A DNA stretch of 64,000 nucleotides from the IMG/VR virus record IMGVR_UViG_3300016486_001479; one strand, written 5' to 3'. This document shows, piece by piece, positions 1 to 64,000 of this stretch. Position numbers and translations under genes: made by a program. Every line of letters starts with the position of its first letter. Position 1 is the first letter of the stretch. Source of the DNA: an uncultured virus (IMG/VR IMGVR_UViG_3300016486_001479). Taxonomy: Duplodnaviria > Heunggongvirae > Uroviricota > Caudoviricetes. The notes under the pieces are model-generated. The model worked only from the letters and a program-made list of their open reading frames with translations. It was not told the DNA's origin and made no database searches.

Positions 1-500
1 GAGACTTTATCATTTACTGTAAATGAAATAGGGGCGGCACCAAGACTGCTTAGAAAATCCATGTCATCCTCGCCCATTACTAGTTTTAAATAATGAAATG
101 CTGTAGTAGATTTTATTTGACAAATCCCCAGAGCGCCTGCTGATGATTTCAATAAAGAGCCGCCATTCATATGTATTCCTCTAGATTCATATAAGAGTTG
201 AAAAAGAGAATACTCATACATTTGCTTAGTCTCATCTAAATGGAATGCTTCGATGGCATTTAAAATGTTTATTGCCGTGGTCTTTACAGCGTCTTTATTG
301 TAAACTAACAAGTTTGAGTAAATAGAGTCTTTTCGCTTGTCAAATCTAGCTTCTTCCATTGATAGAACTAGAGCCCCCAAAACAGACACGCTTGAGCTGT
401 GTTTAAAAAAATCGGCGTCAACTTCTCTAGGGTTGTTGAAGGCAAAAATTGTAAAACTTAACAAGGCAGTCAAAATAATGAATAAATGCTTTATCCTCAT
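1..500 (-). CDS. SLT-type lytic transglycosylase with N-terminal signal/anchor (partial, runs off window)
   Basis: Manual translation from ATG at 500: MRIKHLFIILTALLSFTIFA...QLLYESRG...KSSAGALGICQIKSTTA, matching the ES...SxAGAxGxxQ SLT motifs. Not in the ORF track because it is truncated. Confidence 0.75.
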   Translation of the reverse strand, partial: MRIKHLFIILTALLSFTIFAFNNPREVDADFFKHSSSVSVLGALVLSMEEARFDKRKDSIYSNLLVYNKDAVKTTAINILNAIEAFHLDETKQMYEYSLFQLLYESRGIHMNGGSLLKSSAGALGICQIKSTTAFHYLKLVMGEDDMDFLSSLGAAPISFTVNDKV

Positions 501-599
501 GTCAGTGTTGTTATTGTAGTTTTATAAAAGATACGTAAGAGTCAATCAAAGGTTTCCATTCTTAAATAATCACCTATTTACATCTAAAAGATACTGTTC

Positions 600-1034
600 A
601 TGAAAAGGTTACTGAAAACAATACGCGAGTCCTTGCAGCAGTTCATTGATGAAGAGCAGCTTGATGAAGAAAGAATTACAAATAAAGAAGCAGCAGATTT
701 TATAAATAGACAAGAGAATTTTGTTGGGTCACACACTTATGGGGAAGATTTAGGCGAGCTTGGGCAAATGTATGTAGCCTATTCTTATGGAGAACAACAC
801 CCTCTATACCTTCACGACAGTAGAACAGGCTTGTGGTACTACAACTATGAAGACTATTACCTTCCAGATGGGGAAATTAATATCTGGACTCGACGTCACT
901 TGAAAGATTTGCGTCCCAATGAACACGCGATAGGAAAGTCAAAAAATTTCATTGATTTAAAAATCAAAGTCTTTAAAAATAAAAACAACATTGGCGATAA
1001 CATACACACTGACCTTGAGCCAGGAGAAAAGTAA
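600..1034 (+). CDS. hypothetical phage protein with N-terminal IRExL..E motif
   Basis: 144-aa ORF preceded by CTATTTAC motif. Confidence 0.7.
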   Translation: MKRLLKTIRESLQQFIDEEQLDEERITNKEAADFINRQENFVGSHTYGEDLGELGQMYVAYSYGEQHPLYLHDSRTGLWYYNYEDYYLPDGEINIWTRRHLKDLRPNEHAIGKSKNFIDLKIKVFKNKNNIGDNIHTDLEPGEK

Positions 1035-1080
1035 TTATTATATCTTTGCTTTAAACTATAATTTTGTTACTTTGTAATAA

Positions 1081-2466
1081 ATGAAAAGACGATTACGAGC
1101 ATACCTAATTGCATTGACAGCCCTTTTTATGGCAGGATGCGCTGCGTTCTTCTCTGTAACAGGTGTGGGAAAACTCGCCTCTGGAGCAGGAACGGCAGCA
1201 ATACTTTTAGTAGCAGCGCTAGAGGTTGGGAAATTGGTTATAGCATCTTTTGTTCACAGGCGATGGAATGAAATTGGAATCTTGCAAAGAGCAGGAGCTA
1301 TATTTGGAATTATCGTAGCAATGGCCTTAACATCTATAGGTATATTTGGCCAACTAATTGGGGGCTATGCCGAGACGAGTGCTGAATTTCAAATAGGCAA
1401 TCAAGAGATTCAACTTAAAGAAAGAGAAAAAGAATCGCTTAAAGGAAAAATTGTTCGATTCGAAGACCAGATTAACAGAAAAGAAAATAGAGCTGACGGA
1501 CTTTCTAGCCTCAGAAAGCAGCAGGAGGACAGGATGGACTCACTTCAAAATAGACAAGCATGGAGAAGTGCACGTGAAGCAAAAAACCTTCTACAAGAAA
1601 CAAATACAGAGATATCTCTACTTAACTTCGACATTGACTCACTAAATAATGAGATTGGATTAGTGATAGAAAATATCGCAGTGGTCGACAGTTCCATCGT
1701 TGTAATGAGCGGGGAACTCTCTCAGGGTGAAGCAGCTCCGTTAAAGATGATTGCGGATATGCTTGGAGTGGAGATGGATACAGCAACAAAAGGATTTTTT
1801 GGGTTTTTTGTTTTAATATTTGACCCATTTGCTATCATGCTCGTACTTTTCTTTAACGTTGAAATGACGGTCGTTAGGAAAGAAGAAGAAGATTTAAAGA
1901 AGATTCCAACACCTGGACCAGCAACTGAGCCCGAACCTTTTCTAGAACCTGGACCAGCAACTGAGCCCGAACCTTTTCTAGAACCTGGACCAGCAACTGA
2001 GCCCGAACCTGCTTTAGGAACTAATAAGATTGTTTATAAAGAAACCGTTACAGGAGACTTCATTCCCAAAGCGGACGTTTTAAAGATAGAAGAGATAGCT
2101 GAAGAAAAGAAAGAGCCCGTATACACGGATATCCCAGAAGACTCACATTTGATTGTATTAGAAAACATAAATAATAATGTAGATGCGATTGATATTTCTT
2201 CTCTTGACGAAACGTCTCAAATGTACATGAGACTTTTGGGTGTTCTTTACATCCAAGGACAGGTTATACCAGGCGGGAATTTATACACGTTTAGTGATTT
2301 TACGATAGCTGTTGAGTCAATAGGCTTAGAGATGACTACAGAAGCAATTAAAGATTTTCTCAAAGTATGCGTGATGCTTAAAATTATAAACGTAGACAAG
2401 CATAATCGAAAAGCAATTATGAACTACCGTGATGCACGAGAAATGATTTCCAAGTTAAAAGACTGA
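1081..2466 (+). CDS. membrane protein with long coiled coil and Pro/Glu-rich repeat
   Basis: Three N-terminal hydrophobic segments, heptad-rich middle, further TM segment. Confidence 0.75.
   Translation: MKRRLRAYLIALTALFMAGCAAFFSVTGVGKLASGAGTAAILLVAALEVGKLVIASFVHRRWNEIGILQRAGAIFGIIVAMALTSIGIFGQLIGGYAETSAEFQIGNQEIQLKEREKESLKGKIVRFEDQINRKENRADGLSSLRKQQEDRMDSLQNRQAWRSAREAKNLLQETNTEISLLNFDIDSLNNEIGLVIENIAVVDSSIVVMSGELSQGEAAPLKMIADMLGVEMDTATKGFFGFFVLIFDPFAIMLVLFFNVEMTVVRKEEEDLKKIPTPGPATEPEPFLEPGPATEPEPFLEPGPATEPEPALGTNKIVYKETVTGDFIPKADVLKIEEIAEEKKEPVYTDIPEDSHLIVLENINNNVDAIDISSLDETSQMYMRLLGVLYIQGQVIPGGNLYTFSDFTIAVESIGLEMTTEAIKDFLKVCVMLKIINVDKHNRKAIMNYRDAREMISKLKD
1912..2010 (+). repeat. 36-bp in-frame tandem repeat (2.75 copies, PGPATEPEPFLE)
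   Basis: cctggaccagcaactgagcccgaaccttttctagaa unit starting at 1912, 1948 and 1984 (last partial). Confidence 0.95.
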
Positions 2467-2491
2467 AACCTTTTCTGAATTCTACCGTATA
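2465..2491 (+). promoter_or_regulatory. ECF-sigma-type promoter G(A/T)AAC-N16-CGTATA (representative of ~18 copies)
   Basis: Same bipartite motif at about 2465, 6047, 7428, 8419, 17857, 30568, 32503, 40653, 41900, 43410, 45645, 46226, 46832, 48072, 48145, 50016, 56275, 60176, upstream of + strand ORFs. Confidence 0.85.
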
Positions 2492-2518
2492 TTGGAGGCA
2501 CACTAAAAATGTCCCCTT

Positions 2519-2980
2519 ATGTGGTTTAGAGAAATTTGGAAAGAAGACGAGCTTATAACATTAGACGCACAAAAGAATTCTATTAGTGCAGAGCTCGAAA
2601 ATGCGCAGGAGTTTAGAATCGAACCCCACCACATCCAATTAGCATCAAGAATAGATATCACATTTGGAGCAGACTACGACGTTTGCTACGAAGGTATATT
2701 CTGTACAGACGATAAGCGTCCGTTCGGAAATAAACCGTGGGACCAAGATATTGCAATAGAAATGGGAGAGAAGACCCAGGAAGAGTTTTCAAAAATGGAT
2801 TTAGAGGAATACAAAGCCTGGTACAAGGAGAATTATTTCCGAATGTATCGAGTATTTCAAGAGACGAAGATTGTGATGCAAATCGCATTAACAAACATGG
2901 CGTCTCCAATCAGATTTGGGACCACATACAAGAGAGGGTTAAATAGTAAAGTTTGGTCGGAAGTGCGCGACCCGTCATAG
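2519..2980 (+). CDS. hypothetical protein
   Basis: 153-aa ORF downstream of promoter motif. Confidence 0.7.
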   Translation: MWFREIWKEDELITLDAQKNSISAELENAQEFRIEPHHIQLASRIDITFGADYDVCYEGIFCTDDKRPFGNKPWDQDIAIEMGEKTQEEFSKMDLEEYKAWYKENYFRMYRVFQETKIVMQIALTNMASPIRFGTTYKRGLNSKVWSEVRDPS

Positions 2981-2997
2981 ATACAGAGTAGAGACTT

Positions 2998-3435
2998 ATG
3001 GAAATAGATGATGCAGAATTAAAGAGTGCATGCGAACATTTGGGGGCGGACTTTGAAATACTTCGAGGAAAGAAGTGTCCTTACTGCAAAGGCGAAACAA
3101 AATACGTGGATTCATCCCTTGTGTATGGTCGTAGTTATGGGATGATGTATTTATGCGAGCCCTGTGATGCTTATGTTGGGGTTCACCATAAGACCTCAAA
3201 GGAGAGCTTAGGCAGTGTTGCCAAAGGAGAGCTTCGCAACTGGAGGAAGCAAGCCCACGCGGCTTTCGACCCCATTGCTTACGAGAGGAGAAAGAACTGG
3301 AACAGAAGAGAAGCCTACAGTTGGCTTAGAAAGAAAATGGGAATCCCCAAAGCATTGTGTCACATAGGCATGTTTTCTGTAAATAGATGCAAGAAGGTAA
3401 TAGAAATTTGTAAAAAAACACCTTGGAATGAATAA
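2998..3435 (+). CDS. zinc-finger protein (DUF3268-like)
   Basis: CPYC...YLCEPCDAYVGVH...LR..R..AH..FD...CHIGMF pattern. Confidence 0.75.
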   Translation: MEIDDAELKSACEHLGADFEILRGKKCPYCKGETKYVDSSLVYGRSYGMMYLCEPCDAYVGVHHKTSKESLGSVAKGELRNWRKQAHAAFDPIAYERRKNWNRREAYSWLRKKMGIPKALCHIGMFSVNRCKKVIEICKKTPWNE

Positions 3436-3775
3436 AATAATGGAGCTATGGGAGAAGTCAGGACTACTTAACCATCTCAATGATTCGAAAAAAGTAGCAT
3501 GCACAAGCAAGATGGAGGCGATGAAGAATTTTCTTCTATCTCCAGGCTATGAAAAAAAGATTAAACAGGTGAAGTCGATAACAGTTAATCCTGCAATGGT
3601 GATGTTCCCAATCGTGCGACGGTTGTTCGACAAGGGCCAAGAGTTTGATTCAGCAAACCTGGTCAAAAACTTTCTTGATTTTTGCGAAGAAAACCAGTTC
3701 AAAGCAAAATAACGCAGCAGCGGAAGACCCAGAGCTTGAACTCACTTTTGATTTCTGCGATGAATACGCAGTATG
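3428..3775 (+). CDS. hypothetical protein (probable frameshift near 3706; alternative frame continues to ~3775)
   Basis: ORF 3428-3712; another frame reads NNAAAEDPELELTFDFCDEYAV* up to the mscL start. Confidence 0.5.
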
Positions 3776-4222
3776 ATGCCCCCAGTTAAAAAGTTTGTAT
3801 CCGAATTTAAAAAGTTTGCTCTCAAAGCGAACTTCGTAGACATGGTCGTGGGAATCATAGTCGGAATGAAATTCAGTGTCTTAATTAATTCTTTAGTCAA
3901 AGACATTATAATGCCTCCTTTCTCTTTGTTTACATCTTATGCAAATTTTGCTGATATGCAATTAACATTAAGGAATGAAACGAAACTAAATGGAGACGTC
4001 ATAAAAGAAGCGGTGTCGATAAATTATGGACAGTTTATAGAGGTTGCAATTGACTTTTTAATTGTAGCTTTGGTAATGTATTTTGTAGTAAAAGGATATA
4101 ACCTATATAAGGCTCGCCGAGAGGACCCAGACGACAAGACTGAGGAGACTCCAAAAGATATAGAATTACTCAAATCCATCGATGATGGTTTAAAGGAGCT
4201 CAACAATAACCTTACTAAATGA
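3773..4222 (+). CDS. mscL: large-conductance mechanosensitive channel
   Basis: EFKKFALKANFVDMVVGIIVG...SLVKDIIMPP...INYGQFI...IDFLIVA. Confidence 0.92.
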   Translation: MMPPVKKFVSEFKKFALKANFVDMVVGIIVGMKFSVLINSLVKDIIMPPFSLFTSYANFADMQLTLRNETKLNGDVIKEAVSINYGQFIEVAIDFLIVALVMYFVVKGYNLYKARREDPDDKTEETPKDIELLKSIDDGLKELNNNLTK

Positions 4223-5301
4223 CGAAAATAAAACTCCAAAAGAAATTTTTAAAAGAATACCTGAACACATGCTCGCCTAGTGGGTTTGAAGTTCAGATGG
4301 GTGGACAGCAAGTGTGGGTAAAACACATTTCAGATTACGTGGATAATGTTTACCTGGACACATATGGAAGCGCCATAGCCGAAATGGGAGATATGGATTC
4401 CGATTACACAGTAATGATTGAGGCCCATGCTGACGAGATTGCTTGGTATGTTCAACAAGTTGACAGCCGAGGTTATCTTAAAGTGATTCGCAACGGAGGA
4501 AGCGATACTCAAATAGCCCCATCTATGCGAGTAGATGTATGGGGAACCAAAGGAAAAATTCAAGGAGTGTTCGGTCATCCAGCAATTCATGTAAAAGGGC
4601 GAGCGAAAGAATCGACATTGGAAAGCATCTTTGTGGACATCGGAGCAAAAAATAAGAAGGATGCCGAGAAAATGGGAATCGAAGTAGGAACCATCATCAC
4701 ATTCCAAGCGGACTTCATGAGGCTCGGAAAAGATTACTTCACCGCAAAAGCTCTCGACAACAAGATTGGCGGATTTGCAATAGCGGAAGTCGCAAGACTC
4801 TTGAAGGAGAACAATGTGGAATTACCATTTAAGCTTTGTGTGGTGAACGCCGTACAAGAGGAGATTGGTTTGCGTGGAGCAGGTATGGTTGCGAAGCGAA
4901 TAGAGCCCGATGTGGCGTTCGTAGTGGATGTTTGTCACGAAACCACGTCACCAGCATACAACTCGTCAAAACAAGGCTTGTTTGAGGCTGGGCAAGGCGG
5001 TGTGTTGACTATCGCTCCAGCGGTTCAAAATAATCTTCTTAAAATGGTTCGAGAGGTTTGTGACAGCAACGCCATCCCGTATCAGTTAGCAGCGTCTTCT
5101 AACCACACTGGAACAGATACAGACGCAATTGCTTATGCTGGTGAAGGAACAGCATCTGTTCTAATGTCTTTCCCGCTAAAATACATGCACACAACAGTTG
5201 AGACTGTACATAAAGAAGATGTAAAAAGTGTTATCGCATCAATGTACGAGTTTTTAATTCAATTGAAAGCGGGCCACGACTTCAAATACAAGATGTCATA
5301 A
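4219..5301 (+). CDS. M42 family metallopeptidase
   Basis: SPSGFE, AHADEI, KALDNKIG, VQEEIGLRGA, GTDTDA, PLKYMHT motifs. Confidence 0.92.
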   Translation: MTKIKLQKKFLKEYLNTCSPSGFEVQMGGQQVWVKHISDYVDNVYLDTYGSAIAEMGDMDSDYTVMIEAHADEIAWYVQQVDSRGYLKVIRNGGSDTQIAPSMRVDVWGTKGKIQGVFGHPAIHVKGRAKESTLESIFVDIGAKNKKDAEKMGIEVGTIITFQADFMRLGKDYFTAKALDNKIGGFAIAEVARLLKENNVELPFKLCVVNAVQEEIGLRGAGMVAKRIEPDVAFVVDVCHETTSPAYNSSKQGLFEAGQGGVLTIAPAVQNNLLKMVREVCDSNAIPYQLAASSNHTGTDTDAIAYAGEGTASVLMSFPLKYMHTTVETVHKEDVKSVIASMYEFLIQLKAGHDFKYKMS

Positions 5302-5735
5302 TGGGAGATATAGAAAAATGTTTGACAGTTCAAATTTTCGGAGACACCGAGATTTCTGACTTAGATTTCGAAACCAGAGAGTCTCTCCCTGGCTGGAATG
5401 AGCCAGGCGCAGATTGCGTTTACTGTAAGCGTGAGATTCGCCTTGATAAAGATGGTGAGATTCTCAATAGATACCTAACTGCAGGAGGGGCGTGGGTCTC
5501 TATTGAACAAATAGAAAAGCTTCTTGCTGACTTTAAATCCAAAGGAGCAACCCACGTAAAAATTGAACATCATTCCGACCACAGTGGGTATATGTTTGAC
5601 TATGGAGTGCTCCGATTATCTACTCAAGAGGATATTGCCACGGCAGATTTGCATGAAGAGAAGCATCAGCTTTCACGAAACGAATCCAGGATTAAACAAT
5701 TAGAAAACGAATTGGCCATTCTAAAAGGAAAATAA
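5301..5735 (+). CDS. hypothetical protein
   Basis: ORF coupled to upstream stop. Confidence 0.65.
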   Translation: MGDIEKCLTVQIFGDTEISDLDFETRESLPGWNEPGADCVYCKREIRLDKDGEILNRYLTAGGAWVSIEQIEKLLADFKSKGATHVKIEHHSDHSGYMFDYGVLRLSTQEDIATADLHEEKHQLSRNESRIKQLENELAILKGK

Positions 5736-5739
5736 GGAT

Positions 5740-6048
5740 ATGGGATTCAAAGTATACAAACGTCCGTGCAAAAACTGCTTGCTCACAAAAAACAGAATTG
5801 TCTCTCCAGAACGAGCTAGTGAAATCATTCAAACATGTGTAAAAGAGCAAACGTATTTCACTTGCCATAAAGACATGACAGGGGAAGGAAAAGAAGGGGT
5901 TTGTTGCAAAAAGTTCTACGATGACCTAGGGCACGTGAGTCAGATGATTAGAATTTCAGAACGTCTTAATATGATTGAGATGGTGGACCAGCCAGATACA
6001 GAAAGGCTAATAACATGGGAAGAGATGGACGCTAACAAGAAAAGGTGA
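5740..6048 (+). CDS. Cys-rich hypothetical protein
   Basis: PCKNC...FTCHK...VCC pattern. Confidence 0.65.
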   Translation: MGFKVYKRPCKNCLLTKNRIVSPERASEIIQTCVKEQTYFTCHKDMTGEGKEGVCCKKFYDDLGHVSQMIRISERLNMIEMVDQPDTERLITWEEMDANKKR

Positions 6049-6092
6049 AACTTTTTAAGCTGAGGCTCGTATATTGATAATAAATCAGTCTT

Positions 6093-6875
6093 ATGAGTTT
6101 ATACAAAAAGTTTCAAAAGCGCATAGAAGATGAAATGAACCATCATTCAGATGCGCATGCGCATGACATAATTGGTGTGTGGGGCACATTCATGAAAATG
6201 ATGGGTGAGGCCAATTTCAATAAGATGCTCTCCTGTTACATGAAACCAGAACCAGGGCACTGGGAAAACTCAGAAGACGCATTTCAAGGCTTCCACAAAG
6301 GATTGCGCCAAGGAGATATTTTTAGCTGTTTTGTACGAACTAAAGAAGTTCCAGTTCCAGATGTGGAAGGGAAAAAGAAAGGAAGAACAAGAGCAGTCAT
6401 TGACGAGCATATTGACGGCCACATCGAAAGCTTAATTTGGACAATGATTCACTTGGACCAAAACGACTCATTTCAAAAAACCTTTAGGCTCTACTGGGAC
6501 CTGCATCAACAAGAAGTTCCAATAGTGGACTTTGTTTTTGAGAGAAAATCAGATAAAGATTGGGATGATAACTTCAACGGGTTAGTTGGAGTTAGGATTG
6601 AAGGCCAGGAGGAATTCTTGAGCAAAAAGCAGTTCGACGAGCTGTTCCCTAAGCTAGACACCATCTCGCTCAAGATTGAGCATGGAATCAAAAAATACAA
6701 ATGGAACACTGGTCAAGAGGTGAAGCCTAAAGATGCAACCAACTATGCTGCGTTTGACTACCCACTTTACGAAGGAAGCAGAGACATAGGAGACATTATC
6801 TCTTGGGAATCGACAACCAACACCCCATTTAAATTCATTCAAACTATTGTTCTCCCTAAACCTCAGAAAGCATAA
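6093..6875 (+). CDS. hypothetical protein
   Basis: 260-aa ORF after promoter motif. Confidence 0.7.
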   Translation: MSLYKKFQKRIEDEMNHHSDAHAHDIIGVWGTFMKMMGEANFNKMLSCYMKPEPGHWENSEDAFQGFHKGLRQGDIFSCFVRTKEVPVPDVEGKKKGRTRAVIDEHIDGHIESLIWTMIHLDQNDSFQKTFRLYWDLHQQEVPIVDFVFERKSDKDWDDNFNGLVGVRIEGQEEFLSKKQFDELFPKLDTISLKIEHGIKKYKWNTGQEVKPKDATNYAAFDYPLYEGSRDIGDIISWESTTNTPFKFIQTIVLPKPQKA

Positions 6876-7426
6876 TGCGGATATTTTCAACAAAATGGTG
6901 GCGCGATAGGGCCCTGAAGAAAGTTCGCCCAGAGCGAAGCAAGTTGTTTTCCGATGGCTCCGTTATAAGAGCAACAAGAGGAGCGCCAAACAAAACTAAG
7001 AAGACCTGGATTCTAATCGTGGATAGAGTCGATAAGGACCAGTTGAGACTGTTAACGGATTACGGAATAATCTGGTACAGAGTAGACGGAACGAGAGTAG
7101 TAGACCTCCCAGAAGGTGTAAAGACTGCTTGGAATTACATGTCTAACAATGACGTAAACGATTACGACCGAGAAAAGATTGTAGCAGAGCAACTTCAAGA
7201 AGCCAAAGGAGCCAACGGCTCAGACGTTTTGGAATTCGATATGTTTTGTATATTCCTTCCCGAACACCCTAAGTCTATCTATGCAGGATTTGCCTTAGAG
7301 GATGATTGCATGGGATTCCTAACGAAAATCAACATCACACGCCAGGCCCAGGATGAAAAATTAGCCTACTGGAAAAATCAGAAAGTGAGATATTTATTCA
7401 CCACAGAGCATATCACAGAAGCCTAA
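6875..7426 (+). CDS. hypothetical protein
   Basis: 183-aa coupled ORF. Confidence 0.65.
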   Translation: MRIFSTKWWRDRALKKVRPERSKLFSDGSVIRATRGAPNKTKKTWILIVDRVDKDQLRLLTDYGIIWYRVDGTRVVDLPEGVKTAWNYMSNNDVNDYDREKIVAEQLQEAKGANGSDVLEFDMFCIFLPEHPKSIYAGFALEDDCMGFLTKINITRQAQDEKLAYWKNQKVRYLFTTEHITEA

Positions 7427-7456
7427 TGTAACCTTTTTAAATTCTCACCGTATACT

Positions 7457-8422
7457 GTGAATGAGCACTATATAAATATAATCATGGAAGAACAAGACTT
7501 AGCAGACCAATTAAAACCACAGTTGACGCCGTCTACCAAAGTGATAGACATTCCTTTACAAGTTTTTCTCACAGAACACAATCTTCTTAATGATTTATTT
7601 TCGTTTGATGGAGGAATCGTTAAAGAGCAAGTGTATTTTGTAACTGGCTCCTCAGGGGCAGGCAAAACCACACTATTTACTCAACTACAATGTGAGCTTA
7701 AAAGCATGAAGTCCGCACAATATCAAAGAGAGTCTAGCGCAGGTAAAGTGCGCTCTCGTAATCAAAACATGGACTTCCATGCTAATGCTCATTTGGACGA
7801 CGAGAGAAGCATTCCTACGCTTGTCTCTTTTTTGGAATTGACAAAAGAAAACAAAACAGAGTTCATCATTGTGGACTCACTTCAAACTGCTGCATCTGAT
7901 ATTCCAGGCGGAAAATTAGAGCGCGAAGTAGAGGCGGTTCGTATGCTTCTTAAATGGGCGAAAGAAACTGGGGGAACAGTGTTCGTTATTGGCATGGTAA
8001 CCAAGGAAGAGGATTTTGCAGGTTCTCAAGAAGCAATGCAATTGGTTGATGCTCACTTGCACTTGACTTTCGATAAGAAAGCAAACGAACGCTACTTAGA
8101 ATTCCAGCAAAAAAACCGAGATGGAGAGGTTTATAAGCGATTATACTACTCGTTCCGTGAAGACAGAAAAGGTGTCCAGTTTTGGTCACCCTCAGAATGG
8201 ATGGTGCACAAACGAGGATATACTTTGGCTGATATGATTCAATCTGCAATGCAAGGCTACATTGATGCGTGGAGGAATCATGACAATTACGAGGATTTCA
8301 AGGCTGAAATGACTATTAGTCAAAACAAGCTAGTGAAAGAAGGGTTTGATAGCCAAGTTGAATACCAGTGTGGTTTGCTTATGATTTGTCAATCTTCAAT
8401 GGAGACTCATTTTGGAATGTAA
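7457..8422 (+). CDS. RadA/Sms-like RecA-fold ATPase
   Basis: Walker A GSSGAGKTT, IIVDSLQT, IGMVTKEEDFAGS, KNR motif. Confidence 0.8.
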   Translation: MNEHYINIIMEEQDLADQLKPQLTPSTKVIDIPLQVFLTEHNLLNDLFSFDGGIVKEQVYFVTGSSGAGKTTLFTQLQCELKSMKSAQYQRESSAGKVRSRNQNMDFHANAHLDDERSIPTLVSFLELTKENKTEFIIVDSLQTAASDIPGGKLEREVEAVRMLLKWAKETGGTVFVIGMVTKEEDFAGSQEAMQLVDAHLHLTFDKKANERYLEFQQKNRDGEVYKRLYYSFREDRKGVQFWSPSEWMVHKRGYTLADMIQSAMQGYIDAWRNHDNYEDFKAEMTISQNKLVKEGFDSQVEYQCGLLMICQSSMETHFGM

Positions 8423-8467
8423 CTTAATTCAATTTCTTGCGTATATTGAGCATTAAAAACAATAGCA

Positions 8468-9082
8468 ATGGGATGTGATATTCACATGTTTTCAGAGCGC
8501 AAGCCACAACGGCCAGCAATGGATGAAGACAAAGAAGTTTGGGAAAATTGTGACCTGTTCACGATGAATAAATACTTCGAGAGAGATAACGAAGAAGGTG
8601 AAAGCCAGTTTAATGTTGTCGAGGTCTGCGGAGGAAGGAATTACGATTTGTTCGGAGTCTTGGCCAACGTCAGAAACGAAAGGGATAATAATTTTATATG
8701 CGAACCCAAAGGCATTCCTAGCGATTGTTGTGCGTACATCATGGAACAACAAGAGTATTGGGGCGGTGATGGTCATTCGCATTCCTGGTTAACTTTGGCA
8801 GAGCTAAAAGAATACAGAAAAAACCAGAAAGAGACTAAATACTCTGGGTTTATGTCGCCAGACGATGCAGCACGAGTAGATGCGGGAGAAATGCCTAAAT
8901 TTTGGTGGCACGGTGGAAACGCACCAAGCCAAATTTTTAGAAAGTGGGAATCTCAAAGAGATACTCTCAAAGGCCTGATTGAGGCGATGGAGCAAAGAAA
9001 AGAAGAAGTTTTTAGATACGATAATAGGTCAAATGAAAAAAAAGATTTGGAGTACCGAATTGTTTTCTGGTTTGACAACTAA
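8468..9082 (+). CDS. conserved phage protein (MGCDIH...RIVFWFDN type)
   Basis: MGCDIH, RNYDLFGVLANVRN, HSHSWLTLAEL, RIVFWFDN. Confidence 0.75.
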   Translation: MGCDIHMFSERKPQRPAMDEDKEVWENCDLFTMNKYFERDNEEGESQFNVVEVCGGRNYDLFGVLANVRNERDNNFICEPKGIPSDCCAYIMEQQEYWGGDGHSHSWLTLAELKEYRKNQKETKYSGFMSPDDAARVDAGEMPKFWWHGGNAPSQIFRKWESQRDTLKGLIEAMEQRKEEVFRYDNRSNEKKDLEYRIVFWFDN

Positions 9083-9093
9083 CATAAGCGAAC

Positions 9094-9720
9094 ATGAGTC
9101 AGTTTAAAAAAGGAATATTCGACCTCACACCAGAGCAAGAATCAATGTCAAAGATGTTTTACAATGGTAAAATAATCAAATTCATCATCGTCCCATACTC
9201 TTCTTACAACGACCTAGAGAAGATGATTCCCATCACCAAGACGACATTCTTATTTCCAGAGAGAGAAATGAATATGGAACAAATCAGAGGATTTGTATCT
9301 ATGATTGTGGCTCAAGATACTCAAGAGGAAACAATCGTGTTCACTAAGGAACAGTCGATTATCTTAGATATGATTGACGGCTGTGTGAGAGTCATGGACT
9401 ACAAAGGGGAGCTTCACGATTGCCCTTGTAAGACAATGATGGCCAACATCCACACTATTCAGTATGACATTCTCCGAAACAAAGAGTTTGCTCCACCAGA
9501 AGGTTTTCGTGATTTAATGAGAGACGCCATCAACGTCCTAATTAAATCTGTCAATGACAAAAAGGAAGCTAAGGACCAATTTGAGATTGGTGAGTATAAC
9601 TCACTCCAAATGAAGATTGAAAACATCGGGGAGCAGCTAATTAGAGTCAAACTCTTGGAAATGTTGAAAGACGTTGGATATAAAGGGCAGACTACTCAAA
9701 ACAAGATTGACTTTATCTAA
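9094..9720 (+). CDS. hypothetical protein
   Basis: 208-aa ORF. Confidence 0.65.
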   Translation: MSQFKKGIFDLTPEQESMSKMFYNGKIIKFIIVPYSSYNDLEKMIPITKTTFLFPEREMNMEQIRGFVSMIVAQDTQEETIVFTKEQSIILDMIDGCVRVMDYKGELHDCPCKTMMANIHTIQYDILRNKEFAPPEGFRDLMRDAINVLIKSVNDKKEAKDQFEIGEYNSLQMKIENIGEQLIRVKLLEMLKDVGYKGQTTQNKIDFI

Positions 9721-9783
9721 GCTGAAATAGACAGGCTAGAGGCGACTAAATAGAGGCGACTAAATAGGTTTTCGTGCCTATTT

Positions 9784-10185
9784 ATGGGAAACCAAATAGG
9801 CGTGAAATTAATCCGTTCCATAGTAAGAAGTGCTCTTTTTGAGAAATACGCAATTCATGAAAATGATGGGCAAGCCCATGTGTATGCGACAAACGACAAG
9901 GGTAAGTTTCCTTATGAAGGAAGGGAGGCGACACAGGTTCCTCAAGACGTAGACCCCGTAGCAGATTATCTGTGGGACTATGCTCAACTAGCTGACAATA
10001 AAGAGATTTATGAATTTCCAACAACGGAATTCAATCTCGGATTGAAAATCGAAAAACAGAGAAACCCAGAATTTAACATCTTAGAAGTGGCCGACAAGGT
10101 GATTTCACAACTGAAAGGCAACCCTCAATTCTATTCTGAATTAAGGGAGAAATACCGCTTTGGCACAAAGCCAGTTCAGTGGTGA
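9784..10185 (+). CDS. hypothetical protein with KLIRSIVRSALFE N-terminal motif
   Basis: ORF with CTATTTAT motif at its start. Confidence 0.65.
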   Translation: MGNQIGVKLIRSIVRSALFEKYAIHENDGQAHVYATNDKGKFPYEGREATQVPQDVDPVADYLWDYAQLADNKEIYEFPTTEFNLGLKIEKQRNPEFNILEVADKVISQLKGNPQFYSELREKYRFGTKPVQW

Positions 10186-10502
10186 TAACTTTTAAAAAGG
10201 TGGTTATGAAAATTATAACACGTAGTGTAAAGAAGATTGTTTTTGAAGCAACTGCAGACGAGCTAAGAAGAAGAGGTTTCGATTCTTTGTGGGATGAAAT
10301 TCGAAAGAACTATCCTGAAAAAAAATTTGACCTTCATACAATTGAAGAAGAAGACAGCATTTATTTTGAATTAAAGCCGTCACTGGTGGTATAGTGAACT
10401 ACCCACAAACGTAAAAACGATTTGTGGGCATCATGAATAAATTTGAATTTGTCCCATTTTATGTCTATTGTTGTACTACAATATAACAATAGACATAAAA
10501 AA

Positions 10503-12548
10503 ATGGCAGGACGAGCATTTTCTCAAGACCCTGATGACGATGAAAAAGGGATGGGCCCTTCTTTCACAGAGGGTTCCACGCAGGTATTAGAACATTTTGG
10601 TAGAGACCTAACGCTGCTAGCAGCAAAAGGAGAACTCGACCCTGTAATAGGGCGAGAAGAAGAAATCGACATGATGGTCCAAATTCTCAACAAAAGAAAG
10701 AAGAATAACCCCATAATCGTAGGAGAGGCTGGAACAGGAAAAACAGCATTAGTCGAAGGGCTGGCTTTGCGAATCGTAAATCGCAAAACTGATAGATGGT
10801 TACTCAATAAAAGAATTATTGAATTAAATTTGTCCTCCTTGGTCGGAGGAACAAAGTACCGTGGCCAGTTCGAAGAGCGAATGAAGGCTATTATTGACGA
10901 AGCAGTAAAAAATGACGATGTTATCATATTTATTGATGAAATTCACAATCTCATGGGAGCTGGTGGTGCATCTGGTTCAATGGATGCATCTCAAATCATT
11001 AAACCAGAGCTAGCTCGTGGTACAATGCGTGTTATTGGAGCAACAACTTTAGAGGAACACAAAAAAACAATTGCTAATGACTCAGCGCTTGATAGAAGAT
11101 TTCAGAAAGTCATGCTGTCGGTTCCAACTGCGAAGCAGACGGTTGAAATTCTAAAACAAATAAAGGAACGCTATGAAGATTATCACGGCGTATCATTTTC
11201 AGACGAAACATTAGAATTTATAGTTGAGCTGTCAGATAGATATATTAACTACAGGAATTTCCCAGATAAAGCAATAGATGTCTTAGATGAAGTCGGCTCA
11301 AAAGCAAAGCTTGGATTTAGAGAAATACCTAAAGACCTAAAAGATGCCGAAGAAGGTCTTCAAGAGATTGAACAAGATAAGAAAAAAGCCGTAGCGAAGC
11401 AGCAATATGAAGTCGCAGCAAAACTTCGCGATAAAGAGCGAAGCACTAAGCAGAACATCCAGAATATGACTGAAAAATGGAAGCAGTCCTTAAAAGATGA
11501 CAAACAACCTATCACAAAAAAAGACGTAGCAGCAATCATCGCATCCCACACAGGTATACCTGTGTCTAAGCTTACAGATAATGAAAGCAATAAGCTCTTG
11601 AAAATGCAAACATACCTTTCAGATAGAGTCATCGGACAGAAAGTAGCTATTGAAAAAATTTGTGAGGCAGTCCAAAGGTCTCGCGTAGGCATACAGGACC
11701 CAAACAAACCAATTGCATCTTTATTGTTTTTAGGTTCAACAGGAGTAGGTAAGACATACTTAAGCAAAATGCTAGCTGAGTACATGTTTGACCTCCCAGA
11801 GTCTTTCATTAGGTTTGATATGAGTGAATACATGGAGAAGATATCGGTCGCTAAGTTGATTGGGTCTCCCCCTGGTTACATTGGCCATGAAGACAAGGGT
11901 TTGTTGACTGAAAAAATTAAGAACCAACCTTACTCCATACTATTGTTTGATGAAATAGAGAAAGCGCATCCAGACGTATTCAATATTATGCTTCAAATTT
12001 TTGACGAAGGCAAACTGACGGATAATCATGGGCAAGAGATTAACTTTAAAAACACTGTCATCATTATGACATCAAATATTGGAACTGATAAGCTGTTTAA
12101 GAATAAATCACTTGGATTTGCTGCAAAAGAAACAGAGCAAGAAGATATTGAGAAACTTATCATGGGAGAGCTTGGAAATTTTTTCAGACCAGAGCTAATC
12201 AACCGCATTGACGAGAAAATAATCTTCATGCCACTTACAAAGGACGAGATAATGGACATTGTTAGCTTGGAACTACAAGTTGTTATAAGCAGAATTGAAC
12301 AAAGAGGTTATAAGGTTAAAGTGTCAGACAGTGTGAAAGATTTCATAGCAGACGTAGGTTATGATAAGAAGTTTGGAGCAAGACCCCTTAAAAGAGCTAT
12401 AACATCACATTTGGAGAACACTTTTGCGCAAGCTGTCCTCAAGGGCGAAATAAAAGAAGGAGCCTCAATAACCTTCTCTTATAGAGAGAAAGATAAAAAG
12501 GTGTTTATCCAAAAAAGAAATACGAATGCTAAAAATAAAGCCGAATAA
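10503..12548 (+). CDS. ClpC/ClpA-like double-AAA+ ATPase lacking the N-terminal Clp repeat domain
   Basis: LDPVIGR, GEAGTGKT, FIDEIH, UVR-like middle (QQYEVAAKLRD), [26 protein letters not shown]. Confidence 0.92.
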   Translation: MAGRAFSQDPDDDEKGMGPSFTEGSTQVLEHFGRDLTLLAAKGELDPVIGREEEIDMMVQILNKRKKNNPIIVGEAGTGKTALVEGLALRIVNRKTDRWLLNKRIIELNLSSLVGGTKYRGQFEERMKAIIDEAVKNDDVIIFIDEIHNLMGAGGASGSMDASQIIKPELARGTMRVIGATTLEEHKKTIANDSALDRRFQKVMLSVPTAKQTVEILKQIKERYEDYHGVSFSDETLEFIVELSDRYINYRNFPDKAIDVLDEVGSKAKLGFREIPKDLKDAEEGLQEIEQDKKKAVAKQQYEVAAKLRDKERSTKQNIQNMTEKWKQSLKDDKQPITKKDVAAIIASHTGIPVSKLTDNESNKLLKMQTYLSDRVIGQKVAIEKICEAVQRSRVGIQDPNKPIASLLFLGSTGVGKTYLSKMLAEYMFDLPESFIRFDMSEYMEKISVAKLIGSPPGYIGHEDKGLLTEKIKNQPYSILLFDEIEKAHPDVFNIMLQIFDEGKLTDNHGQEINFKNTVIIMTSNIGTDKLFKNKSLGFAAKETEQEDIEKLIMGELGNFFRPELINRIDEKIIFMPLTKDEIMDIVSLELQVVISRIEQRGYKVKVSDSVKDFIADVGYDKKFGARPLKRAITSHLENTFAQAVLKGEIKEGASITFSYREKDKKVFIQKRNTNAKNKAE

Positions 12549-13065
12549 CGTACTAGAGTTTGACGGGCAGACAGTAAAGCTGGGTGGCGATGAGCTACCC
12601 AGCTTTTTACTGGCAAATCTATCAGAGAAAACATTTATCGACCCAGGAGTGACTGTAGCGGAGATAATGAACTTAATGTTTCACATAAAGGACTTTATTG
12701 AAAATTATACTTGCGAGGATTACTATGTGGTGAACACCGTTTACTCCGCTATGGATATGTCTTTTTTTCAAGATGTTTCTAATATCACAGTCAGGAGAGA
12801 AATAGTTGTATCTCACGAAAATGAAGTAATAAATCCTTTTTTTGCAGACTTCACCCTCAAAGAAGGAGAAGAGCCTAGAAAGATGTTTCGAGACTTAACC
12901 TTAGATATAAACACGCGCTTTTCTATAAAGAACCACGACGGTGTCATTATTCTTTCAGACCTTAATCAGAGCTTTTCATTTTTAGAGTTGATAGTTTTCG
13001 TTTTCGATGAACTCTATTATACCGCAACGAGTAAGAGCGAAGATGCGACCCCAATAGAAATGTAA
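12526..13065 (+). CDS. hypothetical protein
   Basis: 179-aa ORF overlapping ClpC end. Confidence 0.6.
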   Translation: MLKIKPNNVLEFDGQTVKLGGDELPSFLLANLSEKTFIDPGVTVAEIMNLMFHIKDFIENYTCEDYYVVNTVYSAMDMSFFQDVSNITVRREIVVSHENEVINPFFADFTLKEGEEPRKMFRDLTLDINTRFSIKNHDGVIILSDLNQSFSFLELIVFVFDELYYTATSKSEDATPIEM

Positions 13066-13822
13066 ACACCAGACTCATAACCATCAACATTGTTGTTGGC
13101 AGATGGATAAAGTATCCTTTAAACAGTTCAAACGACTCGTGGCTATCGGCAGTTATTAGTAAGTAGTCAAAAGTCCCGTGATACATCATTCCTCCAAAAA
13201 AACCAATTAAGGGATAGAGAATCTTCCTAAACCCAGACTTAATGCTACCTACAGCAAAACCATAGCCCATAATTAATCCTGCTATCATGTGTGAGGTGAC
13301 TGAAAAAATACTACGTTGAGACATTAAATATTGAGTAGCAACATCTCCTTGAGCAGGAAGGAATCTCATGGCATAGGTAACATTTTCAAAAATTGCAAAC
13401 CCCACAGCCACGCAACAACTATAAAACATGATTGCGAACAAAGAGTCCTTCTCTTTCCGTAGCTTGTGACGTCTAGGCAGTGAAGTAAGTTTAAAAGCTG
13501 CCCCCTTAATAATTTCTTCTAGCAAAGCAATTTGAATGAAAGCTAAACACACCCAACTCCACACGGTAGGAGAGTAGTTTACTTGCATTGTATTAAAATC
13601 AATCTCCACCAAATCTTTATTCACGAACATTAAGTCTTGAATATGTGGGAAAATAAACTGAATCATTTCTACAAAAAAAATGGACACAAATCCGAAAAGG
13701 AGATATATGATAGATGATTTCCAGTTGATTAGTTTTCGACCAAAAAAGTAGATAAAACCCAAATAACTTAACGCTGGGACAGTTGCTGCTAAAAACAAGT
13801 GTAGATTAGTATCTTCGAACAT
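12962..13822 (-). CDS. PrsW-family intramembrane glutamic protease
   Basis: ALLEEIIK, GFAIFEN, H..., HGTFD motifs in a multi-TM protein. Confidence 0.85.
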   Translation of the reverse strand: MFEDTNLHLFLAATVPALSYLGFIYFFGRKLINWKSSIIYLLFGFVSIFFVEMIQFIFPHIQDLMFVNKDLVEIDFNTMQVNYSPTVWSWVCLAFIQIALLEEIIKGAAFKLTSLPRRHKLRKEKDSLFAIMFYSCCVAVGFAIFENVTYAMRFLPAQGDVATQYLMSQRSIFSVTSHMIAGLIMGYGFAVGSIKSGFRKILYPLIGFFGGMMYHGTFDYLLITADSHESFELFKGYFIHLPTTMLMVMSLVFTFLLGSHLRSYSLRYNRVHRKRKLSTLKMKSSD

Positions 13823-13825
13823 ACA

Positions 13826-14101
13826 TCAGTCTTGAAACTTTCTCAACTGAGCCACAAAAGCTTTTTCAACTTCTTTATCAACGCTTTCTGGAACAAACCC
13901 CTTGACAACGCCTGTCTTCTTTTTCCAATCATCGCCATCAATTTCAGACTCGTCTGTATAATAATCTAAAATACTGTTGATAAGGCAAGCCATTTCAAGC
14001 ATGCTTACTTCTCCCGATTCTTCTATTTGAAATTCCGTAGTCTGCGGAGTTTGTGGCGCATCAGGTGCGCTATCTGGTTGTTCTTGCTTCTCGCTCATCA
14101 C
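13826..14101 (-). CDS. hypothetical acidic protein
   Basis: 91-aa ORF. Confidence 0.6.
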   Translation of the reverse strand: MMSEKQEQPDSAPDAPQTPQTTEFQIEESGEVSMLEMACLINSILDYYTDESEIDGDDWKKKTGVVKGFVPESVDKEVEKAFVAQLRKFQD

Positions 14102-14252
14102 TTTTCTTTTCTATAAATATGAATCTATAACGATAATATCTAAAGACTCATAAATTATTCCACCGCTGTAATCTTTTAACCCTAATAGTCAGATAGTTAT
14201 AAGAAAAGTATATTTTTTTTGCAATTATGCTTGTGGTTTCCAAAAACATAAT

Positions 14253-14260
14253 TATATTTG
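14253..14260 (+). promoter_or_regulatory. Bacteroidota-type housekeeping promoter -7 box (TAnnTTTG)
   Basis: TATATTTG here; TATCTTTG at 1041, 19561, 30059, 38759. Precedes the RNA clusters. Confidence 0.65.
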
Positions 14261-14352
14261 CAGAGCGATTGAACGAGAGACGAGTTTCTAAAATTTGTCC
14301 CTATTTAATTTCACTGGTAGGAACAACGGTTCCGATTGCCATATTGAAATAC

Positions 14353-14428
14353 AACTTAAGGTAAGAATGGTAAAGAGAGTTACTTCATTTCCACATTTAA
14401 CAATTTTTTCCAAAATATACCAAGAGTT
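14353..14428 (+). ncRNA. Y-RNA-like element 1 (GTTACTTC stem family, divergent)
   Basis: GGTA..TGG.AAAGAGAGTTACTTC...TTTTTTCCA..TACC stem upstream of Ro60. Confidence 0.5.
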
Positions 14429-14431
14429 TAC

Positions 14432-14710
14432 GACTTTCAGAGTGTTGAGAGGTGTGAACGTTTTTGACGTTTCCTAGGGGTTACTTCAACTATAAACAAA
14501 CAAGCAAACAGGCTTTTTTGGAATAGTCGAAAGACCGTTTCGAAAAGACCATAAACAGAAACCCAGACACCAAGGATAGACTTGGATTTTCAGCCATTAA
14601 TGAGCTGGTGACGGATTGGAACAGTACAATCACGATTACGGTAGACCGTATGACCGAAAGAGAAAGAACTTTCAACCTTATCACCCCCCTCTATTTTACC
14701 TCGAACAGTT
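14432..14710 (+). ncRNA. Y-RNA-like element 2 (long, ~280 nt)
   Basis: TTCAGAGTGTTGAGAGG...GGGGTTACTTC pairs with CACCCCCCTCTATTTTACCTCGAA; large internal domain. Confidence 0.6.
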
Positions 14711-14713
14711 ATT

Positions 14714-14793
14714 TGCCTTACGGTGTTAAGGAGATGAGTTACTTCAACTACAAATAGAAAAACCACTCTCTCCAGGATTACCCGACCAAGGCA
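14714..14793 (+). ncRNA. Y-RNA-like element 3
   Basis: TGCCTT-ACGGTGTTAAGGAGATGAGTTACTTC...CACTCTCTCCAGGATTACCCG-ACC-AAGGCA. Confidence 0.65.
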
Positions 14794-14805
14794 TTATATT
14801 TTTCG

Positions 14806-14843
14806 AAAAAGCACCCTCTGCAAAGATGTGGTGCTTTTTTTTT
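14806..14843 (+). terminator. intrinsic terminator between Y-like RNAs and Ro60
   Basis: AAAAAGCACC...GGTGC followed by T8. Confidence 0.65.
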
Positions 14844-14897
14844 ATGCGCCAAAAACAAAGAATTAATAGAATAACAACAATTATAAACAACGACGAG

Positions 14898-16418
14898 ATG
14901 TCAAAATTTAACGAAAAATCAAAGGTAGAAATGACTACCAACAAAGCGGGAGGAGAGGCTTATAAGTCGACTCCAGAGTTAGAGCTTGTGACGATTCTGT
15001 TGAACTCGTTTGTGTCTGATGACTTCTATTCGAAGGCAGGAGACCAAATAAAGGAGTTGACATCCGTTCTTAGCAAAGTGGACCCAGAGTTCGCAGCAAA
15101 GGCGGCTGTCTATGCCCGTAACGAGTTTGGAATGCGTTCTATCACCCACGTACTTGCGGGTGAAATCGCTAAGCACGCCTCAGGTAAGGCCTGGGCTAAA
15201 GAGTTTTACGCAGCTATTGTACGTCGTCCAGACGACATGACTGAGATTATGTCCTACTACTTCGGTAGAGAGGGTAAGAAAGCATCTTTGCCAAACGCGC
15301 TAAAGAAAGGTTTCAAGAAAGCTTTCGGAAAGTTCGATGCATACCAGCTTGCCAAGTACAGAGGAGACAAGAATGAAGTATCGCTTGTTGACGTTGTAAA
15401 CTTGGTTCGTCCAAAAGGAACGGCTAGAAACGAGAAGGCACTTGCCGAGCTTGTTGCTGGAACCCTAAAGAGTGAAAACACTTTCGAGTCTAAGCTGTCC
15501 GCAGCTGGCCAGGGAGCGAAGACCTCTGAGGAGAAAGCCGCAAACAAAGCTGAGGCTTGGTCTGACTTGGTTATGTCAGGTAAGATTGGACAGTTTGCTC
15601 TTCTAAGAAACCTTAGAAACATCATCCAAGATGCTTCTGACGAGGTTCTTAACAAGGCATGCGAGCTGTTGACTACAGAGGCAAGAATTAAGAAGTCACT
15701 GATTCTTCCATTCAGATACATCACTGCACTCGACGAGATTACAGTGTTGACTGGAACAAAGTCTAAGAAAGTTCAAAGAGCGCTTAACACCGCCGTAGAC
15801 CTAGCTTGTTCTAACATTCCAAAGTTTGATGGAAACACTGCAGTCGTAATTGACCTGTCAGGTTCTATGGATTGCCCAATTGCTGGAGGTAAAACTTACA
15901 GGAATAAAGTGGCAGCTCTATTTGGAGCCATGATGGCCAAGGCTAGTGATGCTGATGTAATGTCGTTTGGAACACACGCAATGTACCTTCCAGTTAACGT
16001 GAATGACTCAGTAATGGGTATGGCAAACTGGATTGTTGATACAAACCAAGGCTACGGCAACGTTGGCAAGTACAGGGTTGGTCACGGAACGAACTTCCAA
16101 GACATCTTCGTTAAGATGAAGGCGAAATACGACCGTGTATTCATCTTCTCGGACATGCAAGCGTGGATGGAGTACAATACTCCAAAAACTCAGTTTGCAG
16201 CGTACAAGAAGAAGTACGGTGCTCAGGACTGTAAAGTTTACGAGTTCAACTTGGCTGCAAGCGGAAGCATGCAGTTCCCAGAGAAGAACGTATTCGCGCT
16301 AAGAGGATTCTCTGAAAAGATTTTTGATGTCATTGACAATCTAGAAGTCGACAAAAGAGCGCTTATCAACACTATCAACAATTATGTTGATTTTGCTGAG
16401 CTTGCAACTAAGGAATAA
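14898..16418 (+). CDS. rsr: Ro60/TROVE-domain RNA-binding protein with vWA domain
   Basis: TTNKAGGEAY, YARNEFGMRS, FDAYQLAKY, ALLRNLRNI, ILPFRY, VIDLSGSM (MIDAS), GTNF, IFSDMQ, GFSEKIF. Confidence 0.93.
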   Translation: MSKFNEKSKVEMTTNKAGGEAYKSTPELELVTILLNSFVSDDFYSKAGDQIKELTSVLSKVDPEFAAKAAVYARNEFGMRSITHVLAGEIAKHASGKAWAKEFYAAIVRRPDDMTEIMSYYFGREGKKASLPNALKKGFKKAFGKFDAYQLAKYRGDKNEVSLVDVVNLVRPKGTARNEKALAELVAGTLKSENTFESKLSAAGQGAKTSEEKAANKAEAWSDLVMSGKIGQFALLRNLRNIIQDASDEVLNKACELLTTEARIKKSLILPFRYITALDEITVLTGTKSKKVQRALNTAVDLACSNIPKFDGNTAVVIDLSGSMDCPIAGGKTYRNKVAALFGAMMAKASDADVMSFGTHAMYLPVNVNDSVMGMANWIVDTNQGYGNVGKYRVGHGTNFQDIFVKMKAKYDRVFIFSDMQAWMEYNTPKTQFAAYKKKYGAQDCKVYEFNLAASGSMQFPEKNVFALRGFSEKIFDVIDNLEVDKRALINTINNYVDFAELATKE

Positions 16419-16521
16419 GGGATAATAGTACTTGTGGCAAACGTGTATCCCCGAAAAACACATCGGTTCACCTACGGGTGGATGCCAATCACTTAGGTCA
16501 CACAAGGATTAAAAGCTTTTA

Positions 16522-16558
16522 GAAAACCCTGTCGATTAATTTTGGCAGGGTTTTCTTT
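16522..16558. terminator. probable bidirectional terminator
   Basis: AAAACCCTGTC...GGCAGGGTTTT between convergent genes. Confidence 0.6.
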
Positions 16559-17130
16559 ACTTTTACATCGATGTAGAGTATTCTTCTTTATGAGAAAAGG
16601 ANNNNNNNNNNNNNNNNNNNNNNNNNNNNNNNNNNNNNNNNNNNNNNNNNNNNNNNNNNNNNNNNNNNNNNNNNNNNNNNNNNNNNNNNNNNNNNNNNNN
16701 NNNNNNNNNNNNNNNNNNNNNNNNNNNNNNNNNNNNNNNNNNNNNNNNNNNNNNNNNNNNNNNNNNNNNNNNNNNNNNNNNNNNNNNNNNNNNNNNNNNN
16801 NNNNNNNNNNNNNNNNNNNNNNNNNNNNNNNNNNNNNNNNNNNNNNNNNNNNNNNNNNNNNNNNNNNNNNNNNNNNNNNNNNNNNNNNNNNNNNNNNNNN
16901 NNNNNNNNNNNNNNNNNNNNNNNNNNNNNNNNNNNNNNNNNNNNNNNNNNNNNNNNNNNNNNNNNNNNNNNNNNNNNNNNNNNNNNNNNNNNNNNNNNNN
17001 NNNNNNNNNNNNNNNNNNNNNNNNNNNNNNNNNNNNNNNNNNNNNNNNNNNNNNNNNNNNNNNNNNNNNNNNNNNNNNNNNNNNNNNNNNNNNNNNNNNN
17101 NNNNNNNNNNNNNNNNNNNNNNNNNNNNNN

Positions 17131-17530
17131 CTGAATAATCATCGTGATATGTGTCAGCATCATCAAAGGTCGGCTTCCCTCCCCCAGGGTGCGAGTGGCC
17201 TCCATATGGCGGATAATAACCTCCGCTAGGGTATTGAGCTTCGTGCTGGTAGTCATTTGATATTCCAGTTTGTTTATCCCTAAAAGCACCAATGCCTTTA
17301 CCGCCAAGAACATAGAGTCCAAACGTACCTAAAGCCCATCTCAAGTTCTCAGACACCACAAGAAGTGTGTCTTTATCCTCTAGAGTATAATTCGTAATAG
17401 CACAAAATGCTAAAATGACATTCAAGAGAAAAAAAACACCAAAGGAAACGAACAAGTAGATACGACCCTGGCTGTACTTTGTCCGCCCTTTACTGGTCTC
17501 AGTAAGCATGTCCTTTAGGATTCTGCTCAT
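17131..17530 (-). CDS. two-TM holin-like membrane protein (3' end lost in N gap)
   Basis: KYSQGRIYLF + two hydrophobic segments, then Gly/Tyr/Pro-rich tail. Confidence 0.5.
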
Positions 17531-17796
17531 TTTTTATCTTGCGTTTTAAGCTTGTATGTAACCTTGTAATATGTGCTGTATAGCTGAGCAGCATTTAAAA
17601 ACCACCAACCAACAGCTATTGCTGAGCCGCCTATTTTCCAACCAACACTTGGAAAATCTTTAATGCATGAGAAAATGGCATAAGTCACAAGTGCTGTAAC
17701 AAGAACAAGTCTCCATTTTTTAGACTTGCTCAAGAGTGTGAAGTCCCAGAAATCTTTTGTAAAAAGGTCTCGCCAGAATTGTTTAAAAGCTTTCAT
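17527..17796 (-). CDS. small membrane protein
   Basis: Two hydrophobic segments; coupled to next gene. Confidence 0.6.
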   Translation of the reverse strand: MKAFKQFWRDLFTKDFWDFTLLSKSKKWRLVLVTALVTYAIFSCIKDFPSVGWKIGGSAIAVGWWFLNAAQLYSTYYKVTYKLKTQDKK

Positions 17797-17896
17797 GTAT
17801 TTCGTTTTTAATAAATAGCCTGTAAAGAAATAGTGGTTTCCAAACTATTGATTTATGTAACTTTTTTTATATATTACCGTATATATAAAAATCAAA

Positions 17897-18118
17897 ATGG
17901 AAAATCCAATTAAAGAAAACAGAATAATAAACGACAAAACATTTGCAAGACGACTTAAATCTCACTTACAAGAAACGAAAGCAAGCTGTGCAATGGGAGA
18001 AGAAGAAATTGAATATCTAAAAACAGTTGCGGAAAAACTATTAAGATATCAAATAGAAACTTCTCCGAAAGACGAGCAACAGTACCACTCAGACTGTGAC
18101 GAAAAAACAAAATCTTAA
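17897..18118 (+). CDS. hypothetical protein
   Basis: 73-aa ORF after promoter motif. Confidence 0.55.
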   Translation: MENPIKENRIINDKTFARRLKSHLQETKASCAMGEEEIEYLKTVAEKLLRYQIETSPKDEQQYHSDCDEKTKS

Positions 18119-18172
18119 CTGTATCTTAGCATTTATTTTAAAGCTGCAATCAGCTAAAAACTTTTCCTCATT

Positions 18173-18382
18173 ATGAGAATAGAAAATATAAAAGAAGTTG
18201 AATCGGAAATAGAAAGATTTCTAAAAAGATTGAAAGAATTCAAAAAAAGTGATTCAAATAAACACCTTTTTGAAAAAAACCCCAAACATTCCTGGATTAG
18301 AGGAGACAAAACTTCTGGAGCCTTAAAAAGAGCGTCTTTAGACTTAACAAGGTCTTTATCTAAAATGAGAATCGATACCTAA
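18173..18382 (+). CDS. hypothetical protein
   Basis: 69-aa ORF. Confidence 0.55.
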   Translation: MRIENIKEVESEIERFLKRLKEFKKSDSNKHLFEKNPKHSWIRGDKTSGALKRASLDLTRSLSKMRIDT

Positions 18383-18570
18383 CGCTGCATGACCAATAAA
18401 ATTAAACAATTATTAATTGATTGTGCAAACTTCATACAGCCTTGGGATGATGGAGGCAATGAGGCTGAAAGATTAATAAAAAGAATAGACGAAGCCTTGA
18501 AGGAAGAGTAAAATTACCAACAAACGCTATCTACCAGGAGCTCAAACCCTGGCAATGTGAATAAAATTAT

Positions 18571-19041
18571 ATGAAAAACTTAAGACCAATCATAGACATA
18601 GACATGGACCATTGTGCAGTTGATTTTGCGAAAGGTACATCAGAGTGGCGAAAAAGACATCTTGATGAACAGTTCCCACATTCACATTTGGATTTCTGGA
18701 TTAATCTTGACCCTATGTTTGGATTTATGGAGGCTTACGAAAAACTTAAAGACCACTACGACATTAAATTTCTGACAGCTCCTTCAATTCGAAACAATGC
18801 CTGTTGGACAGGAAAAGCAATGTGGGTCCAAAAACACTTTGGGGAATCATTTCTAAAAGAACTTACGATTACATCCTACAAAGGAAGACTCTCTGGAGCA
18901 GCGCTTGTTGATGATGGAAACGAACACGGTCAGCCAGATTACGGTGGTGAACACATCCATTATGGCCACGATGAAAGATTTACAAACTGGAGTGACATAA
19001 CATTACACCTACTACAAAAAGCAAATGAGCGCAAAGAATAG
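18571..19041 (+). CDS. 5'(3')-deoxyribonucleotidase (HAD/NT5C-like)
   Basis: IDIDMD..VDF, FLTAP, K..WVQKHFG, LVDD. Confidence 0.85.
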   Translation: MKNLRPIIDIDMDHCAVDFAKGTSEWRKRHLDEQFPHSHLDFWINLDPMFGFMEAYEKLKDHYDIKFLTAPSIRNNACWTGKAMWVQKHFGESFLKELTITSYKGRLSGAALVDDGNEHGQPDYGGEHIHYGHDERFTNWSDITLHLLQKANERKE

Positions 19042-19318
19042 ACCTAAATTCAAAGAGCTGGAATCAGCGTTGAATGAATTAAATCTCAAAACGGAGGCAA
19101 CTACGGTTGTTGATTTGAGGAAAAAAACCGCTGCGGCACTAGATGAAGCAGAAGCAAGCGCGAAAAACGACAAATCTTTCGCGGAAGTGTTAAAGAAAAA
19201 CATAGTTCCTTTGGGGTTGATTGCAGGAGCAGTCGCTCTATACTCCCTAGATAAGAGTGGTGGTGGATGGTTGTTATTCTTCCTACTCCTTCACGGGGTA
19301 AGCAATTATGATTGGTAA
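19025..19318 (+). CDS. small membrane protein
   Basis: C-terminal hydrophobic segments. Confidence 0.55.
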   Translation: MSAKNRPKFKELESALNELNLKTEATTVVDLRKKTAAALDEAEASAKNDKSFAEVLKKNIVPLGLIAGAVALYSLDKSGGGWLLFFLLLHGVSNYDW

Positions 19319-19677
19319 AAAACAAAGACGCATTGCTGCCAGTATTGCAGCTTCCTTTGTCAGGTACTTGTTAGCGGACTAGGAGCAGACAACACTGACG
19401 AAAAGAGTCCGTTCCGAGTATAAAAAAAGAAGAGGAGTTGCAATAAATACAGAATTTGAGAGTAATGATGAAATCTCTGAAAACACAAAGGGAATGGACT
19501 TCTCAGGGCTGTCGGATGATTTATTTTCAAAAAAAGATTGAAATAAGTGAAACTTTTTTATATCTTTGTCGTAGATTGTATTGAGAGCCAACTCTACAGC
19601 CTGACAAAATGACATCTAATATCAGATGGCACGGAAGTTGAAGAAGTAGGTTCAGAAACAAACAAAAAATAAGAGTC

Positions 19678-20097
19678 ATGAAAAAAGCATTAGACAACCA
19701 GTAAGTACACCCTTCTACAGAGAAGAAAAACTTAAAGCTTTACATCGTCGTAAGACGAGACCTCGCTCCTGGAGCGCAGGCAACTCAAGGAATGCATTCA
19801 TTCCACGTATTCAATCAAGAATACACAGCCATTTATGAAAAATGGTTATCGAATCCATATTTAGGATTCTTATCAGTCAAAGACGAGCAAGAACTCATCG
19901 AGCTCCGAGACAAACTCACGCAAAAAGGTATTAATTTCAGTTCCTTCCAGGAGCCTGACCTCGACAACCAGTTCACGTCTATTACCGTAGAACCAGGGAA
20001 AGAATCTGCCCGTTGGTTATCTAGTCTACCACTTGCTTTCAAAGAATTTACGAATCAACCAACTCTCAAGAGTTGTAATTGTAAAGAAGCCGCATGA
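19678..20097 (+). CDS. PTH2-like peptidyl-tRNA hydrolase with in-frame TAA at codon 9
   Basis: ATG 19678: MKKALDNQ*VHPSTEKKNLKLYIVVRRDLAPGAQATQGMH...FQEPDLDNQFTSI...LSSLPL. The conserved KLYIVVRRDL lies upstream of the ORF-track start 19792 in the same frame. Confidence 0.75.
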
Positions 20098-20118
20098 TGA
20101 TGCAGGTTTCCATATCAC

Positions 20119-20165
20119 GGTGCGAGAGCTTTTGGCTCATGGGACATTCGATTGTCCCCGCACCA
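20119..20165 (+). ncRNA. mini-tRNA-like element, family A copy 1
   Basis: GGTGCG/CGCACC stem, one hairpin GAGC/GCTC, T-like arm GGGACA-TTCGAT-TGTCCC. Confidence 0.65.
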
Positions 20166-20169
20166 CTAC

Positions 20170-20218
20170 GGCGGATGCATAAGCACCAGTTCAGGTTAAA
20201 GTCCTGAATCCGCCACCA
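20170..20218 (+). ncRNA. mini-tRNA-like element, family B copy 1
   Basis: GGCGGA-TGCATAAGCACCAG-TTCAGG-TTAAAGT-CCTGAA-TCCGCC-ACCA. Confidence 0.7.
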
Positions 20219-20292
20219 GACGGGATAGCTCAGCGGTTAGAGCACCAGGCCTTAAAAACCTGGGGACGAGAGTTCGAATCTTTCTCCTGTCA
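20219..20292 (+). tRNA. tRNA with 9-nt anticodon loop CCTTAAAAA (identity uncertain)
   Basis: Full cloverleaf; anticodon stem CCAGG/CCTGG. Confidence 0.75.
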
Positions 20293-20300
20293 CAACAAAA

Positions 20301-20312
20301 GTTCATTGACGT
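20301..20312 (+). promoter_or_regulatory. boxA-like antitermination element
   Basis: GTTCATTGACGT; relatives GTTCTTTGACAT at 39119 and 62984, GCTCTTTGACGT at 37575. Confidence 0.6.
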
Positions 20313-20328
20313 GTTGGAATTTAAAAAA

Positions 20329-20382
20329 GGCGTGAGAGTCCATTAGGGATTCGCGGGAGATTCGTTTCTTCCCACGCCACCA
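20329..20382 (+). ncRNA. mini-tRNA-like element, family A copy 2
   Basis: GGCGTG-A-GAGTCC/GGATTC-GC-GGGAGA-TTCGTT-TCTTCC-CACGCC-ACCA. Confidence 0.7.
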
Positions 20383-20383
20383 C

Positions 20384-20429
20384 GGCCCCTGCATTAGCAC
20401 TAGAGGAAGAGAAAGTCTTCCTGGGGCCT
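20384..20429 (+). ncRNA. mini-tRNA-like element, family B copy 2
   Basis: GGCCCC-TGCATTAGCACTAG-AGGAAG-AGAAAGT-CTTCCT-GGGGCC. Confidence 0.65.
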
Positions 20430-20432
20430 CTT

Positions 20433-20512
20433 GGTGAGGTAGCTCAGTTGGTTCAGAGCACCAGGCTTTAAAACCCTGGAGGTCGAAGGTTCAAGTCCTT
20501 CCCTCACCACCA
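20433..20512 (+). tRNA. tRNA with 9-nt anticodon loop CTTTAAAAC (possible UUA suppressor-like)
   Basis: Cloverleaf with fully paired stems and encoded CCA. Confidence 0.8.
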
Positions 20513-20513
20513 C

Positions 20514-20559
20514 GCCGCTTGCATTAGCACTAGAATAGGTGAGATTCCTGTTAGCGGCA
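20514..20559 (+). ncRNA. mini-tRNA-like element, family B copy 3
   Basis: GCCGCT-TGCATTAGCACTAG-AATAGG-TGAGATT-CCTGTT-AGCGGC-A. Confidence 0.65.
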
Positions 20560-20562
20560 CTT

Positions 20563-20705
20563 CCTGGAGTAGCTCAGTTGGTTAGAGCACCACCCTGATA
20601 AATGAGGAAAAGGATTGAAACGCAACCTGCGTGGCCACAAGGGTTGTGAAGTAGAGAATTGGAATCGAACGGTGGGGGTCGGGGGTTCGAGCCCTTCCTC
20701 CAGGA
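20563..20705 (+). tRNA. tRNA-Ile(GAT) with 69-nt insertion at the 3' side of the anticodon loop
   Basis: CCTGGAG...CCACC-CTGATAA-[20602-20670]-GGTGG...TTCGAGC...CTCCAGG-A. Confidence 0.75.
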
Positions 20706-20711
20706 CAATTT

Positions 20712-20878
20712 CATGCGATAGCTTAGATATGTTAAAGCACCACACTGATAATGTGGAAGACGAACCGAAAGGACTCAGTTCGGGATGCAAACACAAAAAC
20801 TCACTTGCGTGGCCACAAGAGTGAGTTAGTAGTTGATGTTGAAGAAATGATGGGGGGCAGAACCCTCTCGCGGGACCA
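20712..20878 (+). tRNA. degenerate tRNA-Ile(GAT)-like with ~90-nt insertion before the T arm
   Basis: CCACA-CTGATAA-TGTGG anticodon arm; ends TCGCGGG-ACCA; T loop aberrant. Confidence 0.55.
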
Positions 20879-20938
20879 TTATAATGAGCAGTGAGATGCT
20901 TGGGGAGGCGCTGTTCTCATAAACAACTTCCCCCACAT

Positions 20939-20990
20939 GGCGTGAGAATCTGAAAGAAGATTCGCGTGAGATTCGTTTCTCCCCACGCCA
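20939..20990 (+). ncRNA. mini-tRNA-like element, family A copy 3
   Basis: GGCGTG-A-GAATCT/AGATTC-GC-GTGAGA-TTCGTT-TCTCCC-CACGCC-A. Confidence 0.65.
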
Positions 20991-20996
20991 CAACAT

Positions 20997-21122
20997 GGGC
21001 GGATTGCACCAAGATTTTTAAGGAAATGTTCGAACGAGTACTTAAAAGGATGGAAGGCGCAAAACTAGATGGCTTAGCGGCCATAAGAAAAGTTGTAGGT
21101 TCGATTCCTATTCCGTTCACCA
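20997..21122 (+). ncRNA. tRNA-like RNA: acceptor stem, T arm and CCA around a ~90-nt non-tRNA interior
   Basis: GGGCGGA...GTAGG-TTCGATT-CCTAT-TCCGTTC-ACCA. Confidence 0.6.
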
Positions 21123-21144
21123 AACAATAAAAAAAACGAAAGCT

Positions 21145-21657
21145 ATGGTAGAGACAAACAGAATTACACCCCAAGTGGTGATTGATGCTTTATGTGAGAG
21201 ATTAAACCCGAAGCCTGGAGCGAGAATACTAGAACCATCTGCAGGCACAGGAGTATTGGCGGACGGGGTTCAAGAAAAATTCCAACAGTGTAAAATTGAC
21301 TGTGTAGAACTTAATCAAGAATGCCGAGTCACACTGAAAGAAAAAGAATATGAGTTGGTTGGCTCAGACTTCTTCCGATTCGAAGCCCAGACACCATATG
21401 ATTACGTCATTGCCTGTCCTAACTTTCGAGACAATGTCGATTGCAAACACATCATGCACATGTATGACCAACTTGCACCAGGCGGAACAATCTCAAGCTT
21501 AACATCTCCTTTTTGGATGGTTGGAGAGACTTAACTGCACAAAGAATTCCGTGAGTGGCTTCAAGATAAGAACTACTCCGTGACAATGGTCCCAGATTAT
21601 TCATTTGTTGAGGATTACAAAACTGTACCCTCAGCTATAATCCGAATCAAGAAATGA
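21145..21657 (+). CDS. class I SAM-dependent (DNA-MTase-like) methyltransferase with in-frame TAA at 21532
   Basis: ILEPSAGTG, CVELN, DFF, YVIACPNF; frame continues past TAA as LHKEFREWL...VPSAIIRIKK* to a TGA overlapping the next ATG. Confidence 0.7.
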
Positions 21658-22070
21658 AAAAGTTCAGACCAATTCAGTTCAGATGGAACGAAGCTTTAGG
21701 TGAAAAAAGTTGCCCGTATGCTTACAGATGGGTGTTCAATTTCTACTTATTTTCGTTCCGAGTTCACAACTTCATAAGAAGTGAACCAATCGCGCACCAG
21801 CATGACCATGCTTGGGATTTTATCACTTTCATACTGAAAGGAGGCTATTTAGACATAAGCCCAAATGGAATCGATAAGTTAAGACAAGGAAGCATTCGCT
21901 TTAGAAAAGCAGAACATATACATAATGTAGTGCTTCCTAAAGATGTGTCTTGCTGGACATTTGTATTAGCGTTTAAGCCACGACGAAAATGGGGTTTTTG
22001 GATTAATGGAAAATTGAAACGTCCATTAAAGTATTTTCATAAATATGGTCACTTGCCTTGCGAGGATTAA
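21654..22070 (+). CDS. cupin-like phage protein
   Basis: HQHDHAWDF..ILKGGY...FRKAEHIH...WGFW. Confidence 0.7.
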   Translation: MKKFRPIQFRWNEALGEKSCPYAYRWVFNFYLFSFRVHNFIRSEPIAHQHDHAWDFITFILKGGYLDISPNGIDKLRQGSIRFRKAEHIHNVVLPKDVSCWTFVLAFKPRRKWGFWINGKLKRPLKYFHKYGHLPCED

Positions 22071-22084
22071 AAACAAAAAAAATA

Positions 22085-22816
22085 ATGGATTGGTTTAAAA
22101 AAGTAATGGATTATAATGACAAGTTTGAGTGTGTGGATATTAATTTTGGCACCGAGTTGGGTGGTGAAATTAGTTTTGAAGTCCAATACTGGAATGGAGA
22201 CAGAATGTCTTACAACTTTGTACTGATGTACTACATGAGCCCAATGGCATCAAACTTCTTTGATATAATAGATGAGTTTTGTGAAAAAACAGATTTAATC
22301 TTCTCTGAGTATGGAGATGTGTTTAAAAAAATAGACCAATTAAATGCTAAAGAAGAATCAGCGCAAGAAATGGCAAGCAAAATATCAAAACAGACTTACA
22401 TTGTAAAAGACACAGAGTTTAATCCAGAAAGAAATCCTTCGTGGATGAAATCCTTGTACAGTATCGGAGAATCTTTGTCCGTGGAAATATTCGAGTTAGA
22501 AAGTCCAGAGAAATCAAAGTATGGTATACATATGTCAACAAACTGCAATGACGCCATTCCATGCTGCTCTTATTTTCCAACCATTGTATTGACGCATATT
22601 GATGAATCAAAAACCATTGATGAAGAAATAGAGAGAACACTAGAATATGCGATATGGTACTTTAAAGAGAATCCAGGCATAATAGACTACATCTATGATA
22701 GAAAAAACAAAGATAAAATCAACATAAAGTTAGCCAAACTAGAAAATTCTGTCCCAGGTAAGGTGAAAGAATTCATGACATTAAAAGAATGGTTGATAAC
22801 TTCAAAACCTAGTTAG
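22085..22816 (+). CDS. hypothetical protein
   Basis: Long ORF, likely start MDWFKK. Confidence 0.6.
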   Translation: MDWFKKVMDYNDKFECVDINFGTELGGEISFEVQYWNGDRMSYNFVLMYYMSPMASNFFDIIDEFCEKTDLIFSEYGDVFKKIDQLNAKEESAQEMASKISKQTYIVKDTEFNPERNPSWMKSLYSIGESLSVEIFELESPEKSKYGIHMSTNCNDAIPCCSYFPTIVLTHIDESKTIDEEIERTLEYAIWYFKENPGIIDYIYDRKNKDKINIKLAKLENSVPGKVKEFMTLKEWLITSKPS

Positions 22817-23029
22817 TAACCACTATTTTAATGCTATGGCTACTGTAGATAACACGAGATATTGTATAGAATGGACTTCAAACTATACAGCTAAGCATCG
22901 CCCCAGGGTGGCTTGGACCAAATACTCTGGTCCATATTCCTCGTTACGAAGAGTTATGCAGGCTAAGAAAGATATTCTATCTTCACCGTATTGTGGAGAC
23001 TGGCTGTATCGGATAGCACATTACCACAA

Positions 23030-23101
23030 GGGGCGTTAGTTCAGAGGTAGAACATCAGGCTTTAACCCTGTACGTCAGGGGTTCGAACCCCCTACGCCCC
23101 T
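23030..23101 (+). tRNA. tRNA with TTA anticodon (ochre suppressor)
   Basis: GGGGCGT/ACGCCCC acceptor, GTTC/GAAC D stem, TCAGG-CT TTA AC-CCTGT, AGGGG-TTCGAAC-CCCCT. Confidence 0.85.
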
Positions 23102-23173
23102 CTTGAATTACAGATAGAAAAAGGCCGCCCTTCGAACAGTTTTTATATTTGTAAAATTGATTACATTTGTAGA

Positions 23174-23863
23174 ATGCGAAACCCCACAAAGAAGTTTGAA
23201 AACGATAATATATCATTTTATAGATACAGCTGGGGAAAACCAGTTGCTTTTCACTTAACTTACGAGTGCCACGGGTATTCTGATGATGAGAGACCCCAAA
23301 TCCATATAGCATTCCTATTCTGGAGCCTGTTTTGGAGTATGCCCTGGTCACACAAGAGAAAGGATTACGGCGACTCAGAACAGTATGGCTGTTATTGGTA
23401 TCAGGATGGTTGGCAGAGTCAGAGCTTTGTTATTCGTTACGGAAAGAAATCTAAATACATTAATATGCCCTGGAATCTCGACCACGTTCGCCACAGCATT
23501 AAATTGAAGGATGGAACATGGGTTCATTCAATAAAAGGCGACAAACAAGACTTTTATAAAGACGAATGGAAAGAGAAAATGTGGAGAACTAATATGCCGT
23601 ATGTTGATAAGCACACTCCAAATGGAGAACTGAACGTGGTTAATGCCGATATATCCATCTCGGAGAGAGAATGGAGAATGAGATGGTTCAAACGAACAAC
23701 TATGTTCAGCCAAGTGAGTCGTACAATTGACGTTGAATTCTCTTCAGAAGTAGGAAAGAGAAGAGGAAGCTGGAAAGGTGGAACCACTGGTTGTGGTGAA
23801 AGATTTGATAAACACGAAACATGGAAGGACGGATTTGAGAGACTAACACAGAGAGTTTTTTAA
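23174..23863 (+). CDS. Trp-rich conserved phage hypothetical protein
   Basis: 229-aa ORF ending in EVG...GSWKGGTTGC motif. Confidence 0.7.
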   Translation: MRNPTKKFENDNISFYRYSWGKPVAFHLTYECHGYSDDERPQIHIAFLFWSLFWSMPWSHKRKDYGDSEQYGCYWYQDGWQSQSFVIRYGKKSKYINMPWNLDHVRHSIKLKDGTWVHSIKGDKQDFYKDEWKEKMWRTNMPYVDKHTPNGELNVVNADISISEREWRMRWFKRTTMFSQVSRTIDVEFSSEVGKRRGSWKGGTTGCGERFDKHETWKDGFERLTQRVF

Positions 23864-24542
23864 TGGACGATTTGACCCAAGTTCAAAGACCTGTTCTTGC
23901 AGCACTAAATTTAAAATTATGAATAGAATTAAGCAATGTTTTTTATACAATGTTAGTTGCCGTTTTTCCTTACACTTTTGGGAGATAAGCAAATGGACTA
24001 GATTTAAAGATAAAAAATGTAAACAGATATACGAACAAGGATTTAGACGAGAGTGTAAGGTTTGCGATAAAAGCCAATATTTAGGAAAGCCAAAAAAGTA
24101 TGACCCGACAGCTTATGTTTGGTTAAACTCTAATGGCAACGCCCCTTGTATGGTGGCGTTGTGAGGAACGAACTATGCACTATACAAAGTGCTGTGTGTA
24201 GTGCGGATTATTAATTAAATAATATTGAAATGGAAAGAAAGATAAATTGTAAATATAATAACAAAGGTGCTTGGTGTACCAATGAAAATATTAAACGCTC
24301 ATTGTTTGGAATAGGCGCAAGATGTTGTAGTAAATTTTACGACAAAGAGTGTGACTTCCAAGAAATCAGAACCAAAAATCTAAGCCACCGCCAAGACGTA
24401 CAAAAGTGTAGCATTACACACAGCGTTAAATGTATGTTATCGGTTTTGTTTTTCACAAAACTGGAATATACATAGCGTTATGCTACGTGTTGAATTATTA
24501 AAGGATGATGTTTATTTGAAACTATTTTTATATAAAGATACT

Positions 24543-25061
24543 ATGAGCGAAGATGTGAGAAAAATGATTGATAAAGTTAAGAACTTTAAGGAATTTGTAA
24601 ATGAAAATCTTAATAATTCCAAATATTTTCTAAGATGGACAAGCGATGCAGATGATGATACTAGACGTAATTTTAGTGGAAATATGCAAGCATGGTTTGA
24701 AACGGAGAAAGATGCTATGGATGATTACAACGAGAGAGTTGGGGACGGTAAATATGTACCATATCCACCAAGAAAAGATGTTACAAATGGTATGTGGAAT
24801 AGTGAACCCGAATGGGGTTTATCAGGATATGGATTTGATGATGAAAAATCGTTCAATAAGGCTATTGAAGAAATTGAAGATATTTCTTGGCATCATAAAG
24901 ATAGTCTACAACAAGAACTTGTAGTGTTTAAAAGTTCAAATTTTATACTTGGAGATGGATTTGATGGTGAAGATGTTTTTAAGGATGTAATTAATTATTA
25001 CGATGTCGAACCTAATATGAATTATAGTGAAGTGATGAAAGAAATTAATAAACAGAGATAG
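24543..25061 (+). CDS. hypothetical cassette protein (MIDKVKNFKEFVNE N-terminal motif)
   Basis: N-terminus shared with 26948 ORF. Confidence 0.7.
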   Translation: MSEDVRKMIDKVKNFKEFVNENLNNSKYFLRWTSDADDDTRRNFSGNMQAWFETEKDAMDDYNERVGDGKYVPYPPRKDVTNGMWNSEPEWGLSGYGFDDEKSFNKAIEEIEDISWHHKDSLQQELVVFKSSNFILGDGFDGEDVFKDVINYYDVEPNMNYSEVMKEINKQR

Positions 25062-25261
25062 TCTTGAAAAATAAGGTGCGTTGGCAAAATTCTTTTGTTT
25101 TTATCACAAATGTTAAATTGAAGAACTGAACTAAGGCATGGAGCATAACGTTAAATGTATGTTATCGGTTTTGTTTTCACAAAACTGGAATATACATAGC
25201 GTTAGCACCAGTACGGTTTGTTTGTCAGAAATTTAATTTTGGAATATCTATATATAAAAGA

Positions 25262-25837
25262 ATGGAATTGAGAAAGTTTATAGTGACAACGATTAGAGAA
25301 TATCTTAATGAGCAACTTATAGTAAATGATAATACTTGGTATCACGGTTCTAAAGAAAAATTCGATAAATTCAAGATAAAAAACGGAACTTTATTTGATA
25401 TAAATTACAAATCACCAATATTTTTAACATCAAATATTGAATTTGCTAAATACTATGCTGGTAATTATTCACCACATATTTACAAAATTCAAGTTTTAAC
25501 TAATAATATTATAGATTTTAGAAAGTTACCATCAACCTATGATTTATTAATGTATTATGAAAAAAGTAAAGTAAATGATAAAATTGGCGTAGAATATTAT
25601 GTAATTGGTAAAAATCTTTTAGAATATATCGAGGATAAATTTCCTGATGATGACATTGATAGAAAGTATAATAATTTATTGGATGGTGATTATTCATCAA
25701 TTGAGCAAACTTGGGTATATGATTGGTTGAAACTTAATGGTTATGACGGAACATATATCATCGAAACAAAAGAATTAAATTTATTGATATTCGATGAAAC
25801 TAAAATTAAAATACTTTCAATCGAAGTACTTTCGTAG
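25262..25837 (+). CDS. putative ADP-ribosyltransferase-fold protein
   Basis: WYHGS...IFLT..IEFAKYYA...GYDG pattern. Confidence 0.5.
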   Translation: MELRKFIVTTIREYLNEQLIVNDNTWYHGSKEKFDKFKIKNGTLFDINYKSPIFLTSNIEFAKYYAGNYSPHIYKIQVLTNNIIDFRKLPSTYDLLMYYEKSKVNDKIGVEYYVIGKNLLEYIEDKFPDDDIDRKYNNLLDGDYSSIEQTWVYDWLKLNGYDGTYIIETKELNLLIFDETKIKILSIEVLS

Positions 25838-26206
25838 TATTGGTGCTAATGACTAGTATAAGAAACGTTGCGACTTGCAGCACTAAATTTAAAACTATGA
25901 ACCTAATTAAGCAATGTTATTTATACTTTGTTAGCAAACCGTTTGAGTACGGAGAGCTAAACGGTATAAAAGCAAGGAGAAATAAAATTACGAGAAATGT
26001 TTATATAAGGGTTTGGAAAAAAGGAGAGCAAGCCCACAAAGAAGACTTTTACCATATTTGCGGAGAAGGTAGAGAGGTGGATTTTAATGTTTGCTAATGC
26101 TTAGTATAAGTGGCGTTTTAATGCACTTTATACGTTGTTAGCATTAGCAGATGTAAAATTATCCCTTTTGAGCGTGGGATGCTCGTAAATATAAATTGAA
26201 ACAAAA

Positions 26207-26413
26207 ATGAAAATCAAAGACGGGGGACAAACGGAAACACTGAAAACGAAGATTGAAACAATTCGTATCTATCATTCAACTGGTAGAAGGTCATTTGAAC
26301 TATGGCTGAATGAAGATAGTTTAAGTTACTTAACAATGGATGAATTGTTGGACTTGCGAGATGAAATAAATGTTGAACTACGAAAGGTTATTGATGGTGT
26401 GGTGGCTGGATAA
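26207..26413 (+). CDS. hypothetical cassette protein
   Basis: 68-aa ORF between inverted repeats. Confidence 0.55.
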   Translation: MKIKDGGQTETLKTKIETIRIYHSTGRRSFELWLNEDSLSYLTMDELLDLRDEINVELRKVIDGVVAG

Positions 26414-26530
26414 TTTTATTTCTGCTAACGTACATGTATAAGAAATGTTGCGTTTAGAAAGCACAGAATTAACGATTAGAAATAAAGTAAATTAATATTA
26501 ACAGACCTTTGNNNNNNNNNNNNNNNNNNN

Positions 26531-26840
26531 NAAAACAAATATTGGACATAAAAATAATGCAATAAGCAAGCAGAAGATAAAGCAAAATATATTTGAGTAT
26601 TCATTATTTGGTGGTAAAAAGAAATTTATACAGGGGGCAATATTCCCAGAACAACTTGCTAATGACCATATAATTAGTTGGAGTAATGAGTACGATATTG
26701 TTTATGATTGCTTTGGAGGAAGCGGAACAACTGCTAAGATGGCTGAATTAAATAAACGCAAATGGATTATTTCAGAAACAAGTGCAGAGTATTGCGAGAT
26801 TATAAAACAAAGGTTGAAAGTCGCACAAATGCAAACCTAA
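26531..26840 (+). CDS. N4/N6 DNA methyltransferase, C-terminal part (5' end in N gap)
   Basis: Manual translation: AIFPEQLANDHIISWSNEYDIVYDCFGGSGTTAKMAELNKRKWIISETSAEYCEII. Confidence 0.8.
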
Positions 26841-26947
26841 TGGTTTTGTAAAAACCAAAGTGCGGTGGCTTTTTTTTATTTTATTGCACCTAACAAGCGA
26901 ATAAATGCAATACAGTGTACGGCATACACTAACAAACAACCAAGAAA

Positions 26948-27382
26948 ATGAACAGACCAGTGAGTAAAGATATGAGAGAAATGATTGATAAAGTTAAGAA
27001 CTTTAAACGGCTTGTGAATGAACAATTAAAATATAATGGTGAAGATTCATTAAATAATGATGAACTGTTTTTTCATGGGACTTCATTAAAACAATGGAAT
27101 AAAATTATTAATAATTCATTCAATGTTTCTGATTTGTATCTTGGTGATGATGAGGATAATATTGCAAGAAATTACGCTGAAATGCAATCACAAAGTGATA
27201 ATTCTGATGGTGTAATTATAGTAATGAATAGTGAATTATTGCGAGGTAAACTAATTGATGATTATCATAGTGAAACAAGACAAATTGGTCAGTATATATT
27301 CAATGGTAATATTAAAGATTCGATACATACTGTAAAAAATATTGAAACTAATAAGGTGATTATGTCGTATAAAGACTTATAA
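26948..27382 (+). CDS. putative ART-fold hypothetical protein
   Basis: FFHGTS...LYL...ARNYA. Confidence 0.45.
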   Translation: MNRPVSKDMREMIDKVKNFKRLVNEQLKYNGEDSLNNDELFFHGTSLKQWNKIINNSFNVSDLYLGDDEDNIARNYAEMQSQSDNSDGVIIVMNSELLRGKLIDDYHSETRQIGQYIFNGNIKDSIHTVKNIETNKVIMSYKDL

Positions 27383-27528
27383 CTATGTGGTTCAAAATTC
27401 TACCTTAAATAACCGTACTGTGTATAACTAACAAGGTGTATAATAAAGTTTGCTATCAGCATTGTGCGTATGCACCGTTTTATTATTTGTTCCTTTCTTT
27501 TTTTTACGCTCATGCTCATATTAAAAGC

Positions 27529-29145
27529 ATGACTATCACATTGGATAAAAAGAAAAGAGAAGGCGAATTTTATACACCTCAAATATGGGTGGACGAAGCA
27601 CATAGGCTGATTCAGGACAACTTGGGAAAAAACTGGAAACAAGAGTATGTGGTGTGGGACTGTGCTTCGGGCTTTATGAACCTTACCCAAGGATATGAAT
27701 TTAAAGAATTGTATAGTTCAACTCTTCATAAAGCTGATATTGATAAGTGTGAAACAGTTTCAAATCAGCAAGCTTTTCAGTTTGACTTCCTTAATGATGA
27801 CTCTGAAAAGCTAACGACTCAGTCGCCAGCTTTAAAACAAGCAATAAAAGATGACAAACCAATCGTCTTTTTAATAAATCCTCCATACGCAACCGCTAAC
27901 AATAAAGGAGCAACCTCAAGCCATAAATCAGGAACAGCCAAGACTTGGATTAATAATGAAATGCGAGAAAACGGTTGGGGAAAGTCATCTCAACAGCTCT
28001 ACGCTCAGTTTCTTTATCGCATCAATGCGATAAAAGAAGCATATGGTATTTCCAATGTTGTAATTGCCGTGTTTTCACCACCTCTTTTTTTAACTGGGTC
28101 AAGTTTTAAAACTTTTAGAGAAAGGATGTTTAAGAATTTTAGGGTCCAAGACGGTTTTTTGTTTCCAGCATCAGAATTCATGGAGGTAAAGTCAGACTGG
28201 GGAATAACCTTCACTTTGATGACCCCAGGATTAGATGAACGAACATCTTGGAGTTATGAAGTGATTGCAGACCCTCGCATCAAAGGAGTTCTTCCAAAAC
28301 GTAAAGAATTATACAACACAGACCAAAGAGAAGCAGCATCTATCTGGGCAAGGGAAGAGACAAAAGGATTAAGGTCAAATAAAAACATTCCTCAGTTCAC
28401 AAGTGCATTAAAATGGAAAGTGGAAGGCAAAACAATGCGAGGAAGCCTTGTTGATGGAGCGATTGGATATTTTCTGAATGCATCAAACAATATTTATGAA
28501 AACCCACAACAAGTAGCGCTATATAGCTGGGCTGCGTCAAAAGGAAACGGGTTCTCTATTATACCAGATAATCTAAAGAAGGTTTGTAGCTTGTTTGCGG
28601 CACGAAAGACTCACGTGGGACCGTATTCCACCTGGATTAACCAAAAAGACGAATACATGGCCCCAAACACCTCTGCTGAACTATGGAATCAATACGCTGC
28701 AGACTCTTTAGTTTACTCTTTGTTCCATTCAGCGTCACATCAAAGTTCGATAGGCGGAATTGTTTTTAAAAAGCAGGAATATGATGTAAGAAACAGCTTT
28801 TTCTGGGGCGACCCATGTCTAATAGACATTGAACATAAACAAGACAGGTCAGCCACGATAATGAACAGTATGATTCAGAGCAATGTGAAACACATGTCTC
28901 AAGATGCAGTAGATGTGTTGGAGATAGCTAATAAAATGCTATATTGGAGCGGCCCAGAACGAATGGTTTATGCCAAAGCTCACCCAGAACTCCATTTGGA
29001 CAGGTGGGATGCGGGTTATTCTCAACTAAAGGAGCATTGGAAAAAAGACAAGCCAGATTTATTTAAAAAACTAACGGTAGCCTATAAAATCCTTGAAGAA
29101 AAACTCAGATGGATGACTTATGAAGTTGGTTTCTTAGTTAAGTAA
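27529..29145 (+). CDS. N6-adenine DNA methyltransferase with C-terminal TRD-like region
   Basis: GEFYTP, VWDCASG, FDFL, INPPY, LYAQFL. Confidence 0.8.
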   Translation: MTITLDKKKREGEFYTPQIWVDEAHRLIQDNLGKNWKQEYVVWDCASGFMNLTQGYEFKELYSSTLHKADIDKCETVSNQQAFQFDFLNDDSEKLTTQSPALKQAIKDDKPIVFLINPPYATANNKGATSSHKSGTAKTWINNEMRENGWGKSSQQLYAQFLYRINAIKEAYGISNVVIAVFSPPLFLTGSSFKTFRERMFKNFRVQDGFLFPASEFMEVKSDWGITFTLMTPGLDERTSWSYEVIADPRIKGVLPKRKELYNTDQREAASIWAREETKGLRSNKNIPQFTSALKWKVEGKTMRGSLVDGAIGYFLNASNNIYENPQQVALYSWAASKGNGFSIIPDNLKKVCSLFAARKTHVGPYSTWINQKDEYMAPNTSAELWNQYAADSLVYSLFHSASHQSSIGGIVFKKQEYDVRNSFFWGDPCLIDIEHKQDRSATIMNSMIQSNVKHMSQDAVDVLEIANKMLYWSGPERMVYAKAHPELHLDRWDAGYSQLKEHWKKDKPDLFKKLTVAYKILEEKLRWMTYEVGFLVK

Positions 29146-29163
29146 AAACATTGTATTTACAGC

Positions 29164-29577
29164 ATGATGTCAAATAGTAGCATAACACCTTTTAAAGAGA
29201 GAGAACTCAATTACTCTCAGTCAGTCGACGTATATCGATGTTTAAATAGAAAAGGCACAGTTTTTAGCATTAAACAGAAAAGCCTGGTTGTGGCCCATGC
29301 GACTGAGCTAGAGATGAAAAACGTTAACTTTATTGTAAATCCAGCAGGAAAGAAAAAAGCTATAACGTCTAAAATTAAAAATGTGCACGCCTTTATACGA
29401 GGAAAGATTGGGCGCCACGTTCAGGAAGAGGTTTTAATCTTATACCCTCTAGTTTACGACTCTTTTTCAGAAAAAGGTTTTATCATTGAAGGTGAAGAGG
29501 TTGGCTCAAGTCCAATGGTGACAATACGAACACATGGAATATACGCGATGAAGCCTTTGCAAAGCTTCCTTGCATAG
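29164..29577 (+). CDS. conserved phage hypothetical protein
   Basis: VYRCLN...FSIKQ...KNVHAFIRG. Confidence 0.65.
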   Translation: MMSNSSITPFKERELNYSQSVDVYRCLNRKGTVFSIKQKSLVVAHATELEMKNVNFIVNPAGKKKAITSKIKNVHAFIRGKIGRHVQEEVLILYPLVYDSFSEKGFIIEGEEVGSSPMVTIRTHGIYAMKPLQSFLA

Positions 29578-29589
29578 AGAATACACCTG

Positions 29590-29946
29590 CTATTTGTACT
29601 CCTTTGCTTCGACAATTAAATCCCCAACAAGCTTTTCAGCCCTTATCTTGTTTCCGTGTTTATCGAAGTATATAACATAGGAAGACTTCTCAAGTGTTGA
29701 ATATGTAATCCAAACTCCTACTCGAACTCCGTGCGAGAATTCTCCAACTCCAAGTATTTCTCCGCTTTTTCGGAACTCAACAAACTTTCCGTGAGCTCTT
29801 TCTTGACAATCAGCTGTTCCTTTAAATTTGACTTCACCACTTTCATAATAACTGAAACAGCTAAAAAGTGAGTCACATTCCAACTCCCCTTGAGCTGTAG
29901 TGGTGAGAGTACATAGTATAATAAGTAAAATTAATATCTTTTTCAT
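29590..29946 (-). CDS. secreted MORN/YwqK-like repeat protein
   Basis: Signal peptide; YYESGEVKFKG...HGKF...G.RVGVW. Confidence 0.6.
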   Translation of the reverse strand: MKKILILLIILCTLTTTAQGELECDSLFSCFSYYESGEVKFKGTADCQERAHGKFVEFRKSGEILGVGEFSHGVRVGVWITYSTLEKSSYVIYFDKHGNKIRAEKLVGDLIVEAKEYK

Positions 29947-30147
29947 AATGTATGTTTTGTGCGATTACTCCAATAAATAGTTCATAACATTAACTTAACA
30001 TTGGAAACACAAATTTAACATAATAAAAAACAAACGCAAAGTAAAATGCTTTTTTCTGTATCTTTGGTAGCTAAACATGGGAATCACGAAAAGCATAGAC
30101 TTTAAAATTTAACGCTTAATAAGTATTTTTTGCAAAACACAAAAAGC

Positions 30148-30567
30148 ATGACTTGGACAGATATAATTAACAAAGCCATTGATGAAGCTGAGAAAGGTGG
30201 ACACAAAATAGACAGAACAAAAATACACTGGGGTCAGATGACTACTAACGGAGGCTATAACAGCTTAATCTTTAAGCATGAGTTCGCCGAAGCTATTTTT
30301 GGTAACGGAGAACATTATGATAGATTATTGGAAGTGGAAACACAGAACGCAGAAACAGCAGGAACAGAAATTGATTTTGATTTCCTGCCACTTCCAACTT
30401 GGAAAAAAATGCTTCAGCAGCTGGTAATTCAAGAAGAGCCTTTAGAGTGGTTGTCTAAAGCAATTGACAACAAGGCTAACCTGGAGAACATAGGAAAAGG
30501 AGTCGTTGAGGGAACAAGAGATACCTCCGCAATCCGAGAGATGCTCAAAAAGCAATTCAACCAATAA
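30148..30567 (+). CDS. hypothetical protein
   Basis: ORF, likely start MTWTDII. Confidence 0.6.
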   Translation: MTWTDIINKAIDEAEKGGHKIDRTKIHWGQMTTNGGYNSLIFKHEFAEAIFGNGEHYDRLLEVETQNAETAGTEIDFDFLPLPTWKKMLQQLVIQEEPLEWLSKAIDNKANLENIGKGVVEGTRDTSAIREMLKKQFNQ

Positions 30568-30602
30568 GAAACTTTTTCTTAATTTCTTCGTATATTCAAA
30601 AA

Positions 30603-31037
30603 ATGGGAACAAACTACTACGCAATCAGAATCGTGAGCAATGATGAAAAAGAGGTGCTCAAATCTCTTGTGGACCAAGAACGCTTAAAAGAGCTAAAAAA
30701 AGCTTTTTTTGATACGATAATCCACATTGGAAAGTCTTCTCATGGTTGGGAGTTTTGTTTCAACCACAATAATTGGATGCACTATGATTCATTAGAGTCT
30801 CTGACAAAGTTTCTGTTGAATCATCAAATTTTAGACGAGTACGATACACCCATTACTGCAGATGATTTTTGGAAGCAGGTTAAAGCGAAACGAGGAGGCC
30901 TTACTGGTGATAAATATGCAGACCAGTGGGAAGAAATGCATCCAGAAATCTCAAAACCTTATTATATGGTGGATGGCACAAAGACTGATAACAAGTGGTT
31001 TGGGTTGAGGTTTTCAACCTCAACAGAGTTTTCTTGA
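30603..31037 (+). CDS. conserved phage protein (MGTNYY...HIGKSS.GW.F)
   Basis: Motif pattern; follows promoter motif. Confidence 0.7.
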   Translation: MGTNYYAIRIVSNDEKEVLKSLVDQERLKELKKAFFDTIIHIGKSSHGWEFCFNHNNWMHYDSLESLTKFLLNHQILDEYDTPITADDFWKQVKAKRGGLTGDKYADQWEEMHPEISKPYYMVDGTKTDNKWFGLRFSTSTEFS

Positions 31038-31091
31038 AACCCACATAAGGCTTATATCTAAAAAAAAAGAGAATCACTATACTTTTTTTAA

Positions 31092-31526
31092 ATGAACAAA
31101 TTAATTAAATTATTTATGGCAATTTTTAGAATTGATTCAAATAAGTACGAAGGTAAAGTTGTTAATATTAGTGGAGACGGAGAAATTTACATCGATGGAG
31201 AACAAGTTCATGTTGGAGATAGCAAGCGGGTCGTGAATATTACTGTTGAAGGCGATGTAGAGCTGGTCCAAGGAGCCTTTGGAAATTTAAACGTCACAGG
31301 TAACTCAGGGCGAATAACCTCAGCAAGCGGAGACATTGAAGTAGGAGGAGATATTCGCGGAGACGTTCAAAGCGCTTCTGGTGATATCGAAGTCGGAGGA
31401 AACATTGAAGGCAGCGTTAAAACAGCTTCTGGAGATGTTGATGTAAAAGGAGACATTGCTGGTTTGGTATCAACTAAAAGTGGAGACATTGATGCTAAGA
31501 CAATTAGCGGAGGCATCAGTATGTAG
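31092..31526 (+). CDS. beta-helix repeat protein (SASGDIEVGG repeats)
   Basis: Tandem S.SGD(I/V) repeats. Confidence 0.7.
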   Translation: MNKLIKLFMAIFRIDSNKYEGKVVNISGDGEIYIDGEQVHVGDSKRVVNITVEGDVELVQGAFGNLNVTGNSGRITSASGDIEVGGDIRGDVQSASGDIEVGGNIEGSVKTASGDVDVKGDIAGLVSTKSGDIDAKTISGGISM

Positions 31527-31884
31527 CTTTAACAGAAAGCATTAAATAGCCAGTAATACGGCAAAAAACAGCTGGTTTCAATATGGCTAGTTTTTGATTT
31601 TAGACCTGTATTTATTAATACAATGAAAGGTCGAACAAACATAACCAGCGTAGATATTAAAATGTACAACTTACTTTTTGAAGCAGTAAGTGCACATCCA
31701 GGAACACTTGGAAAACTGATTCCCACTTTTCTAATAAATGAATCCATTTTCTTTTTGAGAACGGTGAAGAGTATGAAAAGTGTGGCGCCCTCAAGAAGTT
31801 TTTTGACAAGCACCCAAGAAAACGCTTAAATTATATCTAGAAAAGATTATCTAGATTTTGGATGGCAACTCATAGAATGAACAC

Positions 31885-32490
31885 ATGGAGATAGAGAATA
31901 CAAAGTTTGAAGGAGTATACATTATAACACCTAAAGTTTTTAAAGATATACGAGGCTCATTTTTTGAATCATTCAATCACGAGAAGTTTGCATTAGCTAC
32001 TGGAGCAGCCCCAGTGTTTATCCAAGATAACATATCTCACTCCACCAGAGGCACTCTAAGAGGGCTTCATTACCAGCTCCCACCACATGCCCAAGCAAAG
32101 CTTGTTAGTGTAATACAGGGTAGCGTCACGGATTTTATCGTAGACTTGCGCCCATACTCAAAAACATTTACTCAGCACGCAGAGTTCGAATTGTCTGGAG
32201 ACAATAAGAAACAGCTGTACATCCCCAAAGGATTTGCGCATGGTTTCTTTTGTTCATTAGATTGCATTATGCATTATAAAGTAGCAGGGAAGTACAACCC
32301 AAAAGTGGAGCGCACTTTAAGGTGGGATGAGCCCCAGTTTGGATTCAAGAATGCGGTCGAGTGCTGCGTAAACCCAGATGGTGTGATTCAATCTTCGAAG
32401 GACCAAGTGGGAATAACCATGAAGGAATGTTTGGCGGAGATTAAAGAGATAGGTCGGGACCCAAAACAATTATCCATAGTAGAGTGGTAA
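31885..32490 (+). CDS. rfbC: dTDP-4-dehydrorhamnose 3,5-epimerase
   Basis: DIRGSFFESF, QDNISHS, LRGLHYQ, QAKLV, GFAHGF. Confidence 0.92.
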   Translation: MEIENTKFEGVYIITPKVFKDIRGSFFESFNHEKFALATGAAPVFIQDNISHSTRGTLRGLHYQLPPHAQAKLVSVIQGSVTDFIVDLRPYSKTFTQHAEFELSGDNKKQLYIPKGFAHGFFCSLDCIMHYKVAGKYNPKVERTLRWDEPQFGFKNAVECCVNPDGVIQSSKDQVGITMKECLAEIKEIGRDPKQLSIVEW

Positions 32491-32563
32491 ACAACGTTAG
32501 TTGAAACTTTTTTATTAATTCATCGTATATTAAACCAAGGCTAATGAAAAAGTCTTTTTATTT

Positions 32564-34891
32564 ATGGATGAGTTATTAGCAAAAAGTACTGGCGAAACCC
32601 TGATTGAGCACAGTCGAAAGGTTGCTGAGGTTGCGGAATATATTGCCGACTCAGTTATAGTTACCTCAGATACAGAAAAAAAACATTTTATATCAGTTAT
32701 CCGCAAAGCGGCGCTTCTTCATGATATTGGAAAAGCCGAAACCGAGTTTCAAACTTTACTCCGAAACTCTTTAAATGGTAAATCCACTAAAACAAAGAAA
32801 AAAGACATTATTTTTTCGCACAATGAAGTGGGATGGGCATTTGTAAGAATGTACATCAGCTTTGACTCAGAGGAGCTAAGACAAGTTGCTGAAGCAGTAT
32901 ACTGGCATCACGGCATTCATAATGTAATGGGCAAGCACACAGATGCGTCTATTCTTGAGTGGGTTCGGAAGAAGAAAGATAATTCTATCGATAGAATGAT
33001 TGAATTCGTCGAAGAATTATTTCCTGGCCAAGTCCTTGATAGGCCAAGAATAGCTGAAACATCAAGCCCTCATTACTATATTAGAGATTTTAACGAGACG
33101 AGCGACCTCAACGTTGACAACACGATTATTCGCATGTGCGTGGTAAGAGCTGACCACTTAGTTAGTGAATTAGGAGATTTTACAGTTGATGAAATTAAAA
33201 AAACTATAAATGAACGACTGATTCAACAACACCGTTACGCTTTTACTAAATGCCCATATCCTGGACATGAAAAAAGATGGACACAACAAGTTGCTTTAGC
33301 ATCTAGGACGACCTCGTTTAAGACTGTTCAAATCAACGCCCCTGCTGGATACGGAAAAACACTTCTAGGTTTACTTTGGAGCACTGTCAACAATAAACGG
33401 CTTATTTGGGTGTGTCCAAGAAATGCTGTGGCACAATCAGTGTACCACAACATCTTAAGAGAGCTTAAAAATGCAGGAATTGAAACTTCAGTAGAATTAT
33501 ATTACGCTGGAAAACAACAGGCCTCAAATTCAGATTTAGGAATAAAGTTTTCAAGCGATATCATTGTAACCAACGTAGATAACTTTTTACGTCCGACAAA
33601 AGAGCATTGTAACGATATTGATTTATTAATGGTATCCGATGCAGATGTTGTATTTGATGAGTATCATGAGCTAGTGTCGGACGGGGCTTTACTGGCTGGT
33701 TTTATAAATCTAATGAAGGTAAGACATCAGATGACAAACGGACGCTCTTTACTGCTGTCCGCAACCCCACTTGATTTATCAGTTTATTGGGATTCATTTG
33801 ACAACTCAACAGCCCATTTGCCTGGAAAATTTGAACATGCTCCTGCTGTCCACAATAAATCATACAAACTCACTACAAAAGAGGGGCGTTCTAGAATATC
33901 TGAAAGTAAAAAAAGCCCTGTTCTTTTTATCTCTAATTCTATAGTTGAGTGTCAAAGAAATAAGCACAAACACAATGAAGATACTATTTTGTTTCATGGA
34001 AAATTTGAGGACGACGACAATCAAGCGCGATTAAGCGTTATTCTTCAAAACTATGGAAAGCAATCCGACAGAAATATTGAAAAAGAACACGTAATAGCGA
34101 GCCCAATAGCACAGGCATCTTTAGATGTTTCTTTTAGGCATTTGATTGAAAGTTGCCTGTCTCCAGAAGCTACTCTTCAAAGAGTAGGCCGTGTCGACAG
34201 GTGGGGAGATTATGATGACCAGTCTGAAATTCTAACATATCGAATCCCTTCAGATAATTCTGGACGAAGTGAGAATAGAGCCCGCGAAACAATGTACTCA
34301 CGAGAACTGTCTGACTTATGGTTTAATTTTCTAACACAAAGTCAAGGGGAAACAACTTTAGATAACCTATATTCTTTGTATAATAAACATTGTAAAGAAA
34401 ATGAAGCCTTAAGAAGAATCTGGTTAAACACAAAATATCGACAAAGCCGCATGGATTTACATGAGAAAATTTATCCTAATAGGTTAACGATTAAAAGTGA
34501 AAACTCGGAAGTCCATAAAATACAAGAAACTAGCTATAGAAGCAAAGGAAATGAAATCTTTTTTACTGCTAAAAAATGGGCAAAAAAAGAATGGACACAG
34601 CCTAAATCAACTCCTATTTATGATTCTATACCCGAAGACTTCCATGAAGACTCCAACGCACTAGCAAAAGTATTTAAGATAATTAAACATCTTAACGATG
34701 AGCCAGATTGCGCTTTTGATTACACTAGATTTTTAAAAGTTCCAAAGCATAGCACAAATCTTGAATTATTGCGTATAATGGCGAAATACAAATCAATGCC
34801 GTATCCGAGGATGGATATGGAATATCATGACATTTACGGATATATTAAAAAAACTTTACTGGAAGAGTTTGACCAGCCAATTTACGAGTAA
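32564..34891 (+). CDS. cas3: CRISPR-associated HD nuclease/helicase Cas3 (no Cas2 fusion)
   Basis: LIEHS, LLHDIGK, HN, WHHG, RADH; APAGYGKT, DEYH, SAT, QRVGRVDRWG; adjacent cas6 and array. Confidence 0.92.
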   Translation: MDELLAKSTGETLIEHSRKVAEVAEYIADSVIVTSDTEKKHFISVIRKAALLHDIGKAETEFQTLLRNSLNGKSTKTKKKDIIFSHNEVGWAFVRMYISFDSEELRQVAEAVYWHHGIHNVMGKHTDASILEWVRKKKDNSIDRMIEFVEELFPGQVLDRPRIAETSSPHYYIRDFNETSDLNVDNTIIRMCVVRADHLVSELGDFTVDEIKKTINERLIQQHRYAFTKCPYPGHEKRWTQQVALASRTTSFKTVQINAPAGYGKTLLGLLWSTVNNKRLIWVCPRNAVAQSVYHNILRELKNAGIETSVELYYAGKQQASNSDLGIKFSSDIIVTNVDNFLRPTKEHCNDIDLLMVSDADVVFDEYHELVSDGALLAGFINLMKVRHQMTNGRSLLLSATPLDLSVYWDSFDNSTAHLPGKFEHAPAVHNKSYKLTTKEGRSRISESKKSPVLFISNSIVECQRNKHKHNEDTILFHGKFEDDDNQARLSVILQNYGKQSDRNIEKEHVIASPIAQASLDVSFRHLIESCLSPEATLQRVGRVDRWGDYDDQSEILTYRIPSDNSGRSENRARETMYSRELSDLWFNFLTQSQGETTLDNLYSLYNKHCKENEALRRIWLNTKYRQSRMDLHEKIYPNRLTIKSENSEVHKIQETSYRSKGNEIFFTAKKWAKKEWTQPKSTPIYDSIPEDFHEDSNALAKVFKIIKHLNDEPDCAFDYTRFLKVPKHSTNLELLRIMAKYKSMPYPRMDMEYHDIYGYIKKTLLEEFDQPIYE

Positions 34892-34933
34892 ACAATTCAT
34901 AGAAATTACATATTAACCTTTAAACAGATTACC

Positions 34934-35754
34934 ATGAGCAAAGTAAAGTCAATTCTTTTTAAAATTGAAATTGAAGGCAATGGCGTTGTTAATTACGATA
35001 GCAATGAGCAACGGTTCCATATTGGAGAAAAATTCCCTTTCTTAAAATCATACCATAGCAACGTAATGTATGCAAAGAGAAACATTTACAACGATGGAAA
35101 AGAGCCTCGTTACAAATTAGTTATTTCGCCTACCTGCATGAAGCATGCGATGTATGATAAAGTGTCTCAAACACCAAAGCTTACACACAATAAAGATTTA
35201 CTTTATGCAAACCTTGCCCATCCAGAAAGCATTCTTAATGGGCACTTGCATGCCATTAAAAACGATACGTTAAAAAGAAAAGGAGCCATTACACTAGTAG
35301 CTGCCGAACAAACGTGCGATGCTCTTTCGCGTCTCGAATTCCATTCAAAGTCTGGTGAGAAAATCAGCTATGAAGCAGACGAAGAAAAAAGTGATAATTC
35401 TATCTACAAAAAAGAAACAATTGGGAAGATTAAGTATTCATCTCAAGGTGCTATAAACCTGAAAGAGCTTCAGTTTTACTCTTGTGACGAAATCATGGGA
35501 CGTTATGGTTTTAATCCCGACCATTTTGATTTATTCAAAAAGTACGCCGACATTCACTTTGGCTCATTTGATAATGAGCTTGGATTTTTCCAAATGAGAG
35601 GAAGTTCTGTAAACATTGCTGAGCGTGGATTCAAATTCACAGATGACCAGGTTCGTTTATTAGTTTCTGTATTTTAGAAAAGCTTCTTACGTTGGACATC
35701 AGTCGAAGCAGTGCTTATGCACGCAAAGAGAAGCTGATGGTGAAACTGGTTTCC
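34934..35754 (+). CDS. cas7: Cas7, resembling type I-F2 (I-Fv) Cas7fv; probable homopolymer frameshift at ~35675, end in N gap
   Basis: VKSILFKIEIEGNGVVNYD, ISPTCMKH, KETIGKIKYSSQGAINLKELQF..D, ERGFKFTDDQVRLLV..LEKLLTLDI follow the order of Cas7fv motifs as recalled from memory. Confidence 0.7.
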
Positions 35755-35992
35755 NNNNNNNNNNNNNNNNNNNNNNNNNNNNNNNNNNNNNNNNNNNNNN
35801 NNNNNNNNNNNNNNNNNNNNNNNNNNNNNNNNNNNNNNNNNNNNNNNNNNNNNNNNNNNNNNNNNNNNNNNNNNNNNNNNNNNNNNNNNNNNNNNNNNNN
35901 NNNNNNNNNNNNNNNNNNNNNNNNNNNNNNNNNNNNNNNNNNNNNNNNNNNNNNNNNNNNNNNNNNNNNNNNNNNNNNNNNNNNNNNNNNNN

Positions 35993-36847
35993 AAAGATGC
36001 AGTTTTGTTTCGTAACCATAAAGACACGAAAGATAAATTGTTTCTTGGAAATAAAGACGCAGGTGAGATTCGAAAGGGGCTCCCTCAATTTGAGTCCTAC
36101 TTAACACATCATCAGATTTCAAATGTCTTGCACGTGCTTTTTAATGAAAGACCAGTCCCTTTTTTTGGGGCCTGTGTCTATCAGAAGCAGGATAGATTGA
36201 TTGAGAAGGCAAAAAACAGCTTCCTAAAGATTGAAGTGCCCACTTGGGTTACTAAAAAAGGGGATGTTCGAGAAATTAAAGAGATATGCCGCACAAGGAA
36301 AGCTTTTTGGAACTCAAACGCCAAAATAACAAACCTCACTTGGGATTTGATTGAAGCCTACCTAAAAGAGCATTATGGTGATTTCATCACAATGCTCATA
36401 GAGGCAACGGGCCACTCAAATATTAGAAAAGTTCCAGTAGAAGATGTGCCTGATATTTTTAAGCAATCTTTAAACTCAGCCTCTAAACAAGCTTTGCTCT
36501 CTCATTTTAGAGAACGTAAAGTTGGAAAAACGGGTGTCGTTAACTGGCTGAGAAATAAGACTCCTACTGATAAAAACGACCCTATGGAGATGGCTAAGGA
36601 CTCTATCGCAAAAGGACTTATGCTGGTTGTTCCCAATGGCATAGATAAAACGATTCGCTTGAGCGGAACCCTTATTGTGCCGCTTGATGAAGAAGACAAA
36701 GAAGTCCTTGAAAACTCAGCTGGTGTGGCAACTATATTGGATGGAGGCTTGGTTTGGATTGAAAGAGTGGTATCGGGAAACAGGCTAAGCATTGAGGGTT
36801 ATGATAGAGTAGGAGATATATCCACTAAACTTACAATAGAGTCATGA
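35993..36847 (+). CDS. cas5: Cas5-like subunit (Cas5fv-like); start in N gap
   Basis: Position between cas7 and cas6; ISNVLHVLF and C-terminal SGTLIV...AGVATILDGGLVWI resemble the Cas5fv RRM core. Confidence 0.55.
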   Translation, partial: KDAVLFRNHKDTKDKLFLGNKDAGEIRKGLPQFESYLTHHQISNVLHVLFNERPVPFFGACVYQKQDRLIEKAKNSFLKIEVPTWVTKKGDVREIKEICRTRKAFWNSNAKITNLTWDLIEAYLKEHYGDFITMLIEATGHSNIRKVPVEDVPDIFKQSLNSASKQALLSHFRERKVGKTGVVNWLRNKTPTDKNDPMEMAKDSIAKGLMLVVPNGIDKTIRLSGTLIVPLDEEDKEVLENSAGVATILDGGLVWIERVVSGNRLSIEGYDRVGDISTKLTIES

Positions 36848-37560
36848 GAATACAGTTAAAATTTAGCTCCGCAAAGGAGTTGGTTCCAAATAACCTTAAG
36901 CACGTTGTGAGTTACATTCATAAATGCTTAGGAAAAGATAATCTCTATCACAATCAACCTTCTAACTATGTTATCTCTAGGATGATTGGAGGAACGATTA
37001 CAGAAGGCGGAACATCCATTGAGTACGCTCATGGAGGCAGTTTGTTTATATCCTCTGGAGACGAGAGCTTTTTAAATAAACTTCTCGCAGGAGCAGGAGC
37101 AAATAAAGATTTTGGATTTGGAATGAAACTGACGGGCATTGAGTTCATCCAAGAAGACTTGTATGATGGTTTTACTGTTTTTAAAACCACTGAAACTGGC
37201 ATTTTGCTAAAGAAAAAAAATGGAGGCCGTTATGAATTTCACACCCTAAATGATGATGGGTTTGAAGAGGAGTTGTCTGAACAAACAAAAAGACGTTTGT
37301 CAAACATTGACAACACTTTAAAATTTGACGGCTTTAGAATTGAAGTTCAGAAATCAAACCACAATAAGGTTAGAGATATTTTGATGAGTTCTTCTGGAGC
37401 CCCAAGTAAAACCAGTGTGAACAAAGCAAATGTATGCAGCGTTGTTGTACATTGCAACAAAAAGATTGCTCAAGCTATTCACGACTATGGTTTGGGACAA
37501 TCTACAGGAATAGGGTTTGGAATGGTTATGGAGATTACAAACTCAAAACTCTACATCTGA
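36844..37560 (+). CDS. cas6: CRISPR endoribonuclease Cas6 (not Cas6f-like)
   Basis: C-terminal G-rich loop YGLGQSTGIGFG; N-terminal YIHKCLG...YH. Confidence 0.88.
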   Translation: MRIQLKFSSAKELVPNNLKHVVSYIHKCLGKDNLYHNQPSNYVISRMIGGTITEGGTSIEYAHGGSLFISSGDESFLNKLLAGAGANKDFGFGMKLTGIEFIQEDLYDGFTVFKTTETGILLKKKNGGRYEFHTLNDDGFEEELSEQTKRRLSNIDNTLKFDGFRIEVQKSNHNKVRDILMSSSGAPSKTSVNKANVCSVVVHCNKKIAQAIHDYGLGQSTGIGFGMVMEITNSKLYI

Positions 37561-37646
37561 CTCCTTGTGCAAGCGCTCTTTGACGTCTTTTTTCCATCCA
37601 GTACATGTGGTTGTTGCTTGTTTATTAGCGCATTAGCCACAGGTAC

Positions 37647-38114
37647 CCTGTTTATCATCTCATTCTGCAAGGGAATCACAACTCTTCCTCAAATCGGTAT
37701 TCATTATAGTCTCCTGTTTATCATCTCATTCTGCAAGGGAATCACAACTGAACAGCAAAATTATTCAAGGCGATTGCCCCTGTTTATCATCTCATTCTGC
37801 AAGGGAATCACAACATAAAGGCTTTCTGATGTATCAATTCCCTCCTGTTTATCATCTCATTCTGCAAGGGAATCACAACATGGCAAGCAAATATGTTTCT
37901 GTTTTGGTACCTGTTTATCATCTCATTCTGCAAGGGAATCACAACACCATCTTGGTAATTCTTTATTTGGCTGTGCCTGTTTATCATCTCATTCTGCAAG
38001 GGAATCACAACTGTTGGGTGCTGTGGCTAATCGTAATCCGCCTGTTTATCATCTCATTCTGCAAGGGAATCACAACTACCTGCCATCTGTTTGAAATATT
38101 TTATCTCCTGTTTA
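37647..38114 (+). CRISPR. CRISPR array part 1: 7 repeats, 7 spacers and an 8-nt repeat remnant
   Basis: CCTGTTTATCATCTCATTCTGCAAGGGAATCACAAC (36 nt) at 37647, 37713, 37779, 37844, 37910, 37976, 38041; spacers 29-30 nt. Confidence 0.97.
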
Positions 38115-38299
38115 AAACGGAATTTCTGCTGATTATTTTTTAGTTTAAGAAGGATGTCTTCGATTTGCTTTATATCTCTGAAATTCTTTGACTTTTGACA
38201 GCAGATTTTGGTGATTTCAGCAAGTGCAAGCCCTTTCAATGTGTTCTCTGTGTTTACAGCTGTTAAAAGATAATTTAGACGGTCGATTTCATTTTCCAT
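38054..38299 (-). CDS. foreign-looking ORF fragment embedded in the CRISPR array
   Basis: 81-aa ORF with A-rich upstream region; reads through spacer 7 into repeat 7. Confidence 0.45.
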   Translation of the reverse strand: MENEIDRLNYLLTAVNTENTLKGLALAEITKICCQKSKNFRDIKQIEDILLKLKNNQQKFRFKQEIKYFKQMAGSCDSLAE

Positions 38300-38367
38300 T
38301 GTTGTTGTTTAATCTGAAATAGGCTGAAATTTATTCGAGATAAATTTTGTTTAGAGAATAATGCTCA

Positions 38368-38667
38368 CCTGTTTATCATCTCATTCTGCAAGGGAATCAC
38401 AACGGGATGCACGGGGCGCATTCAACTTTTAAACCTGTTTATCATCTCATTCTGCAAGGGAATCACAACTTCGCCTAAGGTGGTTATTCCATCGTTAGAC
38501 CTGTTTATCATCTCATTCTGCAAGGGAATCACAACAGCTTGTAGGTATTTGAAGTTGCTCCCTCCCCTGTTTATCATCTCATCCTGTAAGGGAATCACAA
38601 CATTTTGCACTTCTTGGTTTGACATCATACCCCTGTTTATCACCTCATCCTGTAAAGGAATAATTTA
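38368..38667 (+). CRISPR. CRISPR array part 2: 5 repeats (last two variant/degenerate), 4 spacers
   Basis: Repeats at 38368, 38434, 38500, 38566, 38632; 30-nt spacers. Confidence 0.97.
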
Positions 38668-38869
38668 CTACTATTTCACAATACACTAAAAATCAGTAAA
38701 TTGTAAAATAATTTTTAAATATTTACATAAAAACTTGGAATAGATGCAACTTATTGTATATCTTTGCGTCTCAATTATAGAACGAGAAAATATTTTTCCC
38801 AACTATATATTGACAACTAATTCCTTCTCGTCCCTGAGAAATAAAACTTGAAGGTAAAGAACAAAAACA

Positions 38870-38953
38870 ATGAAAACACTCCCAAACATAAATTGGTCGT
38901 CATCAAGATGGAGTTCTAGGAAAAACCTAGGGCCTGACCGAGTTATGCGTTAA
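38870..38953 (+). CDS. attenuator leader peptide MKTLPNINWSSSRWSSRKNLGPDRVMR
   Basis: 27-aa ORF after TATCTTTG promoter (38759), nine consecutive Trp/Ser/Arg codons, followed by terminator. Confidence 0.85.
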   Translation: MKTLPNINWSSSRWSSRKNLGPDRVMR

Positions 38954-38978
38954 TGTGAATTCATAAACGATATCAAGG

Positions 38979-39010
38979 AAAGCCCTAGGAGAAATCTTAG
39001 GGCTTTTTTT
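38979..39010 (+). terminator. attenuator terminator before the Ser/Arg/Trp tRNA operon
   Basis: AAAGCCCTAGGA-GAAA-TCTTAGGGC-T7; competing strand CCTAGGGC at 38926-38933. Confidence 0.88.
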
Positions 39011-39025
39011 GTGTCCAAAAAATAA

Positions 39026-39111
39026 GGAAGGTACCTCGCAAGTGGTGTGGAACAGGGCTTGAACCCCTGGGTGTCGTTTGCTCGGCAGGGGTTCGAACCC
39101 TCTATCTTCCT
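39026..39111 (+). tRNA. tRNA-Ser(TGA)
   Basis: CAGGG-CT TGA AC-CCCTG, long variable arm, T arm. Confidence 0.8.
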
Positions 39112-39143
39112 CAATACAGTTCTTTGACATGTTGGGTTTTTAT

Positions 39144-39231
39144 GGAAGTGACGCGAATGTTGTCATTGTCGCACCAGTCTTGAAAACTGGCTCACTTAAT
39201 TGTGACGAGGGTTGGATTCCCTTCGCTTCCT
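39144..39231 (+). tRNA. tRNA-Ser(TGA)
   Basis: CCAGT-CT TGA AA-ACTGG, long variable arm. Confidence 0.75.
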
Positions 39232-39267
39232 CAAAGTCGTGACTCTCGACTCAAACTAGAGCCATAT

Positions 39268-39357
39268 GGCGAGGTACTCAAATGGTAAAGAGGCCGCTTT
39301 GCTAAAGCGGTAGGGCAGTAAAATGTTACGTGGGTTCGACCCCCATCTTCGCCTCCA
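39268..39357 (+). tRNA. tRNA-Ser(GCT)
   Basis: CCGCT-TT GCT AA-AGCGG, encoded CCA. Confidence 0.9.
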
Positions 39358-39360
39358 TAT

Positions 39361-39445
39361 GGATAGATACTCAAATGGTAAAGAGGCTGTCTTGGAAAGG
39401 CAGTAGGCCCTTCGGGGTGCGAGAGTTCGAACCCCACTTCGTCCA
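39361..39445 (+). tRNA. tRNA-Ser(GGA), 3' half poorly paired
   Basis: CTGTC-TT GGA AA-GGCAG; mismatches in T and acceptor stems. Confidence 0.7.
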
Positions 39446-39496
39446 CCCCTGGGCGGTTTTGTACTTTTTGAAGCTATGTATTAGAAATAATACACC

Positions 39497-40321
39497 ATGC
39501 CTAGAAAAGAAAAGAAGTTTCATTACATCTACAAAACCACTAATACCCTAACGGGTAGATATTATATTGGGATGCATTCCACCGATGTAGTTGAAGATGG
39601 ATACCTGGGTTCAGGTAAGCGTCTTCGACGTTCTGTCAATAAGCATGGAGCTGAATGTCACTCCAGAGAGATACTTGAGTTTTGCAATTCTCGAAAGGAG
39701 TTGATTGATAAGGAAAAAGAGGTCGTGACATTGGAGGAAATTGCTAAGAATGACTGTATGAATCTAATGCCAGGAGGCAGAGGGGGATTTATCAGTGATG
39801 AGCATCAGAGGCATAGGTCTATTTGTGCTGCTAAAGCAGCTAAGAAAAAAGCAGATGAAAACCCGAAGTTTAAAAAGAAATGGGAGGAAGCTAGGTTAAA
39901 AGGATTAAAAAAAGCCTACAAAGAGGGAAGAATACCAAACATTCAAGACCATTATGATTGGTCAGGAAAAGAGCATACACCTGAGACAATTAAAAAGTTG
40001 AGAATAGTAAAGAAAGGAAAAGGAATTGGTAAATCTAATTCTCAATTTAATACTTGCTGGATTAATAATGGAGTTGATTCTAAAAAAGTTAACAAACAGA
40101 CTATTGAAGATTTCTTTAGTCAAGGGTGGGTAAAAGGTAGAAAGATGAAAGATGGGTTTAAAAACAAATTTAAGCTCTCACAGGAAGAAGTTAATAAAAG
40201 AAAAAACCTCATGTCTCATATTGATTTTAATAAAAGAGGTTGGGTGAAACAAGCTTGCGAAGCTTTGAATATGAAGCCTGGGGGAGTTAAAAGATTTGTA
40301 ACCACATATATAAGAAATTAA
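39497..40321 (+). CDS. free-standing GIY-YIG (Seg-like) homing endonuclease with NUMOD3-like motif
   Basis: YIYKTTN..TGRYYIGMHST....DGYLGSG; HTPETIKKL. Confidence 0.88.
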   Translation: MPRKEKKFHYIYKTTNTLTGRYYIGMHSTDVVEDGYLGSGKRLRRSVNKHGAECHSREILEFCNSRKELIDKEKEVVTLEEIAKNDCMNLMPGGRGGFISDEHQRHRSICAAKAAKKKADENPKFKKKWEEARLKGLKKAYKEGRIPNIQDHYDWSGKEHTPETIKKLRIVKKGKGIGKSNSQFNTCWINNGVDSKKVNKQTIEDFFSQGWVKGRKMKDGFKNKFKLSQEEVNKRKNLMSHIDFNKRGWVKQACEALNMKPGGVKRFVTTYIRN

Positions 40322-40323
40322 AT

Positions 40324-40397
40324 GGCTCCGTAATTCAATTGGACAGAATATCAGTTTTCTAAACTGAGGGTTCCGAGTTCGAATCTCGGCGGGGTCA
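40324..40397 (+). tRNA. tRNA-Arg(TCT)
   Basis: TCAGT-TT TCT AA-ACTGA cloverleaf. Confidence 0.9.
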
Positions 40398-40451
40398 CTT
40401 ATGGTTTGTATCGACCAGGTCAGGATTAACCTGACCAAACAGATACGATAC

Positions 40452-40534
40452 GCTGGTCCTACTTCATAGGTGAGAGAGACAGATTCCAACCCTGTCGCCT
40501 TCGGGATTTGTGGGTTCGACTCCTACGACCAGCG
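40452..40534 (+). tRNA. tRNA-Trp(CCA) with long variable arm
   Basis: GCTGGTC/GACCAGC, loop TT CCA AC, variable arm CGCCTTCGGGATTT. Confidence 0.7.
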
Positions 40535-40561
40535 CTAAAATTACAACGTTAGAATTAATAC

Positions 40562-40645
40562 ACGTCGGCTATTCATTGGTGAGACAGAGGGTCTCCAAAA
40601 CCCTTGCCCGTAAGGGATGTGCAGATTCGACTTCTGCTCGGCGTG
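40562..40645 (+). tRNA. tRNA-Trp(CCA) with long variable arm
   Basis: AGGGT-CT CCA AA-ACCCT, variable arm CCC-GTAA-GGG. Confidence 0.75.
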
Positions 40646-40688
40646 CTTATTTGAAACAAAACCCAATTGAATGCGTATATTTGCTTAC

Positions 40689-41690
40689 ATGAGAAAACTA
40701 GCAACCATTCGGAGAATAGAATCACTACATCCTATTAAAAAAGCTGACCGTATCGAACTTGCAAAAGTTGGTGGTTGGAGGTCAGTGGTCAAAAAAGGAG
40801 AATTCAATGTTGGCGACATGGTAGTTTATTGTGAGATAGATTCTTTATTGCCTGTGAAAGAAGAATTTGAGTTTCTTCGAAAATCTTGTTTTAGAGAATT
40901 GCCATATGGAGTTTCGGGGTTCCGATTAAGAACAATGAAACTTCGAGGTCAAATATCACAAGGCCTCATACTTCCTTTGTCAGTTCTTTCTTCAGGAGAT
41001 TTTAAAATTGGAGAAGATGTAACTGAGCAGTTACAGATAATCAAGTACGACCCACCTATTCCAAAAGAAATGATGGAAAGTGCAATTGGAGTTTTTCCGT
41101 CGTTTATTAAAAAGACAGAAGAGGAAAGAATTCAAAACTTAGATTCGGAGATAGAGCTTTTAAAGGGGCGAACTTTTTTCGTAACTGAAAAACTTAATGG
41201 ACTCTCGATGACAGTTTTTCATAACGCAAACGAATTTGGCGTTTGTGGAAGAAACTATCAATATAAAAAACTTGAAAGCAATGCTTTGTGGTCTTCGGCG
41301 ATAGAAGAAGGGCTAGAAGAGAAATTAAAAGCTTACGGTAAAAATATTGCTATTCAAGGCGAGTTGGTTGGGCCTGGAATCAGCGATAATCCATATGAGC
41401 TTGTGACAAAAGAATACCGAGTTTATAACATATTCAACATTGATGAATACGCATACCTCTCGAAAAAAGATTGTCAAGAATTAGCCACTCAAATGAGCCT
41501 AAAGTTAGTTCCACTTGTCTCAGCGTCTATGGCATTGCCTGAATCTGTAGATGCCATCCTAGAAATGGCTGATGGACCAAGCCAGTTAAATCCAGAGACT
41601 CAGAAAGAAGGAGATGTTTGGGTAAGCGGCGATGGACAAGATAGAGTCTCTTTTAAAGTTATTTCGAATCATTTTTTATTGGAGGAATGA
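40689..41690 (+). CDS. ATP-dependent RNA ligase (DRB0094-like)
   Basis: RKLATIRRI..I..ADRIE, YCEIDS, LRGQISQGL, TEKLNG, IQGEL.G, EG.V, SFKVIS. Confidence 0.9.
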   Translation: MRKLATIRRIESLHPIKKADRIELAKVGGWRSVVKKGEFNVGDMVVYCEIDSLLPVKEEFEFLRKSCFRELPYGVSGFRLRTMKLRGQISQGLILPLSVLSSGDFKIGEDVTEQLQIIKYDPPIPKEMMESAIGVFPSFIKKTEEERIQNLDSEIELLKGRTFFVTEKLNGLSMTVFHNANEFGVCGRNYQYKKLESNALWSSAIEEGLEEKLKAYGKNIAIQGELVGPGISDNPYELVTKEYRVYNIFNIDEYAYLSKKDCQELATQMSLKLVPLVSASMALPESVDAILEMADGPSQLNPETQKEGDVWVSGDGQDRVSFKVISNHFLLEE

Positions 41691-41709
41691 TTTTCGTATA
41701 TTTACATTT

Positions 41710-41781
41710 GGCCCCGTAGCTCAGTGGAAGAGCAATTCCCTTCTAAGGAATCGGTCCCAGGTTCGAATCCTGGCGGGGTCA
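41710..41781 (+). tRNA. tRNA-Arg(TCT)
   Basis: ATTCC-CT TCT AA-GGAAT cloverleaf. Confidence 0.92.
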
Positions 41782-41957
41782 CTAAATGCAAGAATGGAGA
41801 TTTATCTCCTGAGACGCCTAATGCTTTACACACCCTGGGTTCCTAGCCCAGGCAATGTGGTGCTAGTAAAGCTTCTTGTGTTTTTTAAAGACAGCAAATG
41901 AAACTTTTTTCGAAAAGCTCCGTATAATAGTAATATAAACAAAAACAAATAACGCTT

Positions 41958-42368
41958 ATGAAATCTTACGCATCTATTATCATTGTATTTATTTCAATGT
42001 TTTTTCTGCCCTCTGCTTTTGCAGCAGAACCCGTCTATAACGACGAAGAATCCATTGCCGTGTATGAACCCGTCGTTACAATCACTGCTCTAGGAGGAAA
42101 TGAATATCAAGTTAAGATTGAGGTCTGGCTGCCAAAAAACACCACAGGAGGCGTTGTTTCTAATACTGTCAATGGTGACACACGCTCTATTGACATCGAT
42201 ATTGTTGGAGGAGTACCTATCAACGGGCCTCATCTTGAAACTTATAGTTTAGTTGTTACACGCCTTTCAGGGGAAAACGAAATACTTACAGAAGTTTTTG
42301 AGTTAACACAAGGTAAGCCTAAGAAGAAGAAAGGGCAGACTGTTGTGGTTTATTCAGGTGTAATTTAA
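41958..42368 (+). CDS. secreted hypothetical protein
   Basis: Signal peptide ending AFA. Confidence 0.65.
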   Translation: MKSYASIIIVFISMFFLPSAFAAEPVYNDEESIAVYEPVVTITALGGNEYQVKIEVWLPKNTTGGVVSNTVNGDTRSIDIDIVGGVPINGPHLETYSLVVTRLSGENEILTEVFELTQGKPKKKKGQTVVVYSGVI

Positions 42369-42478
42369 AAATACTTGGAATGTAGGCTTGGAAGCAGCCA
42401 TCATCTAAAGAGTAGCGACGTGAGGTGTTAAAGGGACCATCTGAGAGCTTTTAGCGTAATAGCACACCGAGTATTTTT
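42367..42478 (+). ncRNA. stand-alone mimic of the 23S rRNA L11-binding domain (H43/H44)
   Basis: GGAATGTAGGCTTGGAAGCAGCCATCATCTAAAGAG...AGCGTAATAGCACACC closed by a 12-bp helix. Confidence 0.8.
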
Positions 42479-42491
42479 GGTATTATTTTAA

Positions 42492-42868
42492 CTGGCACTG
42501 AAAAGCCCATAACGGATGACAACTCCAAGGGTAGTTCCATCGAAAGATGGCGGTGTAGCGGGTGGAGATACAGTGACTCCGTAAAGAAATGGCACGATAG
42601 CTATGCGCCTCAGTTAAAGACCTTGTGTCGTCCTCTGCTCTGTTCCTCGGAACAGCAAGACGGTCCCGCTGGACAGAAGGCCTCTGATTCCAGCCGCTGA
42701 CATTTAAGAAACGGGCCCTAATAAATATCCCCACAGGAGGCTAGTGTGTCGTCGCATGAATAGAAGTGGGTAGTGCCACAGAGATGGGTAGTTGATGCCG
42801 TATCACGAAATCAGACAGGAACGATTCCCTGACAACAAGCGTAGCTCTAACCCTATTGTGGGGACATC
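42492..42868 (+). ncRNA. candidate structured ncRNA(s), unassigned
   Basis: GC-elevated stretch without a credible ORF; hairpins (CCATC-GAAA-GATGG) and closing helix TCCCCACA/TGTGGGGA. Confidence 0.45.
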
Positions 42869-42931
42869 TTAAAAGCAAGGCTCCTTCGGGAATGTGGAAG
42901 CATAAGTTCTTGTATTTGTTGGGTGAGATTT

Positions 42932-43015
42932 GGCCAGGTGGCAGAATGGATATTGCGCCAACCTCCTAAGTTGGTGTCCGAAAGGCACTTGTGGGTTCGA
43001 ATCCCTCCTTGGTCA
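42932..43015 (+). tRNA. tRNA-Arg(CCT) with long, Leu-like variable arm
   Basis: CCAAC-CT CCT AA-GTTGG; variable arm TGTCCGAAAGGCA. Confidence 0.8.
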
Positions 43016-43035
43016 CAAAAATTTTACCGTTTTGA

Positions 43036-43338
43036 ATGGAATACATAATACCTTTTCAAATAGTGCACATCAAAAGCAGGAGCTTCATTCATGAATATAA
43101 AAATCCGCCTGAATTAAGCGACCTGACTCCTGGAGATGTATTTTTGATAGAATCACAGTTGTCATCTATTGGGCCTCATAGTTTGCATCCTATAGTTTTT
43201 ATGGGTGGAGTTAAGACTCGTTCTATAACGCGCTCAGGATTTAAACTTACCACTTTCAAATATAAATTTCTAGGCACAGCAAGAGTAGAGGTTGGAAACA
43301 TGATAATGACAAACATATATCTGGAGACATGGCCATAA
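43036..43338 (+). CDS. hypothetical protein
   Basis: 100-aa ORF. Confidence 0.5.
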   Translation: MEYIIPFQIVHIKSRSFIHEYKNPPELSDLTPGDVFLIESQLSSIGPHSLHPIVFMGGVKTRSITRSGFKLTTFKYKFLGTARVEVGNMIMTNIYLETWP

Positions 43339-43551
43339 TCGGAGCTACTTATAATAAAACGATTTGGAAGACTTCCCATATTGCGAGGATTACCCTGGCT
43401 GCGACGAGTGAAACTTTTTAAAGTTTTATACGTATATTACAAATAAAAACTCCATGCCAAAGTTAAGATGGTTCATTCCCTTGGGGAATACAAAACTCAT
43501 GTAACGAGCTGTGGTCGGAAGAAACCGACTGCGGCTGTAACCACATGAGTC

Positions 43552-43809
43552 ATGAAAAACACGAAGAGGGCGTATCGACGCAACAAGAAACGAGTGAAGT
43601 TCGAAAAGCGGCTTAACGACTGGTTCTCTCACTGGGGTGATACTCCCTGGAAGTACGAGAACATCGAGAAAGCTCGCTTGGGAGAAGACTGGACCTTTCT
43701 GCGCACTACTTGGAAATCATGCAGTTGTGATGGGTGTTCACCTAATTATAAGCGGCCACCGAAGCCTAAAACCCAAAAAGAGATATGGGACGAATTATAC
43801 GACTGCTGA
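43552..43809 (+). CDS. basic small protein with CSC..CS motif
   Basis: 85-aa ORF. Confidence 0.55.
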   Translation: MKNTKRAYRRNKKRVKFEKRLNDWFSHWGDTPWKYENIEKARLGEDWTFLRTTWKSCSCDGCSPNYKRPPKPKTQKEIWDELYDC

Positions 43810-43916
43810 TTGTAGCAGTTGTCCTAATAACAATGTCAGGCTGCGCGTCGAAGGAAAGATGCGCAGCGTATGACGATATTCATCTGCAAGAGTAACATTT
43901 GCGTCTATTTATAGGC

Positions 43917-44279
43917 ATGAATAAGCTTAGAAGTCAAATACGCAAGGCGCTACTGGAAATTGAATTTCCTAGCCAGGATTACTCTCAAGAGAATGAGTCT
44001 ATGGGTACGCCAGTCATGATTGAGACTGAACCTCTTAAGGCGTTCTTGGACCAAGAAGGAATTTTTGGCATGGAGTCAGAACTTATATCCATACTAGAGA
44101 AGCAGCCTACTCCAGAGGTTAAGTCAGCTTTGGAATCAGAGATTAAATTTAAACAATCCAACAAACAAGTTGAAACACTTTCCGTTGAGGAAATGTTAAA
44201 CTTGTATTTGGAGTTGAATAATCTTCAACAATACTTTGGCGATATAATATCTTTTGCACACAACAGCTACAACGTATAG
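43917..44279 (+). CDS. hypothetical protein with LRSQIRKALLE motif
   Basis: Preceded by CTATTTATA. Confidence 0.65.
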   Translation: MNKLRSQIRKALLEIEFPSQDYSQENESMGTPVMIETEPLKAFLDQEGIFGMESELISILEKQPTPEVKSALESEIKFKQSNKQVETLSVEEMLNLYLELNNLQQYFGDIISFAHNSYNV

Positions 44280-44282
44280 CTT

Positions 44283-45403
44283 ATGAAAGAGATATCATTA
44301 GACCGTTCATTCAATCTTCCACACTACAATCGTTTAGACGAAAAAAGAATGGAAGGACTAAGAAAAATAGTACGAAAGACACTTTTAGAAATCTCTTCGA
44401 CTGAGTGCGATGGGTGTGCTTATTTTGATATGGATTCTATTTTAAAATATGTAGAATTTGAGTATCCTCTATATTCAATTTTAGAAAAATGGAAAACTGC
44501 TAAACTTGTTTTTATTAGCCCTAAACAGTACATTTACAAAATTGCAAGCGGCTTTGGAGGCCTTAGTTATGATGATGCTATGGGACCAGCTGAGCTTGAT
44601 GATAGAAAAAAGTAAAGACGTATGCTGAGGCAATGAAACAAGGAGATAAGTTTCCTATTGGATTTTACACAAAAGGAAAAAGCAATCAAGAAGGACGACA
44701 TAGAGCTATAGCAGCCATGTTGCTTGGGGCTAAATTAATCCCTGTCATTGAAAAAGTTGATTTATCTGATAAAGATGTTTCTTTTTTAATAGAAAAATGG
44801 AAAAACATGGAGTTCGAAGAGCTTAATCAGCTTTTTATCAAAATGGGTTTTGATGAAGGCATTTCCAGTCTAGGATATAACTCTCTTAAAAGGAGAGTTG
44901 CGAATAAAAAGAAAGAGAAAGGTATTGACTTACATGAATCTTCAATGGATTTTAGAACTTTTATTCACAAAGCAATTCACAGTGTAATTCATGGACGAGT
45001 TAAGAAAACTCACATGGTTATCGCTATGATAGAGGTTCATGACCCTAAAGAAGTGAACAAGCTAATAAAAGCCGCAAGAGAAGCCATGAGAGGCATGGGT
45101 GTCAAAGTTCCGTTCAAATGGAAGTTTCCACAAGGGTATCACATGACTGTTAAACTTGGTCAATTGCCTTTAGGCATTAAAATGCGTGGCGATGTAAACA
45201 AGGACATAGAGCTTAGCGTTGAAACACTAGGGATTAGCGATGACGCAATTGCTTTTGGGGTAAAGGGGTACTTTAGTAAAAATGAAATCCAACATATAAC
45301 GCTTAGATTTAAAGACGTGCCAAGCGCATCTAATAGTATTGAAAACTGGATTCCCCTGGCAAGTCCTTTTTCAGTAATAGGAACAGTAAAACAATTAACT
45401 TAA
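44283..45403 (+). CDS. ParB-like + 2H phosphoesterase protein (one gene split by probable A-run indel at ~44610)
   Basis: QEGRHRAIAA; two HxT motifs (YHMTV, QHITL); frames join as DDRKVKTYAEAMKQG. Confidence 0.65.
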
Positions 45404-45677
45404 TCATGCACGACGGAAAACTAGACCACTCAAAAGACAATGAGGAGGTGACAGCAAGGTTCACTTTATCTCAAGAAGACCGAGAAGGTTTTCAAAAAAT
45501 AAACTGTGACGGATGTTGCACAGGCATCAAGGTAAACGTAGACTCCTTCAATGCTCCCAAAGAGATGGTTAACCTTCTCACCACAGCTCAGCTAGTAAGA
45601 GCAATAGAGGAGCTTGTCGAATACCGTAACAGCGGACTTCGAGAGTAACCTTCTCCTACAATACCCGTATATAGGGC

Positions 45678-46229
45678 ATGAGTTATACAGAAATTTACAA
45701 GTTTAAGAAAGATGGTGACGCTGAGGAAATCGGCGAAGTCAAAAATGCTTTCAGAGGAGCTATGGCCATCTGGACCCATTTAGAAAAGAAATATCTCCCC
45801 AAGTTTATTCCAGAATGGGCGAAATCTATAGGCGAAGACCTAACTAAAGACTACTCTAGAATATCCTCAATGAAACAAGAGGACATGAAAGAGGTATGGG
45901 ATATTATCAAACACCCATACATCACCGATACCCACAAGATAGCTATGAACTCCACTTTCGACAATGTCGTTGTGAAGCGAGAGAATCTAGAGAAGCTAGT
46001 TTTGGCGTTCCGTGAGTTTGAGTTTGAAACATCGCTCAAAGAACAAGCAGATTTAATAGAGGAGGCTCTCAAAGATGACCCAGACCTGCTTGGATTGGGC
46101 TGGAATCAAACTTCTGTCAATGGAGACACTTGGGCAAACTCTGGTGAGTATAACGAGGAAACAGAGGAACATGCTTCTTATAATCTATTAAAAGAGAAGA
46201 AGCATTGGTTCATGTTTGACGACATGTAA
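45678..46229 (+). CDS. hypothetical protein
   Basis: 183-aa ORF after promoter motif. Confidence 0.7.
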   Translation: MSYTEIYKFKKDGDAEEIGEVKNAFRGAMAIWTHLEKKYLPKFIPEWAKSIGEDLTKDYSRISSMKQEDMKEVWDIIKHPYITDTHKIAMNSTFDNVVVKRENLEKLVLAFREFEFETSLKEQADLIEEALKDDPDLLGLGWNQTSVNGDTWANSGEYNEETEEHASYNLLKEKKHWFMFDDM

Positions 46230-47013
46230 CCAAAAAGTAGTATATTCGTATACTAAATTATAATGTCACTGTCACGCAAATATGGCCGCAACGGCAAAAC
46301 TTACCACGTAACTTTCTCTCCTGGAACAGATTCCACCGATAGAAAGAACTGGAAGTTTTGGGATAACATCGTAAATGGTGTTGTGCAGGAGGATTATGCT
46401 GATACAAAATTGTTTAAGGATGTATTGGCTCAACCTCCCATAGAGACTATTTTGGAGGCCAGCGTTTAAACGTTGGGAGCTAGAAGCGTTTGCTAATAAG
46501 AAGGGAATGACCCAAGAGCAATACCGCGAAGCAATTATTGGTCTAGAGGCAAAACGAGCTAATTATGGCAAGAAAAAGAACGTTTGAAACCTGGTCTAAA
46601 AGCGAACAGTATAAAACTTTACTGAACTGCATTCAATTCGCAGCAGGCGAAGTTACAGACAACGCCTCTATTTTAAATAAGTTCAAAGACCACAAGCTTT
46701 TTCGTCTTGCCGCGCAGCACAATAAACACGTGCGCCACAAAGATTTCGAAATATTAAAAACTATTACTGTATTCGAGCTGGTCCAAAACATTATTTCTTC
46801 AGAGCTTAAAGAGTCGTAACCTTTCATAGTCGTAACCTTTCATAGTAAACACCGTATATTACACTATGAACAGCATTGATAAACGTCATATTAAAATGGA
46901 AATTCAATACGGAATTATGGCAGCAGTCGGCTTAGAAAAAACAGACCCGACTTCTTCATGTCAAGCAAAGGAATCGGAGATGCCAGATTGGTGTCCCATT
47001 AAAGAAGAAGAAG

Positions 47014-47631
47014 ATGAAAGATAGACTCCAAAACCACAAGCGAGACAACCCAGGACACGCAACTCCACTAACGCCGAGAAACATCATCCCTTGGGAGAGA
47101 CTATTAAGAGACGCAAGAAGCATTTCACTCAGAGCGCACTTCATGCAAGACTGGAGCGGCTGGAACTACCAAGTTCATCTAGACCGAGTTGATGATGCAA
47201 TCTGTGATTTCGGATTCGGAGACAAAACCATACCTGGCTACAGACGAAGAGTCGCAGCAATCTTTCATGATATGATTGAGGATTGTGGTTGGACCTACAA
47301 TGATATTGTTGAGTTTGTCAACTCAACAATCGGAAGCTCATGGGGAGACCCGAAAGTGATTGCAGACATATGCTACGCTTTGACTGATGAAAAAGGTCGC
47401 AACCGAAAAGAGAGAAAACCAGATAAGCTTTATGATGAAATGGCTATCGAACGAGATTACATCGTTGGAAAAAACGCTGACCGTATTGTCAACCGAGAAC
47501 GCGCTGGAAAAGCGTCCCTTTACAACAAAGAATATCCTGAGTACAGGGCCAAGCTTTACACGAAAGGTCACTGCGATAATATGTGGACCTACATGGACGA
47601 GCTACATAGCTTTACTCCGCTGGTGGTGTAG
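47014..47631 (+). CDS. HD-domain hydrolase, RelA/SpoT-hydrolase (Mesh1/SAH)-like
   Basis: YQVHL, AAIFHDMIED, ALTDE, KNADRIVN. Confidence 0.75.
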   Translation: MKDRLQNHKRDNPGHATPLTPRNIIPWERLLRDARSISLRAHFMQDWSGWNYQVHLDRVDDAICDFGFGDKTIPGYRRRVAAIFHDMIEDCGWTYNDIVEFVNSTIGSSWGDPKVIADICYALTDEKGRNRKERKPDKLYDEMAIERDYIVGKNADRIVNRERAGKASLYNKEYPEYRAKLYTKGHCDNMWTYMDELHSFTPLVV

Positions 47632-47738
47632 TACATTGCTCCAAATATAGCTATAAAAAGTATTTCACAAGCCCCGTTTTTTGGGGCTTTGTGCTTATTT
47701 ATAATTGAAGAAACGTTCTTTGATTAATATTAATAGCT

Positions 47739-48053
47739 ATGGAAAAAATGCAGAAAATGTATAGTCCACAAATGTTTCAATATGAGGCATTTGACGAGAG
47801 TCCTTTTTTGGGAATCCGCGAAATTAAAAAAGGCGATATCTTTTACGAATGTGAAAGAGGCGTCAATGTTAAACTGGAAGCATTAAGCGACGCCAGGAAA
47901 ACAGGAAGCGGGTGGCTCTGTAAAGTTAAAACAAACGAAAAAATTATGACAATTTACAGCTCAACAACTAATATGTACGGGCCGAGTTTATATAGAATTC
48001 CGTACTATCTTACAACGAACGAAAAAAACCAACACGGATTTATCGTAGAATAA
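47739..48053 (+). CDS. hypothetical protein
   Basis: 104-aa ORF. Confidence 0.6.
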   Translation: MEKMQKMYSPQMFQYEAFDESPFLGIREIKKGDIFYECERGVNVKLEALSDARKTGSGWLCKVKTNEKIMTIYSSTTNMYGPSLYRIPYYLTTNEKNQHGFIVE

Positions 48054-48207
48054 GGAAAAATAAATATTTATGTAACCAAATTGCCTGTCCACCGTATACT
48101 GGTGTGACAGGCAATTTGCGTTTAAGACCTTTTTGCCGAACATTGTAACCTTTTAATTTTGTATTCGTATATTTAAACCGTAACGCATTTAACGAAATAA
48201 ATAAATC

Positions 48208-48927
48208 ATGGCAGAAAAGAGAAAATTGAGCTGGTTTGAATCCACTCTAATAAAAACGGGTCTTGCAAAATTAAGCGACCAAACTGTTCTCGGCGATAAA
48301 GCGCCGACGGGTATAGTGGAGCCAATTCCATCAGCGTCAACATTCCCTGCAGCAGATGGCGAAGTAAAAGGGATAGTTGACTCTGAGATTAGAAAAACAC
48401 TCGATGAAGAGCTTTTGAACTTTAACAACACCGACCCTCGAACTAAAGGAATCGACTTTTTTGAATTCAAAGAGGGACTAAAAATTGCTACTGGCGCAAC
48501 AGCTGAATCAAGGGCTGCAAATGCTTTTAAAACTGCTCAGGCGTATTCAGGTGGATTGCTCACTAAAGAGCGTTTGTTGAGCACTGCAAAATTGTATCGA
48601 GAAATCATTGAAGGAGAAGCTGATGGCTTTGAAGCTCATGTGAAAAACTTGATTGGAGAAACAGTTGGACAACAAGAGAACGAAGCTCGTGAACTTGAGG
48701 AACAAAACAAATCAATCAGCAGCCAAATCGACGCGCTCAACACTGAAAAAAATAAAAACATTGAGCGATTAAACACTTTGAAAGGTGAAATCTTCACTGG
48801 ACGTCGTAACATCGACCAAAAAGCAGCAAACTTTGAATCAACTCTGCTCGTCCTTGTAAACGAGCACAAACTAGCTGTTGAAGCAGTTGAATCACTACAA
48901 GATGCGGCTGCATCTGTTAACCACTAA
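48208..48927 (+). CDS. coiled-coil hypothetical protein (first gene of PspA/ABC operon)
   Basis: GIDFFEF motif, helical C-terminus. Confidence 0.7.
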   Translation: MAEKRKLSWFESTLIKTGLAKLSDQTVLGDKAPTGIVEPIPSASTFPAADGEVKGIVDSEIRKTLDEELLNFNNTDPRTKGIDFFEFKEGLKIATGATAESRAANAFKTAQAYSGGLLTKERLLSTAKLYREIIEGEADGFEAHVKNLIGETVGQQENEARELEEQNKSISSQIDALNTEKNKNIERLNTLKGEIFTGRRNIDQKAANFESTLLVLVNEHKLAVEAVESLQDAAASVNH

Positions 48928-48939
48928 AACCCGAAACAG

Positions 48940-50012
48940 ATGTTAGGAGAAGAAAATTACGAAGAAAGAAAAAAGTCGTTCTGGAAAAACCAGAAGGGAT
49001 AGGAGCGATAATTTTACTAGCAATAGGTGCCGTTGCTGCGGCGTTTTCAGCCTCAGCGATTATTGCTTTTGTGTCAAGCATTCTGGCCTCAGTGGTCGGA
49101 ATTGTGGTTCTAGGATTCATTGCGGCTTTAATTATCTTCGCATGGAGAGATGAAAGATTAAAAACTTCCATCCGATACGTTATGAAGTCTTGGATGAAAA
49201 ACCTTGCGGGAGCAGTTGGTGTGAAAACCAACCCGATAGCTATTCTTGAAGGCTACGTTGATGACCTTAAAAAGAAGAGAATAAAAATGGTTAAAGGGCG
49301 CAAGGTTATGATGCGTCAGATTTCCAATGTTGAAGGAAAGCGGCAAAAGCGCTCAGAGGAGTACGAAGAGTATAAAAGCTTAGCACTAGCGGCTCGAAAA
49401 AGAGGTGATAAAACTCTAGAAGGTAGAAATGCTGGAAGAGCTATACAACTTGAGACTATAATCCAGAAGTACCAGGCGATGGTAGACAAGATGTCATTTT
49501 TGCTGAAAGTCATTAAGAGAATGGAGAAAGCCAGTGACACGATGATTTCAGAAATTTCATTCAAGGTTGGACTTAAGAAAGAGGAGTACGAAATGATGAA
49601 GACTTCTCACGGAGTTATATCTGATGCATGGGCCATTGTTAAGGGCGGGACATCACAGAAGCAGCTTTATGACGAAGCTTGGGATTATGTCACTGAACAA
49701 ACTGAGTTCCGAGTTATGGATATGGAGAACATGCTTCACGGAATGCAAGACTTCATGGATAATGTAGACCTTAAAAACGAAGCCTCTTTGGAAAAAGGCT
49801 TAATTAAACTTGACGAGTGGGAGAAGAGTTTAAACAACTCATTTGATGAAGGATTCGACTTTTTAAATGCCACTGACAAGCCTGTCGAGTTCGCTAAGGC
49901 GCAACGAGAAAGCAAAGAGAGCGGTAGAGAAAAAGTGAAAATGCAAGCGCAAACACAATCTGCATCTAGCGAAGCTTCATCAGGAGGAAGCGGGAGTAAG
50001 TATTTTAACTAA
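48940..50012 (+). CDS. membrane-anchored PspA/IM30-like protein (probable indel near 48988)
   Basis: MLGEENYEERKKSFWK|KPEG, two TMs, NPIAILEGYVDDL followed by coiled coil. Confidence 0.6.
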
Positions 50013-50103
50013 ATCGAAACCTTTACCGTTCATGCACGTATATTAAAGCATATTCAAACAATCATAAACCGCGCATAAGTGCACAATTTTAAAATCGAAA
50101 ATC

Positions 50104-51719
50104 ATGGCAGTACAAGTCAGTAAAGGGCGTATCACGTCAATCCTCTTAGTGATTGCACTAATAGGGGGTCTCTACTTCGCATATAGCAATGGCTATATTG
50201 GACAAGGAGGAGACAATATTGTCGTCGCAGGAGACGACGAAACACAGATTTTAGAGCCAATGGCTCCAGTGTCTGAGGATGGAACTCAAGTGTTCCGAAT
50301 TGGAGTTGTAACGTGGCCTGGCTACCTTGCAGCACAATACTGGAACAACGGATTTTCTCCTAACTCTGGCTCAAGGTTCCGTTCAAACTATGGCTTTGAT
50401 GTCCAGTTTGTTCTTCTTGAAGACCAATTAGCATCTCGTTCAGCTCTTATTGGGGATGAAGTGGACTTGCTCTGGTCAACAGTGGAAAGTTTTCCTGCGG
50501 AAGCGGCAGGACTAGCTAAGTCAGGAGTAGAGTATGTATGGCAATCAGATTTCTCACGTGGTGGAGATGCCTGTGTGGTTCGAACGGATGCTGGAATTAA
50601 TTCAGCCCAGGACTTACGAGGAAAACGATAGCCTACTCAGAGAGAACACCATCACACGCATTTTTGATGTATGTATTAGAAGCAGGAGGACTGACATTGG
50701 ATGACATCGTCCCAGCACCATGCCCAAGTGCTTTAGATGCAGCTCAAGTATTTAATTCAGGACAAGCGGATGCCGCAATTGTATGGGCACCAGACAACTT
50801 CAACTGTGTTGAGACAATCAACGCTAAGATGAAGGACTCAAATGCAGCAAGAGTGTTGATGGATACAAAAACCGCAACACATATTATCGCCGATGGATTC
50901 CTTGTGAAGAAAAGCTTTAAAGATGCAAACTTCGAAAACCTTGTAAACCTTTTCGAAGGATGGGCAATGGGAGCAGCTGAACTTCAAACCTCAGATGAAG
51001 CACGTCAAAAAGGAGCGCAAATTCTTGTAGACAATCTTGAAGGGTTTGTTACTTACGAAGATGCCTACGCTTCACTTAGCGATGTATACTACACATCAAT
51101 AGCGGACAACGTTAACTTCTTTGGCCTTAACCGAGCATATGAAAATGTAACCGCACAAGAGCTGTACGATGAAACTGGAAAACGATTTGTAAAATCAGGA
51201 GTGATTGCTTCATTCCCGAATTGGGGGCAGGTTTCTGACCGAAGCATCGTCCAGGAAGTTGCTAAACGTATGGAGGAAAAAGGATTAATGAATAAGCCAG
51301 GTTATGTTGCTGAAAACACAGTGATTGAAAATGCGCCTTCACCAACCTTTGCCAACACAGAGACTGTGGCAGCAATATCCTCTAAAGCACTTCAAGTGTA
51401 CTTTAAAACAGGAAGCTCAAACCTAGATTTCAATGCAAAAAATTACATTAAATCTGAATTTGGAACAGTTGCCCGAACAAACATGGGAGCGACCATTCGA
51501 ATTGTAGGAAACACTGATGCACAAGGCTCGTCAATGATTAACGAGCGCCTTTCAAAGGAACGTGCCGAGTCAGTTAAAGACTATATGGTTACAGCGTGGA
51601 GCATCGACCCAAACAGAATAGTAGCTGTTGGCAATGGTCCAAAGAAAGCTGTTAAAGCAGGAGCTCAAGGAGCTAACCAGGCTTACAGAACGGTTGACTT
51701 CGAATTGATTACCCAGTAA
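50104..51719 (+). CDS. NMT1/SsuA-like substrate-binding protein fused to OmpA domain (probable indel at ~50626)
   Basis: VVTWPGY, DFSRGGD, DLRGK|TIAYSE; C-terminal VYFKTGS, GNTD, LSKERAESV. Confidence 0.85.
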
Positions 51720-51806
51720 GGGAAAATAGTTCATAAACAAACTGCAAAGGGCGCAGAGGCTGAGTAGAAACACCAGAACTGCGCCCTTTTTATATCCAGT
51801 CACACC

Positions 51807-52507
51807 ATGAAAATATTCACTACAAAACACATCTGGAAGATAAAGGCTCAGTTGACAAAGCGAGAGAAAACCTTCATAGGATTCTTAGGGTTGCTTGTAA
51901 TATTAGCAGGATGGTACCTACTAACTGAGTTCGGTGGAATACCAGAACAAATTCTTCCAAAGCCGCTAGATGTGCTAGGCGCATTTGACGGACTTATTGA
52001 CCCTGANNNNNNNNNNNNNNNNNNNNGTCTGCTCGTTACTTACCAATTGCGGCATTGATTGCTCTCTTTATTATCTGGTTTGGAATCGGAGAGACAATGA
52101 AGATTCAATTTCTTGCATGTGGCATAATTGTTTACTTGCTTCCTGCGATGATTGCTAGAGTAGACGAAGTCAAAAAAATGTATGAGAACACAGCTAGAAC
52201 ACTTAATGCTTCTGAGTGGGAAATATTTAAAACAATCTATTTGCCAAAAGGCTTAGGGCTGGTATTTACGGATATCATCAATCTTACAGCAATTTCATGG
52301 ACCTACATCATCATTGCTGAGAACATTAATTCAGCGCAAGGCGGAGTTGGAGTGCTGTGTTGGCAAATGGCTCGACAGAGCGAATACGCAAGTGTATTCG
52401 CGGTGTTGTTTGTTATTTTCTTAATTGGATTCCTTCAGGATAAAATTCTAACTCTAATTGATAGAAAAATATTCCCTTGGAAGCATCAAAACAAATCTAA
52501 CAAATGA
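51807..52507 (+). CDS. ABC transporter permease (SsuC/TauC-like), interrupted by N gap
   Basis: [32 protein letters not shown]. Confidence 0.85.
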
Positions 52508-53346
52508 GCAATATCTTAGAACTAAGAAACGTGTGCAAGTCATACGACAGCGGCGAGGTCAAAATCATTGAGAATCTGGATTTGGTCGTTCCTAAAAAAG
52601 AAAAAGGAAACCTGATTGTTATCCTGGGACCATCTGGTTGCGGAAAGAGTACACTTCTACGATTCATATCGGGACTAGATATTCCTACCTCTGGAACTGT
52701 AATGGTGAACGGAAAGCCAGCACAAGACAAGTCAAATAAAGTTGGACAAGTTTTTCAAAAGTATAGTTCATACGACTGGTATTCTGTGTTGAGAAATGTT
52801 CAACTGGGATTGGAGTATCGAAATAATGCTTTCATGGAGAGCCCGTTGCGGTTCGTAAAAGAAAGGCTTGGCAAATCAAGCGAAACCTATTTAAGCAAAG
52901 CTGAACGAAACAGGCAGGCTTTGGAGATTATTGAAAAGGTTGGACTTAAAGGTCATGAAAACAAATTTGCTCAGTATCCGCTTTTGAGTGGTGGTCAACT
53001 TCAGCGTGTTGCAATTGCCCGAAGCATCTTGGCGAACCCAAGCATCATGTTAATGGATGAGCCGTTTGGAGCCCTTGATGTTAAGACTCGTAACCAGATG
53101 CAACAACTGACGTTAAACCTATTTTATGAATACAAACCGACAATCCTTTTTATTACGCACGACATCCGCGAAGCTGTTTATTTGGCGGATGAAATCTATG
53201 TCATGGGGAACGCTCCTGCTAAGTTTGTGAAAAAAATTGATGTCACAGCTGAAATAGGATATGAACGACCAGTAGAGATTAAACAGTCAAAGAAATTCTA
53301 CGACGTTTATAACCTAGTTTATGATATCATGATGTCGATGGAGTAA
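52504..53346 (+). CDS. ABC transporter ATP-binding protein (SsuB/TauB-like)
   Basis: [30 protein letters not shown]. Confidence 0.95.
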
Positions 53347-53433
53347 GCCACCCTTAAAGCTTGTAAGATTTAGGCTCGTGTTTTTAAAGTAAAAAAACAA
53401 GACCATGATTTTCTACTGAAAAAACACAAGCCA

Positions 53434-53464
53434 AAAAGCCTCGTAATTAATTACGAGGCTTTTG
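53434..53464 (+). terminator. intrinsic terminator
   Basis: AAAAGCCTCGTAA/TTACGAGGCTTTT. Confidence 0.7.
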
Positions 53465-53502
53465 TTGTTTTTATCATTATAATCCTTAGTTTTGTTATAG
53501 AA

Positions 53503-54165
53503 ATGAGAGAAAAAGCAAGTTTAGGCTCAATAATTAAAGAAAACTGGAAGTTGACTCTTCATAAGCTTTGGGTAGCCAGGTACATGTGGAAGGTTTGTCG
53601 GGCTCTAATGAAAAGAGCATGGAGACATGATTTTTCTAAATACTCAAAACACGAGGCACCTTACTTTGCTAAAGCGAGCTCTTTAAAGAAACTCAAGTAT
53701 GGCACAGAAGATTATAAAAAGAACTTAGAGTCAATTCAACCAGCTCTTGAACATCATTACAAGAACAATTCTCATCATCCACAGCACTACGCTAAAGGAA
53801 TAATGACAATGTCAATACTTGATTGGTGTGAAATGCTTTGTGATTGGAAAGCAGCAACAAGAAGAACAAAATCAGGAAGCATAAAAGTCTCTTTGGAAGA
53901 GGGTCAAGAAAGATATAAATACTCTAATGAGACCAAGAGTAAATTTTCTGACTTTCTTCGTGAAGTAGGCATCTGGAAACCATCTTATAATGTTTACAGA
54001 AAACCTAAAGGAGAAGGCGAATACGATTATACAATGATTCCTGATGATGCAGGATGGATTTACGAGCAGTGTGAAAAAGAATGTGAAATGATATTCTCAT
54101 CAGAGAGTGAGAAACAAGTTAGAAGATATTTTGAAGCAGTCTCAGAACGAGCTATAAAACAATGA
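53503..54165 (+). CDS. DUF5662-like HD-related protein
   Basis: HDFSKYS, HHYKNNSHHPQH, EMLCDW. Confidence 0.7.
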   Translation: MREKASLGSIIKENWKLTLHKLWVARYMWKVCRALMKRAWRHDFSKYSKHEAPYFAKASSLKKLKYGTEDYKKNLESIQPALEHHYKNNSHHPQHYAKGIMTMSILDWCEMLCDWKAATRRTKSGSIKVSLEEGQERYKYSNETKSKFSDFLREVGIWKPSYNVYRKPKGEGEYDYTMIPDDAGWIYEQCEKECEMIFSSESEKQVRRYFEAVSERAIKQ

Positions 54166-54752
54166 GTAAACATAGACCATCAAACAATTTAACAGTGTTA
54201 GACCAGGATAACTTTATCCTTGACGGTACACTTGTGGTTATTGACCAGTTAACTGGCGAACATAAAGACGCCAAACTTGACGAAAACAGCGTCAAGCAAA
54301 CTGTTTTTGAATACAAGAGAACAATGATAGACCGAGGCCTTGCTTTTGGTGTCTTGGAAAAAAGCATGATTGCAGACAAGGAAGACGAAATAAGCGCTCA
54401 AGAGCTTTTGAATGTCAATGACTTCGAAATAAAGCTTGCTCAAGACTGGGAGGAAGAAGAACTTAATGAAGACGATATCGCTTTCCAAATTATGGACATG
54501 ATGTATGACGCTGAGGGAAGGAGGGTTGTTGGACGAATCCATCTTTTAGATACTCCTCAAGGTTTAATTGCTAGAGAAAACATAAGCAAAGGATTAAAGT
54601 GCTATATCAGCTCTAGCGGAGTAGAAGATGTAGTGACCAGAGATAAATCAGTACCACTAGAAGTAGATTTTGCGTTTTTACACAAACTGCAATCCTTTAA
54701 AGAGGGGTGGAAATTATCTTTCATTGGACGTGGCGGAAAATATGGATTCTAA
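54162..54752 (+). CDS. prohead core protease-like protein (T4 gp21-like, possibly degenerate)
   Basis: GRIHLLDTPQGLIA.......YISSSG resembles the gp21 LDTPxG...SSRG motif. Confidence 0.5.
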   Translation: MSKHRPSNNLTVLDQDNFILDGTLVVIDQLTGEHKDAKLDENSVKQTVFEYKRTMIDRGLAFGVLEKSMIADKEDEISAQELLNVNDFEIKLAQDWEEEELNEDDIAFQIMDMMYDAEGRRVVGRIHLLDTPQGLIARENISKGLKCYISSSGVEDVVTRDKSVPLEVDFAFLHKLQSFKEGWKLSFIGRGGKYGF

Positions 54753-54798
54753 TGGTGGAATTTAGGGCAAACAAAAGCATAACACAACACAGTAAAAA

Positions 54799-56225
54799 AT
54801 GGACGAAAAAAAACAAACTCCACCAGCCTCTAGAGCTGATGAGTTAAGAGATGCAACTTTGGAATACTTTACGTCTCACGCAACTAAGACTAATACAGAG
54901 TTTAGAGAAGAGGATTTATTGGTGACACTAACCAATGAATATGAGCTAAATATGTTTATAGAACTCAAAAAAAGAACAGAAAAAACAAGAGGCAATAAGT
55001 TTAAAATAACAAACATCACGCCGATTGAGCAGAGTTCAATTACGGACTACTGTTTTTCTCTAGCCACAAAAGACCATGACCAAGGCGGGCGAAAACTAAA
55101 GCAGAAGGAGCTTTATTTAGGAGATAGAATGGGTGCGTATAGAGTTGATTTTTCTGACGGAAGCTTTATGTGTTTTTCAAAATGGATGATTGGAGAAGGA
55201 AAAACTAAATGCTTAGAAGGTGTTTATGTAGCCACAAAAGAGACTTGGTTGAACTTTTTCGAAATCCTCTCTGAGGAGAATAAGAGAATCACCAGGCCTA
55301 AGAAAGGAGTCTTCCGTATTCGAGGTGGAGCTGGAGGGGAGCTTGAATATGAAAGAGTTAAGGAGTTAAAAGAGACACCAGTTGTCCACCCATCGACCTC
55401 AATTTTAAAAGATGACATGGAATTCTTTTACAGCAACGTAACCATGTTTACGAAGTTCAATCAGCCAGGGACCAGAAAAGTAATGCTTGTCGGGCCTCCT
55501 GGAACAGGAAAGTCGTCCATTTCTATGCGCTTAGCCACAAGTCTAAGTAAAGAAAAATGTGTTGTTTTCTCCACAGACTTATCAGCAGTTGCGTATCATT
55601 TAGACAGATGCGCAAAGTATAAAATGTCAACATTTGTCATCTTGGAAGACGCAGAATCAACTTTAAGAGATGCTACATCTTCTATCTTAAATTCTTAGAT
55701 GGAATAGACCAGCCAATCAACAAAAGTGGAGCATACATTGTAATGACAACTAATCACCCAGACCGAATTGAGCCTAGAATTCTAAAGCGCCCAGGAAGAG
55801 TGGATAAAATAATTCACTTTGGAGCTTTAAAAGGAATGGACGCATTGCTGTGTGCTGACATATACTTTGAAGACATCATCTTTTTCAAAGAGATGTCTAA
55901 AAAAGAAAAAGACACCCTTCGAGAAGAGCTTCTACCAGTTGTTCACAACAAAGGTGAAGGAATGACAGGCGCAGAGATTAAGCAACTATCAGAAGCCACA
56001 ATAGCTTACGCAGTGTCTAATCAAATTGAGAAAATCACTGTAAAAATTATAAGCGAGGTAAAAGAAAAGCTCTCAGAAGACCTTAAGAATGTCTATGAGC
56101 TAGCAGAGGAAGAAGGATTAGGTAAGTCAAGTTCTGGGAAACCAGTTTTCCATCCAAAATACAAAAAGGAACAAGAAAAACAATCCTTTGATTTTGACCC
56201 GTTAAGAAAGCAGGAAAGCTTCTAA
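54799..56225 (+). CDS. AAA+ ATPase (one gene split by probable T-run indel at ~55691)
   Basis: GPPGTGKS, ILEDAE, ILN|FLDGID, MTTNHPDRIEP..LKRPGRVD. Confidence 0.85.
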
Positions 56226-56239
56226 AACAGCTCAATACA

Positions 56240-56274
56240 AAAAGGCAACTTTCCTCAAAGTTGCCTTTTTTTTT
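56240..56274 (+). terminator. intrinsic terminator
   Basis: AAAAGGCAACTTT/AAAGTTGCC-T9. Confidence 0.75.
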
Positions 56275-56347
56275 GTAACCTTTTGACAAAGTGCTCGTAT
56301 ATTAAAAGAAAACATTCAGAAACGCAGAACCTAAAAACAAAAGAATC

Positions 56348-59029
56348 TTGAATAACGAACAATTTTCCCCAGGGGCACATGATACGCTTGCAAGAGCACA
56401 GCGTCAAGCAATGTCATTCTCTCACAAACAAGTTGAGCCAATACACGTTTTACGTGCTATACTGGTTGAACAAGATAATTTGGTTGCAATTATCCTAGAT
56501 AAAGTAAACGAAGACAGCGGTAAGACATATACCATCGAAGAGATGAACACGTTGTCAAAGACTTTCTTAGAGAACACCAAAGTTGTTCAGTACGAAGGTC
56601 GTCCAGAGATGTCTGAGGTGATGAATCAACTTCTGGTAATAGCAATTGGGTTTGGAGAAAACGAACAAGGTGGAGAACAACTCTGCCAACCAAAACACTT
56701 GCTTCGAGCATTTTTCCGTGTGAACTCCACTGCCACAAATGTACTTATCTCGATGGATATCGAAGAGAAGCACCTCGATTCAGCGCTTGAAGATATTCAA
56801 GGTGAGAATGAATTCATCGCAGAAGGAGGAGAAAGCAAAACTCCCAACTTGGATGCATACGCCGTCAACTTAAACGAACGTGCGGAGCAAAACAAGCTTG
56901 ACCCAGTTATTGGGCGAGACACGGAAATGCGTCGTGCCCTTCACATCCTTTCAAAACGCACCAAGAACAATCCAATTTTGATTGGAGAGGCAGGAGTTGG
57001 TAAAACAGCTATTGTTGAAGGATTGGCACAAAGAATATTTAGCGGAGATGTCCCAGTCAATATGAAAGGGTGCACTTTGTTCTCTCTTGACATGGCTTCT
57101 CTAATTGCAGGGGCTTCATTTAAAGGAGAATTTGAACAACGTCTTAAAGGTGTTATCAAAGAAGTTGAGGACTCTAACAAAGAGTTCATTTTGTTCATTG
57201 ACGAGATTCACACAATCTTGGACGCAGGTTCAGGTGGTGGAGCTTTGAGTGCAGGAGAGCTTTTGAAGCCCGCTTTGGCTCGTGGAGAAATGGCAACGGT
57301 TGGAGCAACAACTCTGAACGAGTACCAGAAACACATCGAGAAAGATTCAGCTTTGGAGCGTAGATTTCAAAAAGTAATGGTCGAAGAACCAACTCCTGGA
57401 ACAACAGTTGCAATATTACGCGGTCTTCAAAGTAGGTATGAAAACTTTCACAAGGTTCAGTTTTCAGATGATGCCTTGACTGCGGCAGTGAAGATGTCGG
57501 ACAGATACATTACCGATAGAAACCTTCCAGACAAAGCAATCGACCTGATTGATGAAGCTGCATCTAAAATTCGTTTGGAGATTAACTCCAAGCCAGAAGT
57601 GCTGGATGAAGTTGACAGAGAAATCACACAAATTCGAATTGAGCTCGCAGCAATGGGCTCAGATTCAAATGCATCTGAGAAGCGCAAGCGAGAGATGCTC
57701 GACAAATTGTCTGAGCTAATTGAGACGCAAGAAGATTTGAATGCGAAGTGGCTTCGTGAAAAGAAGTACATTGACGAGATTCAAGAACTCAAGCGAGCCC
57801 AAGAAGAATTGTCTTTCCAGGCGGAGCAGTTCACAAAGAACTCAGACCTTGAAGGAGCTGCAAAGCTCCTTCACGGTGAGTTGCCAGAGAACGAAAAGCA
57901 ACAAGCAGTAGCTAGAGAGAAACTGATTGAGATTCAATCTCACCACAAGCTTCTAAAAGAAGTTGTGACTGAGTTAGAGATTGCAGAAGTTGTTTCGGCT
58001 TGGACTGGAATTCCAGTCTCGAAAATGACAAAGAGTGATAATGAGAAACTTCTTTACATTGAAGATGAATTGCAAAAGCGAGTTATCGGACAAATAGAGG
58101 CTGTATCAGAAGTTGCGAAGTCAATCCGAGTGAATCGTGTCCCAGGTATTGGTGACCCAAAGAAGCCTATTGGTTCATTTCTATTCTTGGGAACAACGGG
58201 AGTTGGAAAAACAGAGTTGGCAAAAGCGCTTGCTGAGTACCTATTTGATGACGAAACTCACATGATTCGAATTGACATGTCTGAGTACCAAGAGAAGCAC
58301 ACTGTTTCTCGACTTGTAGGTTCGCCTCCAGGGTATATTGGATATGACGAAGGAGGTCAATTGACGGAGCCAGTCCGAAAGCGCCCATACAATGTTGTGT
58401 TGTTGGACGAGATTGAGAAGGCTCACCCAGATGTGTTGAACGTGCTTCTGCAGGTTCTAGACGATGGACGTCTAACAGACAACAAAGGACGATTGGTGAA
58501 CTTTAAGAACACCATCATCATCATGACTTCAAACATTGGGTCCAGAGTTATCCAAGATGAATTCGAGGATTCAGGAAACGTAATAACGCCAGAGCTTGTC
58601 AAAGCAATCAACGAGGACGTTATGGAAGAACTCAAGCAAACAATGCGCCCTGAGCTTCTTAACCGACTTGACGAGGTTGTTATTTTCAACCCGCTCGACC
58701 AAACCGCAATTAACCAGATTGTTGAATTGCAACTCAAATCTTTCAGAAAGAACATGGAAGAGGAAGAGTACGAGTTGAACTGGACCGCAGAGGCAGTGGA
58801 GTTGCTTGGAATAAAAGGCTACGACCCACAGTTTGGAGCGAGACCAGTTAAAAGAGCGATTACGGAACTTGTCCGTGAGCCATTGAGTTTTGAGATTCTA
58901 GGCGGTAACGTTGGGAAGAAAACACCAATCCTTATCGGAAGAAAAGGAGAAGAGTTGTCTTTCAAAAACGAGAAGACTTTGAAGCCTAAGAAAGAGGTGA
59001 AAGAAATAAAAACAGAAGTAGAAGCATGA
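56348..59029 (+). CDS. clpB: ATP-dependent chaperone ClpB
   Basis: N domain, GEAGVGKT, long coiled-coil M domain, [22 protein letters not shown]. Confidence 0.93.
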
Positions 59030-59877
59030 GAATCTACGTAACAGACTTTGCAGGGAACGCCCACTTTAAAGGTGGCGGTGGAACGCAGATAGATACATCA
59101 AAAGAAGAGTTCGCCACACAGGTGAACTCTCTTTTGGATTCAGGTAAGGCCACAGTAAAACCTTCTCTGTATCCTTTTTGCAAGTACATCATCGTTCCTA
59201 ATTTCACAACTGCGAAGCCTGGCACGGTTGAAATAACTCAAGACAATCAGAAGTATCTCCGTTGCGCCTGGAAGGCTAGACGAGAAGGAGAGCTTCCGTT
59301 CCTGTCTAAAAATCTTTTGTTGCCACACAACTACAAACTGCCCACAGCCACTCATTTGGTTGTTATCGTTTACAGTCGTGAGCAATTAGAGAAAGAAGAG
59401 TCTGATTTTGAGACTGGAGAAACTGTCGCATCTGACTTTGGAGTGGTTGCCATCCAGGCAAACATGTATCCAGACGTAGAGCTAATGACTCCAGCCACAA
59501 TGATTCGAAACGCAATGGGCAAAGAGCTCGGAGGCAATGGAGAAGACATCGTGCAGGAGTACATTTTGGAGTCAGAAAAGTTCTGGGCCACTCACGCATC
59601 TGCAATGCTTCAAAAGCAACACCCAGAGTACATCGATAGATTTCAAGGTTCTGCTGAACAATTAGCAGAGGACATTGGAAATTTAAGGTATGATGCCTTA
59701 TCGGAGTTCCTAGGCAAGCTTAGCACAAAGCTCAAGACGGATGCTAAAGCAGATGCCAAAGCAGGAAAGAAACTGCTGTCGGAGTTTCTTTCCAGAATGG
59801 GTGACGACATAAATAACGCAAAGTTTCAGAGCGATTCGGCATGGTTGATTAGTGAGCCACACATGAACCAAAAGTAA
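59026..59877 (+). CDS. DUF3228-like protein
   Basis: YPFCK..VPNFT, ARREGELP, YSREQL, PATMIRNA.G..GG.G. Confidence 0.7.
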   Translation: MRIYVTDFAGNAHFKGGGGTQIDTSKEEFATQVNSLLDSGKATVKPSLYPFCKYIIVPNFTTAKPGTVEITQDNQKYLRCAWKARREGELPFLSKNLLLPHNYKLPTATHLVVIVYSREQLEKEESDFETGETVASDFGVVAIQANMYPDVELMTPATMIRNAMGKELGGNGEDIVQEYILESEKFWATHASAMLQKQHPEYIDRFQGSAEQLAEDIGNLRYDALSEFLGKLSTKLKTDAKADAKAGKKLLSEFLSRMGDDINNAKFQSDSAWLISEPHMNQK

Positions 59878-59889
59878 TATACTGTAACA

Positions 59890-60177
59890 ATGGATATCGA
59901 TAAAAGCAAGCTTACCTTCACGGGCAGCATGAACTACATACTTCAAATTTTCTCTGAGAAGGATTCAGAGCAAGTAATTGTTGACCAATATCAACCTCGA
60001 AAGAATAAGGTCTGGACTGGCGAGATGACGAAAGAGGAATTAAAACCTCAAGTCGAAGAAACTATTGAGAGAATGAAGATAGCAATGATGCATCTTCAGG
60101 AGTATCTAGACGGGAAGCGAGAAACAGTGTACTACTGGGAGTTCAAAGATGAGCAGCACACCCCTAAAGGTGAATGA
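59890..60177 (+). CDS. hypothetical protein
   Basis: 95-aa ORF. Confidence 0.6.
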   Translation: MDIDKSKLTFTGSMNYILQIFSEKDSEQVIVDQYQPRKNKVWTGEMTKEELKPQVEETIERMKIAMMHLQEYLDGKRETVYYWEFKDEQHTPKGE

Positions 60178-60209
60178 AACCTTATTTATAATCCTACGTA
60201 TATTTAAGC

Positions 60210-60545
60210 ATGGAAAACTACACTCAAGAAGAAGCTCAAAACATCCTGAACCAGATTAGTTTCGCACCATCTGGAATCCAAATGCACGAAACAGGAAAAC
60301 CTCAGTTCGAGATACAGAAGACAGACGACATATTCTTGCTGAGATGTAGATTCTGGAGACCAGACACTTTAACTGGGGAAATGGGCACTGGCTTTGGCCG
60401 AGACTACACAGCTCCACTAGATACTAGCGAAAAAGGCTTAGTGATGACAGCGTGGCTTGCTTTCGAGCAAATCGTTAAGCATGAGATGATGGAGTCCTTT
60501 TTATATAAAGGAGTTCGCTTATTTAATCCACACAAATCACTAGAA
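60210..60545 (+). CDS. conserved phage hypothetical protein (end in N gap)
   Basis: HEMMESFLYKGVRLFNPH. Confidence 0.65.
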
Positions 60546-60565
60546 NNNNNNNNNNNNNNNNNNNN

Positions 60566-60592
60566 GGGGGTTCGAGTCCCTCCACTCTCACA
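60566..60592 (+). tRNA. 3' end of a tRNA (rest in N gap)
   Basis: GGGGG-TTCGAGT-CCCTC-CACTCTC-A. Confidence 0.6.
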
Positions 60593-60654
60593 TGGCAGTC
60601 ATGCCACTTTCTTCGGAAGTAACCTCAATAGGGGTTGTGAAAAATGACTATTAT

Positions 60655-60745
60655 GGAAGTGAGGTCGACTATCGGTTGTGTCGCACTAGACTGTAAATCT
60701 AGTCCCTTTGGGTAAACAATGGGGGTTCGAGCCCCTCCGCTTCCA
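60655..60745 (+). tRNA. tRNA-Tyr(GTA)
   Basis: CTAGA-CT GTA AA-TCTAG, long variable arm. Confidence 0.85.
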
Positions 60746-60823
60746 CTTTGATTTCATAAACAAAAGTAACAGTTATGAAATCTTTGTTACTTTTGTAGTC
60801 TATTTATAGTAAATTAAAAACTT

Positions 60824-61297
60824 GTGAGTAGAAAAGGAAAGGTTGACCTACAGTCAGTAAGTGATTTTAAAGTCATAATAGAATCTAGCAAAAGCATAAG
60901 AGAGGTTTTAACTAAGCTTGGATATAAAAATCCAAGCGGCTCAATGCATTCAAAAGTGAGAGAAAGAGTTACACGAGATGGTTTATCTATCACTCACATG
61001 ATTGGAAGATATGATTCTGGAAACGGAAGAAGAATTCCACTAAGTGATATATTAGTCGAAAATTCAACTTACTCTAATATTGCTAGACTGAAAATTAGGT
61101 TAGTAAATGAAGGGTTTTTAGAGTATAAATGTGTCAGTTGTAGTAATGAAGGCGATTGGATGGGTAATCCAATAGTTTTGCAATTAGACCATAAGAACGG
61201 AGTTCGTGATGACCATAGGTTGGAAAATTTAAGATTTATGTGTCCTAATTGCCACAGCCAAACAGCAACATTTGGAGGTAAAAACTGTAGAAAATAG
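60824..61297 (+). CDS. HNH homing endonuclease
   Basis: CVSC...LQLDHKNG..DDHRLENLRFMCPNCHSQT; followed by a tRNA 3' remnant GTTCGAACCCTAC (61301). Confidence 0.9.
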   Translation: MSRKGKVDLQSVSDFKVIIESSKSIREVLTKLGYKNPSGSMHSKVRERVTRDGLSITHMIGRYDSGNGRRIPLSDILVENSTYSNIARLKIRLVNEGFLEYKCVSCSNEGDWMGNPIVLQLDHKNGVRDDHRLENLRFMCPNCHSQTATFGGKNCRK

Positions 61298-61335
61298 TCA
61301 GTTCGAACCCTACTATGCCCACACTACAACTTTAT

Positions 61336-61464
61336 GGGGAGTGTTTTATTACACTTACTCTTTCTAGCGTTACCTGCATAGCAGTGTTGAAGAACAGAGT
61401 TACTTCGGTTCAATTTTTTGCTAAACACAAGAATAGATAGGTTCGATTCCTATACTCCCCACCA
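61336..61464 (+). ncRNA. tRNA-scaffolded Y-RNA-like element 4
   Basis: GGGGAGT/ACTCCCC-ACCA, T arm ATAGG-TTCGATT-CCTAT, internal ACTCTTTCTAGCGTTACCTGC-ATA-GCAGTGTTGAAGAACAGAGTTACTTC. Confidence 0.75.
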
Positions 61465-61527
61465 TCTTGCTATGATGGATTGTGACCAAGAGGGGCCACC
61501 CGATGACAATCACAAACAGGGTTTGAC

Positions 61528-62304
61528 GTGCTCCGAAACGGAGATTTGTTTAATGAGATGCCGATACCAGAGCTAATGCGTATGGTTTCTTCTTTTTCAA
61601 TTCAAAACATGCTATCCAGAGACGCATTTAAAGCTAGAATGGACCGAGAGCAACCAATTGCTATCCACGAGCTTTTAGTCCCAATTCTTCAAGGCCATGA
61701 TAGCGTCCATTTGAGGACTGAGATTGAAATTGGAGGTTCAGACCAATTGTTCAACTTCACCATTGCCAGACGAATGCAAGAACTTGATGGCCAGAAGCCG
61801 CAAGTGAGTTTGATGGCTCCAATTATTCGAGGAACAGACGGAAGGAAGATGTTAAAATCATTCGACAACTGTATCTTCCTTGATGGAACCCCAGGAGGCA
61901 CTTTCGGGGCCTGTATGAGCATATCTGACGCTGTAATGGACGAAGAGTTCATTCCACTCCTAACAGACCTAAAAACCTTTCCTGAGAGCCCCGTATTGAG
62001 AAAGAAAGCTATGGCCAAAGATATTGTTCGCCAGATTCACGGCCAAGAGGCTGCAGAGCGGGCTCAATCGGGATTCGAGAACCAGGTTCAGAAGAAAGAA
62101 ATCCCAGCTGTTATTAAAAATATTGAAGCAAAAGACTTGATTCAAGCTGTAGTTGCAGTCAGAGATTGTAGCAACTCAGCAGCAAGAAGATTGATTTCAG
62201 AAGGAGGTGTTCAGGTGGAAGGAGGTGCGGTAACTGAAAACGGCCCAGTAGAGTCGGGTCAGGTTGTCAAAGTTGGCAAAAGAGAATTCGTTAAGATTTT
62301 ATAA
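61528..62304 (+). pseudogene. tyrS: N-terminally truncated tyrosyl-tRNA synthetase
   Basis: PILQGHDS, EIGGSDQLFN, GTDGRKMLKS, S4-like C-terminus; no HIGH motif, in-frame TGA at 61504. Confidence 0.75.
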
Positions 62305-62596
62305 GTATCAACCCCTCTGATTTATTGACCTAATAAGAGCTGTAGAAACACCATTTATTGATTGAATTTGACTCAGAGTTCTTTGGCTTTTAGATTGAAT
62401 ACCAGATATTGGAGCTATTTCTTGACTATCGGTATAATAAACTTTCAATGCACAACCACGACTTGCATTGCAATTGGTGTTCCCACACAGAGAGACTTCT
62501 ATGTCAATCCAAATCTGCCTGGTCACATCTGCCCAGATAGCAGACAGTCGTTGGGGCNNNNNNNNNNNNNNNNNNNNTCAAAACAAAACACATTCA

Positions 62597-62722
62597 ATGT
62601 TCAACTTTACAGACATAGCGATTTCAAACCAACCGATGCCGATGGCAGCGACTGGCTGTGCGCCCGATTATAGCGGGAGCAAGCAGAATGACCTGGTTAT
62701 GTCTAAACTGAACAACAGTTGA
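62597..62722 (+). CDS. putative attenuator leader peptide MFNFTDIAISNQPMPMAATGCAPDYSGSKQNDLVMSKLNNS
   Basis: A-rich start context; overlaps antiterminator strand GAATGACCTGG (62686-62696). Confidence 0.6.
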   Translation: MFNFTDIAISNQPMPMAATGCAPDYSGSKQNDLVMSKLNNS

Positions 62723-62745
62723 TGTAGAGACATAAACCATTAGGG

Positions 62746-62793
62746 AAAACCCCCAGGTCATTCAATCAAACGAATGACCTGGGGGTTTTTTTT
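62746..62793 (+). terminator. attenuator terminator before the Pro/Asp/Ala tRNA operon
   Basis: AAAACCCCCAGGTCATTC/GAATGACCTGGGGG-T8. Confidence 0.85.
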
Positions 62794-62839
62794 GTTTCTG
62801 GACTCAACGGAGCCAGAAGATTAATTGAAATATTAATAT

Positions 62840-62913
62840 CGGGAGGAAGTGCAGTCAGGTAGCACGGGGCATTTGGGATGCTCAGGTCGAGGGTTCAAAT
62901 CCCTCTCTCCCGA
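62840..62913 (+). tRNA. tRNA-Pro(TGG)
   Basis: GGGCA-TT TGG GA-TGCTC cloverleaf. Confidence 0.88.
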
Positions 62914-63066
62914 CACAAAGTGTTAGTTTACAAGAGTTTCTAGTAAATGTCCACACGAGTAGGAGTTTTTGAAAACAATAAGAGTTCTTTGACATATTGA
63001 TAATAAAGTTAATTAAAAAACCCAAGATATTACACCGATGTAATCGTCATAATATCTTGGGAAAAT

Positions 63067-63140
63067 GGTGGCGCATCATATTGGCGCATGTTGCCTCCCT
63101 GTCACGGAGGAGATTGAGGATTCGAATTCCTTCGTCACCG
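63067..63140 (+). tRNA. tRNA-Asp(GTC)
   Basis: CCTCC-CT GTC AC-GGAGG. Confidence 0.85.
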
Positions 63141-63172
63141 CTTTGGTGCATTAAAGTACCACAATTTATTAT

Positions 63173-63291
63173 GGGGAGGAATAATTAATACTTTTTCGCT
63201 TTTTACCTGGCAACAGTGTTGATAGAAAGAGTTACTTCGAAAATTAGTATCATAAACTATAATTGCAGATTAAGACCTGCCCTCCCCACCA
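63173..63291 (+). ncRNA. tRNA-scaffolded Y-RNA-like element 5
   Basis: GGGGAGG/CCTCCCC-ACCA, T-like arm GCAG...CTGC, internal TTACCTG-GCAA-CAGTGTTGATAGAAAGAGTTACTTC. Confidence 0.7.
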
Positions 63292-63301
63292 TATTTAAAA
63301 A

Positions 63302-63372
63302 TTTTCAGTGTTGAAAGAAGAGTTACTTCGTTATAGGAACATAAAATCACTCTTCTTAGAATTACCTGAAAA
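63302..63372 (+). ncRNA. Y-RNA-like element 6 (minimal hairpin)
   Basis: TTTTCAGTGTTGAAAGAAGAGTTACTTC...CACTCTTCTTAGAATTACCTGAAAA. Confidence 0.7.
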
Positions 63373-63375
63373 AAT

Positions 63376-63449
63376 GGTGGCGCATCATATTGGCGCATGT
63401 TGCCTCCCTGTCACGGAGGAGATTGAGGATTCGAATTCCTTCGCTACCG
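63376..63449 (+). tRNA. tRNA-Asp(GTC), near-duplicate of 63067
   Basis: Nearly identical sequence. Confidence 0.85.
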
Positions 63450-63496
63450 CCCTTGGTCATTTACGCTTATGACCTTAATAAACAAAAAAACGACAC

Positions 63497-63572
63497 GGTG
63501 TGGAGGTGTTGATGGTAACATTTGTCCCTGTCACGGATGAGATTGTGGGTTCGACTCCCATGCACACCGCCA
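63497..63572 (+). tRNA. tRNA-Asp(GTC)
   Basis: TGTCC-CT GTC AC-GGATG, GCCA end. Confidence 0.85.
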
Positions 63573-63696
63573 ATTCAATCTTAGGTGCCTTAGGTAGCCG
63601 AGTCGCTTCGTCAGCGAAAAAGGACTCACTGAGATGTAGGCGCATTGAGCGTCGCATTAAAGGCTTGGGGATGACGCCCTGAGATTGATTGTTTAT

Positions 63697-63771
63697 GGGG
63701 TTGAAGCATGTGCTGGCTAATGCATCTGTCTGGCAGACAGAAGACCGTGGGTTCAATTCCCATCTTCTCCA
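63697..63771 (+). tRNA. tRNA-Ala(GGC)
   Basis: TCTGT-CT GGC AG-ACAGA; G3-U70. Confidence 0.8.
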
Positions 63772-63864
63772 CAATAAAAGATTAAAGAAAACAGGATATG
63801 CGACGAGCGTCTGGTGGGTATTCCCCTCATCAGGTTAAGCCGTTGGGGAACATGTCCTGCTAAT

Positions 63865-63939
63865 GGGGATGTAGCTCAATTGGCTGAGCGGCTGCCTTGC
63901 ACGTAGCGTCGTATGTGGGTTCGAGTCCCATCATCTCCA
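63865..63939 (+). tRNA. tRNA-Ala(TGC)
   Basis: GCTGC-CT TGC AC-GTAGC; G3-U70. Confidence 0.9.
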
Positions 63940-64000
63940 CAAATTCCAAAACGGCTCGAATCCGTTGCAGAGAGAAGGCCTCTACTCTGCCCAGTTGTTC

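Follow-up and report, generated by a model that had tools for sequence, protein, structure and literature searches.

YrlA-lineage Y RNA candidates encoded in tRNA gene order by a phage carrying its own Ro60

Bacterial Y RNAs have been described as tRNA mimics in which the acceptor end is sealed, and this sealed end is the published reason why most of them are closed to the processing and charging that tRNAs undergo. Chen et al. 2014 (PMC4201824) define YrlA, known from Salmonella Typhimurium and others (Rfam RF02553; PMC4201824; bioRxiv 10.1101/312249), by a 5' strand with the motif GNCGAAN0-1G and a YUAY sequence opening a variable region, after which come a T arm, an acceptor-like stem-loop and a D arm. 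The same paper reports that RNase P cleaves canonical YrlA of Mycobacterium smegmatis into two pieces, giving a processed RNA with an open 7-bp acceptor stem to which CA is added after transcription, which shows that tRNA enzymes accept such RNAs. The Ro60 of Thermus phage phiLo has been shown to bind the phage-encoded Y-like RNAs Yrl1 and Yrl2 (PMC12135203). Circularly permuted tRNA genes of some algae and an archaeon, cited by Wang et al. 2018 (10.1101/312249), show that nature uses either gene order for an RNA of tRNA shape. In the literature we searched, which covered the reviews incompletely, we found no description of an un-permuted Y RNA.

Here, we have analysed a 64,000-nucleotide stretch of DNA from an uncultured virus (IMG/VR record IMGVR_UViG_3300016486_001479), referred to as the window, which encodes a Ro60 protein together with small RNA candidates in two gene orders. 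The features discussed below are as follows.

14373-14386, + strand: orphan GAGAGTTACTTC half-site, for which no partner strand was found
14440-14702, + strand: possible element E, a classical-order Ro module around approximately 200 nt, paired by eye only
14721-14784, + strand: element D, small classical-order Y RNA candidate, with approximately 110 nt between it and the Ro60 start downstream
14898-16418, + strand: Ro60 gene with TROVE and Ro60 vWA domains (Pfam TROVE 1.1e-25, vWA_Ro60 5.2e-8)
61336-61464, + strand: element A, tRNA-order Y RNA candidate with acceptor stem, Ro-module hairpin, small arm, T arm and ACCA, and no D arm
61336-61342 with 61454-61460, + strand: acceptor stem of A, 7/7 Watson-Crick pairs
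61357-61400, + strand: predicted Ro60-binding-type hairpin of A, its upper helix covarying in 5/5 pairs among relatives
61357-65 with 61391-61400, + strand: lower stem of this hairpin
61372-76 with 61382-87, + strand: upper 5-bp helix of this hairpin, with one bulged T
61386-92, + strand: GTTGAAG motif of A, compared with GNCGAAN0-1G
61400-61406, + strand: TTACTTC of A, the YUAY signature 3' of the Ro-module stem
61415-61433, + strand: small arm of A, 6 bp and a 7-nt loop, variable or anticodon-like, weak by energy
61437-61453, + strand: T arm of A, a perfect 5 bp with a TTCGATT loop
61461-61464, + strand: encoded ACCA of A, directly 3' of the acceptor stem
63173-63291, + strand: element B, second tRNA-order Y RNA candidate, no D arm
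63173-63179 with 63281-63287, + strand: acceptor stem of B, 7 Watson-Crick pairs
63190-63232, + strand: hairpin of B
63232-38, + strand: TTACTTC of B
63245-63259, + strand: small arm of B, 7-nt loop
63265-63280, + strand: degenerate T-like arm of B
63288-63291, + strand: encoded ACCA of B
63306-63368, + strand: element C, small classical-order Y RNA candidate, its Ro module formed by its two ends

An earlier note on this DNA had credited both A and B with an acceptor stem, a T arm and ACCA. The 7-bp acceptors, the ACCA ends and the T arm of A bear this out, but the T arm of B is degenerate, with only 4 bp and an 8-nt loop. The note had also found neither a normal D arm nor an anticodon arm; the D arm is indeed absent, but both elements have, between TTACTTC and the T arm, a further short hairpin (7-nt loop) that had been overlooked. 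The tRNA-like parts are the acceptor stem, the CCA and the T arm of A. Without a D arm, neither element is a full tRNA cloverleaf, and neither was called by ARAGORN or by the Rfam tRNA model. For B, the comparative structure is close to the minimum free energy fold (-30.2 vs -30.3 kcal/mol), with a folding z of -3.9 and none of 200 shuffles as good. For A, minimum-energy folding gives a different, non-tRNA fold, and the comparative fold, at -25.7 kcal/mol, is 7.6 kcal/mol worse, which counts against our assignment. We also considered a reading on the reverse strand, where the complement of TTACTTCG resembles NCGAAG, and dropped it because the T loops, the ACCA and all flanking tRNAs lie on the + strand.

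Both strands of the A/B hairpin recur in reversed order in C and D, as the earlier note had seen at 63302-63372 and beside the Ro60 gene, and it was right that both circular permutations exist in one genome. C and D differ by compensatory changes in the upper helix (CAG/CTG vs CGG/CCG) and by changes in the lower stem. The apical loop of C is 25 nt and begins with TTACTTC; the element has no tRNA-like part and is squeezed in, with B on one side and a tRNA-like gene (63376) on the other. By our count, with E included as plausible, the window holds five two-stranded modules and one half-site, rather than the six copies first reported. The pattern GTGTTGA-N(1-12)-GTTACTTC has three matches in the window and any match in 0/100 shuffles; GAGTTACTTC with at most one mismatch has nine matches against 4.5 expected. 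The open frame of the Ro60 gene begins at 14826, but a hairpin with a T run, resembling a terminator, occupies 14806-14843, which makes 14898 the likelier start. This hairpin was missing from our hairpin scan because its loop exceeds 8 nt, and was found by reading.

Read in circular order, A and B follow YrlA in the sequence of their parts, a Ro-stem strand with a motif that approaches GNCGAA, then YUAY, a variable arm, a T arm, an acceptor, a D arm where there is one and the other Ro strand, and both kinds are small RNAs linked to Ro60, here by the gene at 14898-16418. The Ro motif departs from the published GNCGAAN0-1G by one change each in A (GUUGAAG) and C (GUUGAAAG) and by two each in B (GUUGAUAG) and D (GUUAAGG); A, B and C have U where the published motif has C, and B and D carry further changes. 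In all four, UUAC, which fits YUAY, directly follows the Ro-stem strand. The hairpin of A and B is the predicted counterpart, on this near match to the motif, of the Ro60-binding module of YrlA-type Y RNAs. The architectures nevertheless differ in where the circle is broken. In YrlA the break falls within the Ro-binding stem and a loop closes the acceptor stem; in A and B it falls at the acceptor stem, which is made by the two RNA ends and carries ACCA, the Ro module is sealed into a hairpin and the order of parts is the opposite of the permuted one. YrlA also has conserved T and D arms that make a tRNA elbow, its best-conserved part. With the D arm missing from both elements and the T loop of B degenerate, A and B cannot build this elbow as YrlA does, which, like the motif changes, counts against our assignment. 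Comparison with Rfam, which the earlier note had proposed, gave a divided answer. None of A, B, C and D matched YrlA or Y_RNA, even at E up to 10, but L055:419-533, a phage RNA in canonical order that opens with the same GTGTTGA...GAGTTACTTC, aligned end-to-end with RF02553 at 38.9 bits (E 5e-6), below the gathering score of 69. The tRNA-order gene layout is, in the literature we searched, undescribed for the Y RNA class.

Relatives were collected by two pattern scans of viral contigs and a classifier, which gave 27 further tRNA-order elements. The first scan returned approximately 88 loci, some 75 of which were discarded as chance matches, mostly in coding-like sequence. The classifier placed 50 rows under 'tRNA-order' or 'both', and 22 were dropped, judged to be chance matches or canonical YrlA (L014, L055, L079, L107, L119, L126, L130, L140, L141, L142, L144, L146, L167, L168, L174, L176, L183, L185, L191, L192, L203, L206). 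A covariance model (R1), as the earlier note had advised, was built and searched and added four more tRNA-order elements, for approximately 30 relatives in total. R1 scores A at 73.8 bits and B at 79 bits, both being in its seed, and real tRNAs at no more than 45. Searching csAssE-Sib and cr111_1 with it gave nothing convincing beyond tRNAs and one 44.6-bit match, and blastn with the element type found in huge phages gave no match in a named phage. D and T arms are both present in 17/27 relatives of alignment A1; the members without a D arm recur across several phage groups, paired with D-arm-bearing ones.

The alignment of these sequences shows strong covariation, which needs to be read with the selection of the set in mind. 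UUACUUC is invariant in 29/29 aligned sequences, although the search patterns themselves contained TTACTTC. RNAalifold on the 29 sequences recovers the acceptor, the T arm and the bulged helix, with compensatory changes in 16/17 pairs. For the given structure, 93.6% of cells are paired compared with 71.8% in shuffles, and 152 cells carry double changes compared with 44, a value reached in 0/500 shuffles; slid controls stay at or below 50% paired. Because the set had been chosen for acceptor and T-arm pairing, the bulged helix offers the only unbiased test, and in 34 distinct model-aligned sequences it is 97.6% paired and covaries in 5/5 pairs. The pyrimidine/purine lower stem is 80-83% paired with one covarying pair, its register being one that the MAFFT columns could not fix. 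Counting against the structure, isolated hairpins are no more stable than shuffles in most members, with z-scores mostly insignificant.

The earlier note had named failure to co-occur with TROVE genes as grounds for rejecting its proposal; on our test, Ro60 is found in 16/22 element-bearing records (a TROVE match in 15, and a truncated Ro60 at a contig end in the 16th), and in 9/10 of those at least 90% complete. In nine records the two are close together, with the element on the strand of the TROVE match and no more than approximately 1.3 kb downstream. By way of background, 99/50,697 phage records match the Ro60 of this window. The co-occurrence counts are not independent, since the records represent a few related lineages. 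One record (G006, 94% complete) has an element and no detectable Ro60, which counts against the link. In five huge-phage relatives, more than 100 kb separate the tRNA-order element and Ro60. All five of these have a small classical-order Y RNA upstream of Ro60, in the same arrangement as D.

In the window, the Ro60 gene is 45-47 kb away from A and B, which again counts against the link. B and C sit within a same-strand tRNA array, flanked by two tRNA-like repeats that are 94.6% identical. An RNA ligase is encoded among this phage's tRNAs. The window is scaffolded, with runs of N at 60546-60565 and 62558-62577. Of the sequencing runs listed as containing this DNA, 24 were of DNA and none of RNA. 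Element B is also present in the nearest record (G001), from which the 1,201-bp segment carrying A (60877-62077) is absent. This segment is bypassed by a contig in 4/4 of the DNA runs examined and contained in contigs of 3/4; much of the phage population is without it, so that A is dispensable, which counts against our assignment. An HNH endonuclease gene adjoins this 1.2-kb indel.

Taken together, the signature, the Rfam score of L055, the covariation and the Ro60 linkage favour what the earlier note had suggested, a Ro60-type Y RNA module set in a tRNA frame and related to YrlA. In our view, A and B are probably Y RNAs that belong to the YrlA lineage and have ordinary tRNA gene order, with a Ro60-docking hairpin in the place of the anticodon stem, a reading built on their anatomy, on structure that is conserved and covaries, on their relationship to YrlA and on the link to Ro60 in the genome. 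C and D, possibly together with E, would be simple classical-order partner RNAs of YrlB type, to judge from their layout. In such RNAs the T arm of A or B would stack on the 7-bp acceptor stem ending in ACCA, with the Ro module as a closed hairpin of lower stem, internal loop and a 5-bp helix with one bulged base. Both may be transcribed together with the adjacent tRNA genes and excised by RNase P and tRNA 3'-end enzymes, giving a mature CCA end and possibly a charged RNA, after which the hairpin would dock the phage's own Ro60. The acceptor/T-arm end might then shield the RNA against exonucleases or, alternatively, act as a tRNA-like handle for a tRNA-binding partner, the putative effector, to which Ro60 would be tethered as in other Y RNPs.

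Other known systems resemble parts of this arrangement. Processed M. smegmatis YrlA likewise has an open 7-bp acceptor and a CCA tail on a Ro-binding RNA, whereas A and B are each one continuous RNA encoded in tRNA order with CCA in the gene. Bacterial YrlB and phiLo Yrl1/Yrl2 are closest to C and D, being short stem-bulge-stem RNAs beside a Ro60 gene and without a full tRNA-like domain; the motif given for phiLo is CGAA, where C has UGAA and D UAAG. Permuted tRNA genes, in the cited account, yield ordinary tRNAs, whereas here both orders apparently are end products in one genome. The tRNA-like domain of tmRNA also combines an acceptor, a T arm and CCA with a replaced anticodon region and a reduced D region, but A and B have no tag reading frame and no pseudoknots, and the tRNA-order elements carry G3-C70, not the G3-U70 pair that confers alanine identity. 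ARAGORN called no tmRNA, the Rfam tmRNA model had no significant match on A or B, and on a relative it reached only 21.6 bits.

The distances from Ro60 in the window and in the five huge-phage relatives, where a small classical Y RNA sits directly upstream of the gene, and the Ro60-less G006 would all suit free-standing tRNA mimics whose hairpin binds another protein or none, with Ro60 using only the classical C and D and the likeness reflecting ancestry. We consider this improbable given that the bulged helix and its flanking motifs are equally strict in tRNA-order and classical RNAs, and that a tRNA-order RNA lies immediately downstream of Ro60 in nine records. We give still less credence to the idea that the elements are working tRNAs with an extra arm or excisable insert between the D and anticodon arms, the small hairpin being the true anticodon arm. 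D-arm-bearing relatives do follow the small arm with a 5-nt variable loop of AGGTC type and a T arm, in most loops, by eye, U stands second and A sixth in the manner of anticodon loops, and the Rfam tRNA model gives L005 and L028 44 bits with the middle treated as an insertion. Nevertheless, the small arm with its 7-nt loop appears at minimum energy in only 10/32 members, loop triplets vary among close relatives, a D arm is missing from both A and B, none of the elements in 15 loci is called by ARAGORN and the same arm occurs in canonical YrlA, which has no open acceptor end. We also know of no bacterial or phage mechanism that would remove such a hairpin.

The least probable alternative, in our estimation, is that A and B are decaying, functionless remnants of tRNA or Y RNA genes left by duplication or rearrangement, as is frequent in phage tRNA arrays. 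The lost D arm, the degenerate T loop of B, the place of A on a dispensable indel, next to the gene for an HNH endonuclease, and that of B and C between near-identical tRNA-like repeats are all what decay might produce. Against this, the acceptor stems of both are perfect over 7 bp, compensatory changes run through approximately 30 relatives, and D-arm-less members paired with D-arm-bearing ones are found in several phage groups.

If A and B are tRNA-order Y RNAs, their open, CCA-ended acceptor makes RNase P, the CCA-adding enzyme, synthetases, EF-Tu and RNA ligases conceivable partners, and the subfamily offers a second data point on the origin of YrlA from tRNA. A more ambitious proposal is that they are hybrids working at both ends, engaged, once RNase P and CCA processing are complete, by tRNA-handling proteins and perhaps aminoacylated at one and holding Ro60 at the other, and that they also preserve the ancestral layout of YrlA; as a joint claim we regard this as unlikely. 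The hybrid part, if true, would mean that, during infection, phage Ro60 is brought to the machinery of tRNA repair, tRNA turnover or translation. The ancestral part would mean that permuted bacterial YrlA arose by tandem duplication, which gives concrete form to the published 'dimeric tRNA' idea of its origin. The earlier note's phrase, an intermediate between tRNA and Y RNA, may hold in either direction of evolution and is a fair hypothesis.

Elements of this kind are missed by current models, both Rfam YrlA and the tRNA finders. This holds even for crAss001, which can be cultured and serves as a model of the most abundant phage family in the human gut, and in which the idea is directly testable. 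In a separate check with R1, crAss001 gave two tRNA-order elements, at 112 and 93 bits, both located in a 905-nt unannotated gap that follows gp96 and reaches to gp95; gp96, annotated as an 'RNA-binding protein', is its Ro60 gene.

Two elements of the window, A and B, combine tRNA-like ends with a closed hairpin of the kind bound by Ro60, and direct reading of the sequence and its coordinates confirmed what the earlier note had claimed of their acceptor stems, ACCA ends, long hairpins and missing D arms:

Element A: 61336-61464, + strand; 7-bp Watson-Crick acceptor stem, then ACCA; long hairpin; D arm absent
Element B: 63173-63291, + strand; 7-bp Watson-Crick acceptor stem, then ACCA; long hairpin; D arm absent

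The T arm, also claimed for both, is textbook in A, but in B it has only 4 bp and a loop of 8 nt. The long hairpin has three parts, namely a lower stem, an internal loop and an upper helix of 5 bp that has a single bulged T (in A, 61372-76 paired with 61382-87), and in A the strand 3' of the hairpin loop reads GUUGAAG, with UUAC after the lower stem. On the 3' side of the hairpin both elements carry TTACTTC followed by a small hairpin whose loop is 7 nt long, a feature absent from the earlier note. For B the comparative structure is the MFE structure, while for A it lies 7.6 kcal/mol above a different MFE. ARAGORN called no gene at A, B or the opposite-order elements C and D described below, and Rfam returned no match for any of the four at gathering scores or at E values up to 10. 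R1, a covariance model built from tRNA-order elements with both A and B among its seed, gave scores in the window of 79 bits for B and 74 bits for A, against at most 45 bits for true tRNAs.

This structure is conserved among relatives. Acceptor stem, T arm and bulged helix all emerged when RNAalifold was applied to 29 sequences, with compensatory changes in 16 of 17 pairs. Over a 26-pair structure, 93.6% of cells were paired compared with 71.8% in shuffles, and 152 carried double changes compared with 44, values reached by none of 500 shuffles; when partners were slid by 1-3 columns, pairing was 50% or less. Since acceptor and T-arm pairing served as selection criteria for the element set, it is the bulged helix that provides a fair test of covariation, and this was 93% paired with covariation in all five pairs. 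Building a covariance model from the copies had been proposed as a check, and after alignment of the relatives to R1 (34 distinct sequences, including four new ones) the bulged helix was 97.6% paired. Pairing in the lower stem was only 80-83%, since the pyrimidine and purine runs there shift against each other.

The two hairpin strands were also said to recur in the opposite order, and we see this in C and D, where the RNA ends form the Ro module:

Element C: 63306-63368, + strand; A/B hairpin strands in opposite order, between B and the next tRNA-like gene
Element D: 14721-14784, + strand; opposite strand order, some 110 nt before the likely start of Ro60
Element E: 14440-14702, + strand; possible third opposite-order module
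Orphan half-site: 14373-14386, + strand

Element C reads GUUGAAAG, then UUAC, and compensatory changes separate it from D in both helices. The combined motif occurs three times in the window and in none of 100 shuffles. Between D and the Ro60 coding start, a terminator-like hairpin at 14806-14843 (10-bp stem, 14-nt loop, T run) was read from the sequence, its loop being beyond the limit of our hairpin scan; this suggests that the upstream Y RNAs are transcribed separately and that the start of Ro60 is 14898 rather than 14826. At the Ro60 loci of huge phages (L093, L094, L095, L096 and L102), a classical-order small Y RNA of about 80 nt lies some 400 nt upstream of Ro60, and in all five it has the bulged helix and GTTACTTC, as in D.

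Wang et al. (2018, 10.1101/312249) regard the bacterial Y RNA YrlA as a tRNA that is circularly permuted and whose acceptor stem is closed. Chen et al. (2014, PMC4201824) give its order as a GNCGAAN0-1G 5' strand, YUAY opening the variable arm and the T arm, followed by a closed acceptor-like stem-loop, the D arm and finally the 3' strand that completes the Ro-binding stem; A and C are each one change from the motif as published there. All YrlA modules but the D arm are present in A and B, in the same order round the circle, but the circle is broken in the acceptor stem, whereas that of YrlA is broken in the Ro stem. In the suggested comparison with Rfam YrlA (RF02553), which A-D do not match, a canonical-order phage RNA with the same GTGTTGA...GAGTTACTTC start (L055, 419-533) gave a full-length alignment scoring 38.9 bits (E 5e-6), under the gathering score. 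A and B are an un-permuted relative of YrlA, and the central reading of the earlier note, a Ro60-binding Y-RNA module in a tRNA frame and related to YrlA, is supported with these corrections. Membership of YrlA in the strict definition was ruled out by the wrong topology, the absent D arm and the lack of an Rfam score. To judge from titles and abstracts, none of 37 papers naming YrlA describes the un-permuted form, which informs the origin of YrlA from tRNA and also the range of Y RNA binding partners.

Relatives were sought in viral contigs with two patterns. The first, GTGTTGA-N(1-14)-GAGTTACTTC, gave 88 loci, which by our own reading were mostly chance matches in coding-like sequence. A dozen of the 88 are tRNA-order elements whose D arm is also complete, and the phage contigs that carry them are 67-476 kb long. 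The second, GTTACTTC with 15-45 nt and the T-loop core, gave at least 125 loci. Among the matches listed from both scans and the window (175 distinct sites), an order classifier found the acceptor closed downstream (canonical) at 42, upstream (tRNA order) at 36, both at 14 and neither at 83; 28 of the sites listed were retained as convincing tRNA-order elements, and 22 of the 50 classed as tRNA order or both were set aside, being judged chance matches or canonical YrlA. The same pattern in prokaryote genomes, one per species, gave 131 sites, 78 canonical and seven flagged as tRNA order, and as four of the seven look real, the tRNA-order form is seen mainly, though not only, in phage DNA. ARAGORN, run on 15 loci, called none of the tRNA-order elements.

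Bacteroides phage crAss001 and 19 PhiCrAssBcn isolates each have a stretch with 97% identity to one crAss-type element, and no feature is annotated under this match in 24 of 24 phage records. In crAss001 (NC_049977.1), gp96, annotated as 'RNA-binding protein', is a Ro60 homologue, and the 905-nt unannotated gap after it contains two tRNA-order Y RNA elements, one with a D arm (112 bits with R1) and one without (93 bits):

crAss001 element: L369 (extracted locus), 3001-3144; R1 match
crAss001 element: L369, 3256-3394; R1 match

Our literature search found no paper naming both crAss001 and Ro60. In phage csAssE-Sib (OR575929.1; locus L244), R1 scored 44.6 bits at 2107-2279, just upstream of a Ro60-related gene; the match contains GGTTACTTC, overlaps an annotated tRNA-Tyr and may be a further Y/tRNA hybrid variant.

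The earlier note's reading depended on the motif co-occurring with TROVE genes, and Ro60 is found in 16 of 22 records carrying a tRNA-order element (records from the matches listed), although these belong to few lineages and the counts are therefore not independent events. The TROVE profile identified 15, and in G020 a protein search found the C-terminus of a Ro60 that the contig end truncates. Ro60 is present in nine of the ten records whose completeness is 90% or more; in the tenth, G006, the element is present and neither the TROVE profile nor the protein search found Ro60. In G009, G012, G015, G016, G019 (measured across record ends), G020, G021, G022 and G023 the element follows the TROVE match on its own strand at a distance of at most about 1.3 kb, and in G014 and G018 it is 2.8-3.8 kb from Ro60. 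In the huge phages G002-G005 and G010 it belongs to tRNA arrays over 100 kb distant, and at all five loci a classical-order small Y RNA is found just upstream of Ro60, like D in the window.

Judged from sequence, A and B are probably YrlA-lineage Y RNAs in tRNA order that would bind the phage Ro60. Acceptor/T-arm helices are substrates of RNase P and the CCA enzyme, and from these activities, together with precedents for M. smegmatis YrlA and phage Ro60, we infer that tRNA-processing enzymes would release A and B from tRNA transcripts with CCA ends, and that the bulged helix would be the Ro60-binding part. In M. smegmatis, RNase P cleaves YrlA, which also receives CCA (Chen et al. 2014, PMC4201824), and PMC12135203 describes a phage Ro60 that binds phage Y-like RNAs and host PNPase. 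The tRNA-like end would confer stability or recruit a tRNA-binding partner, and C and D would be simple, YrlB-like partners. A tRNA mimic acting independently of Ro60 would be at home in a record such as G006, but given the linkage elsewhere we consider it unlikely. It is less likely again that these are real tRNAs carrying an extra arm, which would share the acceptor stem and ACCA but be expected to have a D arm and to be called by ARAGORN, while decaying remnants, which the lost D arm might bring to mind and the compensatory changes argue against, seem the least probable of all.

The window has the traits of a fragment from a very large phage genome. Its 14 tRNA genes are all on the + strand (ARAGORN), and a profile search identified its Ro60 protein (TROVE, 1.1e-25, plus the Ro60 vWA domain), which matches 99 of 50,697 phage records; the top relative among named phages, at 50% identity, is in a 634,780-bp uncultured phage. 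An RNA ligase (PHA02142 OB fold plus RNA_ligase) is placed between tRNA genes of the cluster and, with the following genes, forms counter-defence and RNA-repair surroundings of the Ro60 system:

Acb3-type CBASS inhibitor: 23174-23863
Cas3-like: 32564-34891
Cas6-like: 36844-37560
RNA ligase: 40671-41690

Six N runs interrupt the window, which is a scaffold; those near the elements are at 60546-60565 and 62558-62577. Its nearest record, G001 (141 kb, 64% complete), is 99.9% identical and orders the scaffold pieces around A and B differently, with 62580-64000 before 60566 onward; tRNA repeats probably confused the assembly here, so the A-B distance is uncertain.

A 1,201-bp segment (60877-62077), containing A, most of an HNH endonuclease ORF (60824-61297) and the greater part of a truncated TyrRS gene, is an indel polymorphic in the phage population across four DNA runs. 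A contig joining 60876 to 62078 represents the short form in all four, contigs with the segment represent the long form in three, and both forms are present as DNA in the same samples. G001, which has B and C, is the short form and lacks 60878-62077. A is therefore dispensable and lies on a variable cassette.

The TyrRS-like ORF (61528-62304) matches positions 90-288 of a 292-position class I (W/Y) synthetase profile and so lacks its N-terminal part; a tRNA-Tyr gene is found at 60657-60744. B and C are flanked by two genes that resemble tRNA-Asp(GTC) but have unusual D arms (63067-63140 and 63376-63449; Rfam 35.8 and 35.5 bits, both missed by ARAGORN). The two are 94.6% identical, so that the B-C unit falls within a tandem repeat about 309 bp long. 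A tRNA-like sequence at 21032-21119 has an imperfect acceptor stem, an encoded ACCA, a T arm nearly identical to that of A and neither D arm nor Ro module (R1 20.6 bits). Finally, in a tRNA at 20563-20705 the anticodon loop, CTGATAA, is directly followed by about 66 inserted nucleotides (Rfam tRNA 49.9 bits over 143 nt), and a second gene at about 20715-20870 has a similar start and a longer insert; the two look like intron-containing phage tRNAs.

Follow-up and report, generated by a model that had tools for sequence, protein, structure and literature searches.

Leader-peptide attenuators are known from enterobacteria, including those of the trp, his, and leu operons and the multivalent ones of thr (sensing Thr and Ile) and ilvGMEDA (sensing Leu, Val, and Ile). 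In Escherichia coli, the pheST operon, which encodes phenylalanyl-tRNA synthetase, is likewise controlled by attenuation at the pheM leader. T-box riboswitches sense uncharged tRNA by direct binding, independently of translation. Among phages, the tRNA gene cluster of T4 also carries small stable RNAs, and to our knowledge neither a leader ORF nor a terminator switch has been described for it. Our literature search found no description of a leader-peptide attenuator gating phage tRNA genes. Such an element would bear on the question of why tRNA genes are carried by large phages at all, and at what point they are put to use.

In this study, we focus on a tRNA operon in a 64,000-nucleotide stretch of DNA (hereafter the window) from an uncultured virus of the Caudoviricetes (IMG/VR record IMGVR_UViG_3300016486_001479). 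We estimate a probability of roughly 70% that a ribosome-mediated (leader-peptide) transcription attenuator gates this phage Pro/Asp/Ala/Tyr tRNA operon, a reading of the sequence that is supported by the anatomy and geometry of the locus and by comparison with relatives. With a small test gene and a putatively switchable transcription stop ahead of the tRNA genes, this giant phage would probably restrict synthesis of these tRNAs to times when ribosomes are slow at their codons. A preliminary description of this DNA had already proposed an attenuator design at this position; its sequence elements and ATG reading frame are borne out, whereas its prediction of further tRNAs and its extension of the design to every tRNA operon are not.

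The leader ORF and its sensor codons

The leader ORF occupies 62597–62722 on the plus strand, with an ATG start, 41 codons, and a TGA stop codon at 62720–62722, and both the ORF and its codon string read as first described. Because two in-frame internal ATGs, at 62636 and 62642, provide alternative starts, the exact start of the leader is uncertain. The context upstream is A-rich and has no Shine-Dalgarno motif, which is also the norm for this genome: an SD-like motif precedes only 5 of 94 long ORFs, and A accounts for 52–59% of the bases at positions −13 to −10.

Codon reading places a 13-codon sensor window at 62633–62671 (plus strand), in which eight codons specify Pro, Ala, Asp, or Tyr and so match the operon (P = 0.009 for at least 8 in any 13-codon window). 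Its last four codons (62660–62671) read Ala-Pro-Asp-Tyr and so name every amino acid of the operon once; a run of four codons that includes the complete set would be met anywhere in 40 codons with P = 0.0033. Cognate codons are present in the leader for four of the five operon anticodons, and none is present for tRNA-Ala(GGC). The other five sensor codons (two Met, Thr, Gly, and Cys) have no tRNA in the operon. Taken over the whole peptide, the match is not significant (11/40 codons versus 0.19 expected, p = 0.12), and the longest matching run is only four codons (P = 0.039). The correspondence between codons and tRNAs is a directly observed property of the sensor window.

The frame had at first been left uncertain; an overlapping frame reads D-F-K-P-T-D-A-D-G-S-D. 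That frame now appears less likely, having only a TTG start in the gap-free record, and in the relative G002 a candidate ORF in the other frame is depleted in matching residues (6/72). Judged from these sequences, the ATG frame is probably the operative one.

The tRNA operon and its surroundings

The regulated unit consists of eight tRNA genes, rather than of the amino-acid biosynthesis, transport, or synthetase genes by which the class of attenuators is defined. All lie on the plus strand. Both ARAGORN and Rfam detect tRNA-Pro(UGG) at 62840–62914, which starts 46 nt after the T run of the terminator, as well as a tRNA-Asp(GUC) at 63497–63572, tRNA-Ala(GGC) at 63697–63772, and tRNA-Ala(UGC) at 63865–63940. 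Another tRNA-Asp(GUC), at 63067–63141, is found by Rfam (35.8 bits) and by ARAGORN at a lowered threshold, and its near-duplicate at 63375–63452 by ARAGORN at the lowered threshold only; one Pro, three Asp, and two Ala tRNAs are therefore present, as had been listed. The preliminary description had further predicted Met, Thr, Gly, or Cys tRNAs beyond position 64,000. Two tRNA-Tyr genes were found there instead, which match the TAT codon directly after GAT in the ATG frame. In the gap-free record they adjoin tRNA-Ala(UGC), and within the window the 3′ part of the first and the whole of the second (60657–60744) lie at 60566–60744, upstream of the leader because the scaffold is permuted. As they surfaced only beyond the window, they were missing from the original codon match. 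Beyond the Tyr tRNAs, in the downstream direction, part of a tyrosyl-tRNA synthetase gene is present.

The 20 N at 62558–62577, initially regarded as a gap to be closed, could be bridged through the nearest virus record (G001), on which the comparisons here are based, and proved to be a scaffold join, linking pieces that do not adjoin in the genome, rather than a small sequencing gap. The true upstream neighbour lies outside the window and consists of a 137-aa gene and, after it, ~200 nt of intergenic DNA that contains a promoter-like element (L003 4235–4870, minus strand). The order of this gene, a promoter-like element, the leader, and tRNA-Pro is seen in three metagenome contigs that are 100% identical, and contigs assembled from two sequencing runs also bridge the stretch from the gene to tRNA-Pro without differences.

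The promoter-like element comprises an A tract, TTG, about 20 nt, and TAnnTTTG, and it precedes all five leaders of G001 and G002. The window contains four separate sites for its full form, counted as 8 overlapping matches where 0.66 were expected; the two on the plus strand each lie ahead of a tRNA cluster, and the sole site in L003 precedes the leader at 62597–62722. By itself, TAnnTTTG shows no enrichment in the window (70 versus 66.6 expected) and is absent between 62024 and 64000. A sigma-70-like match at 62969–62998, between tRNA-Pro and the first tRNA-Asp, is a candidate internal promoter, and matches of this kind are not above chance in the region (6 versus 9.2 expected).

Terminator, antiterminator, and leader folding

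Arm pairing defines an intrinsic terminator at 62744–62793 (plus strand), a hairpin followed by a run of eight T, with its 5′ arm at 62750–62763, an 8-nt loop, its 3′ arm at 62772–62785, and the T run at 62786–62793. Including the flanking A/T extension, the hairpin spans 62744–62791 with 20 pairs, nine of them G-C. At 62686–62696 (plus strand), the ORF contains a perfect 11-nt repeat of the 3′ arm, which could serve as the 5′ strand of an antiterminator by pairing with 62753–62763. The strong terminator and this repeat had both been noticed earlier, and all of their coordinates hold. The 11-mer occurs three times in the 64-kb window (plus strand at 62686 and 62772, minus strand at 62753), always within the leader region, against an expected count of 0.03, and none of 100 shuffles reached three. 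Among 11 terminator-like hairpins scanned in the window, only 62744–62793 has an upstream copy of at least 8 nt of its own 3′ arm. The antiterminator duplex (62686–62696/62753–62763) has an energy of −20.3 kcal/mol (P = 0.007 versus shuffled upstream sequence).

These sequence elements are arranged in a geometry that can be read directly from the DNA. The antiterminator strand begins 17 nt after the first base of TAT, the last sensor codon, and the leader stop codon lies 27 nt ahead of the terminator arm. The latter distance is 22–32 nt in 13 of 13 leaders, found with a detector that allowed −12 to +95.

The region 62578–62805 folds with −80.2 kcal/mol (z = −6.96), a stability reached in 0 of 200 shuffles. 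When transcripts are cut before the 3′ arm, 62686–62704 pairs with the region of the terminator 5′ arm. The full-length minimum-energy fold, and only this fold, contains a predicted anti-antiterminator in which region 1 (62590–62619, plus strand, including the start codon) pairs with region 2′ (62696–62725, plus strand, including the stop codon) in the terminated state; in prefix folds, part of region 2′ (62697–62704) pairs instead with about 62728–62735. The anti-antiterminator pairing is predicted in the full-length minimum-energy folds of both this leader and that of G002, which are only two diverged sequences and give no covariation count. Since the leader shows no sequence variants in the four sequencing runs examined, of 24 listed as containing the locus and none of them an RNA run, there is no population-level covariation either. 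When truncated transcripts are folded thermodynamically, the antiterminator forms both with and without a masked ribosome, so that the switch would depend on kinetics and sterics.

Related leaders and homologue searches

G002 is a distant relative (terminase 47% identical) with a leader syntenic to the one at 62597–62722. Its leader precedes Pro, Asp, Pro, Asp, Ala, Tyr, Gly, Gly, and Met tRNAs and contains 12 consecutive matching codons, a run reached in 0 of 20,000 simulations. BLASTP between the two leader peptides returned no similarity, and another leader-peptide comparison gave E = 0.9; homology of the two leaders therefore rests on synteny, a shared frame, and islands of DNA identity. 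In the G002 variants L281 and L286, none of the five substitutions within the sensor window alters the amino acid, one Gly codon is inserted in frame, and eight non-synonymous changes fall outside the sensor window. In G002 itself, pairing of the antiterminator is weak (7 bp, −9.4 kcal/mol, P = 0.37). The two Gly tRNAs and the Met tRNA that follow the homologous operon in G002 are absent from the present operon.

The first leader of the window (38870–38953) has nine consecutive Trp/Ser/Arg codons and precedes tRNAs for Ser (four), Arg, Trp, Arg, and Arg, and more leaders were found in G002, G008, L171, L180, and L182. For seven of nine leaders, the leader's own tRNA set is the best match, the other two being beaten only by the set of a homologous operon, and none of 50,000 re-pairings of these nine leaders with tRNA sets reached the true score. 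Anticodons have a cognate leader codon in 13 of 13 cases in L182 and in 5 of 5 in the first leader of the window. Leaders ahead of large mixed arrays (G006, L184, L188, and L225) show no enrichment over background, which is undetectable there because these tRNA sets cover 12–19 amino acids. Neither a leader nor a terminator was found before the tRNA clusters of the relatives G003, G004, G007, G011, and G013. The earlier proposal of one sensor per tRNA operon holds for two of the four tRNA clusters in the window and fails for those at ~20.1–21.1 kb and 23.0 kb, before which no leader with terminator was detected by the criteria used.

From the 80 loci considered, seven (L170, L178, L198, L207, L228, L237, and L239) were left out because their terminators follow ordinary 71–74-residue gene ends or because the short ORF is absent, and L214 and L226 were removed as duplicates, the former identical to L184 and the latter almost identical to L182. 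Where a locus had two candidate ORFs, both were scored for enrichment, and the longer or better-matching one was used in the anticodon, geometry, and re-pairing tests, a choice that favours the attenuator reading for G002-PD and L182.

A DNA search of cultured phages with 62300–64000 returned 66 records, each matching one tRNA-sized stretch (5% of the query) and none covering the leader; searches of cultured phages with the leader regions of L182 and L180 gave only tRNA-sized matches or two unannotated records of uncultured 630–640-kb phages. No locus in the viral contigs matched an exact pattern of the terminator arms, and the neighbouring DUF3228 protein, used as query for related loci, led to no relatives. 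Gapped patterns derived from the two homologous leaders yielded 60 loci, only two of which, both of G002 type, have tRNAs downstream; another gapped-pattern scan gave three loci (two of G002 type and one chance match), and a metagenome scan gave six (three identical to this phage, one identical to G002, and two G002-type variants). No intermediate relative of the 62597–62722 leader appeared in the viral or metagenome gapped-pattern scans. In Rfam, no family reaches threshold in the leader, the best match scoring 25.4 bits against a cut-off of 39, and relaxed E-values return sub-threshold hairpin look-alikes. For the T-box riboswitch (RF00230), there is no match at the gathering score in the window, nor any up to E = 10 in L003 3980–4480. 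Among the leader families (His_leader, Thr_leader, Trp_leader, and others), only His_leader gives a match (17.5 bits versus 49, E = 2), on the opposite strand.

Proposed mechanism and alternative explanations

In the proposed mechanism, we infer the promoter and the switch itself, as well as translation of the leader and steric effects exerted by the ribosome. Transcription would start at the promoter-like element ~60 nt upstream of the leader, and, with RNA polymerase running ahead, a ribosome would begin the 41-codon leader. Should charged tRNA for the Pro/Ala/Asp/Tyr codons at 62633–62671 be scarce, the ribosome would stall with its leading edge just before 62686, leaving the 11-nt antiterminator strand free to pair with the terminator 5′ arm once this has been made. 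This pairing would block the terminator, and polymerase would read into the genes for tRNA-Pro, three tRNA-Asp, two tRNA-Ala, and two tRNA-Tyr. With fast decoding, the ribosome would instead pass the antiterminator strand and reach the stop codon, which lies 27 nt short of the terminator arm; there it would sit in the would-be antiterminator loop and block the helix, so that the terminator forms. The net effect would be negative feedback, in which tRNAs are made under slow codon reading and their synthesis is halted once supply is restored.

Several features could also be accommodated without codon-specific sensing. A translation-dependent switch might respond to overall ribosome traffic, as under host shut-off or translation stress, with the codon content a by-product; the leaders of G006, L184, L188, and L225, which are not enriched over background, and the five sensor codons here that the operon does not serve would fit such a switch. 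We regard it as unlikely, because leaders with small tRNA sets match their own sets (seven of nine ranking first, with no re-pairing in 50,000 reaching the true score), because the correspondence extends to individual anticodons in L182 and the first leader, and because the sensor codons of close variants change only synonymously. It is also quite unlikely that the 200-nt terminated transcript or the 41-residue peptide is itself the product, as a small RNA or a micro-protein, or that protein or direct tRNA binding drives the switch with no leader translation. The leader is indeed highly structured (z = −6.96), and work on Sinorhizobium indicates that RNAs released by attenuators, as well as leader peptides, can act in trans (PMC6614838, PMC7298713); a product of this kind would also be compatible with an attenuator. 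Against these possibilities, no Rfam family reaches threshold and no T-box match appears up to E = 10, the peptide is unconserved outside the sensor and pairing segments, and its composition varies from operon to operon in step with the tRNA set.

An ordinary terminator that ends or insulates an upstream unit, with the ORF and 11-mer coincidental and the tRNAs transcribed from their own promoter, would be in keeping with the non-significant match of the whole peptide, with the sigma-70-like match at 62969–62998, and with gene-end terminators that precede tRNAs elsewhere (e.g., in G008 at 4722 and at loci L170, L198, and L207). This explanation is very improbable given that the upstream gene ends ~200 nt earlier, with the promoter-like element between gene and leader, and that only 46 nt without TAnnTTTG separate the T run from tRNA-Pro. 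Moreover, the 11-mer copy is far beyond chance, and the layout, frame, and stop-to-terminator distance recur in a relative with a different upstream gene. Conservation of this kind, observed across diverged genomes, argues for the leader-peptide attenuator.

Wider implications

If the attenuator reading is correct, a leader that lists the amino acids of its downstream tRNAs would show that demand governs the supply of tRNAs, one codon set at a time, and would extend a classic principle of bacterial control to tRNA genes themselves. Leader sequences could then serve as a record of the decoding shortages that a phage expects in its host, and the motif would give a simple annotation rule for the boundaries of tRNA operons in uncultured phages. 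More speculatively, giant phages may split their tRNA repertoire into blocks behind codon-matched test genes, measure decoding capacity codon by codon, and replenish only the scarce tRNAs, which would answer the loss of host tRNAs through phage-induced turnover or host anticodon-nuclease defence; here, such a system might co-regulate tyrosyl-tRNA synthetase with the Tyr tRNAs. We offer this broader picture tentatively and consider it doubtful at present.

Comparison with known systems

With the enterobacterial attenuators, this locus shares a short, putatively translated leader with sensor codons, the sensing of several amino acids by one leader, and an intrinsic terminator with a mutually exclusive antiterminator whose 5′ strand lies in the ORF past the stall site (by 17 nt here). 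A third pairing, which would favour termination as it does in those systems, is predicted for the present leader. Unlike those systems, which control biosynthetic enzymes, the element is phage-encoded and precedes tRNA genes, its sensor lists the amino acids of the downstream tRNAs, no Rfam leader family matches it, and initiation appears to be Shine-Dalgarno-less. The pheM system has in common with it the leader-peptide attenuation of a component of the decoding machinery and feedback on the supply of charged tRNA, but involves a synthetase and a single amino acid, whereas the tRNAs themselves and four amino acids are concerned here. As in the T-box, a terminator/antiterminator decision in the 5′ leader would report tRNA charging, although the sensor here is an ORF. 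The T4 cluster, in turn, resembles the operon proposed here as a block of phage tRNA genes transcribed as a unit with a non-tRNA RNA.

Architecture of the leader

An ORF of 41 codons with an ATG start (62597-62722, plus strand) is followed by a very strong terminator, which consists of a 5′ arm (62750-62763), an 8-nt loop, a 3′ arm (62772-62785), and a run of eight T (62786-62793), and which extends to 20 pairs over 62744-62791 in a hairpin scan. The ORF itself contains, at 62686-62696, an exact repeat of an 11-mer from the 3′ arm. This 11-mer occurs three times in the 64-kb window, always within the leader, against 0.03 occurrences expected, and only the leader terminator, among the 11 terminator-like hairpins found by scanning the window, has an upstream copy of its 3′ arm. 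ARAGORN and Rfam place tRNA genes for Pro(UGG), three Asp(GUC), Ala(GGC), and Ala(UGC) 3′ of the leader, with one tRNA-Asp detected by Rfam only and another only with a lowered ARAGORN threshold. The coordinates, the 11-mer count, and the tRNA detection bear out the preliminary description of a leader ORF, terminator, repeated 3′ arm, and downstream tRNAs.

The sensor comprises 13 codons at 62633-62671, which in the ATG frame read Pro-Met-Pro-Met-Ala-Ala-Thr-Gly-Cys-Ala-Pro-Asp-Tyr. Eight of them specify one of the operon's four amino acids (P = 0.009 for at least eight matching codons in any 13-codon window), and the final four supply one codon for each (P = 0.0033 for the full set in four consecutive codons anywhere among 40), both probabilities being computed against the phage's own amino-acid usage. 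A cognate leader codon is present for four of the five operon anticodons, with none for Ala(GGC). When the entire peptide is counted, the correspondence is weak (11/40, p = 0.12), the longest matching run being four codons (P = 0.039), which confirms the earlier remark that the fit is looser here than in the first window leader. The latter (38870-38953, 27 codons, with its terminator at 38982-39003) has an unbroken run of nine codons for Trp, Ser, or Arg and stands ahead of Ser x4, Arg, Trp, Arg, and Arg tRNAs, with a cognate codon for all five default-detected anticodons; of the two window leaders, the present one is the weaker by codon statistics alone. An overlapping frame, whose sole start in the gap-free record is TTG, ends at a stop at 62671-62673.

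Predicted switch

The antiterminator strand starts 17 nt past the first base of the TAT codon. With the usual ribosome footprint of about 30 nt, a ribosome stalled at this last sensor codon would have its edge just short of that strand. Between the leader stop codon and the terminator 5′ arm there are 27 nt, so a ribosome at the stop codon would occupy the loop to be closed by the antiterminator helix; in all 13 leaders compared, the stop-to-terminator spacing falls within 22-32 nt. In fold predictions, a transcript cut before the 3′ arm pairs 62686-62704 with the 5′ arm region, and the full-length transcript forms the terminator together with a long pairing of 62590-62619, which includes the AUG, with 62696-62725, which includes the stop codon. 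Since truncated transcripts are predicted to form the antiterminator with or without a masked ribosome, the decision of the putative attenuator must, on these models, be kinetic and steric.

Gene order and the N gap

G001, the nearest virus record (141 kb), contains 98% of the window's sampled words and is colinear with the window up to 60545, beyond which the window blocks are permuted. In G001, intergenic DNA of about 200 nt separates a 137-residue gene from the leader, after which come tRNA-Pro, Asp x3, Ala x2, and Tyr x2, and then a tyrosyl-tRNA synthetase fragment, whereas in the window the Tyr-to-synthetase block precedes the leader block, with 20 N at each of the two joins. Six N runs are present in the window (16602-17130, 26512-26531, 35755-35992, 52007-52026, 60546-60565, and 62558-62577), and the last two bracket the block whose place differs from that in G001 and in three metagenome contigs. 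Across the leader stretch, these contigs (447 kb, 22 kb, and 1.7 kb) match G001 at 100% identity, and the gene, intergenic DNA, leader, and tRNA-Pro are bridged with zero differences by assembled contigs of two sequencing runs; we therefore take the N gap to be a scaffold join and the G001 order to be real. In that order, the positions beyond 64000, where further Met, Thr, Gly, or Cys tRNAs had been predicted, are occupied instead by two tRNA-Tyr genes.

An HNH endonuclease gene and the synthetase fragment lie 3′ of the Tyr tRNAs (window 60824-62304), the fragment covering profile positions 90-288 of 292, with its N-terminal part missing. The stretch 60878-62077 is absent from G001, and contigs of four runs break at that junction. 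Given that the 447-kb contig bears an identical leader locus, the phage genome may far exceed the 141 kb of G001.

Promoter-like element

All five G001 and G002 leaders (G002 being a distant relative) are preceded by a common element comprising an A tract, TTG, about 20 nt, TAnnTTTG, and then C, which resembles the Bacteroidota promoter consensus and fits the A-rich, Shine-Dalgarno-less starts of the phage genome. The composite motif (A tract, TTG, 18-23 nt, TAnnTTTG) is found at four separate window positions (8 overlapping matches vs 0.66 expected), namely 19529-19568 and 38729-38766 on the plus strand, each preceding a tRNA cluster, and 31636-31679 and 47642-47680 on the minus strand. Before the present leader it occurs at 4298-4335 (minus strand) of the gap-free locus L003, as the sole site there, so that it stands upstream of three of the four tRNA clusters; the short motif TAnnTTTG by itself is not enriched in the window. 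No similar element occurs from the terminator to tRNA-Pro, nor downstream as far as 64000, and a sigma-70-like match at 62969-62998 is a possible internal promoter. In each of the four runs examined, the ~70-nt stretch bearing the promoter-like element (L003 4280-4350) shows elevated contig depth together with loose ends, indicating that it is repeated elsewhere in these metagenomes.

Leaders in related phages

A cultured-phage DNA search found no close relative. The phage terminase was aligned with its homologues (25 sequences in all), and 577 related viral-collection loci were found, of which 80 were kept; a tRNA search on 20 of the larger records found tRNAs in eight. The G002 terminase is 47% identical to the phage's, and the G002 tRNAs are arranged in similar blocks, three with a short ORF and terminator upstream. 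One block (Pro, Asp, Pro, Asp, Ala, Tyr, then Gly, Gly, Met) is syntenic with the leader operon, and its leader of 39 codons has 12 consecutive codons from its own tRNA set, a run equalled in none of 20,000 simulations; in its other-frame candidate ORF, 6 of 72 residues match. BLASTP detects no similarity between the two leader peptides, and the DNA alignment has identity islands at the predicted pairing strands. The G002 leader folds in the same three parts, with an antiterminator of just 7 bp that is not above shuffles (P = 0.37). In two G002-type variants from a metagenome scan, all five sensor-codon substitutions relative to G002 are synonymous, one in-frame Gly codon is inserted, and eight non-synonymous changes fall outside the sensor, as selection on a translated, codon-reading sensor would predict. 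The present leader scores z = 1.7 against the G002 tRNA set and z = 1.4 against its own, its Met and Gly codons fitting the larger G002 operon, so that these codons could be relics, or else the Met codons could be alternative starts.

A leader syntenic with the first window leader is also present in G002. A third G002 leader, upstream of Asn, His, Thr, Lys, Ile, Met, and Cys tRNAs, has a run of 14 matching codons; in the leader of the further relative G008, which stands ahead of His, Phe, Cys, Thr, and Leu tRNAs, the run is seven codons long. A tRNA-Asp anticodon stem scan yielded 80 further viral loci, in which our detector found six more distinct leaders, one with four Gln codons in a row ahead of three tRNA-Gln genes and another with 13 of 13 anticodons represented. 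Among the nine leaders with small tRNA sets, the own set is the best match in seven, the other two being beaten solely by the set of a homologous operon, and none of 50,000 random re-pairings attained the true total. Leaders ahead of very large mixed tRNA arrays show no measurable codon enrichment, as expected where almost every amino acid is in the set. No short-ORF/terminator leader precedes the tRNA clusters of five tRNA-bearing relatives or two of the four clusters in the window.

Genomic setting

The window is part of a large tailed phage, with terminase, portal, tail sheath, and split DNA polymerase genes, and also encodes a Ro60/TROVE-like protein (14826-16418), two ClpB-like AAA+ chaperones (10443-12548 and 56348-59029), and Cas3 with a CRISPR array; the runs containing the locus are labelled salt-lake metagenomes. 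The array (38360-38660, ~36-nt repeats) lies immediately 5′ of the first tRNA leader, and the Cas3-like gene (HD and helicase) and three further ORFs adjoin it (32564-37560). Extra matches to the repeat region in G001 point to a possible difference in the array between the window and G001 assemblies, and repeat-like units also lie 5′ of the G008 tRNA leader.

Within the Ser/Arg/Trp cluster, a GIY-YIG homing-endonuclease-like ORF (39497-40321) and an RNA ligase with OB-fold and ligase domains (40671-41690) lie between tRNAs. A conserved 12-16-nt spacer motif follows the first tRNA of three clusters (62984-62999, 39119-39134, and 20301-20316; in the 20-kb cluster, the first clearly detected tRNA), about 20 nt ahead of the next tRNA in two of them, a distance from which it may be a processing signal. 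A tRNA gene at 20563-20705, Ile(GAU) by ARAGORN, is split by a 69-nt insertion, and several tRNA-like sequences near 20100-21120 are missed at default settings. A tRNA with anticodon UUA (23030-23102) would decode the TAA stop, with long ORFs still normal under code 11, and G002 has a CUA (amber) suppressor-like tRNA.

Comparison with known systems

A putative attenuator of the tRNA operon is the best reading of the leader, with a probability of roughly 0.7 on sequence evidence, since its Ala-Pro-Asp-Tyr codons stand in the right place, the antiterminator copy is exact, a distant phage has a syntenic leader, and codons correspond to tRNA sets across the family of leaders. At gathering score, Rfam returned tRNAs only; within the leader no match came close to threshold, none was to a T-box, and none on the correct strand was to a known leader family. 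In full-text searches of a largely open-access literature, we found no description of leader-peptide attenuation of tRNA genes. In its working, the proposed attenuator would resemble multivalent leader-peptide attenuators, from which it is set apart because its targets are tRNA genes.
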